Shown one piece after another: positions 1 to 54,024 of a stretch of 54,024 nt of DNA. The notes beneath the pieces were generated by a model. The model saw nothing but the letters and a program-made list of their open reading frames with translations. It searched no databases and was not told where the DNA came from. Position 1 is the stretch's first letter, and every line of letters begins with the position of its first letter. Location: positions 1 to 54,024 of the forward strand of contig CAIQIZ010000011.1 in assembly GCA_903872035.1 (NCBI GenBank). Direction: 5' to 3'. Source of the DNA: an uncultured bacterium. GTDB taxonomy: Bacteria > Patescibacteriota > Minisyncoccia > Phycocordibacterales > PALSA-1337. The position numbers and the translations under genes are program-made.

Positions 1-3000
1 AGGAACCGGTACTAGTGGCGAAATGCAATCCATCAGTTGAAGTGGCGGTGTAGAGAAGGATGGTAGAACCATTGTTTGCTGGAGCGTTGAAGTATATGGT
101 GGCTTGACTGTCGCCGCTAGAGACGGAAGTGATCGTAGGTGCATCGGGAATAGTTGCCGGCATGACAGAAATACTGGCCGCCGAAGGAGAGCTTGTCCCA
201 GTACTATTGGTCGCAGTAACGGTAAATGTATAGCTAGCACCATTATTCAAACCACTGATTGTGATCGGAGAAGTGGTGCCAGTCGCAGTCTGTCCCCCGC
301 TTGAGGTCACCACATATCGGATTATCGCAGAGCTTCCATTATCTACTGGTGGAGTAAATGTGATGGTCGCGCTATTGGAACCAGCAACAGCGACTATATT
401 CGTCGGTGGATTTGGGATATTTTGATAATTGAAATACGGATAAGTCGAAGCTTCAGCAATCTTCCAGATAAGCGAGGTGAAGTCCCAACCCGTATAAGTA
501 GCCTGGTGCTGCATGACTGGAGTAGTCGTTCCTGTCATGACTCCGATTCCTGAATTCATAAGATCAGTGAGTGCCGTTCCATCTTGGGCAACTGCTACAA
601 GCAAACCATTTCCATAAGCAACAGCATTCCATAAGCGAGCCGAAGCACTTGTCTGGCTCGTCCAAGTGATTCCATTCGGTGAAGTCATGATTTGAGTCGC
701 GACTGCTCCGTCATATGCGACTGCTACGAATAGCCCATTCCCAAATGTGACTGATGTCCACTGTCTGGCCGAAGGACTTGTCTGACTAAACCAGTTAACT
801 CCATCAGTAGAAGTCATGATCTGTGTCGCGACGGCTCCATCGTATGCGACTGCCACGAATATTCCATTTCCATACGTTACTGAACGCCATTGACGAGCTG
901 AAGGGCTTGTCTGACTGAACCAATTCACCATATCAGAAGATGTCATGATCTGATTGGCAGTAGTACCATCTTGAGCGACAGCCACGAACATACCATTACC
1001 GTATGTGACAGAACGCCATTGACGAGCTGAAGGGCTAGTCTGAATGAACCACTGTATTCCATCAGATGATGTCATGATCTGGCTTGTTGTCGCAGTGCTG
1101 GAAGCAACCGCCACAAAATATCCATTTCCATAAGTCACTGAGTACCACTGCAGTCCCGACGGACTAGTTTGGTTCGACCAATTGATCCCATTGGAAGATG
1201 TCATGATCTGGGTCGTAGTCGCGGTACTTGAGGCGACTGCTACGAATATTCCATTACCGAAAGTGATCGAGGACCATTGACTGGCAGACGGGCTGGTTCG
1301 AGCTAGCCATACCTGACCGTCGATCGACGTCATGATCTGGTTAGCCGTGGTACCATCCGATGCTACTGCCACGAAAATACCATTGCCATAAGCAACTGAA
1401 CGCCATTGACGGGCAGACGTGCTTGTCGCAACTGCCCAAGCAAAGCCTCCAGTAACTCCATTCAATTTTCCAGAATATGTAGCATCGAAATAATCTGAAA
1501 CATAGCTGCCACCCAATGAAGAACCTACCAAACCTCCGACATATTGTGTACCTGATCCGCCAAGTGTTCCTGCACCACCATTTGAACCACCTGTGCCACC
1601 AGTACCTTTTGCACCACCAGCGCCACCAGTAGCACCTGAAGTTTTTGTCCCACTAGGCGCTCCGATCGAATATGCATTTGTTACAGCTGAAGTGTTATTT
1701 GTTCCCAAAAGGCCGCCGACAAATGCATTGGCACCCGTTCCGCCGTTGCCGCCGGTCAAACCGTTCCCATTGGCACCATTACCTAAAGTTCCGGTTCCAC
1801 CATTTCCACCAGGGCCGCCAGGGCCTCCATTACCGGGAGTCCCTGCCGTCGAGCTGGCAGAACCAGTCGAATAAGCATTGGTAATGACACCTGTATTTTG
1901 TCCGACCAAACCTCCACCATAGACATCACCTCCGTTACCACCGTTACCGCCGGCAGATCCATCTCTTCCTGTGCCTCCAGTCCCAGAAGTTCCACCGGTA
2001 CCTCCAGCTCCACCTTGACCACCTGTCCCACCAACGACACCATTACCTCCGACCATGGTGACATTGCCAGATGAGTAGCTTGTGTTAAAACTTCCTGTCG
2101 TAAGGTTCGCCCCAATAAAACCTCCAGCATAGCTCGTTCCGCCAGCGCCACCATTGCTGCCACCGAGACTTGTTCCACCGTTGCCGCCGTTTTGATTGCT
2201 AGTGGTTCCAGCATCACCTCCTCTTCCTGCGGTACTGCTAGCTCCAGCTGTCCCACCATTACCTCCAACAGTATAAATATTTCCGGAAGACCAAGAATCT
2301 TGAACTATTCCAGCGGTGAAATTTTCTCCAAGAAAACCACCGGCAAATAGGTTACCGCCAGTTCCAGCCGCTGCAGTCGTATTCTCGTTACCACCCACTC
2401 CGCCAGCACCGGTCGGACCACCATCCCCACCTCTACCACCGTTGCCCCCAGCACCACCAGCACCACCGGTTCCACCATAGACATTCACATTTCCAATAGA
2501 ATAATCGGTGTAAAGCGTTCCAACGTTGTAGCCAACAAAACCTCCGGCGTATGCAATACCCCCAGCCGATCCTGCAGTCCTAACACCAGCCTGTCCGCCA
2601 GTTCCGCCAGCTCCACTTGCCTGACCATCTCCGCCCCTACCACCATCACCTCCCTCTCCGCCAGCTCCACCATTGCCGCCATACAAAGTCACCGTCCCAG
2701 TTGACCATGAATCCTTGATCGTTCTTCCTGATTCGTTTGCGCCAGCAAAACCTCCGGCATAGGCGTTTGTTCCTGCACCCGAAGCCGCAGCAGATCCTCC
2801 AGCACCACCGTTGGCTCCGGCACCGCCAGCACCCCCTACTCCACCTTGAGCTCCGATACCTCCCGCTCCACCAGCACCTCCTATTCCGGCTCTGCCAATG
2901 ACATTGCTAGTAGAATATGAATTTAAATATATTGTTCCATTATTATCTCCGACAAAACCGCCAACATATAGCGCGCCAGGAAGCGCTGCCACTGCTGAAC

Positions 3001-6000
3001 CGCCAGTAAATCCATCGCCGCCTTTTCCTGCCGTTCCTGGTAATCCTCCGTCACCTCCTTTACCGCCGTTACCACCATTACCGCTAGTAGCATCGATAGT
3101 CGTACCAGTGGCATAACTGGAAATAGTAGTACTGGCAGCGTTTTGGTTATAGCCGATAAGACCTCCGGAATAATTTGCTCCACCGATTCCACCAGTTCCA
3201 CCAGTGCCTCCAGGGCCTCCGATATGAGTGCTAGTTCCAGCTGACCCATCGCCACCCTTTCCACCTTCCCCGCCTGTGCCACCGTTTTGAGACACAGACA
3301 ATACCGAGCTATTTGCAAAGGAACTAATAATTATTCCTGTCGCTTCATTGTTACCGATGAGACCGCCAGCGTAAATAGCTCCACCGTTACCACCTGCTCC
3401 ACCATTACCACCAGAAGCTGCAGTACCTCCTGAAAGCGTTCCTGATATTCCTCCCGGACCTCCCTTTGCCGCAGTACCAACGCTGCCACTATAGGCAAAA
3501 ACATTTCCTGTAGCATAAGAAGTATCTTCTACAATACCAGTATTGTCTCCGACCAGTCCGCCGACATAGACTGCTCCACCGTTACCTGTCGCACCGCCGT
3601 TACCGCCAACTCCACCCTTCGCGCTAGTTACTCCTGGGCCGCCATGACCGCCGATAACTCCGATCTTTCCATCTCCCGATGTTCCTCCGGTTGCGTAAAC
3701 ATTAGCTGTCGAATAGCTACTGCTTATAGATAAGTTCATGCTTGCGGTTGAAACCGTCCTTCCAACCAAACCTCCTGCATAAGCAGCACCTCCGGCACCG
3801 CTTGTACCTGCTGCACCAGTCGCGCCTCCAGCGCTGTCCGTTCCTCCATAACCAGATGTTCCTGCAGTTCCTCCATCACCACCCTTACCTCCCATAGCAA
3901 TCACTGTATTGCTCAGCGAATATGAGTTCGTATAATTTCCTTCTCCAGCACTTGCCCCACCATAGCCAACCAGACCTCCGGCGTCTGCCTCACCACCAAT
4001 ACCACCGTTACCACCTATACCGCCGTTACCGCCAGCCGCAGTTGAAGTACCGTCAGCCCCGATGCCACCTGTATTTCCCATGCTGCCTCTGCCACCTAAG
4101 GCATAGACATTTCCCGTCGCGTATGAATTTAGAATATCGTTCACGCCTCCAGCCAAAGTCACCTTGTTGTTTCCAATGAGACCTCCAGCATAAGCGGCAC
4201 CTCCAGTTGAAACTGTAACAGCACCGCCTCCGTTAAGACCGGTTACGTTAGGGCGTGAAAGAGCAGCGTCGCCAGATTTTCCACCCGTTCCAGCATTTCC
4301 ACCAGTTGAAGTTGCGCTGACTGTAGCGAACACTCCGATGTAATCTATCTGTCCTGATGTAAGAGCGCTGTATCCAACCAAACCTCCAGCATCTGCTTCG
4401 CCACCGGCACCTGACTGTCCTCCGAGGACTGCCCCGGCAGCGACGTGACCGGAAACTCCCAAAAAGGCGCTTCCGGCTGCTCCAGCAGAGCCGCCATCGC
4501 CGCCATAACCTCCTTGAACAACGACATTTCCGGTTGCATATGAATTGACTATTTGCAGAATCGGACCAGTCGTTCCGCTTATGCGACCAACCAAACCTCC
4601 ACCATAGGCTGCGCCGCCAGCGTATCCAACAGCACCGGCAATACCTACAGCAGATGTTCCACCTGATACTGCTCCGGAAGCACCGCCAGATCCGCTATTT
4701 CCTCCTGTTCCACTTCCACCTCCAAAGACTTTTATGTTTATATTTGAATATGAACCTTGAATAGTTCCAGTAGTACCAGGAAGATAATCGCCGACAAGTC
4801 CGCCGATAGCACGGAGTCCGCCGTAACCTCCCGCTCCACCAATGACACCGATGCCTCCCATGCTCGACACTGAACCTGCACCGCCACTTCCACCATTACC
4901 ACCTTTGCCTCCCGGTTGTTCGGTTCCAGAAATCGTGATTCCATCCGAGAAAGATGAAGTGATGTTTCCGGAACTGAACCCAACGAGCCCACCAATAACC
5001 GCTCCGACCGCTCCGCTAGCCCCGCCTCCAGTTCCAGCCGCCGCCCCTCCCTGTCCGCCAGCGCTACCAACTAATAGTCCAGAACCACCATTACCAGCAT
5101 TTCCGCCTTTACCAGCCGAACCGCCATTCGCAACAATATTTCCTTCTCCAGTCGTTGAATCATAACCTGCATATGATGAGACAATGTCCGATGTCGTATA
5201 GCCTATGAGACCTCCTGCGTATATAGCACCTGGGGCACCGCCGTTTCCACCGTTCGAACCGGCCGTTCCGCTAGTTGATGTAGCTGTCCTTCCATCAGTT
5301 CCATCCATACCAGATCCGCCAGTGATATTGAGTGTTGTTGTAGAAAATGAATTGGTCTCAACGACTCCTGTTGTATATCCAACAAGACCACCTGCATATA
5401 TCTGCCCTCCAGCACCTCCAGCACCTCCAGCACCACCCAGACCATATATTGCTGCTGCCACGTTGACTGATCCTGCACCGCCTATTCCTCCAAAGGCCGA
5501 GGTTCCCCCTGACGCACCATTGATTGTTATTGTTCCACCTTTTGCATATGAACTAGTGACCGTCCCCAAAGTGATGCGACCTACTAGACCTCCGACTTGA
5601 ACAGCCGTGCCGGCACCAGTGGCTCCTGATCCACCAGCACCACCGACTCCACCGACTCCACCGATCTCGCTTGCACCAAGAGAGCCATCTCCACCATCGC
5701 CGCCTCTAGATCCAGCACCACCTGTACCGGCGATCACTGTTATATCAGTCGATGTAGCATATGAATTTCTTATGACCGCCAAGATCGTAGTATCTTCTCC
5801 GACCAGTCCACCGACGTTCATGAGTCCGCTCGCCCCTCCAGCGCCGCCTGTGCCTCCCTGACCAGCAGTAACCGCAGTCGTGCTTCCAGATTTTCCAGCT
5901 GCGCCTCCGATTCCACCAACACCGCCGTTGCCGCCGATAGCTTGAATGAATCCGGAATAATGATAACTGTTGTCTACAGTTCCAGTGAATTGACCGATGA

Positions 6001-9000
6001 GACCGCCAGTATAATTTGCTGCGCCAGCACCACCGATTATACCGTTACCTCCATCACCTCCTTTAAATCCGTATCCACCGGTGTTACCTGTTCCGCCGCT
6101 TCCTCCCACACCGCCAGTTCCAGAAGTTCCACTAACTATACTGGTCGAATATGAATCGACGACCAGGCCGATCGTTCCTATACCGATGAGTCCGCCGGTG
6201 TATGCTATGCCTCCAAGCGCAGTCGCGCCGCTACCTCCAGCACCTCCATTGCCCCCGATGGCGGCATTGCCAGCACCACCATCACCACCTTTTCCAGCCG
6301 ATCCAGCACTACCGGCAGTCGAGGATGCCATACCCATCGAATACGAGTCGCTCACCAAAATGTACGAGCTCGTGAGTCCGACCAAACCACCGACATAAGT
6401 GTAACCACCAAAACCTCCGACGCCCCCGGTTCCACCAAGACCTCCAGCCATCGATGCCGCCCCATCGCCACCAGTTGCTCCTTTTGCTCCCAAACCTCCC
6501 ATCTGTCCAATGACCATCACTGTACCGGTTGCATAAGAAAATCTGATAGTATCTCCAGCACCAGCCGCTGCTCCGATGAGCCCCCCGGCATAAGTGTAGG
6601 CTCCTGACGCTCCTCCAGCACCTCCAGCTCCGCCTGCTCCTCCTTGAGCTCCGATAGTTCCTGGAGTTGATGTCCCACCCGCTCCTCCGATACCCGCAGT
6701 AATGGACACATTGTTAGTCGAATATATAGTATCGAAAAGAATATAGTTTGATCCGCTATAACCAACCGCGCCTCCAGCGTAGCTCGCACCGGTGACACCA
6801 CCGTTACCACCAGTTCCACCTGTGCCGTTCTTACCAGCACCTCCACCACCGACTCCACCATTTCCACCAGTACCTCCTATGCCGCCACTCGAACCTGAAA
6901 CGATGGTGATATTTCCTCCGATCGCATGTGATAAAGAAATATTTCCGTTACCCTGACCTGCCAAACCTCCAAGGTATATGACGCCACCGTTTCCACCGTT
7001 TCCACCAGTGCCTGCGACCCCTCCATTGAAGCCAGCCAAGCCTCCGCTTCCACCATCGCCACCGTTACCACCATTACCCCCGTTTCTTCCGCTGGCAGAT
7101 ATACTTCCGATAACTTCCGAATTCAATATTACTCCTGGATTATCTCCAGCCAACCCTCCAACCAAAGTCGTTCCACCAATACCTCCAGCTCCACCACTAC
7201 CTGCCTGACCTCCAGTTCCTACTGAAACGCTTCCCGTCGTAGACCCCGCATTTCCACCTCTTGCACCATTACCTCCCCAGCCACCGATGACATTTATAGA
7301 TGTAATAGTGTAATGAATATCTCTGATGATCCCAGTATTTGATCCGGCGATACCACCTCCATAATCAGCCCCTCCGTTACCTCCGGCTCCGCCCGTGCCA
7401 CCACCTCCACCAGCAGCTCCGGTTCCTGCTCCACCAACTCCACCGATACCACCATCACCTCCGCTTCCTCCAGTTGAATTAATCCAACCAAGATTATTTG
7501 CATTTATTATCGTAGTCCCCAACACTCCGTTATATCCCATGACTCCTCCGACATATGCAGCTCCGCCGATTCCACCAGCACCACCCGCGATACCTCCAAC
7601 TCCCGTACCGCTCGTTCCTGCAGCACCGCTTGCGCCGCCTGCTCCACCATTTCCAGCGCGACCGCCAGTAGAAGAAGCATCGCCTGTCGCAAATGTATCA
7701 TCGCTGACCAGAGCCAAGCTGTAACCGACCAAACCTCCAGCGGAAGCCACGCCACCAGTTCCACCTATTCCACCCTGTATACCCACAATGCCAGCATTTC
7801 CATTTGTTGAGTTTCCGCTCGCCGCTCCTGTCGTCCCATCTCCACCTCTACCTCCCGTAGCATAAGCATCTCCCGAAGCATGAGATCCCCCTTGGATATT
7901 TCCACCAGCCGCATTGTATCCGAGAAGCCCACCGGAATATGCTGCGCCACCAGTTCGAGAAGTTATATTCCCAGCCGTATCTCCCAAACCATTTGCGCCT
8001 CCTGTAAATCCCAAACCTCCACTAACCACTCCATTTCCTCCTTTGCCACCAGAGCCAGGCATGCCTCCATAACCTCCTGTTGAAGATGCTATACCTGTAG
8101 CATATGAATTATTGATTATTCCATTGCTGTAAGCTACCAAACCTCCAGCATATGCGGCGGCCGGTGCTGAAACTGCTCCACCCGCTCCTCCGGCAGCTCC
8201 CAAACCACCAGCTCCACCAACCCCACCATTACCAGAACCTCCACCGATCGCACTGACTGAGACCAGAGCAAAAGAATTCTGCACAACTCCATTCTGGGTA
8301 CCGCTCGTAAAATTGTTTCCAACGATACCTCCTGCATATGCAATGTTCCCAGCAGCTCCCGCTCCACCGATTCCACCCTGACCTCCAGCCGATCCAGTTC
8401 CTCCCACACCTCCGTCACCACCGTTGACTCCATTTCCTCCAGCGCTTCCAACTGCCAGAACTGAACCTAGTCCGATATTCGCATTAGTGATCGTCGTGAC
8501 GCTCTGTCCAGCTATGCCTCCGGCATATGCGATCGCCCCAGCTCCACCAGCGCCACCAGTTGCTCCAGCCGCACCAAGGTGACCAAGGCTACCGAACGCA
8601 CCGCTTCCAGCAATTCCAGCTGCAGCTCCATTTTTACCTGCTGATGCCACAGCTATGACCGTACTAGAAGCGTAAACATTTGTGATTGCGTTCGTGGTAT
8701 CTCCGGCGATTCCACCCGCGAAAGCCGCCGCACCAGCTCCACCAGTTCCTCCAGTCTGACCAGCAGCCGCAGTTCCAGTGCTTATCGTTGAAGTGCTGTT
8801 CCCGCCATTGCCGCCATAACCAGCATCACCGGCGATCCCAGCAAAGGCCGAAACATTTCCCAACATGAGCGATGTCGAAATCGATGTGATCACTCCAGCA
8901 TTTCTTCCGACAAATCCCCCAGCATAAGCGACTCCTCCCTGACCTCCATTACCTCCGGTTCCCGAAGCGCCTCCAGCAAATCCAGTTCCACCATTTTTTC

Positions 9001-12000
9001 CACCATCGCCACCGGACCCGCCTCTGCCTCCGTTACCTCCAGCTCCGCCCGAGACTGTCGTGCTAGCCGTAGATGAGGCATTGGAGAGGGTGCCGATGAT
9101 AAATTTTCCAATGATCCCACCTCCATCGGCTTCACCTCCGGTCCCACCGTTCTGTCCTAGCTGTCCAGCACCCCCAGTCGTAGTCGTACCGTTAGCTCCA
9201 TTGCCTCCGGTTCCGCCGATTCCTCCCATACCGGCATTTACGATAATATTTCCTGCAGAATATGCATTGAGAATATCTCCAGCATTCTGATAACCAACTA
9301 TTCCAGCCACGTAAGCAACACCACCGTTAGCACCGGCAGTTCCGGCAGTACCAGCCATACCAAGGATCCCATCTATCCCATTGGCTCCGGCGCCTCCGGC
9401 TCCGGATGTGCCGATAACATCGCCGATAGAATACACATTTGTGAGTATTCCTCCAGAAGAACCAACTGTGCCATCAGCACCGGTAATTCCACCCTCATAA
9501 ATAATCGCGCCAACGGTTGCCGTTCCACCAGGACCAGCCAGACCGCTTCCGCTTCCAGCACCTCCTGCTCCAGCGGCACCTCCAGCTCCAGCGGTTCCAT
9601 TTATTGCTCCAGTCATATGATAGCTATCAGTGATGAGAAGCGTGTTGTTACCAGCAACTCCTCCGACGTAGATTACTCCTCCGGCGCCACCAGTACCACC
9701 GCCGGCCGCAGTCAAATTCGCCCGACCAGCTGCTCCGTTACCACCCGCGCCTCCAGCCCCAGCAGTTGCTGATATAGCGTTCGTAGAAAATGAATACTGG
9801 ATAGTTCCAATGTTGCTACCAGCTAGCCCGCCAGCGTATGAGTTAGCGATCGTAGCATTGTTACCTGCACCGCCATTTCCTGTAGTTCCAGCTGCACCAC
9901 TCAGACCGCTCGTTGCCAGACCACCAAGCCCACCCGTTCCTCCGATACCACCGATTCCACCATGTAAGTAAATCAATCCGGTTGTTGAATAGGCAGAAAC
10001 GATCAACCCAGAATTTTGTCCTGCAATACCGCCGACCAAGGCTGTTCCTCCAGTTCCTCCAGCAGCGGCGGCATCAGCACCGCCGGCTCCTCCACCCGTT
10101 GCACCAGAACCGCCGATGCCTCCAGCTCCAGCGATTTTTCCATCTGCTCCAGTGGCAGAGACAGAACCTATAGAATATACCTGACCAGCAGTGCCGTTAA
10201 TTATTCCACCCGTTCCATTTTGAGCAACGATGCCTCCAGCGTAAGCCACACCTCCAGCACCGCCGCTTCCACCATTACCGCCAGCCGCCGTATTATTTCC
10301 AGGACTCGTGCTAGCATTCCCTCCCGCAGATCCAACAGTAGCTATTCCGCCAAATGATTGGATGGTCCCGGTTGCAAAAGATCCCGCTTCGATCACGGCA
10401 TTATTTACTCCGACCAAACCGCCGGCATATGAGAAACCTCCAGCGCCACCAGCCGCTCCGTTCCCACCAATACCAGAAATCGATGGGAGAGTTCCTCCGG
10501 CACCACCATTTCCAGCGAGACCTGCCGCCCCTCCAACACCTCCGATAGCTGTGACATTTCCTTCGGAATTTGAGGCTGTTATAGTTCCGGAATTTGTCCA
10601 GCCGACCAAACCTCCGGTATAGCTTACCCCGCCGGCGCCCGGCACTCCAACTGCTCCGCCGGCGCCTCCAATACCTGTCCCTAGAGTGTATCCGCCTTCA
10701 CCGCCGTTACCGCTGGCTCCACCTGTTCCTCCTATTCCCATGACCATAGCAGTCGAACATGAATTTGTAATATTGCCTTGTTGGAAGAATCCAACCAAGC
10801 CCCCAACGTAAACCGTACCACCAAGAGCCGCCGCATTGCTGACAGAAAGCCCTCCGGCTCCGGCCGTACTAGCACCGCTTGCTATCCACCCTCCTTTGCC
10901 TCCATAACCTCCCAAACCTCCTGTTCCACCCATACCGATGATGCTTCCAGAAACATTCACATTTGTGATCAGTCCGGAATTATAAGCGACTAGACCTCCG
11001 ACATACAAAGTCCCACCCGCCCCACCAGCTGTCGGAGTAGTCGTTCCATTGGCGTTTGCTGAAGCTGTTACTGTTCCACCCATTACCCCGTCGTTGCCGT
11101 TCACTCCTGCTGTTCCAGGAGTACTGGTAGCATTGATAGAAATATTTGAAAGAGTGACATTTCTGATTTGACTGACAGAATATCCGAATAGTCCGACATA
11201 GCTCGATGAAGTCGTCGAAATATAAAGATTGCTTATCTTATACCCACCACCATCAAAATCGCCAGTGAAGTTTGTTGTGGCATTTCCGATAGGGATGAAT
11301 CCGGTGTTCTGATTCCACGCGGTCGTGGATGCGGCATCGATGTCGTTAAACAATTTGAACGAGCTCGTCAAGCTAGTCCTCATTGCCTGCAAACCGTAAA
11401 CATCATAGATCATGAACGGATCAGCGCTTATGCCTGTGCCAGTGTATCGACGAAATGTCCCGGCATTCAGGGCGAAGTTACCTGCCGCAGAAAAAGTGTT
11501 TACAGCAGGATTCATAGCAGTGAATGTGGCCGCTGATGTTTCCACAAAGTTACCGGATTGCCCACTAGTATTGACTATGAAAAGAGGTGCGTTCTGGACG
11601 ATTGTCCCCGTATATCCAGTCGAAGTTCCAATAGTAAACGAACCGACCGTCGTGGTCGCATTGATAGTCACGATTGAAGCACCCGTGCCTGAAAAGTTAT
11701 CGAAAAAGACGCTGGTATTAGGACCTGGCAGGTTCCCACTTCTAGCTATGCCATTCGACGAAGTAGCCCAATGGTTCGTATCATCAGACCAGTTTCCAGT
11801 CCCATTGACCCAGTAAGCGATATTCGGAGCTGGGTCGACGACATAGTCTATGTCGGTGTTCCCAATGATCTTCAGATCAAAAACTGCCGTCGGAATCAAG
11901 AGATCTGTGAGCAATATCCGATATTTGCCATCCTGGTCGATCTGGAAAGTGGCCTGGAGCGGACTGCCTTCGGTAGTATTTCCTAGAGCATCAGTGTAGA

Positions 12001-13207
12001 CAGGATATACCTGTATGGATGTCGGTCCTGACCCAACATGAGGCCGCGCATAGATAGTGATATCGTTCGAACTCTCCAGCCCCCTATCAAAAGTGACTCG
12101 AACATACTGCCCATCAGCCAGATCCGCAAAATTCTGATCCAGCATTCCGACAAGATCGAAAATATCGCCAATAGCATTCAAGTTAGAATCCAACTGCAAA
12201 GCGTTTGAAATATAAATTATTTGAAATGTTTGCGTCGACAAGTGCGGCACGATCCAACCAACGTGGTCGATAAATCCATTACCATCGTCATCATAAGCAA
12301 CGAATTGCATGTCGGCGCTCCCGTTGTTCTGCCATTTGATCTTGATCTTATCTTCTTCACCGACTTTGTATATTTCCGGTATAGCGATGCGAACAGGAAC
12401 ATCGATCATCGGCTGTACTGCTTCCTGCTCATCCGTCGCCGAGATAGTCACCAGTTTTCCATTCGCAGTCTCTTGCTCGACAATTTTTGGAGGTGTTGTC
12501 GTCGCCACCGATTCAGTAGTCGAGGCCGTTGATGTCGCTAACTGTTCGGTAGTCGAAGCAGTGATAGTGATAGCTGTTGTTGAAGCGGTAGTCCCTATTG
12601 AAGAGGTCGCCACTAGCAAAGTTGTGCTCGCTTGTGGGAGAGTAGTTGTCCCTTGAAGATTCGTGCCACCACTTGAACCACCGACTGAAGTTGGTTCTGT
12701 TGTCGAAGCTGTCGATGTAGAAGTTTCGCCTGGATTCGTAGACGATGCAAAAGAAGTTGTTGAGGAAGCCGTATATGAAGAAGTGGAGGTCGCAAATTCC
12801 GGAAAAGTTGATCCCGAGCCTGTTCCTGGATTTACAGGTTCTATGACAGGGGCTGCAGAAGACGCATTCGTTGATTCTGATGTCGAAGCGACTGATCCTG
12901 ATGATTGCGCATTTCCATCTGATGACGATGGTGACACAGTCGGCGACGGTGAGGTCGATGGTGTCGGCGTAGGATCTGGAGCAACACTGACCGACGGTGT
13001 CGGCGTAGGGACACTTGATGGTGAAGCTGATGGAGTTGCTGACTGAACATCAGGAGAGACTGATGGAGAAACTGCGCTTTCTACCGGTGGAGCCACTGCG
13101 GCATCCCCCGAAGCAACGTCGTCAGCGAGTGCTATGCGAGAGGAACCGACGAGAAGAAGCACGACCAAAATTAAGTTCACACCTAGACGAAAGGTTCGGG
13201 CCATCAT
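1..13207 (-). CDS. Giant secreted/surface protein (>4400 aa, 3' end outside window): signal peptide, S/T/P stalk, GLUG-repeat solenoid with Gly-rich inserts, 7-repeat beta-propeller, Fn3 domains
   Basis: Manual translation from ATG at 13207 gives MMARTFRLGVNLILVVLLLVGSSRIALA. The same frame reads through most of the region, e.g. DHVGWIVPHLSTQTF (~12250), FTGDFDGGGYKISNL (~11250), repeated YAGGLVG...NSYATG, QWRSVTYGNG repeats and PDAPTITSVSSGDSQATIYFNAP (~100). The short minus-strand ORFs in the track all sit in one shifted frame, consistent with a single open frame lacking a stop in the window. Confidence 0.93.
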   Translation of the reverse strand, partial: MMARTFRLGVNLILVVLLLVGSSRIALADDVASGDAAVAPPVESAVSPSVSPDVQSATPSASPSSVPTPTPSVSVAPDPTPTPSTSPSPTVSPSSSDGNAQSSGSVASTSESTNASSAAPVIEPVNPGTGSGSTFPEFATSTSSYTASSTTSFASSTNPGETSTSTASTTEPTSVGGSSGGTNLQGTTTLPQASTTLLVATSSIGTTASTTAITITASTTEQLATSTASTTESVATTTPPKIVEQETANGKLVTISATDEQEAVQPMIDVPVRIAIPEIYKVGEEDKIKIKWQNNGSADMQFVAYDDDGNGFIDHVGWIVPHLSTQTFQIIYISNALQLDSNLNAIGDIFDLVGMLDQNFADLADGQYVRVTFDRGLESSNDITIYARPHVGSGPTSIQVYPVYTDALGNTTEGSPLQATFQIDQDGKYRILLTDLLIPTAVFDLKIIGNTDIDYVVDPAPNIAYWVNGTGNWSDDTNHWATSSNGIARSGNLPGPNTSVFFDNFSGTGASIVTINATTTVGSFTIGTSTGYTGTIVQNAPLFIVNTSGQSGNFVETSAATFTAMNPAVNTFSAAGNFALNAGTFRRYTGTGISADPFMIYDVYGLQAMRTSLTSSFKLFNDIDAASTTAWNQNTGFIPIGNATTNFTGDFDGGGYKISNLYISTTSSSYVGLFGYSVSQIRNVTLSNISINATSTPGTAGVNGNDGVMGGTVTASANANGTTTPTAGGAGGTLYVGGLVAYNSGLITNVNVSGSIIGMGGTGGLGGYGGKGGWIASGASTAGAGGLSVSNAAALGGTVYVGGLVGFFQQGNITNSCSTAMVMGIGGTGGASGNGGEGGYTLGTGIGGAGGAVGVPGAGGVSYTGGLVGWTNSGTITASNSEGNVTAIGGVGGAAGLAGNGGAGGTLPSISGIGGNGAAGGAGGFSYAGGLVGVNNAVIEAGSFATGTIQSFGGIATVGSAGGNASTSPGNNTAAGGNGGSGGAGGVAYAGGIVAQNGTGGIINGTAGQVYSIGSVSATGADGKIAGAGGIGGSGATGGGAGGADAAAAGGTGGTALVGGIAGQNSGLIVSAYSTTGLIYLHGGIGGIGGTGGLGGLATSGLSGAAGTTGNGGAGNNATIANSYAGGLAGSNIGTIQYSFSTNAISATAGAGGAGGNGAAGRANLTAAGGGTGGAGGVIYVGGVAGNNTLLITDSYHMTGAINGTAGAGGAAGAGGAGSGSGLAGPGGTATVGAIIYEGGITGADGTVGSSGGILTNVYSIGDVIGTSGAGGAGANGIDGILGMAGTAGTAGANGGVAYVAGIVGYQNAGDILNAYSAGNIIVNAGMGGIGGTGGNGANGTTTTGGAGQLGQNGGTGGEADGGGIIGKFIIGTLSNASSTASTTVSGGAGGNGGRGGSGGDGGKNGGTGFAGGASGTGGNGGQGGVAYAGGFVGRNAGVITSISTSLMLGNVSAFAGIAGDAGYGGNGGNSTSTISTGTAAAGQTGGTGGAGAAAFAGGIAGDTTNAITNVYASSTVIAVASAGKNGAAAGIAGSGAFGSLGHLGAAGATGGAGGAGAIAYAGGIAGQSVTTITNANIGLGSVLAVGSAGGNGVNGGDGGVGGTGSAGGQGGIGGAGAAGNIAYAGGIVGNNFTSGTQNGVVQNSFALVSVSAIGGGSGNGGVGGAGGLGAAGGAGGAVSAPAAAYAGGLVAYSNGIINNSYATGIASSTGGYGGMPGSGGKGGNGVVSGGLGFTGGANGLGDTAGNITSRTGGAAYSGGLLGYNAAGGNIQGGSHASGDAYATGGRGGDGTTGAASGNSTNGNAGIVGIQGGIGGTGGVASAGGLVGYSLALVSDDTFATGDASSTGGRAGNGGAGGASGAAGTSGTGVGGIAGGAGGIGGAAYVGGVMGYNGVLGTTIINANNLGWINSTGGSGGDGGIGGVGGAGTGAAGGGGGTGGAGGNGGADYGGGIAGSNTGIIRDIHYTITSINVIGGWGGNGARGGNAGSTTGSVSVGTGGQAGSGGAGGIGGTTLVGGLAGDNPGVILNSEVIGSISASGRNGGNGGNGGDGGSGGLAGFNGGVAGTGGNGGNGGVIYLGGLAGQGNGNISLSHAIGGNITIVSGSSGGIGGTGGNGGVGGGGAGKNGTGGTGGNGGVTGASYAGGAVGYSGSNYILFDTIYSTNNVSITAGIGGAGGTSTPGTIGAQGGAGGAGGAGGASGAYTYAGGLIGAAAGAGDTIRFSYATGTVMVIGQMGGLGAKGATGGDGAASMAGGLGGTGGVGGFGGYTYVGGLVGLTSSYILVSDSYSMGMASSTAGSAGSAGKGGDGGAGNAAIGGNGGAGGSGATALGGIAYTGGLIGIGTIGLVVDSYSTSIVSGTSGTGGVGGSGGTGNTGGYGFKGGDGGNGIIGGAGAANYTGGLIGQFTGTVDNSYHYSGFIQAIGGNGGVGGIGGAAGKSGSTTAVTAGQGGTGGAGGASGLMNVGGLVGEDTTILAVIRNSYATSTDITVIAGTGGAGSRGGDGGDGSLGASEIGGVGGVGGAGGSGATGAGTAVQVGGLVGRITLGTVTSSYAKGGTITINGASGGTSAFGGIGGAGSVNVAAAIYGLGGAGGAGGAGGQIYAGGLVGYTTGVVETNSFSTTTLNITGGSGMDGTDGRTATSTSGTAGSNGGNGGAPGAIYAGGLIGYTTSDIVSSYAGYDSTTGEGNIVANGGSAGKGGNAGNGGSGLLVGSAGGQGGAAAGTGGGASGAVGAVIGGLVGFSSGNITSSFSDGITISGTEQPGGKGGNGGSGGAGSVSSMGGIGVIGGAGGYGGLRAIGGLVGDYLPGTTGTIQGSYSNINIKVFGGGSGTGGNSGSGGASGAVSGGTSAVGIAGAVGYAGGAAYGGGLVGRISGTTGPILQIVNSYATGNVVVQGGYGGDGGSAGAAGSAFLGVSGHVAAGAVLGGQSGAGGEADAGGLVGYSALTSGQIDYIGVFATVSATSTGGNAGTGGKSGDAALSRPNVTGLNGGGAVTVSTGGAAYAGGLIGNNKVTLAGGVNDILNSYATGNVYALGGRGSMGNTGGIGADGTSTAAGGNGGIGGNGGIGGEADAGGLVGYGGASAGEGNYTNSYSLSNTVIAMGGKGGDGGTAGTSGYGGTDSAGGATGAAGTSGAGGAAYAGGLVGRTVSTASMNLSISSSYSTANVYATGGTSGDGKIGVIGGHGGPGVTSAKGGVGGNGGATGNGGAVYVGGLVGDNTGIVEDTSYATGNVFAYSGSVGTAAKGGPGGISGTLSGGTAASGGNGGAGGNGGAIYAGGLIGNNEATGIIISSFANSSVLSVSQNGGTGGEGGKGGDGSAGTSTHIGGPGGTGGTGGIGGANYSGGLIGYNQNAASTTISSYATGTTIDATSGNGGNGGKGGDGGLPGTAGKGGDGFTGGSAVAALPGALYVGGFVGDNNGTIYLNSYSTSNVIGRAGIGGAGGAGGIGAQGGVGGAGGAGANGGAGGSAAASGAGTNAYAGGFAGANESGRTIKDSWSTGTVTLYGGNGGAGGEGGDGGRGGDGQASGAGGTGGQAGVRTAGSAGGIAYAGGFVGYNVGTLYTDYSIGNVNVYGGTGGAGGAGGNGGRGGDGGPTGAGGVGGNENTTAAAGTGGNLFAGGFLGENFTAGIVQDSWSSGNIYTVGGNGGTAGASSTAGRGGDAGTTSNQNGGNGGTSLGGSNGGAGGTSYAGGFIGANLTTGSFNTSYSSGNVTMVGGNGVVGGTGGQGGAGGTGGTSGTGGTGRDGSAGGNGGNGGDVYGGGLVGQNTGVITNAYSTGSASSTAGTPGNGGPGGPGGNGGTGTLGNGANGNGLTGGNGGTGANAFVGGLLGTNNTSAVTNAYSIGAPSGTKTSGATGGAGGAKGTGGTGGSNGGAGTLGGSGTQYVGGLVGSSLGGSYVSDYFDATYSGKLNGVTGGFAWAVATSTSARQWRSVAYGNGIFVAVASDGTTANQIMTSIDGQVWLARTSPSASQWSSITFGNGIFVAVASSTATTTQIMTSSNGINWSNQTSPSGLQWYSVTYGNGYFVAVASSTATTSQIMTSSDGIQWFIQTSPSARQWRSVTYGNGMFVAVAQDGTTANQIMTSSDMVNWFSQTSPSARQWRSVTYGNGIFVAVAYDGAVATQIMTSTDGVNWFSQTSPSARQWTSVTFGNGLFVAVAYDGAVATQIMTSPNGITWTSQTSASARLWNAVAYGNGLLVAVAQDGTALTDLMNSGIGVMTGTTTPVMQHQATYTGWDFTSLIWKIAEASTYPYFNYQNIPNPPTNIVAVAGSNSATITFTPPVDNGSSAIIRYVVTSSGGQTATGTTSPITISGLNNGASYTFTVTATNSTGTSSPSAASISVMPATIPDAPTITSVSSGDSQATIYFNAPANNGSTILLYTATSTDGLHFATSTGS
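570..1440 (-). repeat. Seven 43-aa (129-nt) repeats, predicted beta-propeller blades
   Basis: Consensus QWRSVTYGNGxFVAVAxDGxxxxQIMTSxDGxxWxxQTSPSAR; GNG codons near 1385, 1255, 1125, 997, 868, 739 and 610. Confidence 0.85.
1500..11100 (-). repeat. About 49 protein-level tandem units (~66 aa): GLUG-type core plus glycine-rich (GGX)n insert
   Basis: Hand count of [YF]xGG[LIF][VIA]G-like cores from ~10990 to ~1535 gives 49, average spacing ~197 nt; DNA between units is diverged. Confidence 0.85.
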
Positions 13208-13896
13208 TTGATACAATTTTATCAAGATATCATGACCGTGCATAGCGAAAATACACAGTAAATGTAAGCGTAATTTGAGCATTCCAATCAGACAGAGTAT
13301 TATCGAAAATCGGGTGACTTTAAGCACCTTCGCCTTACAAATTTACCCCGTAATTCAAGCAAAATGAGTGATAGAAATCAGGCCAAATCGACAAACTACG
13401 TATATATATTGTACAAATATTTTCTATTTCAAAATTGGTGACCTTTATAAACCTTAATAGTCTTTAATAGTTAATTGGAATACCACGGCTAACTTTCGTC
13501 CTCACCGTTTATGCACAAAATTTCTATGCGGTTGGCGGTCTCGAGTATTTCAATCGACGTTCTGAACAGCTTGAATCATGTAGGTCCTTCCGGAAGACAT
13601 GTTCAACCTTGTTCTAAATGAAGCGCCCAAGCAACTATGGTCAACGTCTCTACTCCCCACCGATCAACGGGCTCTGCAGTTATCCACACCAGTCTGTTCA
13701 AAATGTCCAAAAAAGCACATAAAATTTCCCTGACATTCATTTGACTACTTAACATTGATTTGCTTCAAACAATTACGACCAAGTTGACATCGGTAATTAT
13801 TGTGGTAATGTCAGCGACGGATTGTTATAAATATGCAATTCCATTGCCTGCCATATAAATTGACTGGCACATGAAAATACAGAAAGACAGGGTTCT

Positions 13897-14991
13897 ATGA
13901 AAAAGAAACAGATCGATCAGACACCACCACAAACACAGCCGCCCGCCAAAGCACCGCCAGCGCAACCGTGTTTCCATCCCAGCATCGAGGGTGCCCAGCA
14001 CGGGCCAAAGTCGCTTTTGGAGTTTCTCGATTACGCCAAGATGTCCGGAGCCGTCGGCGCGCAACCGTCCAACTTTCATTGCCAAAAGAAAGATGGGCGA
14101 CTCATGAACGCGAAGGAGGTCAAAGAAGCCTTCGACATAGCCGAACTCCGGCTCGACGGTATTTCCGCTCACTGCCCTTTCTGGGTGCACACTACTGCCT
14201 GGACCGGCAGCCCCACCATCCGACCTTTCATTCCGGCCGATGTGGCCAAATTGTCGCCGCAAGCAATCGAGAAGTGGGCCGAGAAATATATCCTCAAGCT
14301 ACTCGATCTCTGTGCCGAGCTCGGCGTCAAGATCATCCCGATGTTCTGGGGAGTCGCCTTCGGCTGGGAGGTCGCCACCGGATACCCATGGGGCTTCTGG
14401 GGTAGCGACGATTACAACCTTATCGTGGAAGGCAAGGAGCGCTTCGTGACGAAGACAGCCAAGATCCGCCGACATGCCAATTCGAACGGCCAGTCGCTCG
14501 CTCACGAGATCCACCCCGGCACCGGAGCCATGTGCGCCGACGATTTCCTGGAATTGGTCGCGATCTGCCAGGGCGACAAATGCCTGACCGTCAATGCCGA
14601 TCCCTCTCACTGCTGGGAAGGTGAGGACTGGGAAACTCGGTTCCTCAAGGTCGGCCACCGCATCTGCGCTTGCCATATCAAGAACTTCGTCATCCGTCGG
14701 GGCCTGCCCCTTCGCATGATGGAGCCAGCTTGGCAAAAGCGCGCCATGCAATTCGTGGACTTGCCGACAGGCCAAATCAACCTAGCTCGCTACGTCGAAC
14801 TCCTCATCCATGTCGGTTATCCTCAGCGTTACTGTATGCTGACAGGTGCCAAGACCGCTCCGCTTATCGTCGAAGCCGAGAGCGCTTACCGCGACCTGGA
14901 CGCCACCAGCGCCAATGGCATCCAATACGTGCTCAATAACCTCTGCTTCCCTATCGCCACCGGTTCCTTTGAAGACGGCATGGGCGCATAG
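13897..14991 (+). CDS. Sugar phosphate isomerase/epimerase-like TIM-barrel protein (xylose isomerase-like/AP endonuclease 2 fold)
   Basis: 364-aa ORF with AHEIHPG, NADPSHC, CHIKN and IVEAE metal-ligand-like motifs; followed by a terminator. Confidence 0.75.
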   Translation: MKKKQIDQTPPQTQPPAKAPPAQPCFHPSIEGAQHGPKSLLEFLDYAKMSGAVGAQPSNFHCQKKDGRLMNAKEVKEAFDIAELRLDGISAHCPFWVHTTAWTGSPTIRPFIPADVAKLSPQAIEKWAEKYILKLLDLCAELGVKIIPMFWGVAFGWEVATGYPWGFWGSDDYNLIVEGKERFVTKTAKIRRHANSNGQSLAHEIHPGTGAMCADDFLELVAICQGDKCLTVNADPSHCWEGEDWETRFLKVGHRICACHIKNFVIRRGLPLRMMEPAWQKRAMQFVDLPTGQINLARYVELLIHVGYPQRYCMLTGAKTAPLIVEAESAYRDLDATSANGIQYVLNNLCFPIATGSFEDGMGA

Positions 14992-15014
14992 TCGCCACAC
15001 CCAAGTAGCATCGT

Positions 15015-15050
15015 AATAGCCGAGCAGGTCGTCTGCTCGGCTATTTTTAT
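15015..15050 (+). terminator. Rho-independent terminator
   Basis: AATAGCCGAGCAG-gtcgt-CTGCTCGGCTATT followed by TTTAT, between convergent genes. Confidence 0.8.
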
Positions 15051-15075
15051 ATGTCCCTATGACTGGATAAGAACT

Positions 15076-15567
15076 TTATTGCCTTCTATTTATCTCATCT
15101 TCTGCTTTGATCGCCATTTCGAGAAATGCTGATATATCCGCCATGCTCATAACTCTGGGTTTGATGTCTTTTATGCAGAAAACGCCGACTGGTAGGTTTG
15201 TTTTAGCATCATGTAGGGACCTGCCTGCATAGAATCTGATGAATGGTTCACCGATGACCATCGGATTATCGGCGAAAAGCGGATCCTTTAGAGTATCCTC
15301 GATGATAAACATTTCTTCATGTAGTAACGCATGAGCGCAAAATGATATATCCCGTGGTCCTTCACGTTGTTTCAATCCCTGCATCGATTTGTACCATTCT
15401 CGATCTTTGTCGATGATAGTGATAGTAGAAATTGGCACAGCAAATCGCAAAGCAGCTTCTCTGGTGATCTTATCGAACCTTTCCTCAATGGCCGTGTCCA
15501 GAATCTTCAGATCCTGAACGGCGCACATCCGATCTCTCTCATATCCTGGAACTAAGGGTTTATTCAT
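15076..15567 (-). CDS. Stand-alone GAF domain protein
   Basis: ILDTAIEERFDKITR, PRDISFCAHAL, FADNPMV and IRFYAG are typical GAF sensory-domain motifs; no output domain. Confidence 0.85.
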   Translation of the reverse strand: MNKPLVPGYERDRMCAVQDLKILDTAIEERFDKITREAALRFAVPISTITIIDKDREWYKSMQGLKQREGPRDISFCAHALLHEEMFIIEDTLKDPLFADNPMVIGEPFIRFYAGRSLHDAKTNLPVGVFCIKDIKPRVMSMADISAFLEMAIKAEDEINRRQ

Positions 15568-15635
15568 GTTGAGATAATTGTATCATACTAATTCCGAAGA
15601 TTTCCCTTTGCGTCAGCATGCTAATCCTGAACCTC

Positions 15636-18600
15636 CTATCTACTAAGTACCGCGTGCATAATGCGGCTAAATGCCCAATAAACGCTAGCAGTGAATTCTG
15701 ACGAACCGTTGTTTAGATCCATCGCAGCCGGACTACTTGAAGGGCTCGGTGTGTGACTCGGGGTTGGTGACGGAGATGACGATGGTGTTGGTGATGCTGT
15801 CACCGATACAGAAGGCGTCGGACTTGGCGCGTGACTAATGGAAGGTGTCGGGGATGGTGAGCTAGATTGGCTAGCTGAGGAACCGGCATAATAACTAGAT
15901 GTTCGAGCAGATTCGGACGCAGGTGCTGGTGTAGATGAAGGAGTAGGTGAAGGAGTCGGAGCTGATACTGATCCTTGTGAATACGGAATAGGTGTAGGTG
16001 ACGATGCGATACCGGAGATCGTCAGCGTCATATTGTTACTTGAACCTGTAACTGGGTGTGTGACTTGTACGGAATATACACCCACTGGAACATTTGGTAC
16101 GAATTGCAATGTAGAACCATTAGCCGAAACTACGGAATATGTCTTTGGTGTAGAGGGACGCCCCGCCAATTGTGCCATCAAAGTAACGACGTTTGCTGCA
16201 GTCTTAGAGAAGCGGACACCCGTGATCGTGACTGTCTGATTTGGAGTGGCAGGATTAGGTGAGAGCGAATTGAGATATGGCGAGACTTCGCCTATGATCA
16301 CGACGTTGTTCGTGGTGTTAGCAGTTGTTACAGGTATGAATTGGAGATTTGGATATTGACCGAGTACGACTTGGGTCAACGAACCATGATAAGCTCCAGC
16401 GAACATCTGCTTGGGATTGGCGGTCATAGTAACGGTGAAAGTCGACACTGTATTTGCTGGTAAGTTGAAATAACCGAAGCCGTCATCTGTCGCACCTCGT
16501 TGAGTATAAGTTTCCGGACCGCTCCAATTGAAGCCGTTTCCGGTCACATCGAAGATAGAGAACGCTCCTTCCTTCTGAAGCTTTTGTGGGACATTGCCTG
16601 GATTTATCCCGACCGTAAACGTATTAACCAAACCCGCTTCCCCACCAGACGGGTCATACTTCAAAGCTAGAGTCGGTGTACCAACGATCGTAACCGAAGC
16701 CGGCGTAGCGTTTGGATCCGTTATAGTGAACTCACCACTCTTACCACTCAACCCGGAATTGTTATCCTGTATGACGATTTTGTAGCTACCCGACGGGATA
16801 TCCGCCAAGACCCAAGCATTTCCATTGTAGTAATAATATTTACCAACTGTCCAGGTGTACGTGTTGTTTGCATAACTGGCAAGCCGATTTGGGTCGGCCA
16901 GATAATACATGTTGTAACCATTTGAATCTTCTGCCCAGATCTGCATCAATTGATTTCCTCCTCCAGTCCAAACGATATCTGCATGTGACCCAACTGAGAG
17001 GTTACTACCGGTTGCCGGAGCTGTGACAGATATAGGATCGAGAGCACCGAAAGTCAACGGGTTAGTCGAGGCATTGAAAGTAAACGGGACGACCTTATAA
17101 TTTGGTTGGAAACTATCAAGCCGCACACGATATGTATCCTTCAGCAAGCCATCACGTCTCACTGACCCCGTGAGCACAAACCGCGCTGTAGAATTCGGAG
17201 ATATTAGATAATATGGCCCAGGAACATCTGTAACATTCGTGCTTGGCATATCATATGACAGGTTTATGTTCGAATTATGATTGTCACCAGTTCCAACCAA
17301 TGTATAGGCAAAGGCACCAGACCTTAACACTTGTAATGCGGAAGGGCCAGCATGAATATCCACATTAAAAGTGGCATTCGCCCAATTCTGGTCACCCTGA
17401 CTGGTCTGCAAAGTCCCAACACCAACCACATTCGCTGTAACTCCTGGTGGCCGGATCTTCGTCAAAGCACAATGATTCAGAAAAGCAGATAGATGCGATT
17501 CATATACCTGCTTTGAGGTGAATGGTAAAGTTACAGCTATCGGATGATAAGTTTGCCCCATAGCCTGAGCAAAACTGGCCGAAGTGAAGTAGCTCGCGTA
17601 TTGGTAGAATCGTATCTTCAAATACTCGATCAGCATGGTCTTGTCGACATTGCTGTATGGGAACTGATTGACTAGAGCGATCATTTGATCGAGCGATGCT
17701 GAACTTCCAAATATGTTCCTAGCGATTCCATAATATGACGATTGATACGAAGGACGAATATCGTTGGACAGACCACTTATGAGTTGTGAGACGTACGTAT
17801 TGGCAGGATCCGCAACAGTCATGCCACACGAGAAAGCCGCGTCGAATCCATGTGGTATTATCTCTGTCTTACCAGTGGTCAAGTTTATGCCCCAATCTTC
17901 ATTATGAAGAGGCGCCACATCTTCCAGATTTAGAACTTCCGTCAACAAGAACAACCTGATCGTCGTATCCGGATCGAATGACAACTGATGGATATCCGTA
18001 TTATCTGTCTTGCTCACGATAGAGGCTGAAGTCAGTCTGTTTATCACATTAGGGGTCCAAGAAGCTTTCCCACCTTGGTTATCACCGGATTCATAAAGAC
18101 TCGAATTCAGATTGAATTGGGTTGTAAATGGAACCTCATCACTGCTTTCATTGTCTCTTGCGACCATCATGTAACGGAATGTGCGCCCGGCATATCCAGG
18201 ATCGGTAGTGAGGAATCTTACATTGGCGAAACCGACGATATCCGTTGTAGGAACACCAAAAGCTCTGAATATCTTGAATATTATGTATTCTCGGAGGTTG
18301 ACATTCAGTTGACCGCTGAAACCGATATCACTGCCATTGGCAGTGTAATCGTTCCAACCATCACATTCGGGAATGAGCCGGACTTTCTTATACTTCAATA
18401 TCGACTTCCCGTCATAAGTGCTCAAACCGTGGAACTTACCATCTGGATTTCCTGAAGAAAAAGTGACATTCAGGACTGGCGGACGACATTCTGAACGCAT
18501 ACCGCCCTTCCATTCGTATTTTATGCTCCAATCTTGGATAGTAGCGCCGTTTTGGCTTTCCTTCAGATCTCCAGAAGGATTGGGGGTTGTTCCAGTAATC

Positions 18601-18764
18601 AATAAGGACTGGCCGAGAGTATCGAATGTAAAATCGTGCATCGGATACGTGCTCGTCTGAGCAATCGCTAGTTTAGGAAACACCATCAGATAACCGACCA
18701 CGAGTGACGCCAAAGTGCCGCTTAATATAGCGGCTATAATAAGCGGACGAGATTTATTTTTCAT
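15636..18764 (-). CDS. Secreted/membrane-anchored CotH-kinase-like protein with Ig-like/IPT domains and a Pro/Ser/Thr tail
   Basis: N-terminal hydrophobic segment; LKYKKVRL, LREYIIFKIFRAFGVPT and ED...HNEDW...IIPHGFDAAF resemble CotH-family motifs; PYLNSLSPNPATPNQTVTITGVRF is IPT/TIG-like; PTPS repeats near the C-terminus. Confidence 0.6.
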   Translation of the reverse strand: MKNKSRPLIIAAILSGTLASLVVGYLMVFPKLAIAQTSTYPMHDFTFDTLGQSLLITGTTPNPSGDLKESQNGATIQDWSIKYEWKGGMRSECRPPVLNVTFSSGNPDGKFHGLSTYDGKSILKYKKVRLIPECDGWNDYTANGSDIGFSGQLNVNLREYIIFKIFRAFGVPTTDIVGFANVRFLTTDPGYAGRTFRYMMVARDNESSDEVPFTTQFNLNSSLYESGDNQGGKASWTPNVINRLTSASIVSKTDNTDIHQLSFDPDTTIRLFLLTEVLNLEDVAPLHNEDWGINLTTGKTEIIPHGFDAAFSCGMTVADPANTYVSQLISGLSNDIRPSYQSSYYGIARNIFGSSASLDQMIALVNQFPYSNVDKTMLIEYLKIRFYQYASYFTSASFAQAMGQTYHPIAVTLPFTSKQVYESHLSAFLNHCALTKIRPPGVTANVVGVGTLQTSQGDQNWANATFNVDIHAGPSALQVLRSGAFAYTLVGTGDNHNSNINLSYDMPSTNVTDVPGPYYLISPNSTARFVLTGSVRRDGLLKDTYRVRLDSFQPNYKVVPFTFNASTNPLTFGALDPISVTAPATGSNLSVGSHADIVWTGGGNQLMQIWAEDSNGYNMYYLADPNRLASYANNTYTWTVGKYYYYNGNAWVLADIPSGSYKIVIQDNNSGLSGKSGEFTITDPNATPASVTIVGTPTLALKYDPSGGEAGLVNTFTVGINPGNVPQKLQKEGAFSIFDVTGNGFNWSGPETYTQRGATDDGFGYFNLPANTVSTFTVTMTANPKQMFAGAYHGSLTQVVLGQYPNLQFIPVTTANTTNNVVIIGEVSPYLNSLSPNPATPNQTVTITGVRFSKTAANVVTLMAQLAGRPSTPKTYSVVSANGSTLQFVPNVPVGVYSVQVTHPVTGSSNNMTLTISGIASSPTPIPYSQGSVSAPTPSPTPSSTPAPASESARTSSYYAGSSASQSSSPSPTPSISHAPSPTPSVSVTASPTPSSSPSPTPSHTPSPSSSPAAMDLNNGSSEFTASVYWAFSRIMHAVLSR

Positions 18765-18827
18765 GTCCTAATGATAACTTTATTATCACCGCCATGATAG
18801 TGGATAACTCCGTGTTACAATGCCGCC

Positions 18828-19646
18828 ATGAAGACAGCACTAAAGATTGTAGCCTCCGTGATCGTCTGCATATTCGCTTTGATCGGCGTAGTCATGACGA
18901 TTGGCTTCGTCGCAATCAGGCTTCATTTGACCAACGTTCCTGGCATCGTTGATAACCAACATGATTATTTCAAGGACCAAGCCACAAGCGGGCAAAGCGG
19001 CAGCTACACAGATACCGAGTGGATAAAAAGCTCCGAATGGCAATCATTGAAGATAGCCATCTTCAAAGATCAATCGGATATTGAACGTGCGGCGAAAGCG
19101 GCTGATATCTCGCCACGCATGATAGTAGCGCCGCTCATCGTCGAACAGTTACGCCTATTCACAGACAATCGCGATCTATTCAAGAGCGTCTTCGAGCCAC
19201 TAAAGATCCTGGGTGTCCAAAGCCAATATTCCTGGGGAGTCATGGGAATCAAACAGGAAACGGCCAGACAGATCGAGGTTGGCGTAAGATCCAGCACCTC
19301 CACATATTATCTCGGACCAAAATACGAACACCTGCTCGATTCAACCTCGACCAATCCTGATACCACAAGGTTCAATCGCCTGACAGACGACAAGAATAGA
19401 TACTATTCATACCTCTACGCGGCTCTCTACGAAAAAGAGATACTGGGCCAATGGCAGAAGGCCGGTATAGATATCTCCAACCGACCAGATGTTCTCTTCA
19501 CTCTTTTCAACATCGGCTTTTCGCACTCTATTCCCCACACCGATCCACAAGTCGGCGGTGCAGAGATCAAGATAGGTTCTGTTACCTATAGTTTCGGCGG
19601 ACTAGCCGCGGATTTCTACTACTCAAGCGAGCTGTCTGAATTTTGA
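18828..19646 (+). CDS. Membrane-anchored hypothetical protein, possible lysozyme/transglycosylase-like fold
   Basis: N-terminal TM helix; IERAAKAADISPRMIVAPLIVEQ and SWGVMGIK resemble lysozyme-like motifs (weak). Confidence 0.55.
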   Translation: MKTALKIVASVIVCIFALIGVVMTIGFVAIRLHLTNVPGIVDNQHDYFKDQATSGQSGSYTDTEWIKSSEWQSLKIAIFKDQSDIERAAKAADISPRMIVAPLIVEQLRLFTDNRDLFKSVFEPLKILGVQSQYSWGVMGIKQETARQIEVGVRSSTSTYYLGPKYEHLLDSTSTNPDTTRFNRLTDDKNRYYSYLYAALYEKEILGQWQKAGIDISNRPDVLFTLFNIGFSHSIPHTDPQVGGAEIKIGSVTYSFGGLAADFYYSSELSEF

Positions 19647-21113
19647 TCACCTCCAGTTTGGGAACCACATCCTGGACTGTAATTGTTCTTGTGAGAGAGG
19701 GGTACCGTATGATATCGGACTCCAGAAAATGAAAGCTGTCAGAGCCAATAGGATGGCCGCGCCTATCAGGATATATTTGCGCCTGCCTTTGAGCTGATCA
19801 AGAATGTAGGCGATCGCCAATATTGAAAAAACAAGGGCAGCCTGATAATGGTAGAGGAACATGACTCGGCCAATGAAAATGAATGGCAGGAAATTCACAA
19901 GGAATCCGACGGCGATGAATACCGGTGCACGATGGACGATCTTTCGATCTTTCACCAATGATCCGATCGACAGCAACCATAGACCGTTCACGATGAGGCC
20001 GGTCATGACCAAGGCTCCAAGCCAGTATATGAAGGGATTGCCGAAGAGATAAATATAAGAATTGACATCTCGGTCAGCGATCGGCGCCGTTGCAGTCCCC
20101 TCCACCATCGCTGCCGTCGACGAAGCTGACCCCTGCCAGTAGAATATCGGTCTGGCCATGAATGGCCAGGTATACCATTTGCTGGAATATTGATGGGCAG
20201 CATTCATGTGAGCGTTCACACTGTACATCTGTTCATTCAGTTCAAAAAATTTGACTAGGAAACCCGGCGTAGAGATGGTCGGATCGTTACGGTATGTACT
20301 ATCGATCAAAGTCTTTTGGAATGCTGCCGACATGAAGGCGTTTCCCTGGCCAGACTTTGGCAACAAGGTAAAATGCACAGCGAAAGTCACCATGTACACG
20401 GTTAGACCGACGACCAACAGCACGACAAAAAACTTGATGGCATGCTTTATAGCCACCATCTTTCGAGGCGCTCCGACGATATCCCAGAGTTCGATAAGCA
20501 CTATGATCAGGCTGAAGGCTAAACCTGTCCATTTGAAATCGAAAGCCACCGCTGCCCATAGAGCCGTTAAGATAAGCCATCCACAACGTCGCATTTCGAA
20601 GCGCTTCGTAAATGTAACCGGCACTTTCAAGGAACGATATTGCAGATACGCAGCCAAGGATGTAAATCCTGCCAAGATAAGCATGCTATCCAGAAAGGCG
20701 AACCTGGATTGGACAAGCAAAGAATTCTCCAGGATTATGAAAAGGCCTGCCGAAAAAGCCGCCAAAGCAGAAAAGCGCAGACGCCGACAGAGCCAGTATA
20801 CGACCAGAGGCAATAGGATACCGGCTAGAAGAGGCAGAAGCCGATACCAAATGTATGTATCCGTCTGATACTTGTTCCCGATGTTCGAATAATCATGATT
20901 GATGCCGCTGATACCAGAAAGATGACCCGCAGCGGCGAGCAAGAGCTTCCCCAACGGCGGGTGAGGATCGAAATAGTATGTTCCCAAAGAGTAATCGTTG
21001 GCATACGTCACGAAATAGACCTCGTCAAAGACGACTTCAGCCGGACGCGGAAAGAACAAAAGATGCGTAGCGGCGCTTAGGACAAAGAGTGCCAATAGAA
21101 GGTATTTATTCAT
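19647..21113 (-). CDS. Protein O-mannosyltransferase-like (PMT/GT39) phospholipid-carrier-dependent glycosyltransferase
   Basis: VVFDEVYF, FDPHPPLGKLL, LVQSRFAFLD, KWTG, HQYSSKWYTWP, GNP and RVMFLYHY are the PMT motif series. Confidence 0.9.
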   Translation of the reverse strand: MNKYLLLALFVLSAATHLLFFPRPAEVVFDEVYFVTYANDYSLGTYYFDPHPPLGKLLLAAAGHLSGISGINHDYSNIGNKYQTDTYIWYRLLPLLAGILLPLVVYWLCRRLRFSALAAFSAGLFIILENSLLVQSRFAFLDSMLILAGFTSLAAYLQYRSLKVPVTFTKRFEMRRCGWLILTALWAAVAFDFKWTGLAFSLIIVLIELWDIVGAPRKMVAIKHAIKFFVVLLVVGLTVYMVTFAVHFTLLPKSGQGNAFMSAAFQKTLIDSTYRNDPTISTPGFLVKFFELNEQMYSVNAHMNAAHQYSSKWYTWPFMARPIFYWQGSASSTAAMVEGTATAPIADRDVNSYIYLFGNPFIYWLGALVMTGLIVNGLWLLSIGSLVKDRKIVHRAPVFIAVGFLVNFLPFIFIGRVMFLYHYQAALVFSILAIAYILDQLKGRRKYILIGAAILLALTAFIFWSPISYGTPLSQEQLQSRMWFPNWR

Positions 21114-21807
21114 GCTTAAAATATAAATCGCGATAGACTAGCCAGCTGTCCTTCAAGGCTCTCATGATAACATGCGGCTTGGCACCACTGGAATGACCGA
21201 GTTGACGCGGTAAATGCTTAACCGGAACCTCCTTGAAAGCCAGGCCGGACCGCTTCAAACGGATAAGCAATTCCGCCGAAAACATCGCTCCGCCAGAGAT
21301 CATTGGCAGATCGGACACTGCTTCAGTCTTGAATAATTTGAAGGCGCAGTCTATATCACGAACCTTCAATCCAAAGACTGTCCGTATAAATATATTCCAA
21401 AGGAAAGCATTCAGGAGACGAAGATGGTTATCTTTGCGCGGATTCCGGAATCCAATTATAATTTTGTATTCCGGTACCCATGGCAATAATTTCTTGATCT
21501 CCCCGATATCAAATTGCAGATCGCCATCGGTGAAAAAGACATATTCAAAACGGGCAGACTCGATTCCGCTCATGACTGCCGCACCATATCCTTTGTTGAG
21601 CCGATGATGAACCAGGCGAATTCGTGGATCTCCCGCCGCGATCTCTTCGGCGATCTCTCGAGTCCGGTCTGTACTTCCGTCATTGACGATGATGACTTCG
21701 AAATCAGTTATCTCCCGAATCGTCGTGAGGACATGCGAAACAGCGTCTGTAGCCGATCTGATATTTTCCTCTTCATTGTGAAAAGGTAAGAATACTGATA
21801 AGCGCAT
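21106..21807 (-). CDS. GT2 glycosyltransferase, polyprenol-phosphate mannose synthase (DPM1)-like
   Basis: LPFHNEEENI, VNDGSTDRT, NKGYGAA, FTDGDLQF, DIDCAFKLF; overlaps the PMT start. Confidence 0.85.
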   Translation of the reverse strand: MRLSVFLPFHNEEENIRSATDAVSHVLTTIREITDFEVIIVNDGSTDRTREIAEEIAAGDPRIRLVHHRLNKGYGAAVMSGIESARFEYVFFTDGDLQFDIGEIKKLLPWVPEYKIIIGFRNPRKDNHLRLLNAFLWNIFIRTVFGLKVRDIDCAFKLFKTEAVSDLPMISGGAMFSAELLIRLKRSGLAFKEVPVKHLPRQLGHSSGAKPHVIMRALKDSWLVYRDLYFKHE

Positions 21808-22385
21808 CAGATATAGTAGAACTCCTCAAAGACTTTCCTGTACCTTCCGATCGTTTGTTTGGCTTCATATTGATTCAAGACAAATCCTGGGGTGTGGGCG
21901 ATCTCGTTTCTGACTTTATGCGCTTCCCAGGCATCATCCAAAGATTTCATATCTCCTTTCGCCACCCTTTTCAATTTTTCACCGATACTCTCGCCACGGT
22001 ATCCCATCTTTGTCAGCAGATCGTCTAGGATGATATCAGCATCGATTATGGCCTGTTTCCAATCATTCTCATTGTGAGACTCGATATGCTTCATGGTATT
22101 TTCCCAGCGATGAGCCATGACCGTGTCGCCTGCATTTCCAGCCTCGAAGGCCGGCTCGACTTTGAGGTCGTGCATGGCCCCTTCTTTATTACGGATCTTT
22201 TTCAAGCCTTCGACACAATAAATGATACCTATTAGAAGGAAAAATGAGATAGGTATAGAGATGCCTACGAGGAATCCGAAGATATGTTGGACAGATACTA
22301 TCGCCGATGGGTACCAGTTGATGAGCTTAGTCAGCAGTTCATTGATGATCGGCACCATTCCGCTCGGATGTGCTATTGGGGTCAT
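21807..22385 (-). CDS. Membrane-anchored conserved hypothetical protein with HEPN-like RxxxxH motif
   Basis: TM helix, then WKQAIIDADIILDDLL...AWEAHKVRNEIAH. Confidence 0.7.
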   Translation of the reverse strand: MTPIAHPSGMVPIINELLTKLINWYPSAIVSVQHIFGFLVGISIPISFFLLIGIIYCVEGLKKIRNKEGAMHDLKVEPAFEAGNAGDTVMAHRWENTMKHIESHNENDWKQAIIDADIILDDLLTKMGYRGESIGEKLKRVAKGDMKSLDDAWEAHKVRNEIAHTPGFVLNQYEAKQTIGRYRKVFEEFYYI

Positions 22386-22479
22386 GGATTATAGTATAGC
22401 GACAAGTGAGGAATTGTGGAAGCGAAGCTTACACATATTCCGAGCGCAGTCGATATATGAGCGAAGCGAATATACAACT

Positions 22480-23949
22480 CTATTGCTCATTCAGAAAATC
22501 CTTACCGGCGGAGAAAAGCGCAGTTTCATCACCATGTCGAGCTGTGAGCTGAAGGCCGATGGGTAAAACCCCTACGCTTCCACAAGGTATGGAAACAGCC
22601 GGCATACCGGTTATGTTAGCTGTCACGGTAAATATATCCTCGAGATACATAGCAACCGGGTCGTCGGTTTTTTCGCCTATATTGAAAGCTGGAGAAGGCG
22701 CTGTTGGAGTAGCAACAAGGTCGACGTCTTGAAAAGCTTTAAGGAAATCGTCAGTTATCATGCGTCGTACCGCATTGGCACGATTGTAATAAGCGTCGTA
22801 ATAGCCTGAGGACAACACATAGGTTCCAAGAAGGATCCGACGGATGACCTCTCGGCCTAGGCCGGCGCGGCGAGTTTCGAAATAATCATCGATACCATTC
22901 TTCCCATCAACATGCAGACCGAATCTGACACCATCGAATCGCGCCATGTTAGCGGATACTTCGGCCGGCATCACGATGTAATACACCATTAGAGCATAAG
23001 AGATATTTGGTAACTGGATATCACGGATCTCATAACCCTTCTCTTTAAATAATGTAAGAGCCGATTCAAATGATTTCAAAACATCCTTATTGATACCATC
23101 TCCCCCAAGGAAATGTCGGGGTACCCCAATGATTGGTTTGGCAGATAGGAGGCCAGGCCTTGGTAGCCTTGTAGCGAAGGCCTGGCCTCTGTGTTCATCG
23201 ACTGTCGTACCATCTTTAATATCTTTTCCACGAATAGCATTGAAAACGATTTCCGCATCGGTGACTGTCTTTGTGAGCGGTCCTATCTGATCGAGCGAGG
23301 AACCCATGGCCATAACGCCATAGCGTGAGACAGCTCCATATGTAGGCTTGAGTCCGACAACGCCACAGAAACTCGCTGGCTGGCGTATGGATCCCCCAGT
23401 ATCAGAACCGAGAGCAAAGAGCGATCCGTCCATAGCCACGGATGCAGCCGACCCTCCTGAGGAACCACCAGCGACACGCTTCAGATCAAAAGGATTCTTG
23501 GTGACACCATAAGCCGAGTTCTCGGTAGAGCCGCCCATCGCAAATTCATCCATATTAGTTCGACCCAGGAATATCGCACCCTCCTTCTCAAGTTTGGAAA
23601 TGACAGTCGCATTATAAGTCGCATGATAGTCCTCCAAGATCTTTGAGGAACTGCTGGCAATCTTGCCCTTAATGAGAATATTGTCTTTGGTGGCGCAAGG
23701 AATACCCAGAAGCATCGAGCCTTGATCTTCGATCTTTGATTTTTTGTTTCTAATTTCGGCTATTTTAACATCTGCTTTCTTCGCCGCTTCCAACGCATCA
23801 TCGAAGACTTGAAGATAAGCATTGATATCTTTATTCTTCTTGGCGATCACATCCAAATAGGCTTGCGTCAATTCAACCGAAGTAAAATCGCCAGCCATCA
23901 GATGGTCATGGGCCTTCTTTATCGTTAAGTTGTGCAAATCGATTTTCAT
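22480..23949 (-). CDS. gatA: Asp/Glu-tRNA amidotransferase subunit A
   Basis: Amidase signature GGSSGGSAA, GSDTGGSIRQPASFCG, NMDEFAMG, RRILLGTYVLSSGYYDAYY. Confidence 0.97.
   Translation of the reverse strand: MKIDLHNLTIKKAHDHLMAGDFTSVELTQAYLDVIAKKNKDINAYLQVFDDALEAAKKADVKIAEIRNKKSKIEDQGSMLLGIPCATKDNILIKGKIASSSSKILEDYHATYNATVISKLEKEGAIFLGRTNMDEFAMGGSTENSAYGVTKNPFDLKRVAGGSSGGSAASVAMDGSLFALGSDTGGSIRQPASFCGVVGLKPTYGAVSRYGVMAMGSSLDQIGPLTKTVTDAEIVFNAIRGKDIKDGTTVDEHRGQAFATRLPRPGLLSAKPIIGVPRHFLGGDGINKDVLKSFESALTLFKEKGYEIRDIQLPNISYALMVYYIVMPAEVSANMARFDGVRFGLHVDGKNGIDDYFETRRAGLGREVIRRILLGTYVLSSGYYDAYYNRANAVRRMITDDFLKAFQDVDLVATPTAPSPAFNIGEKTDDPVAMYLEDIFTVTANITGMPAVSIPCGSVGVLPIGLQLTARHGDETALFSAGKDFLNEQ
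23149..23189. repeat. In-frame palindromic insert in gatA (perfect 13-bp inverted repeat)
   Basis: GAGGCCAGGCCTT (23149-23161) / AAGGCCTGGCCTC (23177-23189); encodes RGQAFATRLPRPGL. Confidence 0.85.
23714..23757. repeat. In-frame degenerate heptamer tandem repeat in gatA
   Basis: atcgagc-cttgatc-ttcgatc-tttgatt-ttttgtt-tctaatt (6 x 7 = 42 nt); encodes EIRNKKSKIEDQGS. Confidence 0.65.
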
Positions 23950-23965
23950 ATTTACTCTTATGCGA

Positions 23966-24259
23966 TTAGTCTTGCGCGATAATCTTCTTCACAGCAATGA
24001 AATCCCCTTCTCTATCTGGCGCTTCATCAAGCAACCGCTCGCGATCTTCTGGCGAGACAGACTCTACTACGTCTGGACGCATGACATTCTTCACGGCACC
24101 GACGCGACCCTCAGCATCCATCTTTACCGGCACTTTCTTCAATTGGTCGACATAAGCCAAAATGGAGTCGAACTCTTTGATGAGCGACTTCTTATCCTCT
24201 TCGCTGAGCTTTATGCGGCTCAAGGTAGCCAAATGTTCCAATTCTTTGACGGTAATCAT
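23966..24259 (-). CDS. gatC: Asp/Glu-tRNA amidotransferase subunit C
   Basis: LEHLATLSRIKL, ILAYVDQL, NVMRPD, APDREGDFIAVKKI; directly upstream of gatA. Confidence 0.93.
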   Translation of the reverse strand: MITVKELEHLATLSRIKLSEEDKKSLIKEFDSILAYVDQLKKVPVKMDAEGRVGAVKNVMRPDVVESVSPEDRERLLDEAPDREGDFIAVKKIIAQD

Positions 24260-24329
24260 GCTGTTTATTTATTAGGCGATTGTAACATGCTGCAAAGAGA
24301 CGCGAAAGTACAGCTCAACCCACCGAGGT

Positions 24330-26579
<2,250 letters not shown>

Positions 26580-26592
26580 CTATCATAATTTA

Positions 26593-27147
26593 TCAATCTG
26601 GACTCGGCGCTTGTTGTGATTGATTGGTGATAATGATCTCTGGAACAGTATATTCTAAATAAGTCAGCCTGATAGCTCTTTCTGTTGTACGCGGCCCAGC
26701 CAGAGGACAGCTGCTACCGTCGCTCATATTGTATCCTCGTGACTCTACGATAGACTTTGGATTAAAAGGACTTGAATCGTCACGTCCAATAGTTATAGTG
26801 ACCAACGCACAAGTTGATCCAAAAAATATCGGTATGGGCGGCGTTTGTTTAACAGAGTCATGAAAATGCATATCCGGCACGTCGTTCTTGTTAACATTAA
26901 CATCAAAAGCTATTCCCAGATTTTGACCATTACAGGAAAAATATGCGAATTTATTCTGGAAGGCTTGAGCCACGCATTCTATCCCGCTATCTGCCGCGTA
27001 GATCGCCATCGTCGAATCACGTGCCACCGATGCCAAAATCATTTGTTTGCGGCTGATAGACGCGATGAAAGCAGCGATGGACAAGACGATCGCTGAAACG
27101 ATGATGGCGAAGAGGAGCGTATAGCCTTTTTGTCCGTGTATCATCAT
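26593..27147 (-). CDS. PilX/PilK-like minor pilin (no Glu5)
   Basis: QKG|YTLLFAIIVS prepilin-like N-terminus, AIYAADSGIECV, ESRGYN, ERAI. Confidence 0.8.
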   Translation of the reverse strand: MMIHGQKGYTLLFAIIVSAIVLSIAAFIASISRKQMILASVARDSTMAIYAADSGIECVAQAFQNKFAYFSCNGQNLGIAFDVNVNKNDVPDMHFHDSVKQTPPIPIFFGSTCALVTITIGRDDSSPFNPKSIVESRGYNMSDGSSCPLAGPRTTERAIRLTYLEYTVPEIIITNQSQQAPSPD

Positions 27148-27148
27148 A

Positions 27149-27571
27149 TTATCGTATGCCATTAGTAATTAATTCTCGTAAATTCACACTATCGCTCCCA
27201 CCGGAAGGAGTTGCCCAAGAAACTTTTACATTTGGCATATATTGAGTTGTAGTGCCGGTCGATAACCAGTCGGTGGTTATAGTGAACAATTGACGCTCCC
27301 CGGTATTAGTACAAAGAAGGTCCGTAACACAATCGCTCCAACCCGTGGGAAATTGACCGCCAGCAGTGGCTAATGAGTTGTCTTTTTGATTGCTGATATA
27401 TTCGAGAGCCTCCTGTGCCAGATTGTAGGCGACTGCCTCATTACGCGCGTTAAGAGCCGCGGTATAAGCTTTGTTGGCAGCGGTGAGCGGTCCGGCGATA
27501 GCTATCATCAGGATGGCGATGGCCACCAGTGTCTCGACTATCGTAAATCCTTTTTGATTTCTCGTGATCAT
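27149..27571 (-). CDS. Minor pilin (PilV-like)
   Basis: MITRNQKG|FTIVETLVAIAIL, AYNLAQEALEYI; start reassigned to 27571. Confidence 0.85.
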   Translation of the reverse strand: MITRNQKGFTIVETLVAIAILMIAIAGPLTAANKAYTAALNARNEAVAYNLAQEALEYISNQKDNSLATAGGQFPTGWSDCVTDLLCTNTGERQLFTITTDWLSTGTTTQYMPNVKVSWATPSGGSDSVNLRELITNGIR

Positions 27572-27579
27572 AAGATTGA

Positions 27580-28098
27580 TTAATCGGCGATACGCTGGGA
27601 AACGCCTGTCTGAATATCGAATGAATTTTGATCCTGCGAGCGCGCGCCGACAGAAGAACCTGCGAGGTGGATAAATATCCAATTATAGCCACCTGGACGC
27701 GCGGTCATTGTTAACTCTGAACCGCTCAAAGCGATACCACTATCGAGAATTGGGGAGGAACTATATGAGCCACAACCAGATTGTGACTTGTATATATTAT
27801 CCGAGATTACATATGTATATGTAATAGGGTTCTTACAACTATCAACATTAGGCGATAAAAACGAAACGCTATTAGACCCGCCGACAAATTTCGAACCCAT
27901 GCGCATTTCTCTGGACATCATTTCCAAAGCAGACGAAACATTGGTTATAGTCTTTTGCAGAGTCTGCGCTTGTCTATTTAAGGCCGTGATTCGCACCAGA
28001 GAACCGATCGCAAATACAGCTACTACGGTAAATATTCCCAGGGATACGAGCATCTCCAGAAGAGTGAAACCGCTTTGTTTGTGATGATGCGTAATCAT
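27580..28098 (-). CDS. Minor pilin (PilW-like)
   Basis: QSG|FTLLEMLVSLGIF, ALEMMSREMR. Confidence 0.85.
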   Translation of the reverse strand: MITHHHKQSGFTLLEMLVSLGIFTVVAVFAIGSLVRITALNRQAQTLQKTITNVSSALEMMSREMRMGSKFVGGSNSVSFLSPNVDSCKNPITYTYVISDNIYKSQSGCGSYSSSPILDSGIALSGSELTMTARPGGYNWIFIHLAGSSVGARSQDQNSFDIQTGVSQRIAD

Positions 28099-28115
28099 GA
28101 ATGTGACCACCGCTC

Positions 28116-28724
28116 TTAGTATGTTGTGCTACTAGTACTACCGGTGTAACAGGTCGTATCGCTTTCCACACTGATCTGGCCGCTTTGACGAACGATAATA
28201 TTACGACAAGAGGTCTTATCGCCGGATATGATCGTTAACCTGACAAAGTTATATGTCGTCGTTTTATTAAGATTGGGGGCAATGATTATCGCGCTAGGAT
28301 CAGGTCTTTTGAATGTGATATCTACGGTACCAGCGGAACTAGAATCACAACTACTACCATTTCCGATGCAGATATTGGATATCAGAGCGTTTTGTTGCAA
28401 ATGATAAGTGGTCACGGAACCGTCACCGACGACGTCATATACCCCATCGCTATTTGTATCGATGAATAATGGGAAGTAAGAAGTGTTCATCCGAAATTCT
28501 ACTCCGTATGGATAGCTGAAATTAGGACTGCTGGCGCTTGTCGTCATGACGCTTACGCCATACGTCTGTGCCTGACGAATGACTAGGGCGATATCGTAGG
28601 CCGTGTTGGTAAGCAATATGCCAGAATTATAAGAGTTATACCTAGCCAAAACGAGCGCTGTCATAAAGACAAAGATACTGATCGTAACCATGAGCTCTAT
28701 CAAAGTGAAGCCTCGCCTTGTCAT
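28116..28724 (-). CDS. Minor pilin (FimT/FimU-like)
   Basis: RRG|FTLIELMVTISI, DIALVIRQAQ, YGVEF, ITFKRP. Confidence 0.85.
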   Translation of the reverse strand: MTRRGFTLIELMVTISIFVFMTALVLARYNSYNSGILLTNTAYDIALVIRQAQTYGVSVMTTSASSPNFSYPYGVEFRMNTSYFPLFIDTNSDGVYDVVGDGSVTTYHLQQNALISNICIGNGSSCDSSSAGTVDITFKRPDPSAIIIAPNLNKTTTYNFVRLTIISGDKTSCRNIIVRQSGQISVESDTTCYTGSTSSTTY

Positions 28725-28748
28725 ATATAGAATTATAACCTAAACGTC

Positions 28749-29552
28749 TTAAAGTAACGAGTTTATAACTGTCTTCAATAGACCAACATCCAATACCTGA
28801 ATGCCAAAAAGAAGCACCAGATACATGCCTAATATGAGATATGGCCCAAATGGTATCTCCGTTCGTGGCTTAAAGTGTCCATAGGTCACAAAAAGCCAGA
28901 TAATGCTAACGATAGCAGCGATCCAGAAAGCTAAAACGATAGCATTTATTCCTGCAGCAATACCAAGGAACCATCCTATGCCTAAAACTAGTTTAGCATC
29001 GCCTAGGCCCATCCACGTGCCTTTGGAAACCGCCCAAAGCAAGGCGAACGGTAATGCCAAGACCGGTCCAGCTACCAAAGCCGATATGGTTGGTATGTGA
29101 AGCCATGACGATCCGCCAACGCACAGATTGATTAGGGACAACAAAACAAATGAATATACGAATTGGTCCGGGATGATCTTGTGCTTTATATCGTAAACGG
29201 AAATGACGATAAGCAAGCACGTGGCTACGATATAGATCAAAGTAGTAACGGCCGAAAATATCGTCATCGGCGGGAATGTGAAGAATATCATGACGAATAT
29301 GACCCCGGCACAGAATTCAACCAGCGGATATTGCCAGGAGATCTTGCTCTTGCACTTCTTGCAGCTTCCCTTCTGGTAGGCAAAGCTAAGCAATGGGACC
29401 AATTCCTTCCAAGTCAATTGCTCCCCACAAGACATGCACTTCGACCGTCCATTAATGCCCATACCCGTATTGAATCGCAGCGAGACCACGTTCAAAAAAC
29501 TGCCGACTACGGTGCCGAAGACGAATGAGAGTATGAGCGAGAGAGTATCCAT
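28749..29552 (-). CDS. pilD: Prepilin peptidase (A24)
   Basis: GSFLNVV, RSKCMSC...CKKC, YPLVE, YDIKH, MGLGDAKL, IPFGPYL. Confidence 0.95.
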   Translation of the reverse strand: MDTLSLILSFVFGTVVGSFLNVVSLRFNTGMGINGRSKCMSCGEQLTWKELVPLLSFAYQKGSCKKCKSKISWQYPLVEFCAGVIFVMIFFTFPPMTIFSAVTTLIYIVATCLLIVISVYDIKHKIIPDQFVYSFVLLSLINLCVGGSSWLHIPTISALVAGPVLALPFALLWAVSKGTWMGLGDAKLVLGIGWFLGIAAGINAIVLAFWIAAIVSIIWLFVTYGHFKPRTEIPFGPYLILGMYLVLLFGIQVLDVGLLKTVINSLL

Positions 29553-30017
29553 TTATTTCGGCCCAACGCAATAGTTATAAGTGGAGGCTGTTGAATTACT
29601 AGCACAATTTAAATTTCCAGCATAGGGATCGCTTGAAAGACCGTCTTGAATTGCCGCATTATTATTTTCTAGACAAGTTTGCAGAACGTAGTCGGTAGGT
29701 TTGTTGTTATCGTTAATATCATAACCGTAACTCGAGACACAACTCCCACCCACTGGAGCAGTAGGCATAGTAGAGATATAAACAGTTCCACTGTTGTTTA
29801 TCGAATTCAAGGTAGTCGGATATGCGTTATTATGATCAAAATATTGTTCCAGAGCCCCCTGGATCTGTGCCAGATCCGAAACCCTTTTCCCATCGCGCGC
29901 CTTGGCCTTCGCGCTAGCAAGAGAAACGATGACCATCGCACTCAAGATGCCAATAATGGCGCAGACTACCATCAGTTCAATAAGCGTAAACCCTCTACTT
30001 TTTGAATGTATTTTCAT
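29553..30017 (-). CDS. Type IV pilin / GspG-like pseudopilin
   Basis: SRG|FTLIELMVVCAIIGILS, KARDGKRVSDL, ALEQY...YP. Confidence 0.9.
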   Translation of the reverse strand: MKIHSKSRGFTLIELMVVCAIIGILSAMVIVSLASAKAKARDGKRVSDLAQIQGALEQYFDHNNAYPTTLNSINNSGTVYISTMPTAPVGGSCVSSYGYDINDNNKPTDYVLQTCLENNNAAIQDGLSSDPYAGNLNCASNSTASTYNYCVGPK

Positions 30018-30793
30018 GGTGTAATTCTAGCACTTTTCGTTTTGGCGCGCTTGTGGAGAAATCTAGCAATGCTCTTTATGTGATTCAGCAGCGGTTTTCC
30101 GACCTTTCCGGCGCTGGATCTGGCATATTCATGATAAATGGTAGTCGCAGGCCAATAGACGACATCATATCCGTATTTATTCGCCCGATAACAAAAATCA
30201 ACGTCATCATATACAGAGAAATAATACCCATCAAAATATCCTACTCGATCAAATATTGACCGTTGGATAATGAGACAAGCTCCCATTGCCCAATCAACGG
30301 TCTGCACTTTTGACGGATCGATGGAAACATATCTACGATATGGCGGAAAATTCGGCATAAGCCTATATAATCCGGAGCCACGCCAAAAGAGCCCCATGAG
30401 TGTCGGGAATGTCCTGACCGATTCCTGATCTTTCCCATTTGGATAACGCAATCGTGGTGCAACTATGCCAACGTCGCTGTGTGACTGAAAATATTCTTTG
30501 ATGGCAGGAAAATCGAGCGACTCGATCCACGCATCATCGTCTAGGAACATTATATGATCTCCTTTTGCTTCGCTAACTCCGAGATTTCGTCCTTTAGCCA
30601 CTCCAACATTCATATCCGAATAGATCTTCTTAACTGCCACCAAACCAGTCAGATATTCCTTCGTCCCATCCGTCGAGCCATTATCAACGACGACGATTTC
30701 CGCAGCCGGCAATTTCTCTTGAACAGATTGGAGACAGCGCTTGAGCTTATCCAGCCTGTTTCGGGTGACGATTATGACTGATAGTTCTTTCAT
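30014..30793 (-). CDS. GT2 glycosyltransferase (WbbL/rhamnosyltransferase-like)
   Basis: VVDNGSTDGT, FLDDDA, VDWAMGACL, YDDVDFCYR. Confidence 0.85.
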   Translation of the reverse strand: MKELSVIIVTRNRLDKLKRCLQSVQEKLPAAEIVVVDNGSTDGTKEYLTGLVAVKKIYSDMNVGVAKGRNLGVSEAKGDHIMFLDDDAWIESLDFPAIKEYFQSHSDVGIVAPRLRYPNGKDQESVRTFPTLMGLFWRGSGLYRLMPNFPPYRRYVSIDPSKVQTVDWAMGACLIIQRSIFDRVGYFDGYYFSVYDDVDFCYRANKYGYDVVYWPATTIYHEYARSSAGKVGKPLLNHIKSIARFLHKRAKTKSARITP

Positions 30794-30822
30794 GGTACTA
30801 CTATATCATGTATGATATGGCC

Positions 30823-31671
30823 ATGAATCAGACCAAGACAGGACTTGAAAGAAAGCCATTTCGTGTGATAGAGCCTCCAACCAGATTCACGCCTATCTCC
30901 GAAATTAGGGATATTTGGCGCCACCGCGAGCTCTTATACCTCCTAGCCTGGAGAGACTACAAGGTTAGATACCGCCAAACCGTTATCGGCCTGTCCTGGG
31001 CGATATTTCAGCCCATATTGGCAACCATCGCCTTCGTCTTAGTCTTTGGTCGCCTAAAAGGGATCACTGACGGCGCTGTCCCCTATTCGCTTTTCGTCTT
31101 TTCCGGCATGGTCATATGGCAATTCTTTGCCAATTCCATCTCTGAATCAAGCCGGTCACTGGTAGCATCTAGCCAAATGATCACCAAGATATATTTCCCG
31201 CGGATCGTCATTCCTCTGGCCAAGATAGGGACACAAATCATCGACCTGATTCCTTCATTCATTATACTTCTGATTCTCATGATTTATTTGAAAGTTTTCC
31301 CGACCTTCCTCGGCATATTGTACGTAATCCCCCTGATCCTGATCTTGACTATAATCTCCGCTAGCATCGGCATCATCTTGTCGGCCATAAATGTCAAATA
31401 CCGCGACGTGCAATTCGTTGTACCGTTCTTCATTCAACTGGGACTGTTCTTGAGCCCCGTCATTTATTCAACAGCCAATCTCGGAAGATATTCCAAGCTC
31501 CTTCTTTTGAATCCAGTGACGGGAATAATCGATTCATTCCGGTCTGTGTTGTTTCAAACGGCCTTCCCATTGAAATCATTCACGGTCTCTTGCATCTTCG
31601 CCGCTGTATTGACGATGTTAAGCCTTCTATATTTCATCAAATCGGAAGGTGCTTTTTCAGATGTTATTTAA
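30823..31671 (+). CDS. wzm: Polysaccharide ABC transporter permease
   Basis: ELLYLLAWRDYKVRYRQTVIGLSWAIFQP, KIYFPR, YRDV, LNPV; start set at 30823 from the -10 spacing. Confidence 0.92.
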   Translation: MNQTKTGLERKPFRVIEPPTRFTPISEIRDIWRHRELLYLLAWRDYKVRYRQTVIGLSWAIFQPILATIAFVLVFGRLKGITDGAVPYSLFVFSGMVIWQFFANSISESSRSLVASSQMITKIYFPRIVIPLAKIGTQIIDLIPSFIILLILMIYLKVFPTFLGILYVIPLILILTIISASIGIILSAINVKYRDVQFVVPFFIQLGLFLSPVIYSTANLGRYSKLLLLNPVTGIIDSFRSVLFQTAFPLKSFTVSCIFAAVLTMLSLLYFIKSEGAFSDVI

Positions 31672-31903
31672 AAAAGAAACTCCGAATAATTTCTTCCGGA
31701 ATGCAAGCAGATATTGAGCGGACGATAGATCCGAGTGTACCTCTGTCAATCATTGGATGAAGCGGTATCGTCACGTAATAAGTGCAACCATCCTGTTTTT
31801 TCGCCATTCTCACATGGCTCCCACGTTGACGGGTAACAGAAAAGACGAGATTTTGTAAAATCTTAACCAATCTTCCTCCGGAAACGCGGATTAACCTAGG
31901 CAT
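31664..31903 (-). CDS. hicA: HicA-family toxin (mRNA interferase)
   Basis: MPRLIRVSG...RQRGSHV...VTIPLH...GTLGSI. Confidence 0.88.
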   Translation of the reverse strand: MPRLIRVSGGRLVKILQNLVFSVTRQRGSHVRMAKKQDGCTYYVTIPLHPMIDRGTLGSIVRSISACIPEEIIRSFFFK

Positions 31904-32135
31904 ACACGACTTCGGAAAGATCAATATTCATCATGATGGTAGGAGAGTACTTTTTCCGACGAAGCGATCCAAAAATTTCTTCCACGGCCGTCTCTGTGGC
32001 TTCCTTAATGTTATGTAAAAGCTTCTCGAAGGTCTTGCCTTGAGTAATGATATTATAAGCATCGTTAGAGGCAACGTAATAGCCATCTTCGCCTCTAAAA
32101 ACCCTGAATAAAACGATTTTATTGCTTATCTTCAT
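31896..32135 (-). CDS. hicB: HicB-family antitoxin (short, no evident DNA-binding domain)
   Basis: EDGYYVA...IITQGKTFEKLLHNIKEA; overlaps the hicA start. Confidence 0.85.
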   Translation of the reverse strand: MKISNKIVLFRVFRGEDGYYVASNDAYNIITQGKTFEKLLHNIKEATETAVEEIFGSLRRKKYSPTIMMNIDLSEVVYA

Positions 32136-32206
32136 AGGCCTAGTATAATGCTTAAAATTATCGTTTGCAAACTAAATGGCAATCAGTGCCTAATGAACCA
32201 ACTTAA

Positions 32207-33439
32207 ATGTCCTCAATCATCGAAATCAACGGCTTGGGAAAGAAATACCCCATCGTTCACGACAAGGTCCAATATGGGACTTTGCGAGATTCTTTGATGG
32301 GCTTTGCCAAGAATCCATTCGCCAAGCAAACGACTCATGAAGAATTCTGGGCTTTGAAGGACATCGACCTTTCCATAGAAAAAGGCGATATCGTAGGCAT
32401 CATCGGCAAAAACGGCGCCGGTAAATCCACTCTCTTGAAGATCATAGCTGGCATAGCCAAACCGACGGAAGGTAACGTCAAACTTTATGGTCGCATATCT
32501 TCCCTGTTGGAAGTCGGCACCGGCTTCCACCCAGAACTCACTGGCCGAGAGAACATCTTCCTGAACGGCGTCATCCTCGGCATGACCAGAAAGGAGGTTG
32601 CCAAGAAGTTCGACCAGATCGTCGACTTCGCCGGTATCGAGAAGTTCCTCGACACGCCCGTCAAGCATTACTCTAGCGGCATGTACGTCCGCCTAGCTTT
32701 TGCAGTTGCGGCACATCTTGAACCGGATATCTTGATCGTAGATGAAGTTTTAGCAGTCGGAGATGCAGAATTTCAGAAGAAGTGTCTGGGGAAGATGGAA
32801 GATGTATCCAAGAAAGAGGGACGGACCGTATTATTTGTCAGCCATAATATGCAAGCGATCTCTTCTCTTACCAAACAGTGTCTTTACCTAAATGGCGGAC
32901 ATATCCGATCATACGGAGAAACTACGGACGTAACATCCCAATATCTTTCAAATATTTCAGCAAGAAACGCTATATATGTGGACGAGACGCCCTATAAACA
33001 GCCACGTATCACCGAAGTCGAAGCAGTCACCTCTTTACCTAGCGGTGTCCACGAATTCGGAAAACGGCTTTCCTTTAAGATAAAGGTAGAAACCAAGACA
33101 GTCCTCCGTGGCGCGGCCGTATCGTTCAAAATAATCAACAGCTTAGGTATTTCCACAACTCACATCCTTACCTTGGACAGCGAGATCCCATTGTGTCGAA
33201 CTGCTGGATCATATGAATTGGTATGCACTATCCCAAGGCCGCGATTGTATCCGGATAATTATTCGCTGACGGTGTACTTTGCGGAGAAATCGACCGAAAC
33301 GCTTTTTGAGACGCTACAGAATGTATGCCACTTCGAGGTCATCAAGATCGACGAGTTTAGAGACTACTATTGGGGTGTTCGAAATGCGGTCTATATCGAA
33401 GATGGCGCTTGGGTAATCAAAAAACATGAAAATCTTTAA
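32207..33439 (+). CDS. wzt: Polysaccharide ABC transporter ATPase with C-terminal Wzt carbohydrate-binding domain
   Basis: GKNGAGKSTLLK, YSSGMYVRLAF, DEVLAVGDAEFQKKC, VSH; ~160-aa C-terminal extension. Confidence 0.93.
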   Translation: MSSIIEINGLGKKYPIVHDKVQYGTLRDSLMGFAKNPFAKQTTHEEFWALKDIDLSIEKGDIVGIIGKNGAGKSTLLKIIAGIAKPTEGNVKLYGRISSLLEVGTGFHPELTGRENIFLNGVILGMTRKEVAKKFDQIVDFAGIEKFLDTPVKHYSSGMYVRLAFAVAAHLEPDILIVDEVLAVGDAEFQKKCLGKMEDVSKKEGRTVLFVSHNMQAISSLTKQCLYLNGGHIRSYGETTDVTSQYLSNISARNAIYVDETPYKQPRITEVEAVTSLPSGVHEFGKRLSFKIKVETKTVLRGAAVSFKIINSLGISTTHILTLDSEIPLCRTAGSYELVCTIPRPRLYPDNYSLTVYFAEKSTETLFETLQNVCHFEVIKIDEFRDYYWGVRNAVYIEDGAWVIKKHENL

Positions 33440-34202
33440 ACAGATAAAAGCATTAATCCCTGAGCCGATAAAGATTCCTATCAGAAAATTTCGGTCTTGG
33501 AAGTTCCGCGGTTTCCACTATCCTGTCAGACCTTATAGTGCAAACAAACTAACAAGAATATACAAAAATCTGGACACCTACGGAAAAAAGCAACTGACAA
33601 GATGGTTACGATACTGTGCCGGCTCACAAGATTTCTTCGCTTTCAGAACACGTGCCACGAACGGCCTCATGTTGCAACAGGTCACTGAGGAATATGCCGA
33701 TTATTTGACGTGGTTGAAGACAAAGAATATCAAAAAATACCTAGAGATCGGGATCGGTTCGGGCAGTTCATTCTTTATCAACAACATCTTCATAAAGAAA
33801 TCTGCAGAGCTGAGCATTGCCGTAGACAATGTGTCGTATGACTGTTTCGGCGACCAGCTGCGGAATATAAATGACAAATTCGAAACATTGCGATCTCTGA
33901 ATCGATCATGCACATTTAAATTCTATCAAGGAAAATCTGATGACTTCTTCAGACAAAATAGCGAGAAATTCGACTTAATCTTTATCGACGCGGATCATGG
34001 ATATGACAGCGTCAAATCTGATTACGATCACGCCTTACGCGCTCTAAGTCCCAATGGGTACATTATCTTCCATGATATTGCCAATGAATACTACCCTGGC
34101 GTGATTAGGCTTTGGAAAGAAATCACGGGTAGTGGTGCCAATGTTATAGAATATGTAACTAAAAATAATTACTGCGGAATCGGTATACTAAGCCTAAATT
34201 GA
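33426..34202 (+). CDS. Class I SAM-dependent methyltransferase (Methyltransf_24-like)
   Basis: YLEIGIGSGSS, FDLIFIDADHGYDSVKSD, GYIIFHD. Confidence 0.88.
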   Translation: MKIFKQIKALIPEPIKIPIRKFRSWKFRGFHYPVRPYSANKLTRIYKNLDTYGKKQLTRWLRYCAGSQDFFAFRTRATNGLMLQQVTEEYADYLTWLKTKNIKKYLEIGIGSGSSFFINNIFIKKSAELSIAVDNVSYDCFGDQLRNINDKFETLRSLNRSCTFKFYQGKSDDFFRQNSEKFDLIFIDADHGYDSVKSDYDHALRALSPNGYIIFHDIANEYYPGVIRLWKEITGSGANVIEYVTKNNYCGIGILSLN

Positions 34203-34224
34203 TGTGAGCCAGCGATTATCCGGA

Positions 34225-35262
34225 CTAGAGAATCTCGTCCTGAAGTTCCGATATAACTTTCATCGAGTCCTTAATATGGAACTGTAAAAGAGTTCCACTA
34301 CTGGACCAATAGTGCCGAAACTCCGCTCCTGGCCTAATAATTCCTGAGGCATCGTATCTTTCCTGATCAAAAACCACTGAACTATATTTATCTTTTCTTT
34401 GATCCATCAAAGCCGGATACATATTCTGGTCTGCCACCCATAGATGCTCGTTCAGTACAGTCGATGAGGTTACTAGCCTTTCTATGAGATCAAGATCCAT
34501 AATATCCGTATAAACGCAAGCGGCCGCCAAGGTTAGATGTGGGGGGAAACTGCACCCGATCTCTTCGAGAAATTCCTTCTGGTAGGCCGGGCTTGATTCA
34601 TAAACATACAGATATGATCGAGGATCAATATTCAACCAATCGATCAGCTGGCAAGGTCTCTTAAGAAAAAGTATGTCGGAATTCATGGTAATGATCCTTT
34701 CCGTGTTTGCTAGGATGATGTGATCGAGAATCTCAAGCGAGTCCACGATTTTTTTCCGATATGAGCGTATTTGCGGATATTCCTTCAAAATAGGTTCGAG
34801 TTTAGAATCAGCCTCGCTTCTGACGATTATATTTATGCCCGGTATATGTTTTTCGATCAATTGCATGTCTTCTTGAGACAGACTGCCGTCGTCGTGGGCA
34901 ACAACAGAAACATCGTTGGTGAACCGTAGAAGTGATTTTAACGCTAGAATATACATGTTTACGTGGTGATGACATGTCAATGTGTGCAGTTCAACGCCTG
35001 CACCTATCTTACACGGGATCGGTCGAGTCAATAGAACGCCCTTGAAGACTTCCTGAAGCTGCTTCTTGTATTCCTCGGTTAGATGCTTATTTCGATCGTA
35101 TTTTTTCTTCCAGCGTCGGTGAGCAACGCGGTTATTCCATTCAAAAATTGGCTTTATAGTACGATCCTTGCAATAAAAAAATATCCTCCAGCAAAGCTGA
35201 TTTGATGTCTTTTTTGTTTTTAAATAATCTCGGAGTTTTTTAAGTTGATTTGTCATACACAT
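34225..35262 (-). CDS. Putative GT-A fold glycosyltransferase
   Basis: LALKSLLRF...HDDGSL and NSDILF motifs; located in a glycan cluster. Confidence 0.6.
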   Translation of the reverse strand: MCMTNQLKKLRDYLKTKKTSNQLCWRIFFYCKDRTIKPIFEWNNRVAHRRWKKKYDRNKHLTEEYKKQLQEVFKGVLLTRPIPCKIGAGVELHTLTCHHHVNMYILALKSLLRFTNDVSVVAHDDGSLSQEDMQLIEKHIPGINIIVRSEADSKLEPILKEYPQIRSYRKKIVDSLEILDHIILANTERIITMNSDILFLKRPCQLIDWLNIDPRSYLYVYESSPAYQKEFLEEIGCSFPPHLTLAAACVYTDIMDLDLIERLVTSSTVLNEHLWVADQNMYPALMDQRKDKYSSVVFDQERYDASGIIRPGAEFRHYWSSSGTLLQFHIKDSMKVISELQDEIL

Positions 35263-35431
35263 AGACGTTGTTCGATTACAACCCGGCTTACAAATTTAAT
35301 TGATTATCCATAAGGAAAATACTATACTCAAAAGGTACGTATATTCTAACGTAGATAACCGCAAAGGACACTATTGACATAATGATCGGAACGGAGGTAA
35401 GTATATGACTAACAAGTAAGTATAAACAAAA

Positions 35432-36355
35432 ATGACCATATCTATCGTCTCAGCTTCAGATGATAAGTTTGTCCCCTACTTGGGTGTGATGCTATTTTCT
35501 CTCCTGCGAAATAAAAATACGGATACCTCTGTCGAGATATACATCATCGATAACGGCATATCGGCAAAGAACAGGACAAGGCTGTCTAAGTTGATAGGTA
35601 AATTCCGATCGTCACTTATCTTCCTGTCGGTCAATGCTGACATCTACAAAAACTTCCGGATCGATAGCCACATAAACCATACAACGTATTGTCGCCTATC
35701 TATACCCGAGCTGTTCAATAGAGAGATAAAGAAAATACTGTATATAGACGGAGATGTGGTTGTTCGTAAAGATCTTTCCAGCTTATGGAACATCGACATC
35801 TCTGACTACTATATGGCAGCGGTTAAAGATTGGGGTATCACGTCAGATTTACCGAGAAATAATAGCTACTTCAACGCAGGAATCATGCTCTTAAACCTGA
35901 ACAAGATACGGTGTGACAGTATAATGTCCAAAACTATAACTTATATAGAACAAAATAGGCCAGCAATGCATGATCAAGACGGACTCAATGCTATAGTCAA
36001 AGAAAATTACTTATCTTTGCCCGTGATATATAATACGATGTCTTGTTTCTTTTTTAGAAAGAAACTGAATAACAAGCTCGTATACAAATACTCAGGTGGC
36101 CCGATAATCGACCCGTATATGATTCATTTTACGGGATCTTACAAAGTCGGACTGCTATGTAATAATCCTTATAGATACCTATACTATAGGTATCTATTGC
36201 AGACGCAATGGAGATGGCATGCCCTTGGTCAGTTTCTACATATTCCCAGCGAATACACAGATTATACAAAACTGAAATATAAGTTTCTGAAGAGATACCA
36301 GCCGTTACACAAATTATTGAGAACGATCAAAGCGAATACGTCCAAGACAAAATGA
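35432..36355 (+). CDS. GT8 glycosyltransferase
   Basis: TYCRL, KILYIDGD, YFNAGIMLLN, HDQDGLN, IHFTG. Confidence 0.9.
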   Translation: MTISIVSASDDKFVPYLGVMLFSLLRNKNTDTSVEIYIIDNGISAKNRTRLSKLIGKFRSSLIFLSVNADIYKNFRIDSHINHTTYCRLSIPELFNREIKKILYIDGDVVVRKDLSSLWNIDISDYYMAAVKDWGITSDLPRNNSYFNAGIMLLNLNKIRCDSIMSKTITYIEQNRPAMHDQDGLNAIVKENYLSLPVIYNTMSCFFFRKKLNNKLVYKYSGGPIIDPYMIHFTGSYKVGLLCNNPYRYLYYRYLLQTQWRWHALGQFLHIPSEYTDYTKLKYKFLKRYQPLHKLLRTIKANTSKTK

Positions 36356-37353
36356 CCACCCACGCAAACAATTTTAGCGTAGACATAATAATTCCGTCAC
36401 ATAATCGTGCTGGCTTTATATGTCAGGCTTTGGATTCGATACTCTGGCAAACTATCAAACCGGCACGGGCCATCGTCATCGACGATGGATCAACAGATAA
36501 TACAAGAAATCTGGTAGCCTCATACTTGCCCCTTTTCCAACAAAAAGGCATCGTATTATCTTACATCTTCCAAAATAAACGGGGCGTGAGTTCCGCGCGA
36601 AATTTGGGCATTGCACATTCAACTTCAGCATATATCTTGTTCTTGGATTCTGATGACATGATCCGACCTACGTATATTTCAGAATTTATGAAATTTTACA
36701 GTAACAATCCCGCAGACATCGCTTATACATCACTTGAAATCATTGACGACAAAGGAAATGTCGTCAAGAACCATCCGGAGCTGAAAGATTTTGAAAATCA
36801 TCAACAAAATATATTTAATGACCTGCTTCGCGATAATCTATTTATTAGAAATGCGGCACAGGTTCTATTTCCACGGAGGATCATAGCGAACGGCTTACGA
36901 TTTGACGAAAGCCTGACATATGCGGAAGATCTGGATTTTTTACTCAAAATTGCGGCAAATAATAGTTTTGTTTTTCTAAACAACGAACTTTTTCTTTATA
37001 GACTGCATGCGTCAAATGTTTGCCGTGATAAGACGTATGTATTTCGAGAATCTATCAGATTCTATAAACTTTGGATCGATAGAGGCGCAGGACAAAGCAT
37101 AACAAACCTTTGGGGGAAATATCTTCTCTACAGGATCATCCTTCGTTTTCCACATCTGGATTTTTACAAGATAGCCGATGCATCCCTGGCCGACTTAAAA
37201 TACAAAATGGCGCTATTCCCCAGATTTTCCGGAAACATCATATGGAATTCGGTCTGGAGCTTCGCTGACTACGCATGGCGCAGTATTGTGACCGGCTCTT
37301 TTGTAAAAGACGTTAGGCGTTATATTTACACAAGAAAAAAATATTTTAAATAG
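36352..37353 (+). CDS. GT2 glycosyltransferase
   Basis: IIIPSHNR, IDDGSTD, GVSSARNLG, FLDSDD, AEDLDF, YRLH. Confidence 0.9.
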   Translation: MTTHANNFSVDIIIPSHNRAGFICQALDSILWQTIKPARAIVIDDGSTDNTRNLVASYLPLFQQKGIVLSYIFQNKRGVSSARNLGIAHSTSAYILFLDSDDMIRPTYISEFMKFYSNNPADIAYTSLEIIDDKGNVVKNHPELKDFENHQQNIFNDLLRDNLFIRNAAQVLFPRRIIANGLRFDESLTYAEDLDFLLKIAANNSFVFLNNELFLYRLHASNVCRDKTYVFRESIRFYKLWIDRGAGQSITNLWGKYLLYRIILRFPHLDFYKIADASLADLKYKMALFPRFSGNIIWNSVWSFADYAWRSIVTGSFVKDVRRYIYTRKKYFK

Positions 37354-37415
37354 AATTTTGTAATGATAAAGATCTCTATGCTCATAACGGGTCATCCTTA
37401 CAATAAGTCACTGTC

Positions 37416-39131
37416 ATGCTAATCAAAGATGTCAAGACCCCTGTCTCAGGTTGGATGCGCAGAAACTGGCTATTTCTTATTACTTTCTTTGTACTCGCCG
37501 TTGTGGCAAATCTCTTTCTTTTTCAATTTTATGGCCAAGAGAAATACATTTATTTCTGGGATTATTCAGGATATGAATTGAGTTTTACGTTAATCGTCCA
37601 TGTGTTCAGTCATAATGGTCTCTTGGCGGCTATCGGAACTTTGCTTGACTCAATAGCCATAAGTGACCATAGTTTTATAGCACCTTTTATAATCTCTCCG
37701 GTGGGTCTGCTTTTTGGAACCAGCCGGCCGGTATATCTGTTTTCAGTTTTAAATGTCCTGGCATTGCCGGCGGTATTAGCGATAGGGTGGCTGTTCATGC
37801 TCCTGACAGACGAGCGAAATGCCAATCGTTGGTATTATGCATTGATCCCCATAACCATAACGTGGCTTACGCCGCAGTTTTGGGTACCAATAACTTCAGG
37901 ATATTATGATGTGTCGACTCTGATCGTTGCAAACCTGATCTGGGGCATTACAGGATCCGACTGGAAGCGTAATCCGACATCCAAAGCAATCCTCGTTGGT
38001 ATGCTTCTGACGATGTCGATATTTGTTCGCCGTTGGTTCGGATATTGGGTCTTTAGTTTTTTTCCTGCCGTCATTATAATCTGGGCAATCGCTAAATGGA
38101 AACAAAGTACGCCACTGTTGACTCTGAAAAATATTTTCATTTGCGGAATCTCAGCATCTTTGTTCTTTGCCTTCACAAGCTCTCCGGTCATGTATTCAAT
38201 GATACGGAATGATTATAGTGTAATGTTCCAAGCTTATAAGCTCGGCAACTCGACTTTACAAGTTATGCTAAAAGCGGTTTCCTATTATGGCTGGTTAAGC
38301 ATTGCATTTGCGGTCGTGGGTTTGATTTTGGCATTAAAATACAATCCGAAAAAACAATTTATATGCTTTATCGCAATACAAACTTTTCTAACCCTACTCT
38401 TATTTTCTCACGTTCAGCTAGTTGGCGCTCAGCACCATTATCAATTCATGCTAGCAATCATATTATTCCAAGCTTTATTTCTATTTTATCTTTGGCGTTC
38501 CCGACTTAGAAACTGCTGGAAATATGTCATAACATCGGTATTTTGTGTAATTACACTGATTAATTTTGTGCAAAGCTTGATTCCACAATTCACCCATTTC
38601 CATCTACAGAGTACGCATATGCTTGCGGAAGCCGAGCATTATCCACTAGTCAGGAACGACATCCCACAAATAGAATCTTTGATGCGATTTCTCGATCAAT
38701 ATTCAGACATATATGTTGTCGCCGCTTCCATGACGTTGAACGATGACATGCTTAGAGAATCTTGTCATTACATTCCCGTAGCTTTGCTAGTCTGCAGTCG
38801 TATTATGCAAAGCAGCGTAGTGGACCTAAGAGATGGTTTTCCGCAACAATTTTTAAGTGCAAATTACGTTCTTGTAGGAGATCCAATCCAATATCATCTT
38901 CAACCAAAAGATGAACGAGTGATCGGTATATTAGCCGATGAGATTCTCAACAAAAATAACATTGGAAATGCTTTCGAAATAATACCTCGTCAATTTACTT
39001 TAGATAATGGTGTCCAGGTAAAAATATATAAAAAGGTAAGGGATTTCACACCGCAAGAGCTACAAAAATTAGAAAATATATTCCTAAGTTTTTACCCATC
39101 TCAACGGGCGCTGTTTAGGATAGCGATTTAG
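37416..39131 (+). CDS. Polytopic membrane protein, probable GT-C glycosyltransferase
   Basis: Many hydrophobic helices, YFWDYSGY acidic motif in the first loop, soluble C-terminal domain, glycan-cluster context. Confidence 0.6.
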   Translation: MLIKDVKTPVSGWMRRNWLFLITFFVLAVVANLFLFQFYGQEKYIYFWDYSGYELSFTLIVHVFSHNGLLAAIGTLLDSIAISDHSFIAPFIISPVGLLFGTSRPVYLFSVLNVLALPAVLAIGWLFMLLTDERNANRWYYALIPITITWLTPQFWVPITSGYYDVSTLIVANLIWGITGSDWKRNPTSKAILVGMLLTMSIFVRRWFGYWVFSFFPAVIIIWAIAKWKQSTPLLTLKNIFICGISASLFFAFTSSPVMYSMIRNDYSVMFQAYKLGNSTLQVMLKAVSYYGWLSIAFAVVGLILALKYNPKKQFICFIAIQTFLTLLLFSHVQLVGAQHHYQFMLAIILFQALFLFYLWRSRLRNCWKYVITSVFCVITLINFVQSLIPQFTHFHLQSTHMLAEAEHYPLVRNDIPQIESLMRFLDQYSDIYVVAASMTLNDDMLRESCHYIPVALLVCSRIMQSSVVDLRDGFPQQFLSANYVLVGDPIQYHLQPKDERVIGILADEILNKNNIGNAFEIIPRQFTLDNGVQVKIYKKVRDFTPQELQKLENIFLSFYPSQRALFRIAI

Positions 39132-39148
39132 TTATTTTCCCGCCCGCT

Positions 39149-39748
39149 TTAGAAAAAGCCACAAACAATATAACCTATCCCGCCGGCCAACATCCATCCC
39201 CCAATCACATCCGAGAACCAATGCACTCCCAAATAGATCCGGCTGACCCCGACTAGAAATATTATCGAGCCACAGATAGTTACGCATAATACTTTCATGG
39301 GCCTATTTTTTACGATCCTGGACAAACCCAAAGCTAGGATCAGAAAAACGATGGTTACACCAGTCGTGTGGCCACTGGGATAACTCCAATTGCCGATATT
39401 GGATGCCAACGGCATATTCGGCCTAGCGATCAGGTAAAAATTCTTTAGATAGGATGTCAGTAAATTGACAAATAGAAACCCGAAACCAAGACAGGCGGCC
39501 ATTCTCCATTCAGCCAATAACATAAATATTACTAAAGCGACTATTACAATAATGGTTAAATCACCCCCGTCTCCGAGACGAGTTATATGTGACATGAGAT
39601 ACGTTAACGTTGACGTTTGCGATGCCAAACCTGCGTTGTTTACAACAGTATCTATCTCATGGATTCCTGAATTTCGAGACGAAACGAGCATGCTAATACC
39701 CAGAAATAGAACGAGAAGTATGAGACCAGCAATTATTTTCTTGCGCAT
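39149..39748 (-). CDS. PAP2-family phosphatase (undecaprenyl-pyrophosphate phosphatase-like)
   Basis: K..RP, SYPSGH, SRIYLGVHWFSDV. Confidence 0.92.
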   Translation of the reverse strand: MRKKIIAGLILLVLFLGISMLVSSRNSGIHEIDTVVNNAGLASQTSTLTYLMSHITRLGDGGDLTIIVIVALVIFMLLAEWRMAACLGFGFLFVNLLTSYLKNFYLIARPNMPLASNIGNWSYPSGHTTGVTIVFLILALGLSRIVKNRPMKVLCVTICGSIIFLVGVSRIYLGVHWFSDVIGGWMLAGGIGYIVCGFF

Positions 39749-39778
39749 GCTATTATTATACTATAATACATCTTACTT

Positions 39779-41086
39779 ATGAGACCTGGCCGAATAACCC
39801 TTTTTACCATCGACTCCCTGAGCATCACCCTGGCTTTCCTAGCCTCCCTGTTCATTCGCCAATCATCGGTTATCACATCTCATTTTGGTTACATTCATTA
39901 TGGCACGACTATCTATTTGTGGTCATTTATAGTCGCAGCTTTGCTTCTTTCTACTGTCTTTGGAGCCTTCAAGCTATATCAGGTCAGAACCATTGAGATT
40001 TCTGCCAGAATATTCACGGTATTGAAATCGCTGGTCGTTTGGACGCTCCTCATCACCTTGCTAGTGTATATCTTGAAATTCGATTTCTCCCGTGCAGTGC
40101 TATTCATGACGGTAATCTTAACAGCCATACTTATCTGCTTTGGAAGGTTCGCTTACTTCAAATATCGCCTGAACAAGAAAGCGGATGACGACACTGACGT
40201 TCACATCATCGGAACACGCGGACGCGCTCAGGATATCGAAAAGCAACTGAAGAATAGCCTACCAAATCTCTCTGTCATACATTTTGATTTTCAGAATCCC
40301 AAATCACGCGCACATTTGGCCGCAATGGAAAGCCGGGATATTTTTATCGCGGATGAGCACCTGACTCGACAGCAAGTGATGGAAATCCTGGCTGACGACA
40401 GTTTCAATCATCACAGCTTCCGGGTCATCTTGGACACTTTTAGGTTGGCGACTGGCGAAGTTCGACTGAACGATCTTGATGAGATACCTTCAATCTCTCC
40501 CAATTGCCAGCCAAATACAGTCTATTTGATCGCAAAGCGTCTATTAGACATCACGATCTCTGGACTCGGTATCATCGCCGTCTCCCCTCTTTGGTTGACG
40601 ATCGGAGCCATCATCAAAATCGATTCCAATGGACCAGTCTTCATAAAGCAGATCCGCATGGGCTCGAATGCAAAGCCCTTTACGCTCATAAAATTCCGAA
40701 CCATGCATTGCGATACGACGCTCTATGAATATTCGCCAAATAATGGAGACGACCCTAGGATAACCAGGAGTGGCCGTCTCTTACGCCGTTTCAGCCTGGA
40801 TGAACTGCCTCAATTGTGGAACATCCTCAAAGGCGACATGAGCCTAGTCGGCCCACGGCCGGAGATGGAATTCATCGTCAAAAGCTACCAGCCTTGGCAA
40901 CAGATCCGCCTCAAAGCTAAACCTGGTTTGACTGGTCTGTGGCAAATCCTCGGACGCAAAGATATTCCGTTACACAAGAACTTGGAATATGATTTCTACT
41001 ACATTTGTAATCGTAATTTCCTCCTTGATTCAGTAATCATGCTGAAGACTATTCCGGCAGTGCTATTTGGTAGAGGTGCTTACTAG
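39779..41086 (+). CDS. Polyprenyl-phosphate sugar phosphotransferase (WcaJ/WbaP-like initiating transferase)
   Basis: KRLLD, KFRTM, DPRIT, SLDELPQLWNILKGDMSLVGPRP, KPGLTGLWQ. Confidence 0.93.
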   Translation: MRPGRITLFTIDSLSITLAFLASLFIRQSSVITSHFGYIHYGTTIYLWSFIVAALLLSTVFGAFKLYQVRTIEISARIFTVLKSLVVWTLLITLLVYILKFDFSRAVLFMTVILTAILICFGRFAYFKYRLNKKADDDTDVHIIGTRGRAQDIEKQLKNSLPNLSVIHFDFQNPKSRAHLAAMESRDIFIADEHLTRQQVMEILADDSFNHHSFRVILDTFRLATGEVRLNDLDEIPSISPNCQPNTVYLIAKRLLDITISGLGIIAVSPLWLTIGAIIKIDSNGPVFIKQIRMGSNAKPFTLIKFRTMHCDTTLYEYSPNNGDDPRITRSGRLLRRFSLDELPQLWNILKGDMSLVGPRPEMEFIVKSYQPWQQIRLKAKPGLTGLWQILGRKDIPLHKNLEYDFYYICNRNFLLDSVIMLKTIPAVLFGRGAY

Positions 41087-41194
41087 ACCACGGCGAAGGA
41101 GACATCCGAGACAATATGAAGGAAGGATACTGCTGCGCGCATTTACATGGCGGGAATCTGAATATTGTCGAGGAGGTGCTCATTCGCCGTGGTC
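41086..41194. repeat. ~109-bp palindromic intergenic element between convergent genes
   Basis: GACCACGGCGAA (41086-41097) / TTCGCCGTGGTC (41183-41194) perfect; inner GACAATAT / ATATTGTC pair. Confidence 0.75.
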
Positions 41195-43076
41195 ATCGAA
41201 TCCCCGCAATCTTAACTTTCAAATCATTGAGTTTTTTCAGATTCGCGCTCATAGTAGCCGAATTCGGATCTGAAGAATACCAGAGAACGGATTGGTAATG
41301 TGTATAAATAGGTGAAACCTTATCAATTAGAGCGATGGCTGCCTGGTATTTCTTGTTTGCATAGTAGAAGTTCGCCAATTTCACCTCATTAGTCAGATCC
41401 GATGCTGGAAAGTATTGTATTGCTTTCAATAAATGTCCTTCATAACCTGAATAATCCTTTTCCGCTTCATCTGTTGTTGCTAAGGCCGAATAATATGTCC
41501 CGCTTTGAGGAAATAGAGATATGGCTTTTTCTATAGATATCCTAGCTGCTTTGTAATCACCCAGATCATAAGACGCTCCCCACAAATAATACTGCGTCAG
41601 CGGATCATAAGGATTCAGTTTAACTGATTCATTATAGTCGTCGATAGCGAGAACAGTATTGATTGTGTCTTTTGAGCTATGTTTAATAGATAAGTCATAA
41701 TCCCCGATAGCCCTGGCGCTAGTGGCCCTAAAGATTTGGAGCGTAACGAGGCAGGCGACAATTAGCACGACAATGTAGGCGTAGTTAATCCAAGCAGGTA
41801 ATGGCTTCGCTATTTGACGTTTAAATTCCGGATATTCCTGAATAACGCCATACAAAGCACCGGCGAAGCAAAAAAATACCAATAGAACTAGATTGTAACT
41901 CCAATCAAAGTCCATAAGTCCGTGAACTGTGCTGGCAATCAGACCAGTAAATATCGATACGAATAACCAAGAATTACAAGAGGGTTCCGATATTAAGCGG
42001 CCCTTTATCAGCTTCCATATCTCCCAAAAGTAAGACCCGAGGAAGATTACGAACAAAAGCGCAGCGAATATCCCGTCCTCTACCATCATTCTTAATAGCC
42101 AATTGTGAGGATCGGCGAATGATCCGTAGTTTGGGTCCGTCTTGAAGATCCGTAATGCAGACGCATAATTTCCGGAACCAAAGCCGATCAAGGGATTATG
42201 AGTGAATGTCCGCAACGCGTCAGCAAAATAATGCAAACGAGCGGTAAAAGCGTTATTGTCGCTGTCTTCGTTAGAAAACACAATTGTATTGGCTGAGTGC
42301 ACGAGATTGCTGGCAACCGTGTTGTGTCTGGCCGCCAACCAAATACCGCCGGTCATTAACACGGTCGACGCGATCAAAACACCCGATACAAAAAGCGGCT
42401 TTTTGAAATTCCAACCGCCAGCTTTCGCGAGACTGACGAGACTTTTCCTAAACAATACCAAAGAGATTATCACCGCTGCAACCAATGATAACCACGTGCC
42501 TCTCGAAAAGGTCAAAATGATACTTGAAAATATTATGACGCTTGAAATAATCCACAATATCCTTTGCCAAATAGGGCTTCCCTTAAAAGAAAAATATAAA
42601 CTCAAGAGAAGTGGGATCAAAAGGAATCCGCCATAGACGTTATGATTCCCTACTATTCCATCTAGTCTATTGTAAGCAGTCAGACCTATCTGAATAAACG
42701 CCAGGATTGACATGACACCAAATATCGCTGTTAAAGCGACAAATATACCTGAAATCCATTTGAGTATTCGCTCATCACGAACTATTCCTTGAAATGAAAG
42801 GAAAATGCCTAGATATACGATCCACCAGATAACAGCCTGAACAGAGTGAATTGGTAATAATGAAAACGGAATCAGCACGATAAGCGCAGCCACAAAGACA
42901 AGAAAAGCCTTATTAGGCCACGTTCTTACTGCTGGTACGCCCCAACGACTAAAGATCATAAAACTTAGAAGGACCAGTGTAAGCGCAACAAGAGTTGAGT
43001 AATTAGTAAACGACCCGCTTAATAGGAATGGCGTTGCCAGGACCAAAGATATGAGTACACATATGAACTTTTTCAT
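41193..43076 (-). CDS. O-antigen ligase / O-oligosaccharyltransferase-like (Wzy_C) protein with C-terminal TPRs
   Basis: RLDGIVGNHN, LTFSRGTW, TARLHY, PLIGFGSGNY, DPHNWLL...EDG, HGLMDF, then TPR-like helices. Confidence 0.85.
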   Translation of the reverse strand: MKKFICVLISLVLATPFLLSGSFTNYSTLVALTLVLLSFMIFSRWGVPAVRTWPNKAFLVFVAALIVLIPFSLLPIHSVQAVIWWIVYLGIFLSFQGIVRDERILKWISGIFVALTAIFGVMSILAFIQIGLTAYNRLDGIVGNHNVYGGFLLIPLLLSLYFSFKGSPIWQRILWIISSVIIFSSIILTFSRGTWLSLVAAVIISLVLFRKSLVSLAKAGGWNFKKPLFVSGVLIASTVLMTGGIWLAARHNTVASNLVHSANTIVFSNEDSDNNAFTARLHYFADALRTFTHNPLIGFGSGNYASALRIFKTDPNYGSFADPHNWLLRMMVEDGIFAALLFVIFLGSYFWEIWKLIKGRLISEPSCNSWLFVSIFTGLIASTVHGLMDFDWSYNLVLLVFFCFAGALYGVIQEYPEFKRQIAKPLPAWINYAYIVVLIVACLVTLQIFRATSARAIGDYDLSIKHSSKDTINTVLAIDDYNESVKLNPYDPLTQYYLWGASYDLGDYKAARISIEKAISLFPQSGTYYSALATTDEAEKDYSGYEGHLLKAIQYFPASDLTNEVKLANFYYANKKYQAAIALIDKVSPIYTHYQSVLWYSSDPNSATMSANLKKLNDLKVKIAGIR

Positions 43077-43159
43077 GTATAGACAGTATAGCGTCAAGCG
43101 AGGGTGCGTGACAACTCATCATATGAGCGAAGCGATTATAGCATTGATTGGCATATAGC

Positions 43160-43188
43160 AAACCGCCCACCAAATGGTGGGCGGTTTT
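43160..43188. terminator. Stem-loop/terminator downstream of the pilin gene
   Basis: AAACCGCCCACCA-aa-TGGTGGGCGGTTT, perfect 13-bp stem. Confidence 0.75.
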
Positions 43189-43210
43189 CAAACTCCTCAT
43201 TCTTTTACCA

Positions 43211-43678
43211 TTATTGACACGTATTTGCTAAGTGATTAATCGTAGACTGTTCTGTATTTCCAGCTGAATCAATACAGAAATATGTTCCATTATTAGTACT
43301 CGGTAATGAACCATATATAGCATAGGCTGTTACGGGTGTCGCGCCACCAGTTACAACATAAAATGCTGTGCTGCCGTTACTATTAGCGTCGTCCCACAAT
43401 TGTTTGGCGACCGCACTACCAGCATAATTTATTCCGTTTTTGGTTGTCTGACCGTTTATATTAGCAACAATAGGCGACCCAGTTGTGTCATATTGGGCAC
43501 CATTGTATTTAGATTCCGCTTCAGTCCTAAACTGCTGAACATCCGAAATAACTCTGGTATCATTACCCTTCTTTCTGGCACTCTGCAATGAGACCAAGAC
43601 CACTGATGCCAAGATACCGATGATGGCGATGACGACTAGCAATTCGATAAGAGTGAAACCTCTTGTGTACTTTTTCAT
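43211..43678 (-). CDS. Type IV pilin, likely the major pilin
   Basis: TRG|FTLIELLVVIAIIGILASVVL, C-terminal FCIDS...C; own promoter and downstream stem-loop. Confidence 0.9.
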   Translation of the reverse strand: MKKYTRGFTLIELLVVIAIIGILASVVLVSLQSARKKGNDTRVISDVQQFRTEAESKYNGAQYDTTGSPIVANINGQTTKNGINYAGSAVAKQLWDDANSNGSTAFYVVTGGATPVTAYAIYGSLPSTNNGTYFCIDSAGNTEQSTINHLANTCQ

Positions 43679-43744
43679 ATTATGAAATTAATAATAATTA
43701 TTAAGCTAATAACGAACCTTTATAAGTGAAGGTTGTTCCGAGTA

Positions 43745-43791
43745 ATTATAGCACTGATTGGCGTACGGCAAGATGATGGTGCTGTGGATAA
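43745..43791 (-). promoter_or_regulatory. Pilin promoter: extended -10 TGCTATAAT with an upstream TTATCCACA box
   Basis: attatagca at 43745-43753 and tgtggataa at 43783-43791 on the plus strand. Confidence 0.6.
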
Positions 43792-43813
43792 GTCATTTAA
43801 CAACTTCTCGGCT

Positions 43814-45025
43814 CTACTGCGCGCCGGCAATGTTATAGATAGGCACCAGAACTGAAGCCAAAAGAATGGCTACACCACCGCCCAACATAACGATCATGAT
43901 CGGTTCAATAAGGGACACCAACGAATCGACCGCCGTGGAAACTTCCCTTGTATAGAAATGTGCCAAGGTCTTCAGGATGCTACCGACCTCTCCCGTTTCC
44001 TCACCAACCTTGGTCATCTGCACCAAGATTCCAGGAATTTGATCCGGATGATTGGAGAGCGACTCGGATAGCGTCTTACCGCCTTTTACCGACTCCTCGG
44101 CCTCATGCATGATGGCTTCATAGACCTTGTTGTCGATGACGTTGGCGGTCAACTCCAAAGCTCGGACGATAGGTATTCCGGAGATGAGCATAGTATTCAA
44201 GTTGTCAGCCAAACGCGCTAGGTAAAGCTTTCTATAGAGACCTGAGATATAAGGAACACCCAGTTTGAAACGGTCGAAGGCAATAGCTCCGGCTTTCGTT
44301 CGGATGAAGCGGACTACAAAAAATACCACTATGACAAATACCCCTAAAAGGATGAAGCCGTACTTGACCAAGAAGTTACTCATCCCAAGGATAATCGTGG
44401 TGTAAATAGGTATCGGCACATTTGAAGAAGTGATGATACCGCTGATCTTGGGGATGACCATGGTGAACATGAGGATCATAACAGTAAAGAAAGTTACCAC
44501 AACGAAGGCGGGGTATATGAGGGCGCCACGGACTTTAGAAGATAGTTCGTAGGTTCGATCGAGATAATCAGCTAAATATAGGAACGTTTCGTTGAGCTTG
44601 CCTGATTCTTCACCGGCTTTGACCATGTTCACGTAAAAATCGTTGAAAATCTTGGGATGCTTGGCTAGGGCCCCGGAAATAGAGCTGCCACTTTGCAAGT
44701 CGTCAGCGATGATCTGCAACTTGCTGGCCAACAGACGGTTCTCGCTTTCAGCCCCCAAAAGACGGAATACTCTGAGTGCGGAGACCTGGGCTTCAAAAAG
44801 TGTCGAAAGTTGGCGAGACAAGATGACTATATCCTTGGAAGCAACACGGTCAAATAGATTGATGTTACGAGAAAAAATACCGCCTTTTTCGTCGGCCGCA
44901 TGGATACCTGAGAGAACTAGACCGCGGCGTTGCAGAGAAGAAATGGCCACATCGACGTTGACGGCATCTATCGAGCCGATTTTCTTGGCTCCAGTATTAT
45001 CGATAGCTTCGTAGTTAAATAGCAT
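43814..45025 (-). CDS. pilC: Type IV pilus inner-membrane platform protein (T2SS F family)
   Basis: SRQLSTLFEA, MVKAGEESGKL, ALIYPAFV, VGEETG, LIEP. Confidence 0.93.
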   Translation of the reverse strand: MLFNYEAIDNTGAKKIGSIDAVNVDVAISSLQRRGLVLSGIHAADEKGGIFSRNINLFDRVASKDIVILSRQLSTLFEAQVSALRVFRLLGAESENRLLASKLQIIADDLQSGSSISGALAKHPKIFNDFYVNMVKAGEESGKLNETFLYLADYLDRTYELSSKVRGALIYPAFVVVTFFTVMILMFTMVIPKISGIITSSNVPIPIYTTIILGMSNFLVKYGFILLGVFVIVVFFVVRFIRTKAGAIAFDRFKLGVPYISGLYRKLYLARLADNLNTMLISGIPIVRALELTANVIDNKVYEAIMHEAEESVKGGKTLSESLSNHPDQIPGILVQMTKVGEETGEVGSILKTLAHFYTREVSTAVDSLVSLIEPIMIVMLGGGVAILLASVLVPIYNIAGAQ

Positions 45026-45034
45026 TTTATTATT

Positions 45035-45113
45035 AGTTAGAAAGTTAGAAAGTTAGAAAGTTTTGAAAGCATTATACATTATGAACTTGATAAACTTTAT
45101 GAACATTTAAACT
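45035..45113. repeat. Intergenic inverted array of AAAGTT/AACTT 8-9-mers (pilT-pilC)
   Basis: agttagaa-agttagaa-agttagaa-agttttgaaag, then atgaacttg-ataaacttt-atgaacattt-aaact. Confidence 0.75.
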
Positions 45114-46170
45114 AAATCATGCGTTCTAATGTCTTAGGATTAAGCGAATTCATATATGCGGTCTCGACTGTGATCTCTCCTGCTCTGACCAATTCGGCCA
45201 ATGAGCGATTCATATCTATCATTCCCTCTTGTGAGCTGGTCTCTATCACCGAGTTCAATTCATGCGTTCTACGCTCTCGGATCAGATTTGAAACGGCAGT
45301 ATTGCTGATCAAAAGCTCATAAGCTGGGATAAGGCCCCCGGAGATACGTGGTACCAAACGCTGAGAAAAGATACCGGACAGAGAACCAGCCAATTGTATC
45401 CTGATCTGATCTTGCTGGTCGGATGGAAAAGAGTCGATGATACGATCGACCGATTGGGCGGCGTTGTTGGTGTGTAGAGTAGAGAATATCAAATGTCCGG
45501 TCTCGGCAGCGGTCACAGCAGTGCTTATCGTATTATTGTCGCGCATCTCGCCGACCATGGCCACATCAACATCTTCGCGGAACATGGCTATCAAGGCATT
45601 GCTGAAATCCGGCGTATCCATACGGACCTCACGTTGATCGATGACGGACTTCTTGGATTCGAACATATACTCGATCGGGTCCTCAATGGTCAATATGTGC
45701 TCGGTCCTGGTCTGATTGATGACTTCGATGAGCGTTGCTAGTGTCGTGGTCTTGCCTTGACCGATCGGACCTACACAGAGGAAAAATCCTTGCGGCTTCC
45801 TGGTAAAAGTTTCCAAAATCGGTGGCAGATTTAGTTCTGAGAGCGTCCGGATAACTTTGGGAATGAGGCGCAGGGCGATGGAAATCACTCCTTGGTGAAA
45901 AAAGACGTTACCGCGAAAACGGGCATGCGTCAGACTATAGGAAAAGTCCACATCTCGAGCCGTTTGGAGCAAGCTCACGTTGGCCGCAGTAAGGAAAACA
46001 TTCATGAACCCTTTCATATCACCATCAGAAAGAACCGGCTTTTTCATGAGCGGAATCAAGTTGCCTGCGACTCGGATGATCGGATGGCGTCCAATGGACA
46101 AATGCAGATCAGAAGCACCTTCTTTGATTATCAGGTTCACCAACTCTTCGATTTCGTTTTTGTAGTCCAT
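45112..46170 (-). CDS. pilT: Type IV pilus retraction ATPase
   Basis: ASDLHL, GPIGQGKTTT, TIEDPIE, GEMRD, AAETGHL..STLHTN. Confidence 0.93.
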   Translation of the reverse strand: MDYKNEIEELVNLIIKEGASDLHLSIGRHPIIRVAGNLIPLMKKPVLSDGDMKGFMNVFLTAANVSLLQTARDVDFSYSLTHARFRGNVFFHQGVISIALRLIPKVIRTLSELNLPPILETFTRKPQGFFLCVGPIGQGKTTTLATLIEVINQTRTEHILTIEDPIEYMFESKKSVIDQREVRMDTPDFSNALIAMFREDVDVAMVGEMRDNNTISTAVTAAETGHLIFSTLHTNNAAQSVDRIIDSFPSDQQDQIRIQLAGSLSGIFSQRLVPRISGGLIPAYELLISNTAVSNLIRERRTHELNSVIETSSQEGMIDMNRSLAELVRAGEITVETAYMNSLNPKTLERMI

Positions 46171-46176
46171 GATATT

Positions 46177-46246
46177 AGTTATAAAGTTTATAAAGTTAGA
46201 AAGTTTGTAAAGTAATCTTTATGAACTTGATGAACTTTTAAACTTT
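46177..46246. repeat. Intergenic inverted array of AAAGTT/AACTT units (receiver gene-pilT)
   Basis: agttataaagtttataaagttagaaagtttgtaaag, then ctttatgaacttgatgaacttttaaactt. Confidence 0.75.
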
Positions 46247-46633
46247 CTTGCTTTTTGTAATCTTTTCCACTTCCGTTAATACTTCCGACGGGATCGTGGT
46301 TGCTTTGACGATATAACCGTCCACACTGAGCTTTTGCGCCTTAGCGATATCTTCCGACGCGCCCTGGTTGGTAAGCATGATGATAACCGATTTGGAGATA
46401 AGCTTCTCTTTGCGGATTGCGCCGACCATGTCCAGACCATCCAAACCTGGCATGACTATATCGCAGAGGACTATTTCCGGTTCATAGCCATCACGGATGG
46501 TTTTGAGCGCTTCCTCGGTTGAATCTGCTGTCTTAACATCGTAACCAGCCTTGTTGAATTTCAGGGAGTACATGTCCAAAAGGAACTTGTCGTCGTCGAT
46601 AATGAATATTTTTTTACCTGAGTCATTGGCCAT
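46238..46633 (-). CDS. Single-domain response regulator (receiver)
   Basis: IIDDD, LCDIVMPGLDG, MLTN, YIVK. Confidence 0.92.
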   Translation of the reverse strand: MANDSGKKIFIIDDDKFLLDMYSLKFNKAGYDVKTADSTEEALKTIRDGYEPEIVLCDIVMPGLDGLDMVGAIRKEKLISKSVIIMLTNQGASEDIAKAQKLSVDGYIVKATTIPSEVLTEVEKITKSKKV

Positions 46634-46681
46634 ATTGATATTGTATCACATTGCCATATTACGTGGTGTGAATAACAGAAT

Positions 46682-46731
46682 AGTTCATAAAGTCGGACTT
46701 TACAAACTTTCAAACTTGCAACTTTCAAACT
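46682..46731. repeat. Intergenic AAAGT/AACTT array (pilB-receiver gene)
   Basis: agttcataaagt-cgg-actttacaaactttcaaacttgcaactttcaaact. Confidence 0.7.
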
Positions 46732-48469
46732 ACAATTTGTTCACCTCCTCGATTGGTATCCTCTTTTCAAAAGCCTTGACGATAGCGCTTTCTTTGATAG
46801 AAAGCATGCCTTTCTGCCTGCAGATCTTTTGGATCTCTATCTCTGTGGCATTCCGAAGGATAGCCTGTTCGATTTCTTTGTCCATACCGAACATCTCAAA
46901 GACGGCCATGCGACCACGCGTGCCTTTGGGCAGATCTGGAGTAGGTTTGACCTTCATGACCGTATCGGAGAACGGTATCTCCTTCTTGAACTCATCTGGT
47001 AAATCAGCGAAAGAGCGGTCGACGATAGCTTTCAAGCTTCCATCCACAGGGACCTGTTGACCACTACCTGCCGGCAACATACCGACCAATCTTTGAGCTA
47101 CGGCCAAAATAAGGGTCGGAGCGATGAGGTATGGATCTACACCCATGTCGATGAGACGTGGGATGACACCGGCGGCGTTGTTGGTGTGCAGAGTCGAGAA
47201 TACCAAGTGACCGGTCAAAGCAGCTTGTACGGCCAATTGGGCGGTTTCTTTATCACGGATCTCACCGACCATGATGACATCCGGGTCCTGACGCAAAGTG
47301 GTGCGCAATCCGCTACTGAAGTCATAACCTATCTCCGGTCTGACTTGAGACTGGCTAACGCCTTCGATCTGGTACTCGACTGGATCCTCCAAGGACAAGA
47401 CGTTATATATCTCGCGATCTATCTCGCTCAAAAGCGAATACAAAGTGGTCGACTTTCCGGAACCGGTCGGTCCGGTGACAAGGATCATTCCGTAAGGCGC
47501 ATCAATAGCTTTGCGCATCATCTCCTCGTAGCGCGGCGAGAGACCGAGGTCGGTCAATTTACGGATTCCGCTAGCTTGATCAAGGATACGCATTTCAACC
47601 TTTTCCCCATAAAAGGCTGGGAAGGTCGAGACGCGGAAATCTACCCTTCTTCCATCGATCCTGGCAGAAAAACGTCCGTCCTGCGGTTTACGCTTCTCGT
47701 CCAATCGCATATTGGAAAGGATCTTGATACGAGATACGACCTGATTGTGAACGGCCGGCGGCAAGACCAGACTAGTATTCAAAATGCCGTCGACACGGAA
47801 ACGTACACGGACTTTGTCGCGCATATGCTCGATATGCACGTCGGACGCCTGTCCTTCAACGGCATACCGCACGATAGTGGCCACGATCTTGACCACCGGA
47901 GCATCTTCGATGATTAGAGTCTCTTCCTCCCCTCCCTTGCCTTTAGCGCCCTTGGCAGCCGATTTGGCTGGTTCCGGTTTCTTTACAGCTTCGGCTTCCG
48001 TCGAAAGTTCAGTCTCCAATTCTGATAGAGCCTTGGTCACTTCCCCGGTCAAACCTTTGTACATATTGACGACTTTATTGAAATCGTCGAGAGTGATCAG
48101 AAAGATCTTATAAGGGATATTCTTCTTTCCGGCCAAGAAGTTCAGAGCGTCGCGCGCCTCCATGTTATCCGGATCGACGACTCCAACCTCCAACGTGTCA
48201 TCTTTGAGTCCTATCGGTACAAAGCGATAATGTGTTGCAGAATCTTCTGGAATATAATCAAGCACCTCGAAAGGTATGCTGCCTTCGGCAACTGAACGAA
48301 CTGGGATATTTAGAAATTCACCCCGCGCAGCGATGATATCTTCCGGCTTGAGGCCACGAGCCAACAATGCTTCATCTAAGGACACTCCGGCAGCCGTCTG
48401 TTTTCTGACATCACGGATATCGTCGCGACTTATTTGGTTCTTTTGTAGGAGAATGTCGAGGACTGACAT
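46730..48469 (-). CDS. pilB: Type IV pilus assembly ATPase (GspE/PilB)
   Basis: ASDVHIE, RFRVDGIL, PQDGR, GPTGSGKSTT, LRQDPDVIMVGEIRD, STLHTN. Confidence 0.93.
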   Translation of the reverse strand: MSVLDILLQKNQISRDDIRDVRKQTAAGVSLDEALLARGLKPEDIIAARGEFLNIPVRSVAEGSIPFEVLDYIPEDSATHYRFVPIGLKDDTLEVGVVDPDNMEARDALNFLAGKKNIPYKIFLITLDDFNKVVNMYKGLTGEVTKALSELETELSTEAEAVKKPEPAKSAAKGAKGKGGEEETLIIEDAPVVKIVATIVRYAVEGQASDVHIEHMRDKVRVRFRVDGILNTSLVLPPAVHNQVVSRIKILSNMRLDEKRKPQDGRFSARIDGRRVDFRVSTFPAFYGEKVEMRILDQASGIRKLTDLGLSPRYEEMMRKAIDAPYGMILVTGPTGSGKSTTLYSLLSEIDREIYNVLSLEDPVEYQIEGVSQSQVRPEIGYDFSSGLRTTLRQDPDVIMVGEIRDKETAQLAVQAALTGHLVFSTLHTNNAAGVIPRLIDMGVDPYLIAPTLILAVAQRLVGMLPAGSGQQVPVDGSLKAIVDRSFADLPDEFKKEIPFSDTVMKVKPTPDLPKGTRGRMAVFEMFGMDKEIEQAILRNATEIEIQKICRQKGMLSIKESAIVKAFEKRIPIEEVNKL

Positions 48470-48472
48470 AGA

Positions 48473-48814
48473 TTAAGGCGTATTGCCATCGTTCGTGACT
48501 GGAGTTTTGACTCCAGGAATAGGCGCGAATGGATTAGCCCGACCAACATTTTGAGCAGGAACGGGCACACTATAATCTTTTAACGTCACGTAGCCAGTAT
48601 CAGTAAAAAGAGCCGTGTCTATCTTCAATGACTTGATCTGATTTAGGATGGCGGTGACCTGAGCGCTGACATCGGATGTATCACCAGTAGCCTGCAAAAG
48701 ACCGGAAACATTTGAGGTGCTGGTTCCTTGGAAATAGAAGTATGCGCTTGCCGCCAATACGACAACGATGGCGATGATGATATATGGCTTTTTTGATGAT
48801 GCTCGCTGGTTCAT
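48473..48814 (-). CDS. Small membrane-anchored pilus protein (PilP position)
   Basis: N-terminal TM; GRANPFAP motif; between the pilO-like gene and pilB. Confidence 0.65.
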   Translation of the reverse strand: MNQRASSKKPYIIIAIVVVLAASAYFYFQGTSTSNVSGLLQATGDTSDVSAQVTAILNQIKSLKIDTALFTDTGYVTLKDYSVPVPAQNVGRANPFAPIPGVKTPVTNDGNTP

Positions 48815-48826
48815 GATGGTGGTGAT

Positions 48827-49405
48827 TTACTGCTGACGGAGCCAGTATGTCTTGAGGCTTACTTTATACGTGTAAACTCCGCTATCAGTTGCTGCCATTG
48901 AAAGGCTGGTGACATCCAGCAAACGAAGATCTGCCTCCAGGTCCTGCATAAAGCCTTTGAACTGGATGTATGGCGCTGATACCTCAAAACCTATATTGAC
49001 CGTATCGAGCTTGGGACCAGGGTTCGATGATTGGTTAGCAGTTGCCACAGCTTGGCCTGGGTTTTGTTTTGTTCCAGCACTATCCGGAACCGAGGTCTTG
49101 ATTTTCTGCAAAGAAAAACCGTGTTTCAAAGCCACACCGTTCAAATCGATGATCAATCGTATATTGTCCACAGAGTTCGGCACGATCTTATCAAGACGAT
49201 CGCGGTCATTTTGAGAGATGTTATTGTAACTGCTTATGACTTGATTCAAGGCAACGATGGACTTGTTAGCACTTTCGATGGCAGCTTGATACTGCGTATT
49301 TATGACCTGAACCTGACCTGCTTGATCCATGACAGATTGTGTCACGGTAAAATATATGCCGATAGCGAGAACGATGAGGATTGTGGCAATGACGTTGCGA
49401 TTCAT
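48827..49405 (-). CDS. PilO-like pilus alignment protein
   Basis: TM plus coiled coil; RLDKIVP, YIQFKGFMQDLEADLRLLDV; position after the pilM/pilN-like genes. Confidence 0.75.
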   Translation of the reverse strand: MNRNVIATILIVLAIGIYFTVTQSVMDQAGQVQVINTQYQAAIESANKSIVALNQVISSYNNISQNDRDRLDKIVPNSVDNIRLIIDLNGVALKHGFSLQKIKTSVPDSAGTKQNPGQAVATANQSSNPGPKLDTVNIGFEVSAPYIQFKGFMQDLEADLRLLDVTSLSMAATDSGVYTYKVSLKTYWLRQQ

Positions 49406-49406
49406 G

Positions 49407-50054
49407 TTATTGATTTGGGGTCGATGTTCCACTCAACATATTTTCGTATGATAAACCGCTCTGATCTATCGCGGCTGAAAAGCCAAAAGAGACAGTACCG
49501 ACCGGATCAAGAGTCGGATCGGCAATGATAGGATTCTTCACGACATTGTGCACGTTGTATTCCTGAAGCGAGCCCAACACGTCTGATTGAAAAGCGACGG
49601 AGCTCAAGTTTGCACCGTATCCGGTCATAGAGATATTCAAATCATCTGTAGGTAAAACTGGCGCGCCAAGCTTTAGAGTCAAAAACCGGACATTTTCTAT
49701 AGTGAACTTTGAGATAATATCAAATAATTGCGACATGGCCGTATGGTTCGTCAGAAGTTGCCTAGCCGTGTCGATCTGCAAACCGGCCTGCTTTAGTTGT
49801 GCGATCTGATCTGGATTGAACTGCTTTTCAAGATCGGTCAGGGTCTTCTTGTACTTTTCTTGAGTTGAAACGAGATATTGTTTCCACACGTAAGCTCCAC
49901 CGACTCCAGCCAAAGAGGCAACGAACAGCACGATTGCCAAAATCATAAAGACGCTCGTGCTAGTGCCCCCAGTCTTGTGGACCGACTGGAAGGTTGTACC
50001 CGTGCTGATCACAGGCTTTTTGGGGATAAATGAGGTTTGGAATTTAGGCTCCAT
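49407..50054 (-). CDS. PilN-like pilus alignment protein
   Basis: FQTSFIPKK N-terminus, TM, coiled coil; downstream of pilM. Confidence 0.7.
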   Translation of the reverse strand: MEPKFQTSFIPKKPVISTGTTFQSVHKTGGTSTSVFMILAIVLFVASLAGVGGAYVWKQYLVSTQEKYKKTLTDLEKQFNPDQIAQLKQAGLQIDTARQLLTNHTAMSQLFDIISKFTIENVRFLTLKLGAPVLPTDDLNISMTGYGANLSSVAFQSDVLGSLQEYNVHNVVKNPIIADPTLDPVGTVSFGFSAAIDQSGLSYENMLSGTSTPNQ

Positions 50055-50109
50055 GATTCGAATCTAATTATAGCAGATACGGCCTAAGTCAAGGCTGTGT
50101 ATAACCAAG

Positions 50110-51207
50110 CTATTCCAACTCTGAAAGCCTACGCAAAGCCACACCGATAGCGACGGCGAATTCGGGGCCAGCCTGGGCGAACTCTTCTGCCAAAAAGGCC
50201 GGTGTTTCCAATTTGCCGAAAGGATCCGCATAGACTATCTCGGTCTGAAAACTGATCTTGGCAAGATCTGTAAAGCCCCGGAGCAGCACACCGCCACCAG
50301 TCAAGATGATTTTGCTGACATTCTTGCCATATTTTTTCTGATAATTGAGCAAAGTGGCATTAGACTCATAGAACATATAATCCAGATTAACCGTGATTAT
50401 CTCTGTGAGCTCCTTATATTCCGGTCCACCCTTCAGCCCGTAGGTACGTTTTAGGCTTTCAGCTTCACCGACAGAAATAGACAAAGCCTTTGAAAGAGCC
50501 AAGGTGATATCCTGACTGCCCTTATTTATGATGTGCGAGGAACGGAGCATGCCGCGTTCGACGATGTACAGTTTGGTAGAACGAGCGCCCATGTCAATGA
50601 CCATGTTCGTGGTCACACCTTGATCGAGGATGGCTCGGATCGAACTAAAGATCTCTATCTCATAGAAGCTAGGGGTTAGACCGCAACCGGTCATGATCGA
50701 CTGGTATTCATTGATGTAATCATTGTGTATAGCAACAACCAAGACATCTTTGCCCTGCTTCTCTGTCTTACTCGATTCATCTTCGCTCACATAGGCTTCT
50801 TCCTTGGGGATGATCGAGTAGTCGAGCAATACTTCATTGAGCGGCACTGGAATATACTTCCTGGCTTCGATCTGCACGACATCGCCGATCTTGCTGTCCT
50901 CGACCGGTGGTATGGTGATGAAAGTTATGAGGCTAGCTGAAAGCGGTAGAGCCGATCCGCAAGTGACGGTGGTAGTTTTAGCCTCACGAAGGATATCTTT
51001 GACAGCCTCGATGACTTTTTCCGGCGGCAATTGTACCGCCCGACCGACTTCGATCTGACCATAAGGACCAAGCGCCAATTCTCCGTAAGTTTCCAATACG
51101 GCCTTGCCACGCTTCTTTTTTATTTGCACGACCTTTATGGCAGATGAGCCGATATCGAGGCCGAGCACGCTTGTTTCTTTCTTAAAAAATGACGACAAGA
51201 ATGACAT
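50110..51207 (-). CDS. pilM: Type IV pilus assembly protein PilM
   Basis: LGLDIGSSAIKVV, EARKYIP, IDMGA, ILTGGG, AIGVALR. Confidence 0.93.
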   Translation of the reverse strand: MSFLSSFFKKETSVLGLDIGSSAIKVVQIKKKRGKAVLETYGELALGPYGQIEVGRAVQLPPEKVIEAVKDILREAKTTTVTCGSALPLSASLITFITIPPVEDSKIGDVVQIEARKYIPVPLNEVLLDYSIIPKEEAYVSEDESSKTEKQGKDVLVVAIHNDYINEYQSIMTGCGLTPSFYEIEIFSSIRAILDQGVTTNMVIDMGARSTKLYIVERGMLRSSHIINKGSQDITLALSKALSISVGEAESLKRTYGLKGGPEYKELTEIITVNLDYMFYESNATLLNYQKKYGKNVSKIILTGGGVLLRGFTDLAKISFQTEIVYADPFGKLETPAFLAEEFAQAGPEFAVAIGVALRRLSELE

Positions 51208-51246
51208 GGTTATTAGTATACACTATTTGGAGTATACTAGTCCCAT

Positions 51247-51927
51247 ATGTCGCCCATCCGCGCCATTTTTTTGACCGTCATAGAAGCCCTGTTCCCTACT
51301 CCAACAGCCGAACGGGAGGTTATATCCATGGGCGCATTTGAAGCATGGAAATCTCTTCCCCGTGCCAAGAATTTTCCTATATCGGACGCCTGTTCCATCT
51401 TCGCCTACAAGAACGAGATGGTTTGGCGACTTATCTGGGCAATTAAGTACAAGAAGTCCCGCCCGGCCGCCACCATTGCCGCTCATGCCCTATTTCGAAT
51501 CTTGCGAACCTACGCTTCAGTTGCTCCGTCGCTCGTCATCATTCCCATGCCTATCACCCGGAAACGCCGTCGTGAGCGCGGCTACAACCAATGCGAATTG
51601 ATCTTAGAAGAAATCGAAAAACTGGAGACCCGTGAACCGAGTATTGGCGGACTGGATAATCGCATGAAATTCGTCCGCGATCTCCTCATCCGCCCACATC
51701 ATAAATCGCGACAGACTTTGAAGGATCGGGCCGAGCGCATCGAGAGCGCTGAAGATATATTCATGGTCGATAAAAAAGTGCTCGAAAGATTCGGTCAGCC
51801 GACAAAAGATTCTCTTGTGATCATTATTGACGATGTGGTCACTACTGGTTCGACGATAAGAAATGCCGTGCAAACTTTGCGACGCGTCGGATTCGCAAAT
51901 GTCTTCGGGCTTTCGGTGGCGCATTAA
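51247..51927 (+). CDS. comF: ComF-family phosphoribosyltransferase-like competence protein
   Basis: IKY, IPMP...RERGYNQ, IIDDVVTTGST. Confidence 0.88.
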   Translation: MSPIRAIFLTVIEALFPTPTAEREVISMGAFEAWKSLPRAKNFPISDACSIFAYKNEMVWRLIWAIKYKKSRPAATIAAHALFRILRTYASVAPSLVIIPMPITRKRRRERGYNQCELILEEIEKLETREPSIGGLDNRMKFVRDLLIRPHHKSRQTLKDRAERIESAEDIFMVDKKVLERFGQPTKDSLVIIIDDVVTTGSTIRNAVQTLRRVGFANVFGLSVAH

Positions 51928-53124
51928 TTAAATTACAATCTTCACAAACCTCCTCTTCCCAATTTTCAAAATAGTCGTTTTGGCCGGATTGAAATTTGGA
52001 TCAGTAATCTTTTGATCAGCTTCGGTTCGGACGGCACCTCCATCTATCAATCGTCGCCACTCGGCCTTCGAAGGAATAAGACGGCCTTTGATCAAAGCTT
52101 CAGAAAGCACTTCGCCTTTGGCAAGCTTAACTTTTTGGATATCTTCTGGAACTCCGCCTTTGGCGAAAGTATCATTGAAAGCATTCTCGGCTTCTTTGGC
52201 TTTCGGTTCTCCATGGAAGCGTTTGACTATATCGAAGGCGATAGCAGCCTTGGCATCTCTGGGGCCTTTGGCCATCAATGCATCCTTTTCACTTAGCCGG
52301 ATGCGTGTGCAATTTACAAATAATGGGTCGATCATCGGATCAGGTAAAGCCATTATGGAACCGTAAAGCTCATTGGCCGACACATTTATGAATACGCCGG
52401 TTCCATTGCTCTTTGACATGAGCTCACCAGTCTTGGGATTGGCGATCAAGTTTACCGCGATTACGAATTTATCTTTATTTTTCAGGCGCTTGAGAAGTGT
52501 GCGGCCAGCCAAAGCGTTGAAGATCTGATCTGTTCCGCACAATTCAGCGTCGACTTCCATGGCCACGCTATCATAGCCCTGCATCAAAGGATACATGAAT
52601 TCATGCAAATGGATCGGTGTCCCCTCTTTCAAGCGCTTCTCGAACATATCTCGCTCTATCATTTGTTGAACGGTAAAATTGGAAGCGATACCTACGATAT
52701 CAGCGAAGGTCAATTTTGAAAGCCATTCAGAGTTATAGAGGACCTTTGCCGGATTTTCCTTATCAGTAAGATTTATGATCGGCTTCACCTGCTCCAGCCA
52801 TGTCGCCATATTATGTTTGACTTCTTCGGCCGTGAGCTGTTTCCTGGTAGCGCTTTTGTCGGAAGGATCACCGATCATGGCAGTGAAATCACCGAACAAC
52901 AAGACGACTTCGTGCCCAAGCGCACGCAAATCTTCAAGGAACATGATATTCTTGGCACCACCAAGATGAAGCGCCGTGAAAGTGGGGTCAAAACCGATAT
53001 AAATTTTAATACGATCGCCGGACATGAGTTTTTTCACAAGCTCTTCCTTTGACGGCAACACCTCCACAACCGTGCCGCGGGCAAAAATCTCTTCTATCCT
53101 AGCTTTGTCTGTTATGGTTTTCAT
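51928..53124 (-). CDS. tyrS: Tyrosine--tRNA ligase
   Basis: YIGFDPT, GDFTAMIGDPS, EFMYPLMQGYD, GTDQ, MSKS, C-terminal S4-like domain ending KIGKRRF. Confidence 0.96.
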   Translation of the reverse strand: MKTITDKARIEEIFARGTVVEVLPSKEELVKKLMSGDRIKIYIGFDPTFTALHLGGAKNIMFLEDLRALGHEVVLLFGDFTAMIGDPSDKSATRKQLTAEEVKHNMATWLEQVKPIINLTDKENPAKVLYNSEWLSKLTFADIVGIASNFTVQQMIERDMFEKRLKEGTPIHLHEFMYPLMQGYDSVAMEVDAELCGTDQIFNALAGRTLLKRLKNKDKFVIAVNLIANPKTGELMSKSNGTGVFINVSANELYGSIMALPDPMIDPLFVNCTRIRLSEKDALMAKGPRDAKAAIAFDIVKRFHGEPKAKEAENAFNDTFAKGGVPEDIQKVKLAKGEVLSEALIKGRLIPSKAEWRRLIDGGAVRTEADQKITDPNFNPAKTTILKIGKRRFVKIVI

Positions 53125-53197
53125 GGCTCTATATTAGCGTGAATCATCGAAAAAGAAAACGGCGGTTTTGATCTTGGATATGGCCAGTGTTCAAGGT

Positions 53198-53244
53198 AAA
53201 AAAAGGCCCCGGCGGATTGCATCACGTCGAGGCTTGAAAAAAAA
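53198..53244 (-). terminator. Probable intrinsic terminator of the 53297-53773 gene
   Basis: Minus strand reads AAGCCTCGACG...CGCCGGGGCC followed by a T run; A-runs flank both sides. Confidence 0.55.
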
Positions 53245-53296
53245 GATGCGGTACTGCGAATCGTTCAGAACTATCGCGTGCGGGCGTAAGGCCCGC

Positions 53297-53773
53297 TCAG
53301 ATCGGCAAATTTCGACAGTCACCGCTATCGGACGGCACGATCGCCTGATCGTGAAGGGTTGAAGCCGACACATCAACGAACTGTGTTTTCTTGGCGACGA
53401 CCTGTTCAACACGGTCAGTGGCCAGATTTAATACCATCGGATTTGCACGACGGTCGCCTGTCCAGGAGGTACCAGGCACCGTCATCACCGAAATGGGATT
53501 GAATGAGCTAGGCTGTAGGCCGGGAATGCTCTCGGCCACGGTTCCGGTAGGAATATCAGCTATCACAACCGCGAACATTTCCATTCCAAATGCCGCAATA
53601 GCGTTCTGACTTCCACCCGTGACTATCACCGACTGCACTTCCTCAACAGGGGGAACTCGAGACCCCTCGAATAATGGAAGTACATGATTCGCCCATAGGT
53701 CTGGTGCCCGGGCAAGGCTGGCCGCGAGCAATAGGACGATGCTCGCCGGCGTTACCATGAACCGAATGCTCAT
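53297..53773 (-). CDS. Hypothetical protein with hydrophobic N-terminus
   Basis: 158-aa ORF with a signal-like segment and a downstream terminator; no motif recognised. Confidence 0.5.
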   Translation of the reverse strand: MSIRFMVTPASIVLLLAASLARAPDLWANHVLPLFEGSRVPPVEEVQSVIVTGGSQNAIAAFGMEMFAVVIADIPTGTVAESIPGLQPSSFNPISVMTVPGTSWTGDRRANPMVLNLATDRVEQVVAKKTQFVDVSASTLHDQAIVPSDSGDCRNLPI

Positions 53774-53916
53774 TTGTTGTTTGATCCTTTCGGTTTAGCC
53801 GCTCAATGACTTTAACTATTGATTTCTAAAAAGAGCGACTGGGAAAGAGTCTAAACCAAACCAACATTGCAGTCAAGTGTGTGTGGTTCTTGGAGAATTA
53901 GTGTTGTGGATATCTA

Positions 53917-53988
53917 ATGAAAAAGGCGGTGTTACGCTGTGATTTGTAGTTTCCCAATTACCAATCACATAAACAACGCCTTTTTCAT
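53917..53988. other. Long imperfect hairpin
   Basis: ATGAAAAAGGCG / CGCCTTTTTCAT perfect 12 bp, plus inner TGTT/AACA and TGTGATT/AATCACA pairs. Confidence 0.6.
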
Positions 53989-54024
53989 GAAAAAAGATAT
54001 CATGGAATGGTTCCAACTTCGAGG

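What the first reader, a model, noticed from the sequence alone, without database searches (positions are those of the whole stretch)
1..13207. Hidden giant (>4400 aa) secreted protein missed by the ORF track
Seen: one minus-strand frame from ATG 13207 runs past the window edge, and the small ORFs called here are antisense or shifted-frame shadows of it. The order is signal peptide, ~210-aa S/T/P stalk, a globular domain with an EF-hand-like DDDGNGFID loop (~12267-12293), a YWVNGTGNWSD...HW motif, the GLUG region, a propeller and Fn3 domains. Inference: a very large adhesin or surface filament, a big investment for a presumably reduced genome, possibly for host attachment.
Basis: partly seen in the sequence, partly recalled or inferred. 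Interest (0 to 1): 0.8.

Follow-up and report, generated by a model that had tools for sequence, protein, structure and literature searches.

The report
Giant glycine-rich surface fibre gene
The window really does hold most of a gene for a protein of about 5,000 or more residues, a conserved surface fibre of tiny candidate-phyla-radiation bacteria with a fixed-length glycine-rich rod of unusual predicted design that is probably docked to a membrane anchor encoded next door.

Summary
The minus-strand frame from ATG 13207 runs 4402 codons without a stop to the contig end. Contigs of four public runs reproduce it with no indels.

It is not an orphan. Eleven full-length orthologues of 5025-6438 aa occur in other Patescibacteria (CPR) genomes.

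Shared order: signal peptide, low-complexity linker, conserved about 200-aa head, GLUG cap, 47-49 repeats of about 65 aa, C-cap, fn3 array, Ig-like domain, type I dockerin.

The cap-to-cap span is 3279-3321 aa in 12 of 12 proteins. Repeats are positionally orthologous.

An AlphaFold model of six repeats (pLDDT 72.5) matches a solved GLUG beta-helix (Z 14.9). It also matches a springtail antifreeze polyproline-II bundle (Z 14.6, rmsd 1.3 A).

The missing C-terminus is very probably on contig C23: fn3, Ig-like domain, dockerin.

A cohesin-like membrane protein lies directly downstream there and in 10 of 11 orthologous genomes.

Only this genome has a seven-bladed propeller inserted in the C-cap.

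Adhesive function is inferred. Verdict: new variant of a known kind; interest 0.6.

The parts
2..13207 (-). Giant ORF, 4402 codons from ATG 13207, open at the contig end (3' part of the gene missing)
   Evidence: reproduced without indels in contigs of 4 runs
13124..13207 (-). Signal peptide, aa 1-28 (basic n-region, hydrophobic core, A-L-A before DD)
   Evidence: Read from the sequence. Orthologues have the same build with A-x-A sites. No signal-peptide predictor was available.
12422..13123 (-). Low-complexity S/T/P/A linker, aa 29-262
   Evidence: Composition: S 22%, T 21%, A 12%, P 11%. No Pfam hit. The G001 orthologue has an acidic E/P/V-rich linker instead.
11816..12421 (-). Conserved N-terminal head, aa 263-464: a small beta subdomain with the DxDxNGxxD loop, then a jelly-roll (CBM-like) sandwich
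   Evidence: 45-55% identity to 12 other large proteins, always in their N-terminal part. 52 invariant columns. AF2 model pLDDT 70.1. Model residues 79-209 match CBM-type jelly rolls at Z 7.3-9.2, which is middling. No Pfam or NCBIfam family.
12266..12292 (-). DDDGNGFID loop (calcium-loop-like)
   Evidence: D52, G57 and D60 invariant in 13 of 13 aligned sequences. Calcium binding was not tested.
11456..11815 (-). Lead-in with YWVNGTGNWSD...HW motif, aa 465-584
   Evidence: The same W..G.G.WS...NW lead-in precedes each GLUG module in P0002-P0006 and occurs in P0007.
11006..11455 (-). GLUG N-cap (FRRYTGTG...PFMIYDVYGLQAM...DIDA...VGLFG) and one degenerate repeat, aa 585-734
   Evidence: Homologous to the cap of giant proteins that carry PF07581/PF05342, E 8e-109 to 6e-75. 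Degenerate repeat 670-734 scores 7.2 bits.
1493..11005 (-). Rod: 49 repeats of 56-74 aa (median about 65) plus a last partial rung, aa 735-3905; 35% Gly
   Evidence: Own repeat HMM. Gly period-3 autocorrelation 1.66, 1.52, 1.45 at lags 3, 6, 9. AF2 model of six repeats and its structural matches. Positional orthology with the L090 repeats.
1406..1492 (-). First half of the GLUG C-cap (YFDATYSG...), aa 3906-3934
539..1405 (-). Seven-bladed propeller-like insert, 7 x 43 aa, aa 3935-4223
   Evidence: Pfam EPTP 63.2 bits against cut-off 21. Blade register. Blade motif absent from 11 of 11 orthologues. Not found in 60 genomes of the same family with this query. Fold not modelled.
422..538 (-). Second half of the GLUG C-cap (MTGTTT...TYTGWDFTSLIWKIAEASTYPYF), aa 4224-4262
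   Evidence: The uninterrupted version is seen in the G001 orthologue.
2..421 (-). fn3 domain 1 and the start of fn3 domain 2, cut by the contig end
   Evidence: Pfam fn3 42.2 bits. The last 141 nt sit at 2.3-3.9x the depth of the rest in 4 runs, which points to a collapsed repeat.

Best explanation
The window holds the first 4402 residues of a Sec-secreted cell-surface fibre. The fibre family is conserved in Patescibacteria (CPR), where full-length members are 5025-6438 aa.

**Shown by calls**
- The order of parts, N to C: signal peptide; low-complexity linker; a conserved head of about 200 aa with a calcium-loop-like DxDxNGxxD motif; a GLUG lead-in and cap; 49 repeats of about 65 aa; the GLUG C-cap; fn3 domains.
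- The cap-to-cap length is nearly constant across 12 proteins, and the repeats are positionally orthologous.
- In this genome alone, a seven-bladed propeller-like module is inserted into the C-cap.

**Predicted**
- Part of the head is a jelly-roll, CBM-like sandwich.
- Each repeat adds one rung to a right-handed GLUG beta-helix and about two polyglycine-II (polyproline-II type) helices to a two-layer sheet packed alongside it.
- With the usual rung rise of about 0.48 nm (recalled), this gives a stiff rod of roughly 24 nm.

**Inferred**
- The missing C-terminus is the 549-aa open frame at the start of contig C23: four or more fn3, an Ig-like domain, a Gly linker and a type I dockerin.
- The dockerin binds the cohesin-like domain of the single-pass membrane protein encoded 22 bp downstream. 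This tethers the C-terminus to the cell, so that the fn3 array, propeller and rod hold the N-terminal head away from the surface.
- The head, and perhaps the propeller, bind a glycan or surface on a host cell or particle.
For: **ORF and reproducibility:**

**Family**
- A scan with the N-domain profile found 203 confirmed stretches in species-representative genomes. The 76 loci kept carry almost only CPR labels.
- 30 of those 76 loci have ORFs with at least 19% Gly and GLUG/(GGX)n motifs.
- 11 full genes were fetched, 5025-6438 aa.

**Fixed rod**
- The N-cap to C-cap distance is 3279-3321 aa in 12 of 12 proteins, with 47-49 repeats detected in each. The fn3 motif count varies from 11 to 27.
- 37 of 48 repeats find their best match in the same-position repeat of the G001 orthologue. 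Three more do so with a 41-42 aa offset. Best-match identity is 0.48-0.71, against about 0.43 to other repeats.

**Fold**
- AF2 model of aa 3143-3552: pLDDT 72.5, pTM 0.75.
- VIA-align matches:
  - 3n6z_A, a Bacteroides GLUG beta-helix: Z 14.9, rmsd 2.5 A over 170 aa
  - IgA1 proteases 7uvk and 7jgj: Z 14.3 and 14.1
  - 7jjv_B, a nine-PPII-helix antifreeze protein: Z 14.6, rmsd 1.3 A, 123 of 126 aa
  - 2pne: Z 7.9, 77 of 81 aa
- Gly shows period 3 in the rod.
- 29 of 30 nearest Atlas clusters share one family set; in the three listed, 17-32% of members carry Glug.

**Join with C23**
- C23 is the only other fn3-bearing place in the genome found with this query, at 61% identity.
- Its Ig-like and dockerin tail matches the C-terminus of the single-ORF orthologue in a complete chromosome.

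**Anchor**
- Dockerin: 40.7 bits against a cut-off of 22.9. Its profile finds solved type I dockerins at 2e-10.
- A cohesin-like gene with a transmembrane helix lies directly downstream in this genome and in 10 of 11 orthologous genomes.
- 6 of 12 members of that family match Pfam Cohesin.
Against: **Fold**
- It rests on one model of moderate confidence, built from an 8-row alignment of the protein's own repeats. The five models range from pLDDT 56.8 to 72.5.
- Foldseek gave only weak matches, with TM at most 0.11.
- Pfam Glug is below its cut-off on both pieces that matched.

**Anchor**
- The C23 cohesin-like ORF does not itself match Pfam Cohesin.
- Its family profile finds no solved structure by sequence.

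**Join:** C11 and C23 share no overlapping bases, so the join is by synteny only. The number of fn3 copies in between is unknown.

**Head:** its jelly-roll matches are middling (Z 7.3-9.2).

**Function and topology**
- No expression, localisation or binding data were obtained.
- A 230-aa low-complexity tail at the supposedly distal end is unexplained.

**Distribution:** it is patchy. The N-domain was found in 2 of 60 other genomes of the same family.
Confidence: 0.6

Rival explanations
1. Reversed or double attachment. The conserved N-terminal head binds the cell's own wall or envelope. The dockerin end is then distal, or is also cell-bound, so the protein lies along the surface as an envelope or lattice component rather than projecting as a fibre.
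For: - The head is the conserved part in a wider set of large CPR proteins whose downstream parts differ. This is the pattern expected of an anchoring module.
- Its jelly-roll part resembles carbohydrate-binding modules, which could bind peptidoglycan.
- Relatives P0007 and P0008 begin with a charged stretch followed by a hydrophobic helix, which looks like a membrane anchor.
Against: - This protein and all 10 orthologues with a full N-terminus have short signal peptides with A-x-A sites.
- The cohesin-like partner carries the transmembrane helix.
- P0008 also ends in a C-terminal hydrophobic helix, which again puts the C-terminus at the membrane.
Confidence: 0.15
2. The glycine-rich face of the rod is itself the functional surface: a long flat polyglycine-II sheet that binds ice or another periodic lattice (mineral, S-layer, polysaccharide), as in springtail antifreeze proteins. 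The fibre would then hold the cell to that surface.
For: - The best non-GLUG structural match is a springtail antifreeze protein: Z 14.6, rmsd 1.3 A, 38% identity.
- The runs that hold the DNA are freshwater and lake-water metagenomes.
- The conserved length and positional orthology of the repeats show selection on the rod itself.
Against: - Similarity to antifreeze proteins follows from any (GGX)n bundle and shows no function.
- The same fold is a passive scaffold in other proteins, according to the passages read in 10.1101/2023.11.25.568672 and PMC13243192.
- Nothing is known about the temperature of the habitats.
Confidence: 0.07
3. It is an enzyme-bearing protein like the streptococcal IgA1/Zmp proteases, in which a GLUG beta-helix accompanies an M26 peptidase. 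The fibre would deliver a hydrolase to a host.
For: - There is a weak match to Peptidase_M26_N: 12.4 bits against a cut-off of 27.7.
- IgA1 proteases are among the best structural matches, at Z 14.1-14.3.
Against: - No peptidase or other catalytic family was found in the whole ORF, in its eight pieces or in the C23 fragment.
- The matches to the proteases cover only their beta-helix part, chain residues 869-1068 and 1112-1311.
- The unassembled gap could hide a domain. However, the single-ORF G001 orthologue shows only fn3 repeats in the parts I read on either side of the equivalent stretch, and 27 fn3 motifs in all.
Confidence: 0.03
4. It is an assembly artefact or a decaying pseudogene: a chimeric contig, or an open frame kept open only by biased composition.
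For: The contig ends inside a repeat, and the glycine-rich DNA is repetitive.
Against: - 13.2 kb without a stop.
- Identical sequence without indels in contigs of four runs.
- Eleven colinear orthologues with the same rod length.
- Position-specific conservation of the repeats.
Confidence: 0.02

Closest known systems
GLUG-motif beta-helix modules (Pfam PF07581, with PF05342 Peptidase_M26_N), as in giant 'GLUG motif-containing' proteins and the helical domain of IgA1 proteases (PDB 3n6z, 7jgj, 7uvk)
   Same: - The same N-cap sequence module and the same C-cap motif.
- The model superposes on solved GLUG beta-helices at Z 14.1-14.9.
- The rung motif is the same: Y-x-G-G-L-V-G-x-N-x-G-x-I-x-N-S-Y-A-T-G.
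   Different: - The period is about 65 aa, against the 20-30 aa rungs seen in P0002-P0006. The extra ~40 aa are (GGX)n.
- There is one module of 49 rungs, not many modules of 5-10.
- Pfam Glug stays below its cut-off.
- There is no peptidase domain.
- A propeller is inserted in the C-cap.
Glycine-rich polyproline-II (polyglycine-II) helical bundles: springtail and snow-flea antifreeze proteins (7jjv, 2pne), phage S16 gp38 tip, Obg N-domain, and the AlphaFold-predicted PE_PGRS 'sails' of mycobacteria
   Same: - (GGX)n runs with period-3 glycine.
- The model matches 7jjv at rmsd 1.3 A over 123 of 126 residues.
- Like PE_PGRS, it would be a bacterial surface protein with a two-layer sheet of such helices. 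This comparison rests on passages of PMC13243192 read.
   Different: - Here the helices are interleaved, about two per repeat, with the rungs of a beta-helix in one chain.
- About 98 helices would be predicted. Passages read show a nine-helix antifreeze bundle and a 27-helix PE_PGRS33 model.
- No experimental structure exists.
- The lists of known bundles come from passages only. Tables and supplements were not seen.
Cohesin-dockerin anchoring of extracellular proteins (cellulosome type; type I dockerin, PF00404, PF00963)
   Same: - A C-terminal duplicated calcium-loop dockerin: Pfam 40.7 bits. Its profile matches solved cellulosomal dockerins.
- A partner gene with a cohesin-like domain and a membrane anchor lies next to it.
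   Different: - The cargo is a fibre of about 5000-6400 aa, not an enzyme.
- The anchor is a single-pass membrane protein with a conserved cytoplasmic tail. This differs from a wall-bound scaffoldin (recalled).
- The cohesin assignment is marginal for this genome's own copy.
- Binding was not tested.
Giant surface proteins of ultrasmall bacteria, e.g. the 'Dockerin-type' giant proteins of Omnitrophota (bioRxiv 10.1101/2023.11.21.568195; passages read)
   Same: A very large secreted protein in a small genome, with calcium-binding dockerin-type repeats, beta-helical predicted regions and a proposed attachment role.
   Different: - Those proteins are 30,000 aa or more, with many dockerin and thrombospondin repeats and enzymatic domains.
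- 'GLUG' and 'glycine' occur 0 times in that text.
- No sequence relation was tested.

Membership tests
GLUG beta-helix module (PF07581 / PF05342-type) | Pfam Glug model above its gathering score | tested here: not met
   16.4 and 19.9 bits against a cut-off of 20.5 on two 500-aa pieces; no hit on a third piece or on the whole ORF.
GLUG beta-helix module (PF07581 / PF05342-type) | N-cap and C-cap sequence modules shared with proteins that carry PF07581 | tested here: met
   E 8e-109 to 6e-75 to P0002-P0006, which have precomputed PF07581/PF05342. The cap motifs were read. The C-cap is split by the insert.
GLUG beta-helix module (PF07581 / PF05342-type) | Right-handed beta-helix fold like solved GLUG domains | tested here: met
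   On a predicted model only: 3n6z_A Z 14.9, rmsd 2.5 A, 170 aa; 7uvk Z 14.3; 7jgj Z 14.1. The next unrelated beta-helices score Z 9.1 or less.
GLUG beta-helix module (PF07581 / PF05342-type) | Rung length of one short GLUG repeat (about 20-30 aa) | tested here: not met
   The period is 56-74 aa, median about 65, in this protein and in 11 orthologues.
Glycine-rich PPII/PGII helical bundle | (GGX)n segments with glycine at period 3 | tested here: met
   82 runs of (GGX) repeated two or more times. Autocorrelation is 1.66, 1.52, 1.45 and 1.27 at lags 3, 6, 9 and 12, and below 1 at all other lags up to 11.
Glycine-rich PPII/PGII helical bundle | Packed PPII helices superposable on solved bundles | tested here: met
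   On a predicted model only: 7jjv_B Z 14.6, rmsd 1.3 A, 123 of 126 aa; 2pne_A Z 7.9, 77 of 81 aa.
Glycine-rich PPII/PGII helical bundle | Experimental PPII signature (CD, NMR or crystal) | not testable with these tools
   No experimental data.
Type I dockerin / cohesin pair | Dockerin domain above the Pfam cut-off at the C-terminus | tested here: met
   On contig C23, not in the window: 40.7 bits against 22.9 and 35.9 bits in the genome search. The profile of 11 orthologues matches 1daq at 2.1e-10.
Type I dockerin / cohesin pair | Partner with a cohesin domain | tested here: inconclusive
   - The C23 ORF 1672-2691 has no Pfam hit of its own.
- 6 of 12 family members match Cohesin, best E 1.3e-6.
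- The paralogue on C15 scores 24.1-27.4 bits against a cut-off of 24.1.
- The family profile finds no solved chain.
Type I dockerin / cohesin pair | Calcium-dependent binding of the two domains | not testable with these tools
   Needs a binding assay.
EPTP-type seven-bladed beta-propeller (PF03736) | Pfam model above its cut-off, and seven blades | tested here: met
   63.2 bits against 21. Seven units of exactly 43 aa. The fold itself was not modelled, and there is no meaningful solved relative by sequence.
Fibronectin type III | Pfam fn3 above its cut-off | tested here: met
   42.2 bits in the window. 132.8 bits with 4 stretches on C23.
M26 IgA1-specific metalloprotease | Catalytic peptidase domain | tested here: not met
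   No peptidase family in the ORF, its pieces or C23. Only a weak Peptidase_M26_N match at 12.4 bits against 27.7.

The most novel reading that the evidence does not exclude
The rod is a protein architecture not yet described. It is a single chain in which 49 beta-helix rungs alternate with pairs of polyglycine-II helices. This would build a beta-helix with a continuous two-layer polyglycine-II sheet of about 98 helices along its side.

Its length is held constant across distant CPR lineages. That would make it a molecular spacer of about 24 nm, setting the distance between an ultrasmall cell and whatever its tip binds.

The whole fibre would be plugged into the membrane through a dedicated cohesin-dockerin pair whose anchor has a conserved cytoplasmic tail.
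Probability: 0.35. Interest if true: 0.75.

Novelty: new variant of a known kind. Interest (0 to 1): 0.6.

Why it matters
CPR bacteria are thought to live attached to other cells, yet few of their attachment structures are known. This gene, with its probable C23 end, takes at least 14.9 kb, or 1.4% of a 1.05-Mb genome.

Three features make it a concrete, testable candidate for a host-contact fibre:
- It belongs to a family whose rod length is conserved to within about 1% over 12 proteins, while the fn3 stalk varies from 11 to 27 motifs.
- It has a defined anchor gene next to it.
- It has a defined tip domain.

For structural biology, the predicted union of a beta-helix with a very long polyglycine-II sheet would extend a rare fold class well beyond the bundles mentioned in the passages I read. 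A six-repeat fragment is a tractable target.

The lineage-specific propeller inside the C-cap is an example of domain insertion into a solenoid cap.

Tried and rejected
**Searches that gave nothing usable**
- Homologue search with the repeats (aa 3143-3900): none of 1700 candidates reached E 1e-3. This says nothing about absence, because orthologues were later found through the N-domain.
- Exhaustive representative search with aa 3280-4402: 41325 hits. The top 150 are propeller or fn3 proteins, and 0 of 150 have five or more GLUG-like or (GGX)3 motifs. It gave no information on the rod.
- PDB sequence search with the propeller: only a designed ThreeFoil (3.4e-7) and antibody chains, which are not meaningful.
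- Cohesin-like profile against PDB sequences: 0 matches.
- NCBIfam on 8 pieces: nothing above any cut-off.

**Alignments and folds set aside**
- Self-alignment of 43 overlapping six-repeat windows (A1): MAFFT aligned the overlaps, not the register. I replaced it with 8 non-overlapping windows (A2).
- Foldseek on the rod model: one match at E 1e-3 or better (7jjv), all TM at most 0.11. I used VIA-align instead.
- Foldseek on the head model: no match at E 1e-3 or better.
- MAFFT alignment of the C-caps mis-anchored the short orthologue segments onto the last blades. The insertion is instead read from motif spacing: 332 aa here, against 34-37 aa in the 5 of 11 orthologues where both motif patterns matched.

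**Complex prediction**
- Cohesin-like aa 32-180 with dockerin aa 20-85 and 2 Ca: scores 0.18 and 0.14, mark 0.32. No verdict.

**Join, reads and context**
- Exact end overlap between C11 and any contig: none.
- Sequencing runs: no RNA holder listed.
- Low-depth joints with sides of 20-23 letters in the laid contigs were taken as repeats or other organisms.
- Synteny of the upstream genes (PMT, GT2, the 1042-aa ORF and others) in 23 orthologous loci: PMT 0 of 23; only single hits for GAF, GatA and ORF192. I dropped the idea that the neighbouring O-mannosyltransferase is a dedicated partner.

**Literature**
- Five searches and passages of three papers gave no description of this family or of a GLUG/PPII composite.
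- Supplements and tables were not seen and might list such proteins.
Full report
**1. The observation**

The minus-strand frame 2..13327 has no stop in 4442 codons and runs off the first base of the window. That base is also the first base of contig C11, in a 31-contig, 1.05-Mb genome scored 100% complete.

This looks like a Sec signal peptide by its charge, hydrophobic core and A-x-A site. I read that from the sequence; no predictor was available. No Shine-Dalgarno sequence stands before it.

All other ORFs of 100 aa or more inside 1-13207 are at most 161 aa. The strong negative GC skew of the plus strand (-0.27 to -0.39 between 2 and 10 kb) fits the glycine codons of the minus strand.

Contigs of four public freshwater or lake runs from three studies reproduce the stretch without any indel. 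One contig of 22355 nt matches 112-14000 with 0 differences. These runs may be the source samples. In all four runs the last 141 nt of the contig have 2.3-3.9 times the depth of the rest. The contig therefore ends in a collapsed repeat, the fn3 array.

**2. Anatomy inside the window** (aa counted from the ATG)

| aa | Part | Evidence |
|---|---|---|
| 1-28 | signal peptide | |
| 29-262 | S/T/P/A-rich linker | |
| 263-464 | conserved head with the DDDGNGFID loop at 12266-12292 | |
| 465-584 | lead-in with YWVNGTGNWSD...HW | |
| 585-734 | GLUG N-cap and one degenerate repeat | |
| 735-3888 | 49 repeats of 56-74 aa, then a last partial rung | |
| 3906 onward | first half of the GLUG C-cap (YFDATYSG) | |
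| 3935-4223 | seven units of exactly 43 aa, Pfam EPTP 63.2 bits against 21 | |
| 4224-4262 | second half of the C-cap (...TYTGWDFTSLIWKIAEASTYPYF) | |
| from 4263 | fn3 | |

Pfam Glug reaches only 16.4 and 19.9 bits against a cut-off of 20.5.

**3. Relatives**

A search with aa 255-760 found two kinds of large proteins.
- Giant proteins with precomputed Glug/M26_N domains share the lead-in and cap.
- Twelve proteins of 2436-3906 aa share only the head, at 45-55% identity. In each it lies in the N-terminal part (residues 148-690), followed by different domains.

A profile of the head found 203 confirmed stretches among species-representative genomes. The 76 loci kept carry almost only CPR labels. 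In 30 of those 76 loci the ORF has at least 19% glycine and GLUG/(GGX)n motifs.

I fetched eleven full genes, one of them from a complete 977-kb chromosome. They are single ORFs of 5025-6438 aa with the same order of parts. After the C-cap they carry 11-27 fn3 motifs, an Ig-like domain, a poly-Gly linker and a dockerin.

**4. A rod of fixed length**

The distance from the N-cap motif to the C-cap motif is 3279-3321 aa in 12 of 12 proteins. Each has 47-49 repeats by my HMM, and the median period is 65-66 aa.

The repeats are not homogenised.
- 37 of 48 repeats of this protein have their best match at the same position in the G001 orthologue.
- Three more do so with a 41-42 aa offset.
- Best-match identity is 0.48-0.71, about 0.43 to other repeats and 0.416 on average within the protein.

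So the array is old and position-specific, and its length is under constraint. The fn3 array is not.

**5. Predicted fold of the rod**

An AlphaFold2 model of six repeats (aa 3143-3552) was built with an alignment of eight non-overlapping six-repeat stretches of the same protein. It gave pLDDT 72.5 and pTM 0.75.

VIA-align against 48161 chains gave four matches well above the rest:

| Chain | What it is | Z | Fit |
|---|---|---|---|
| 3n6z_A | Bacteroides 'putative IgA1 protease' GLUG beta-helix | 14.9 | rmsd 2.5 A, 170 aa spread over model 1-369 |
| 7jjv_B | nine-helix polyproline-II antifreeze protein | 14.6 | rmsd 1.3 A, 123 of 126 aa, model 118-404 |
| 7uvk | IgA1 protease | 14.3 | - |
| 7jgj | IgA1 protease | 14.1 | - |

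Ordinary beta-helices follow at Z 9.1 or below.

Both partial matches span several repeats. That implies about 28 residues per repeat in a beta-helix rung and about 28 in two PPII-type helices. Glycine recurs at period 3. The nearest Atlas clusters are unnamed fragments partly carrying Glug.

With a 0.48-nm rise per rung (recalled), 50 rungs give about 24 nm. The 0.48-nm lattice of polyglycine II (recalled) would let one helix per layer stack per rung. This paragraph is prediction and inference.

**6. The head**

The model (pLDDT 70.1) shows a small N-terminal beta part with the conserved loop; D, G and D are invariant in 13 of 13 sequences. From model residue 79 to 209 there is a jelly roll. 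Its best matches are carbohydrate-binding modules and phage tail parts at Z 7.3-9.2, which is a middling level.

**7. The missing end and the anchor**

Among all contig ends, only C23 starts with an open frame of fn3 repeats. That frame (549 aa) continues into an Ig-like domain, a G10 linker and a type I dockerin (40.7 bits). C23 is the only other place in the genome matching this protein's fn3. Its last ~230 aa parallel the C-terminus of the single-ORF orthologue motif for motif. There is no base overlap, and the depth data suggest further fn3 copies in between.

A 339-aa ORF starts 22 bp after the C23 stop. It has a signal peptide, a cohesin-like domain, an S/T/P linker, one transmembrane helix and a charged cytoplasmic tail. 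Homologues of this ORF lie directly downstream of the giant gene in 10 of 11 orthologous genomes; in the eleventh the contig ends.

Six of 12 family members match Pfam Cohesin. This genome's copy does not on its own.

The genome has a second, paralogous set on C15: an fn3-dockerin protein and two cohesin-like membrane proteins.

**8. The propeller is an insertion**

The two C-cap motifs are 34-37 aa apart in the five orthologues where both patterns matched. Here they are 332 aa apart. The blade motif is absent from 11 of 11 orthologues. The cap-propeller query found nothing at E 1e-10 or better in 60 other genomes of the same family. Related propellers are common in other large proteins.

**9. 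Distribution**

In the window's own family, the head was found in 2 of 60 other genomes, at 53% identity in frames of 831 and 1147 aa. The giant orthologues at 57-67% identity carry labels of several other CPR lineages. Transfer or repeated loss could explain this. I did not test it with a tree.

**10. Reading**

The best-supported account is a secreted fibre tethered by its C-terminal dockerin to a membrane-anchored cohesin-like protein. An fn3 stalk of variable length, a rigid rod of fixed length and a conserved N-terminal head would project outward. A role in attachment is inferred from the architecture and from the lifestyle of cultivated CPR bacteria, as stated in the abstract of 10.1101/2024.11.25.624915 (seen only in the listing).

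I saw no print description of this family in five literature searches. Passages of three papers place it beside known glycine-rich PPII bundles and other giant proteins, but not among them.

Noticed in passing
G000 contig C15 (L002, 3' end) and contig C2 (L003:2-10687): A second giant gene is split over two contig ends: 3654 aa open at the end of C15 and 3562 aa open at the start of C2. It is full of 'GNVGIGTTSP'-type repeats. There was no Pfam or NCBIfam family above cut-off on the pieces scanned. With the finding's gene, giant genes take at least 3.4% of the genome.
   Followed up: partly
L007 (G000:C15) 161-5697: A paralogous surface-protein cluster. It holds a secreted 224-aa protein, a 308-aa protein with a C-terminal transmembrane helix, a 497-aa fn3 + dockerin protein, and two cohesin-like proteins with C-terminal transmembrane helices.
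   Followed up: partly
L001:1672-2691 and orthologues in L091-L103: The cohesin-like anchor proteins share a conserved charged cytoplasmic tail (..SKEEKEIKEAIE.DLDEVD.. in orthologues). This hints at an intracellular partner.
   Followed up: no
window 19647-21807 (-): A protein O-mannosyltransferase (PMT 149 bits, PMT_4TMC 152 bits) and a GT2 glycosyltransferase lie 6.4 kb upstream of the giant gene, whose linker is rich in S and T. They are not syntenic with the giant gene in any of 23 orthologous loci.
   Followed up: yes
window 15636-18764 (-): A 1042-aa ORF upstream of the giant gene on the same strand has no Pfam family.
   Followed up: no
G000 contigs C8 and C9, ends: Both contigs end in near-identical transposase-like ORFs of 298 and 300 aa. 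This is a repeated insertion sequence that breaks the assembly.
   Followed up: no
L016; G002:C1:91773-97599: One orthologue ORF stops after 3143 aa. In G002 the fn3 array is cut into frames of 93-856 aa, with two stops in one match. These could be shorter variants, decay or sequencing errors.
   Followed up: no
P0021 (3458 aa, labelled GLUG motif-containing protein, Gallionella): Near its C-terminal GLUG module, a few rungs carry short GGxGG inserts like those of this rod. This may be an intermediate form.
   Followed up: no
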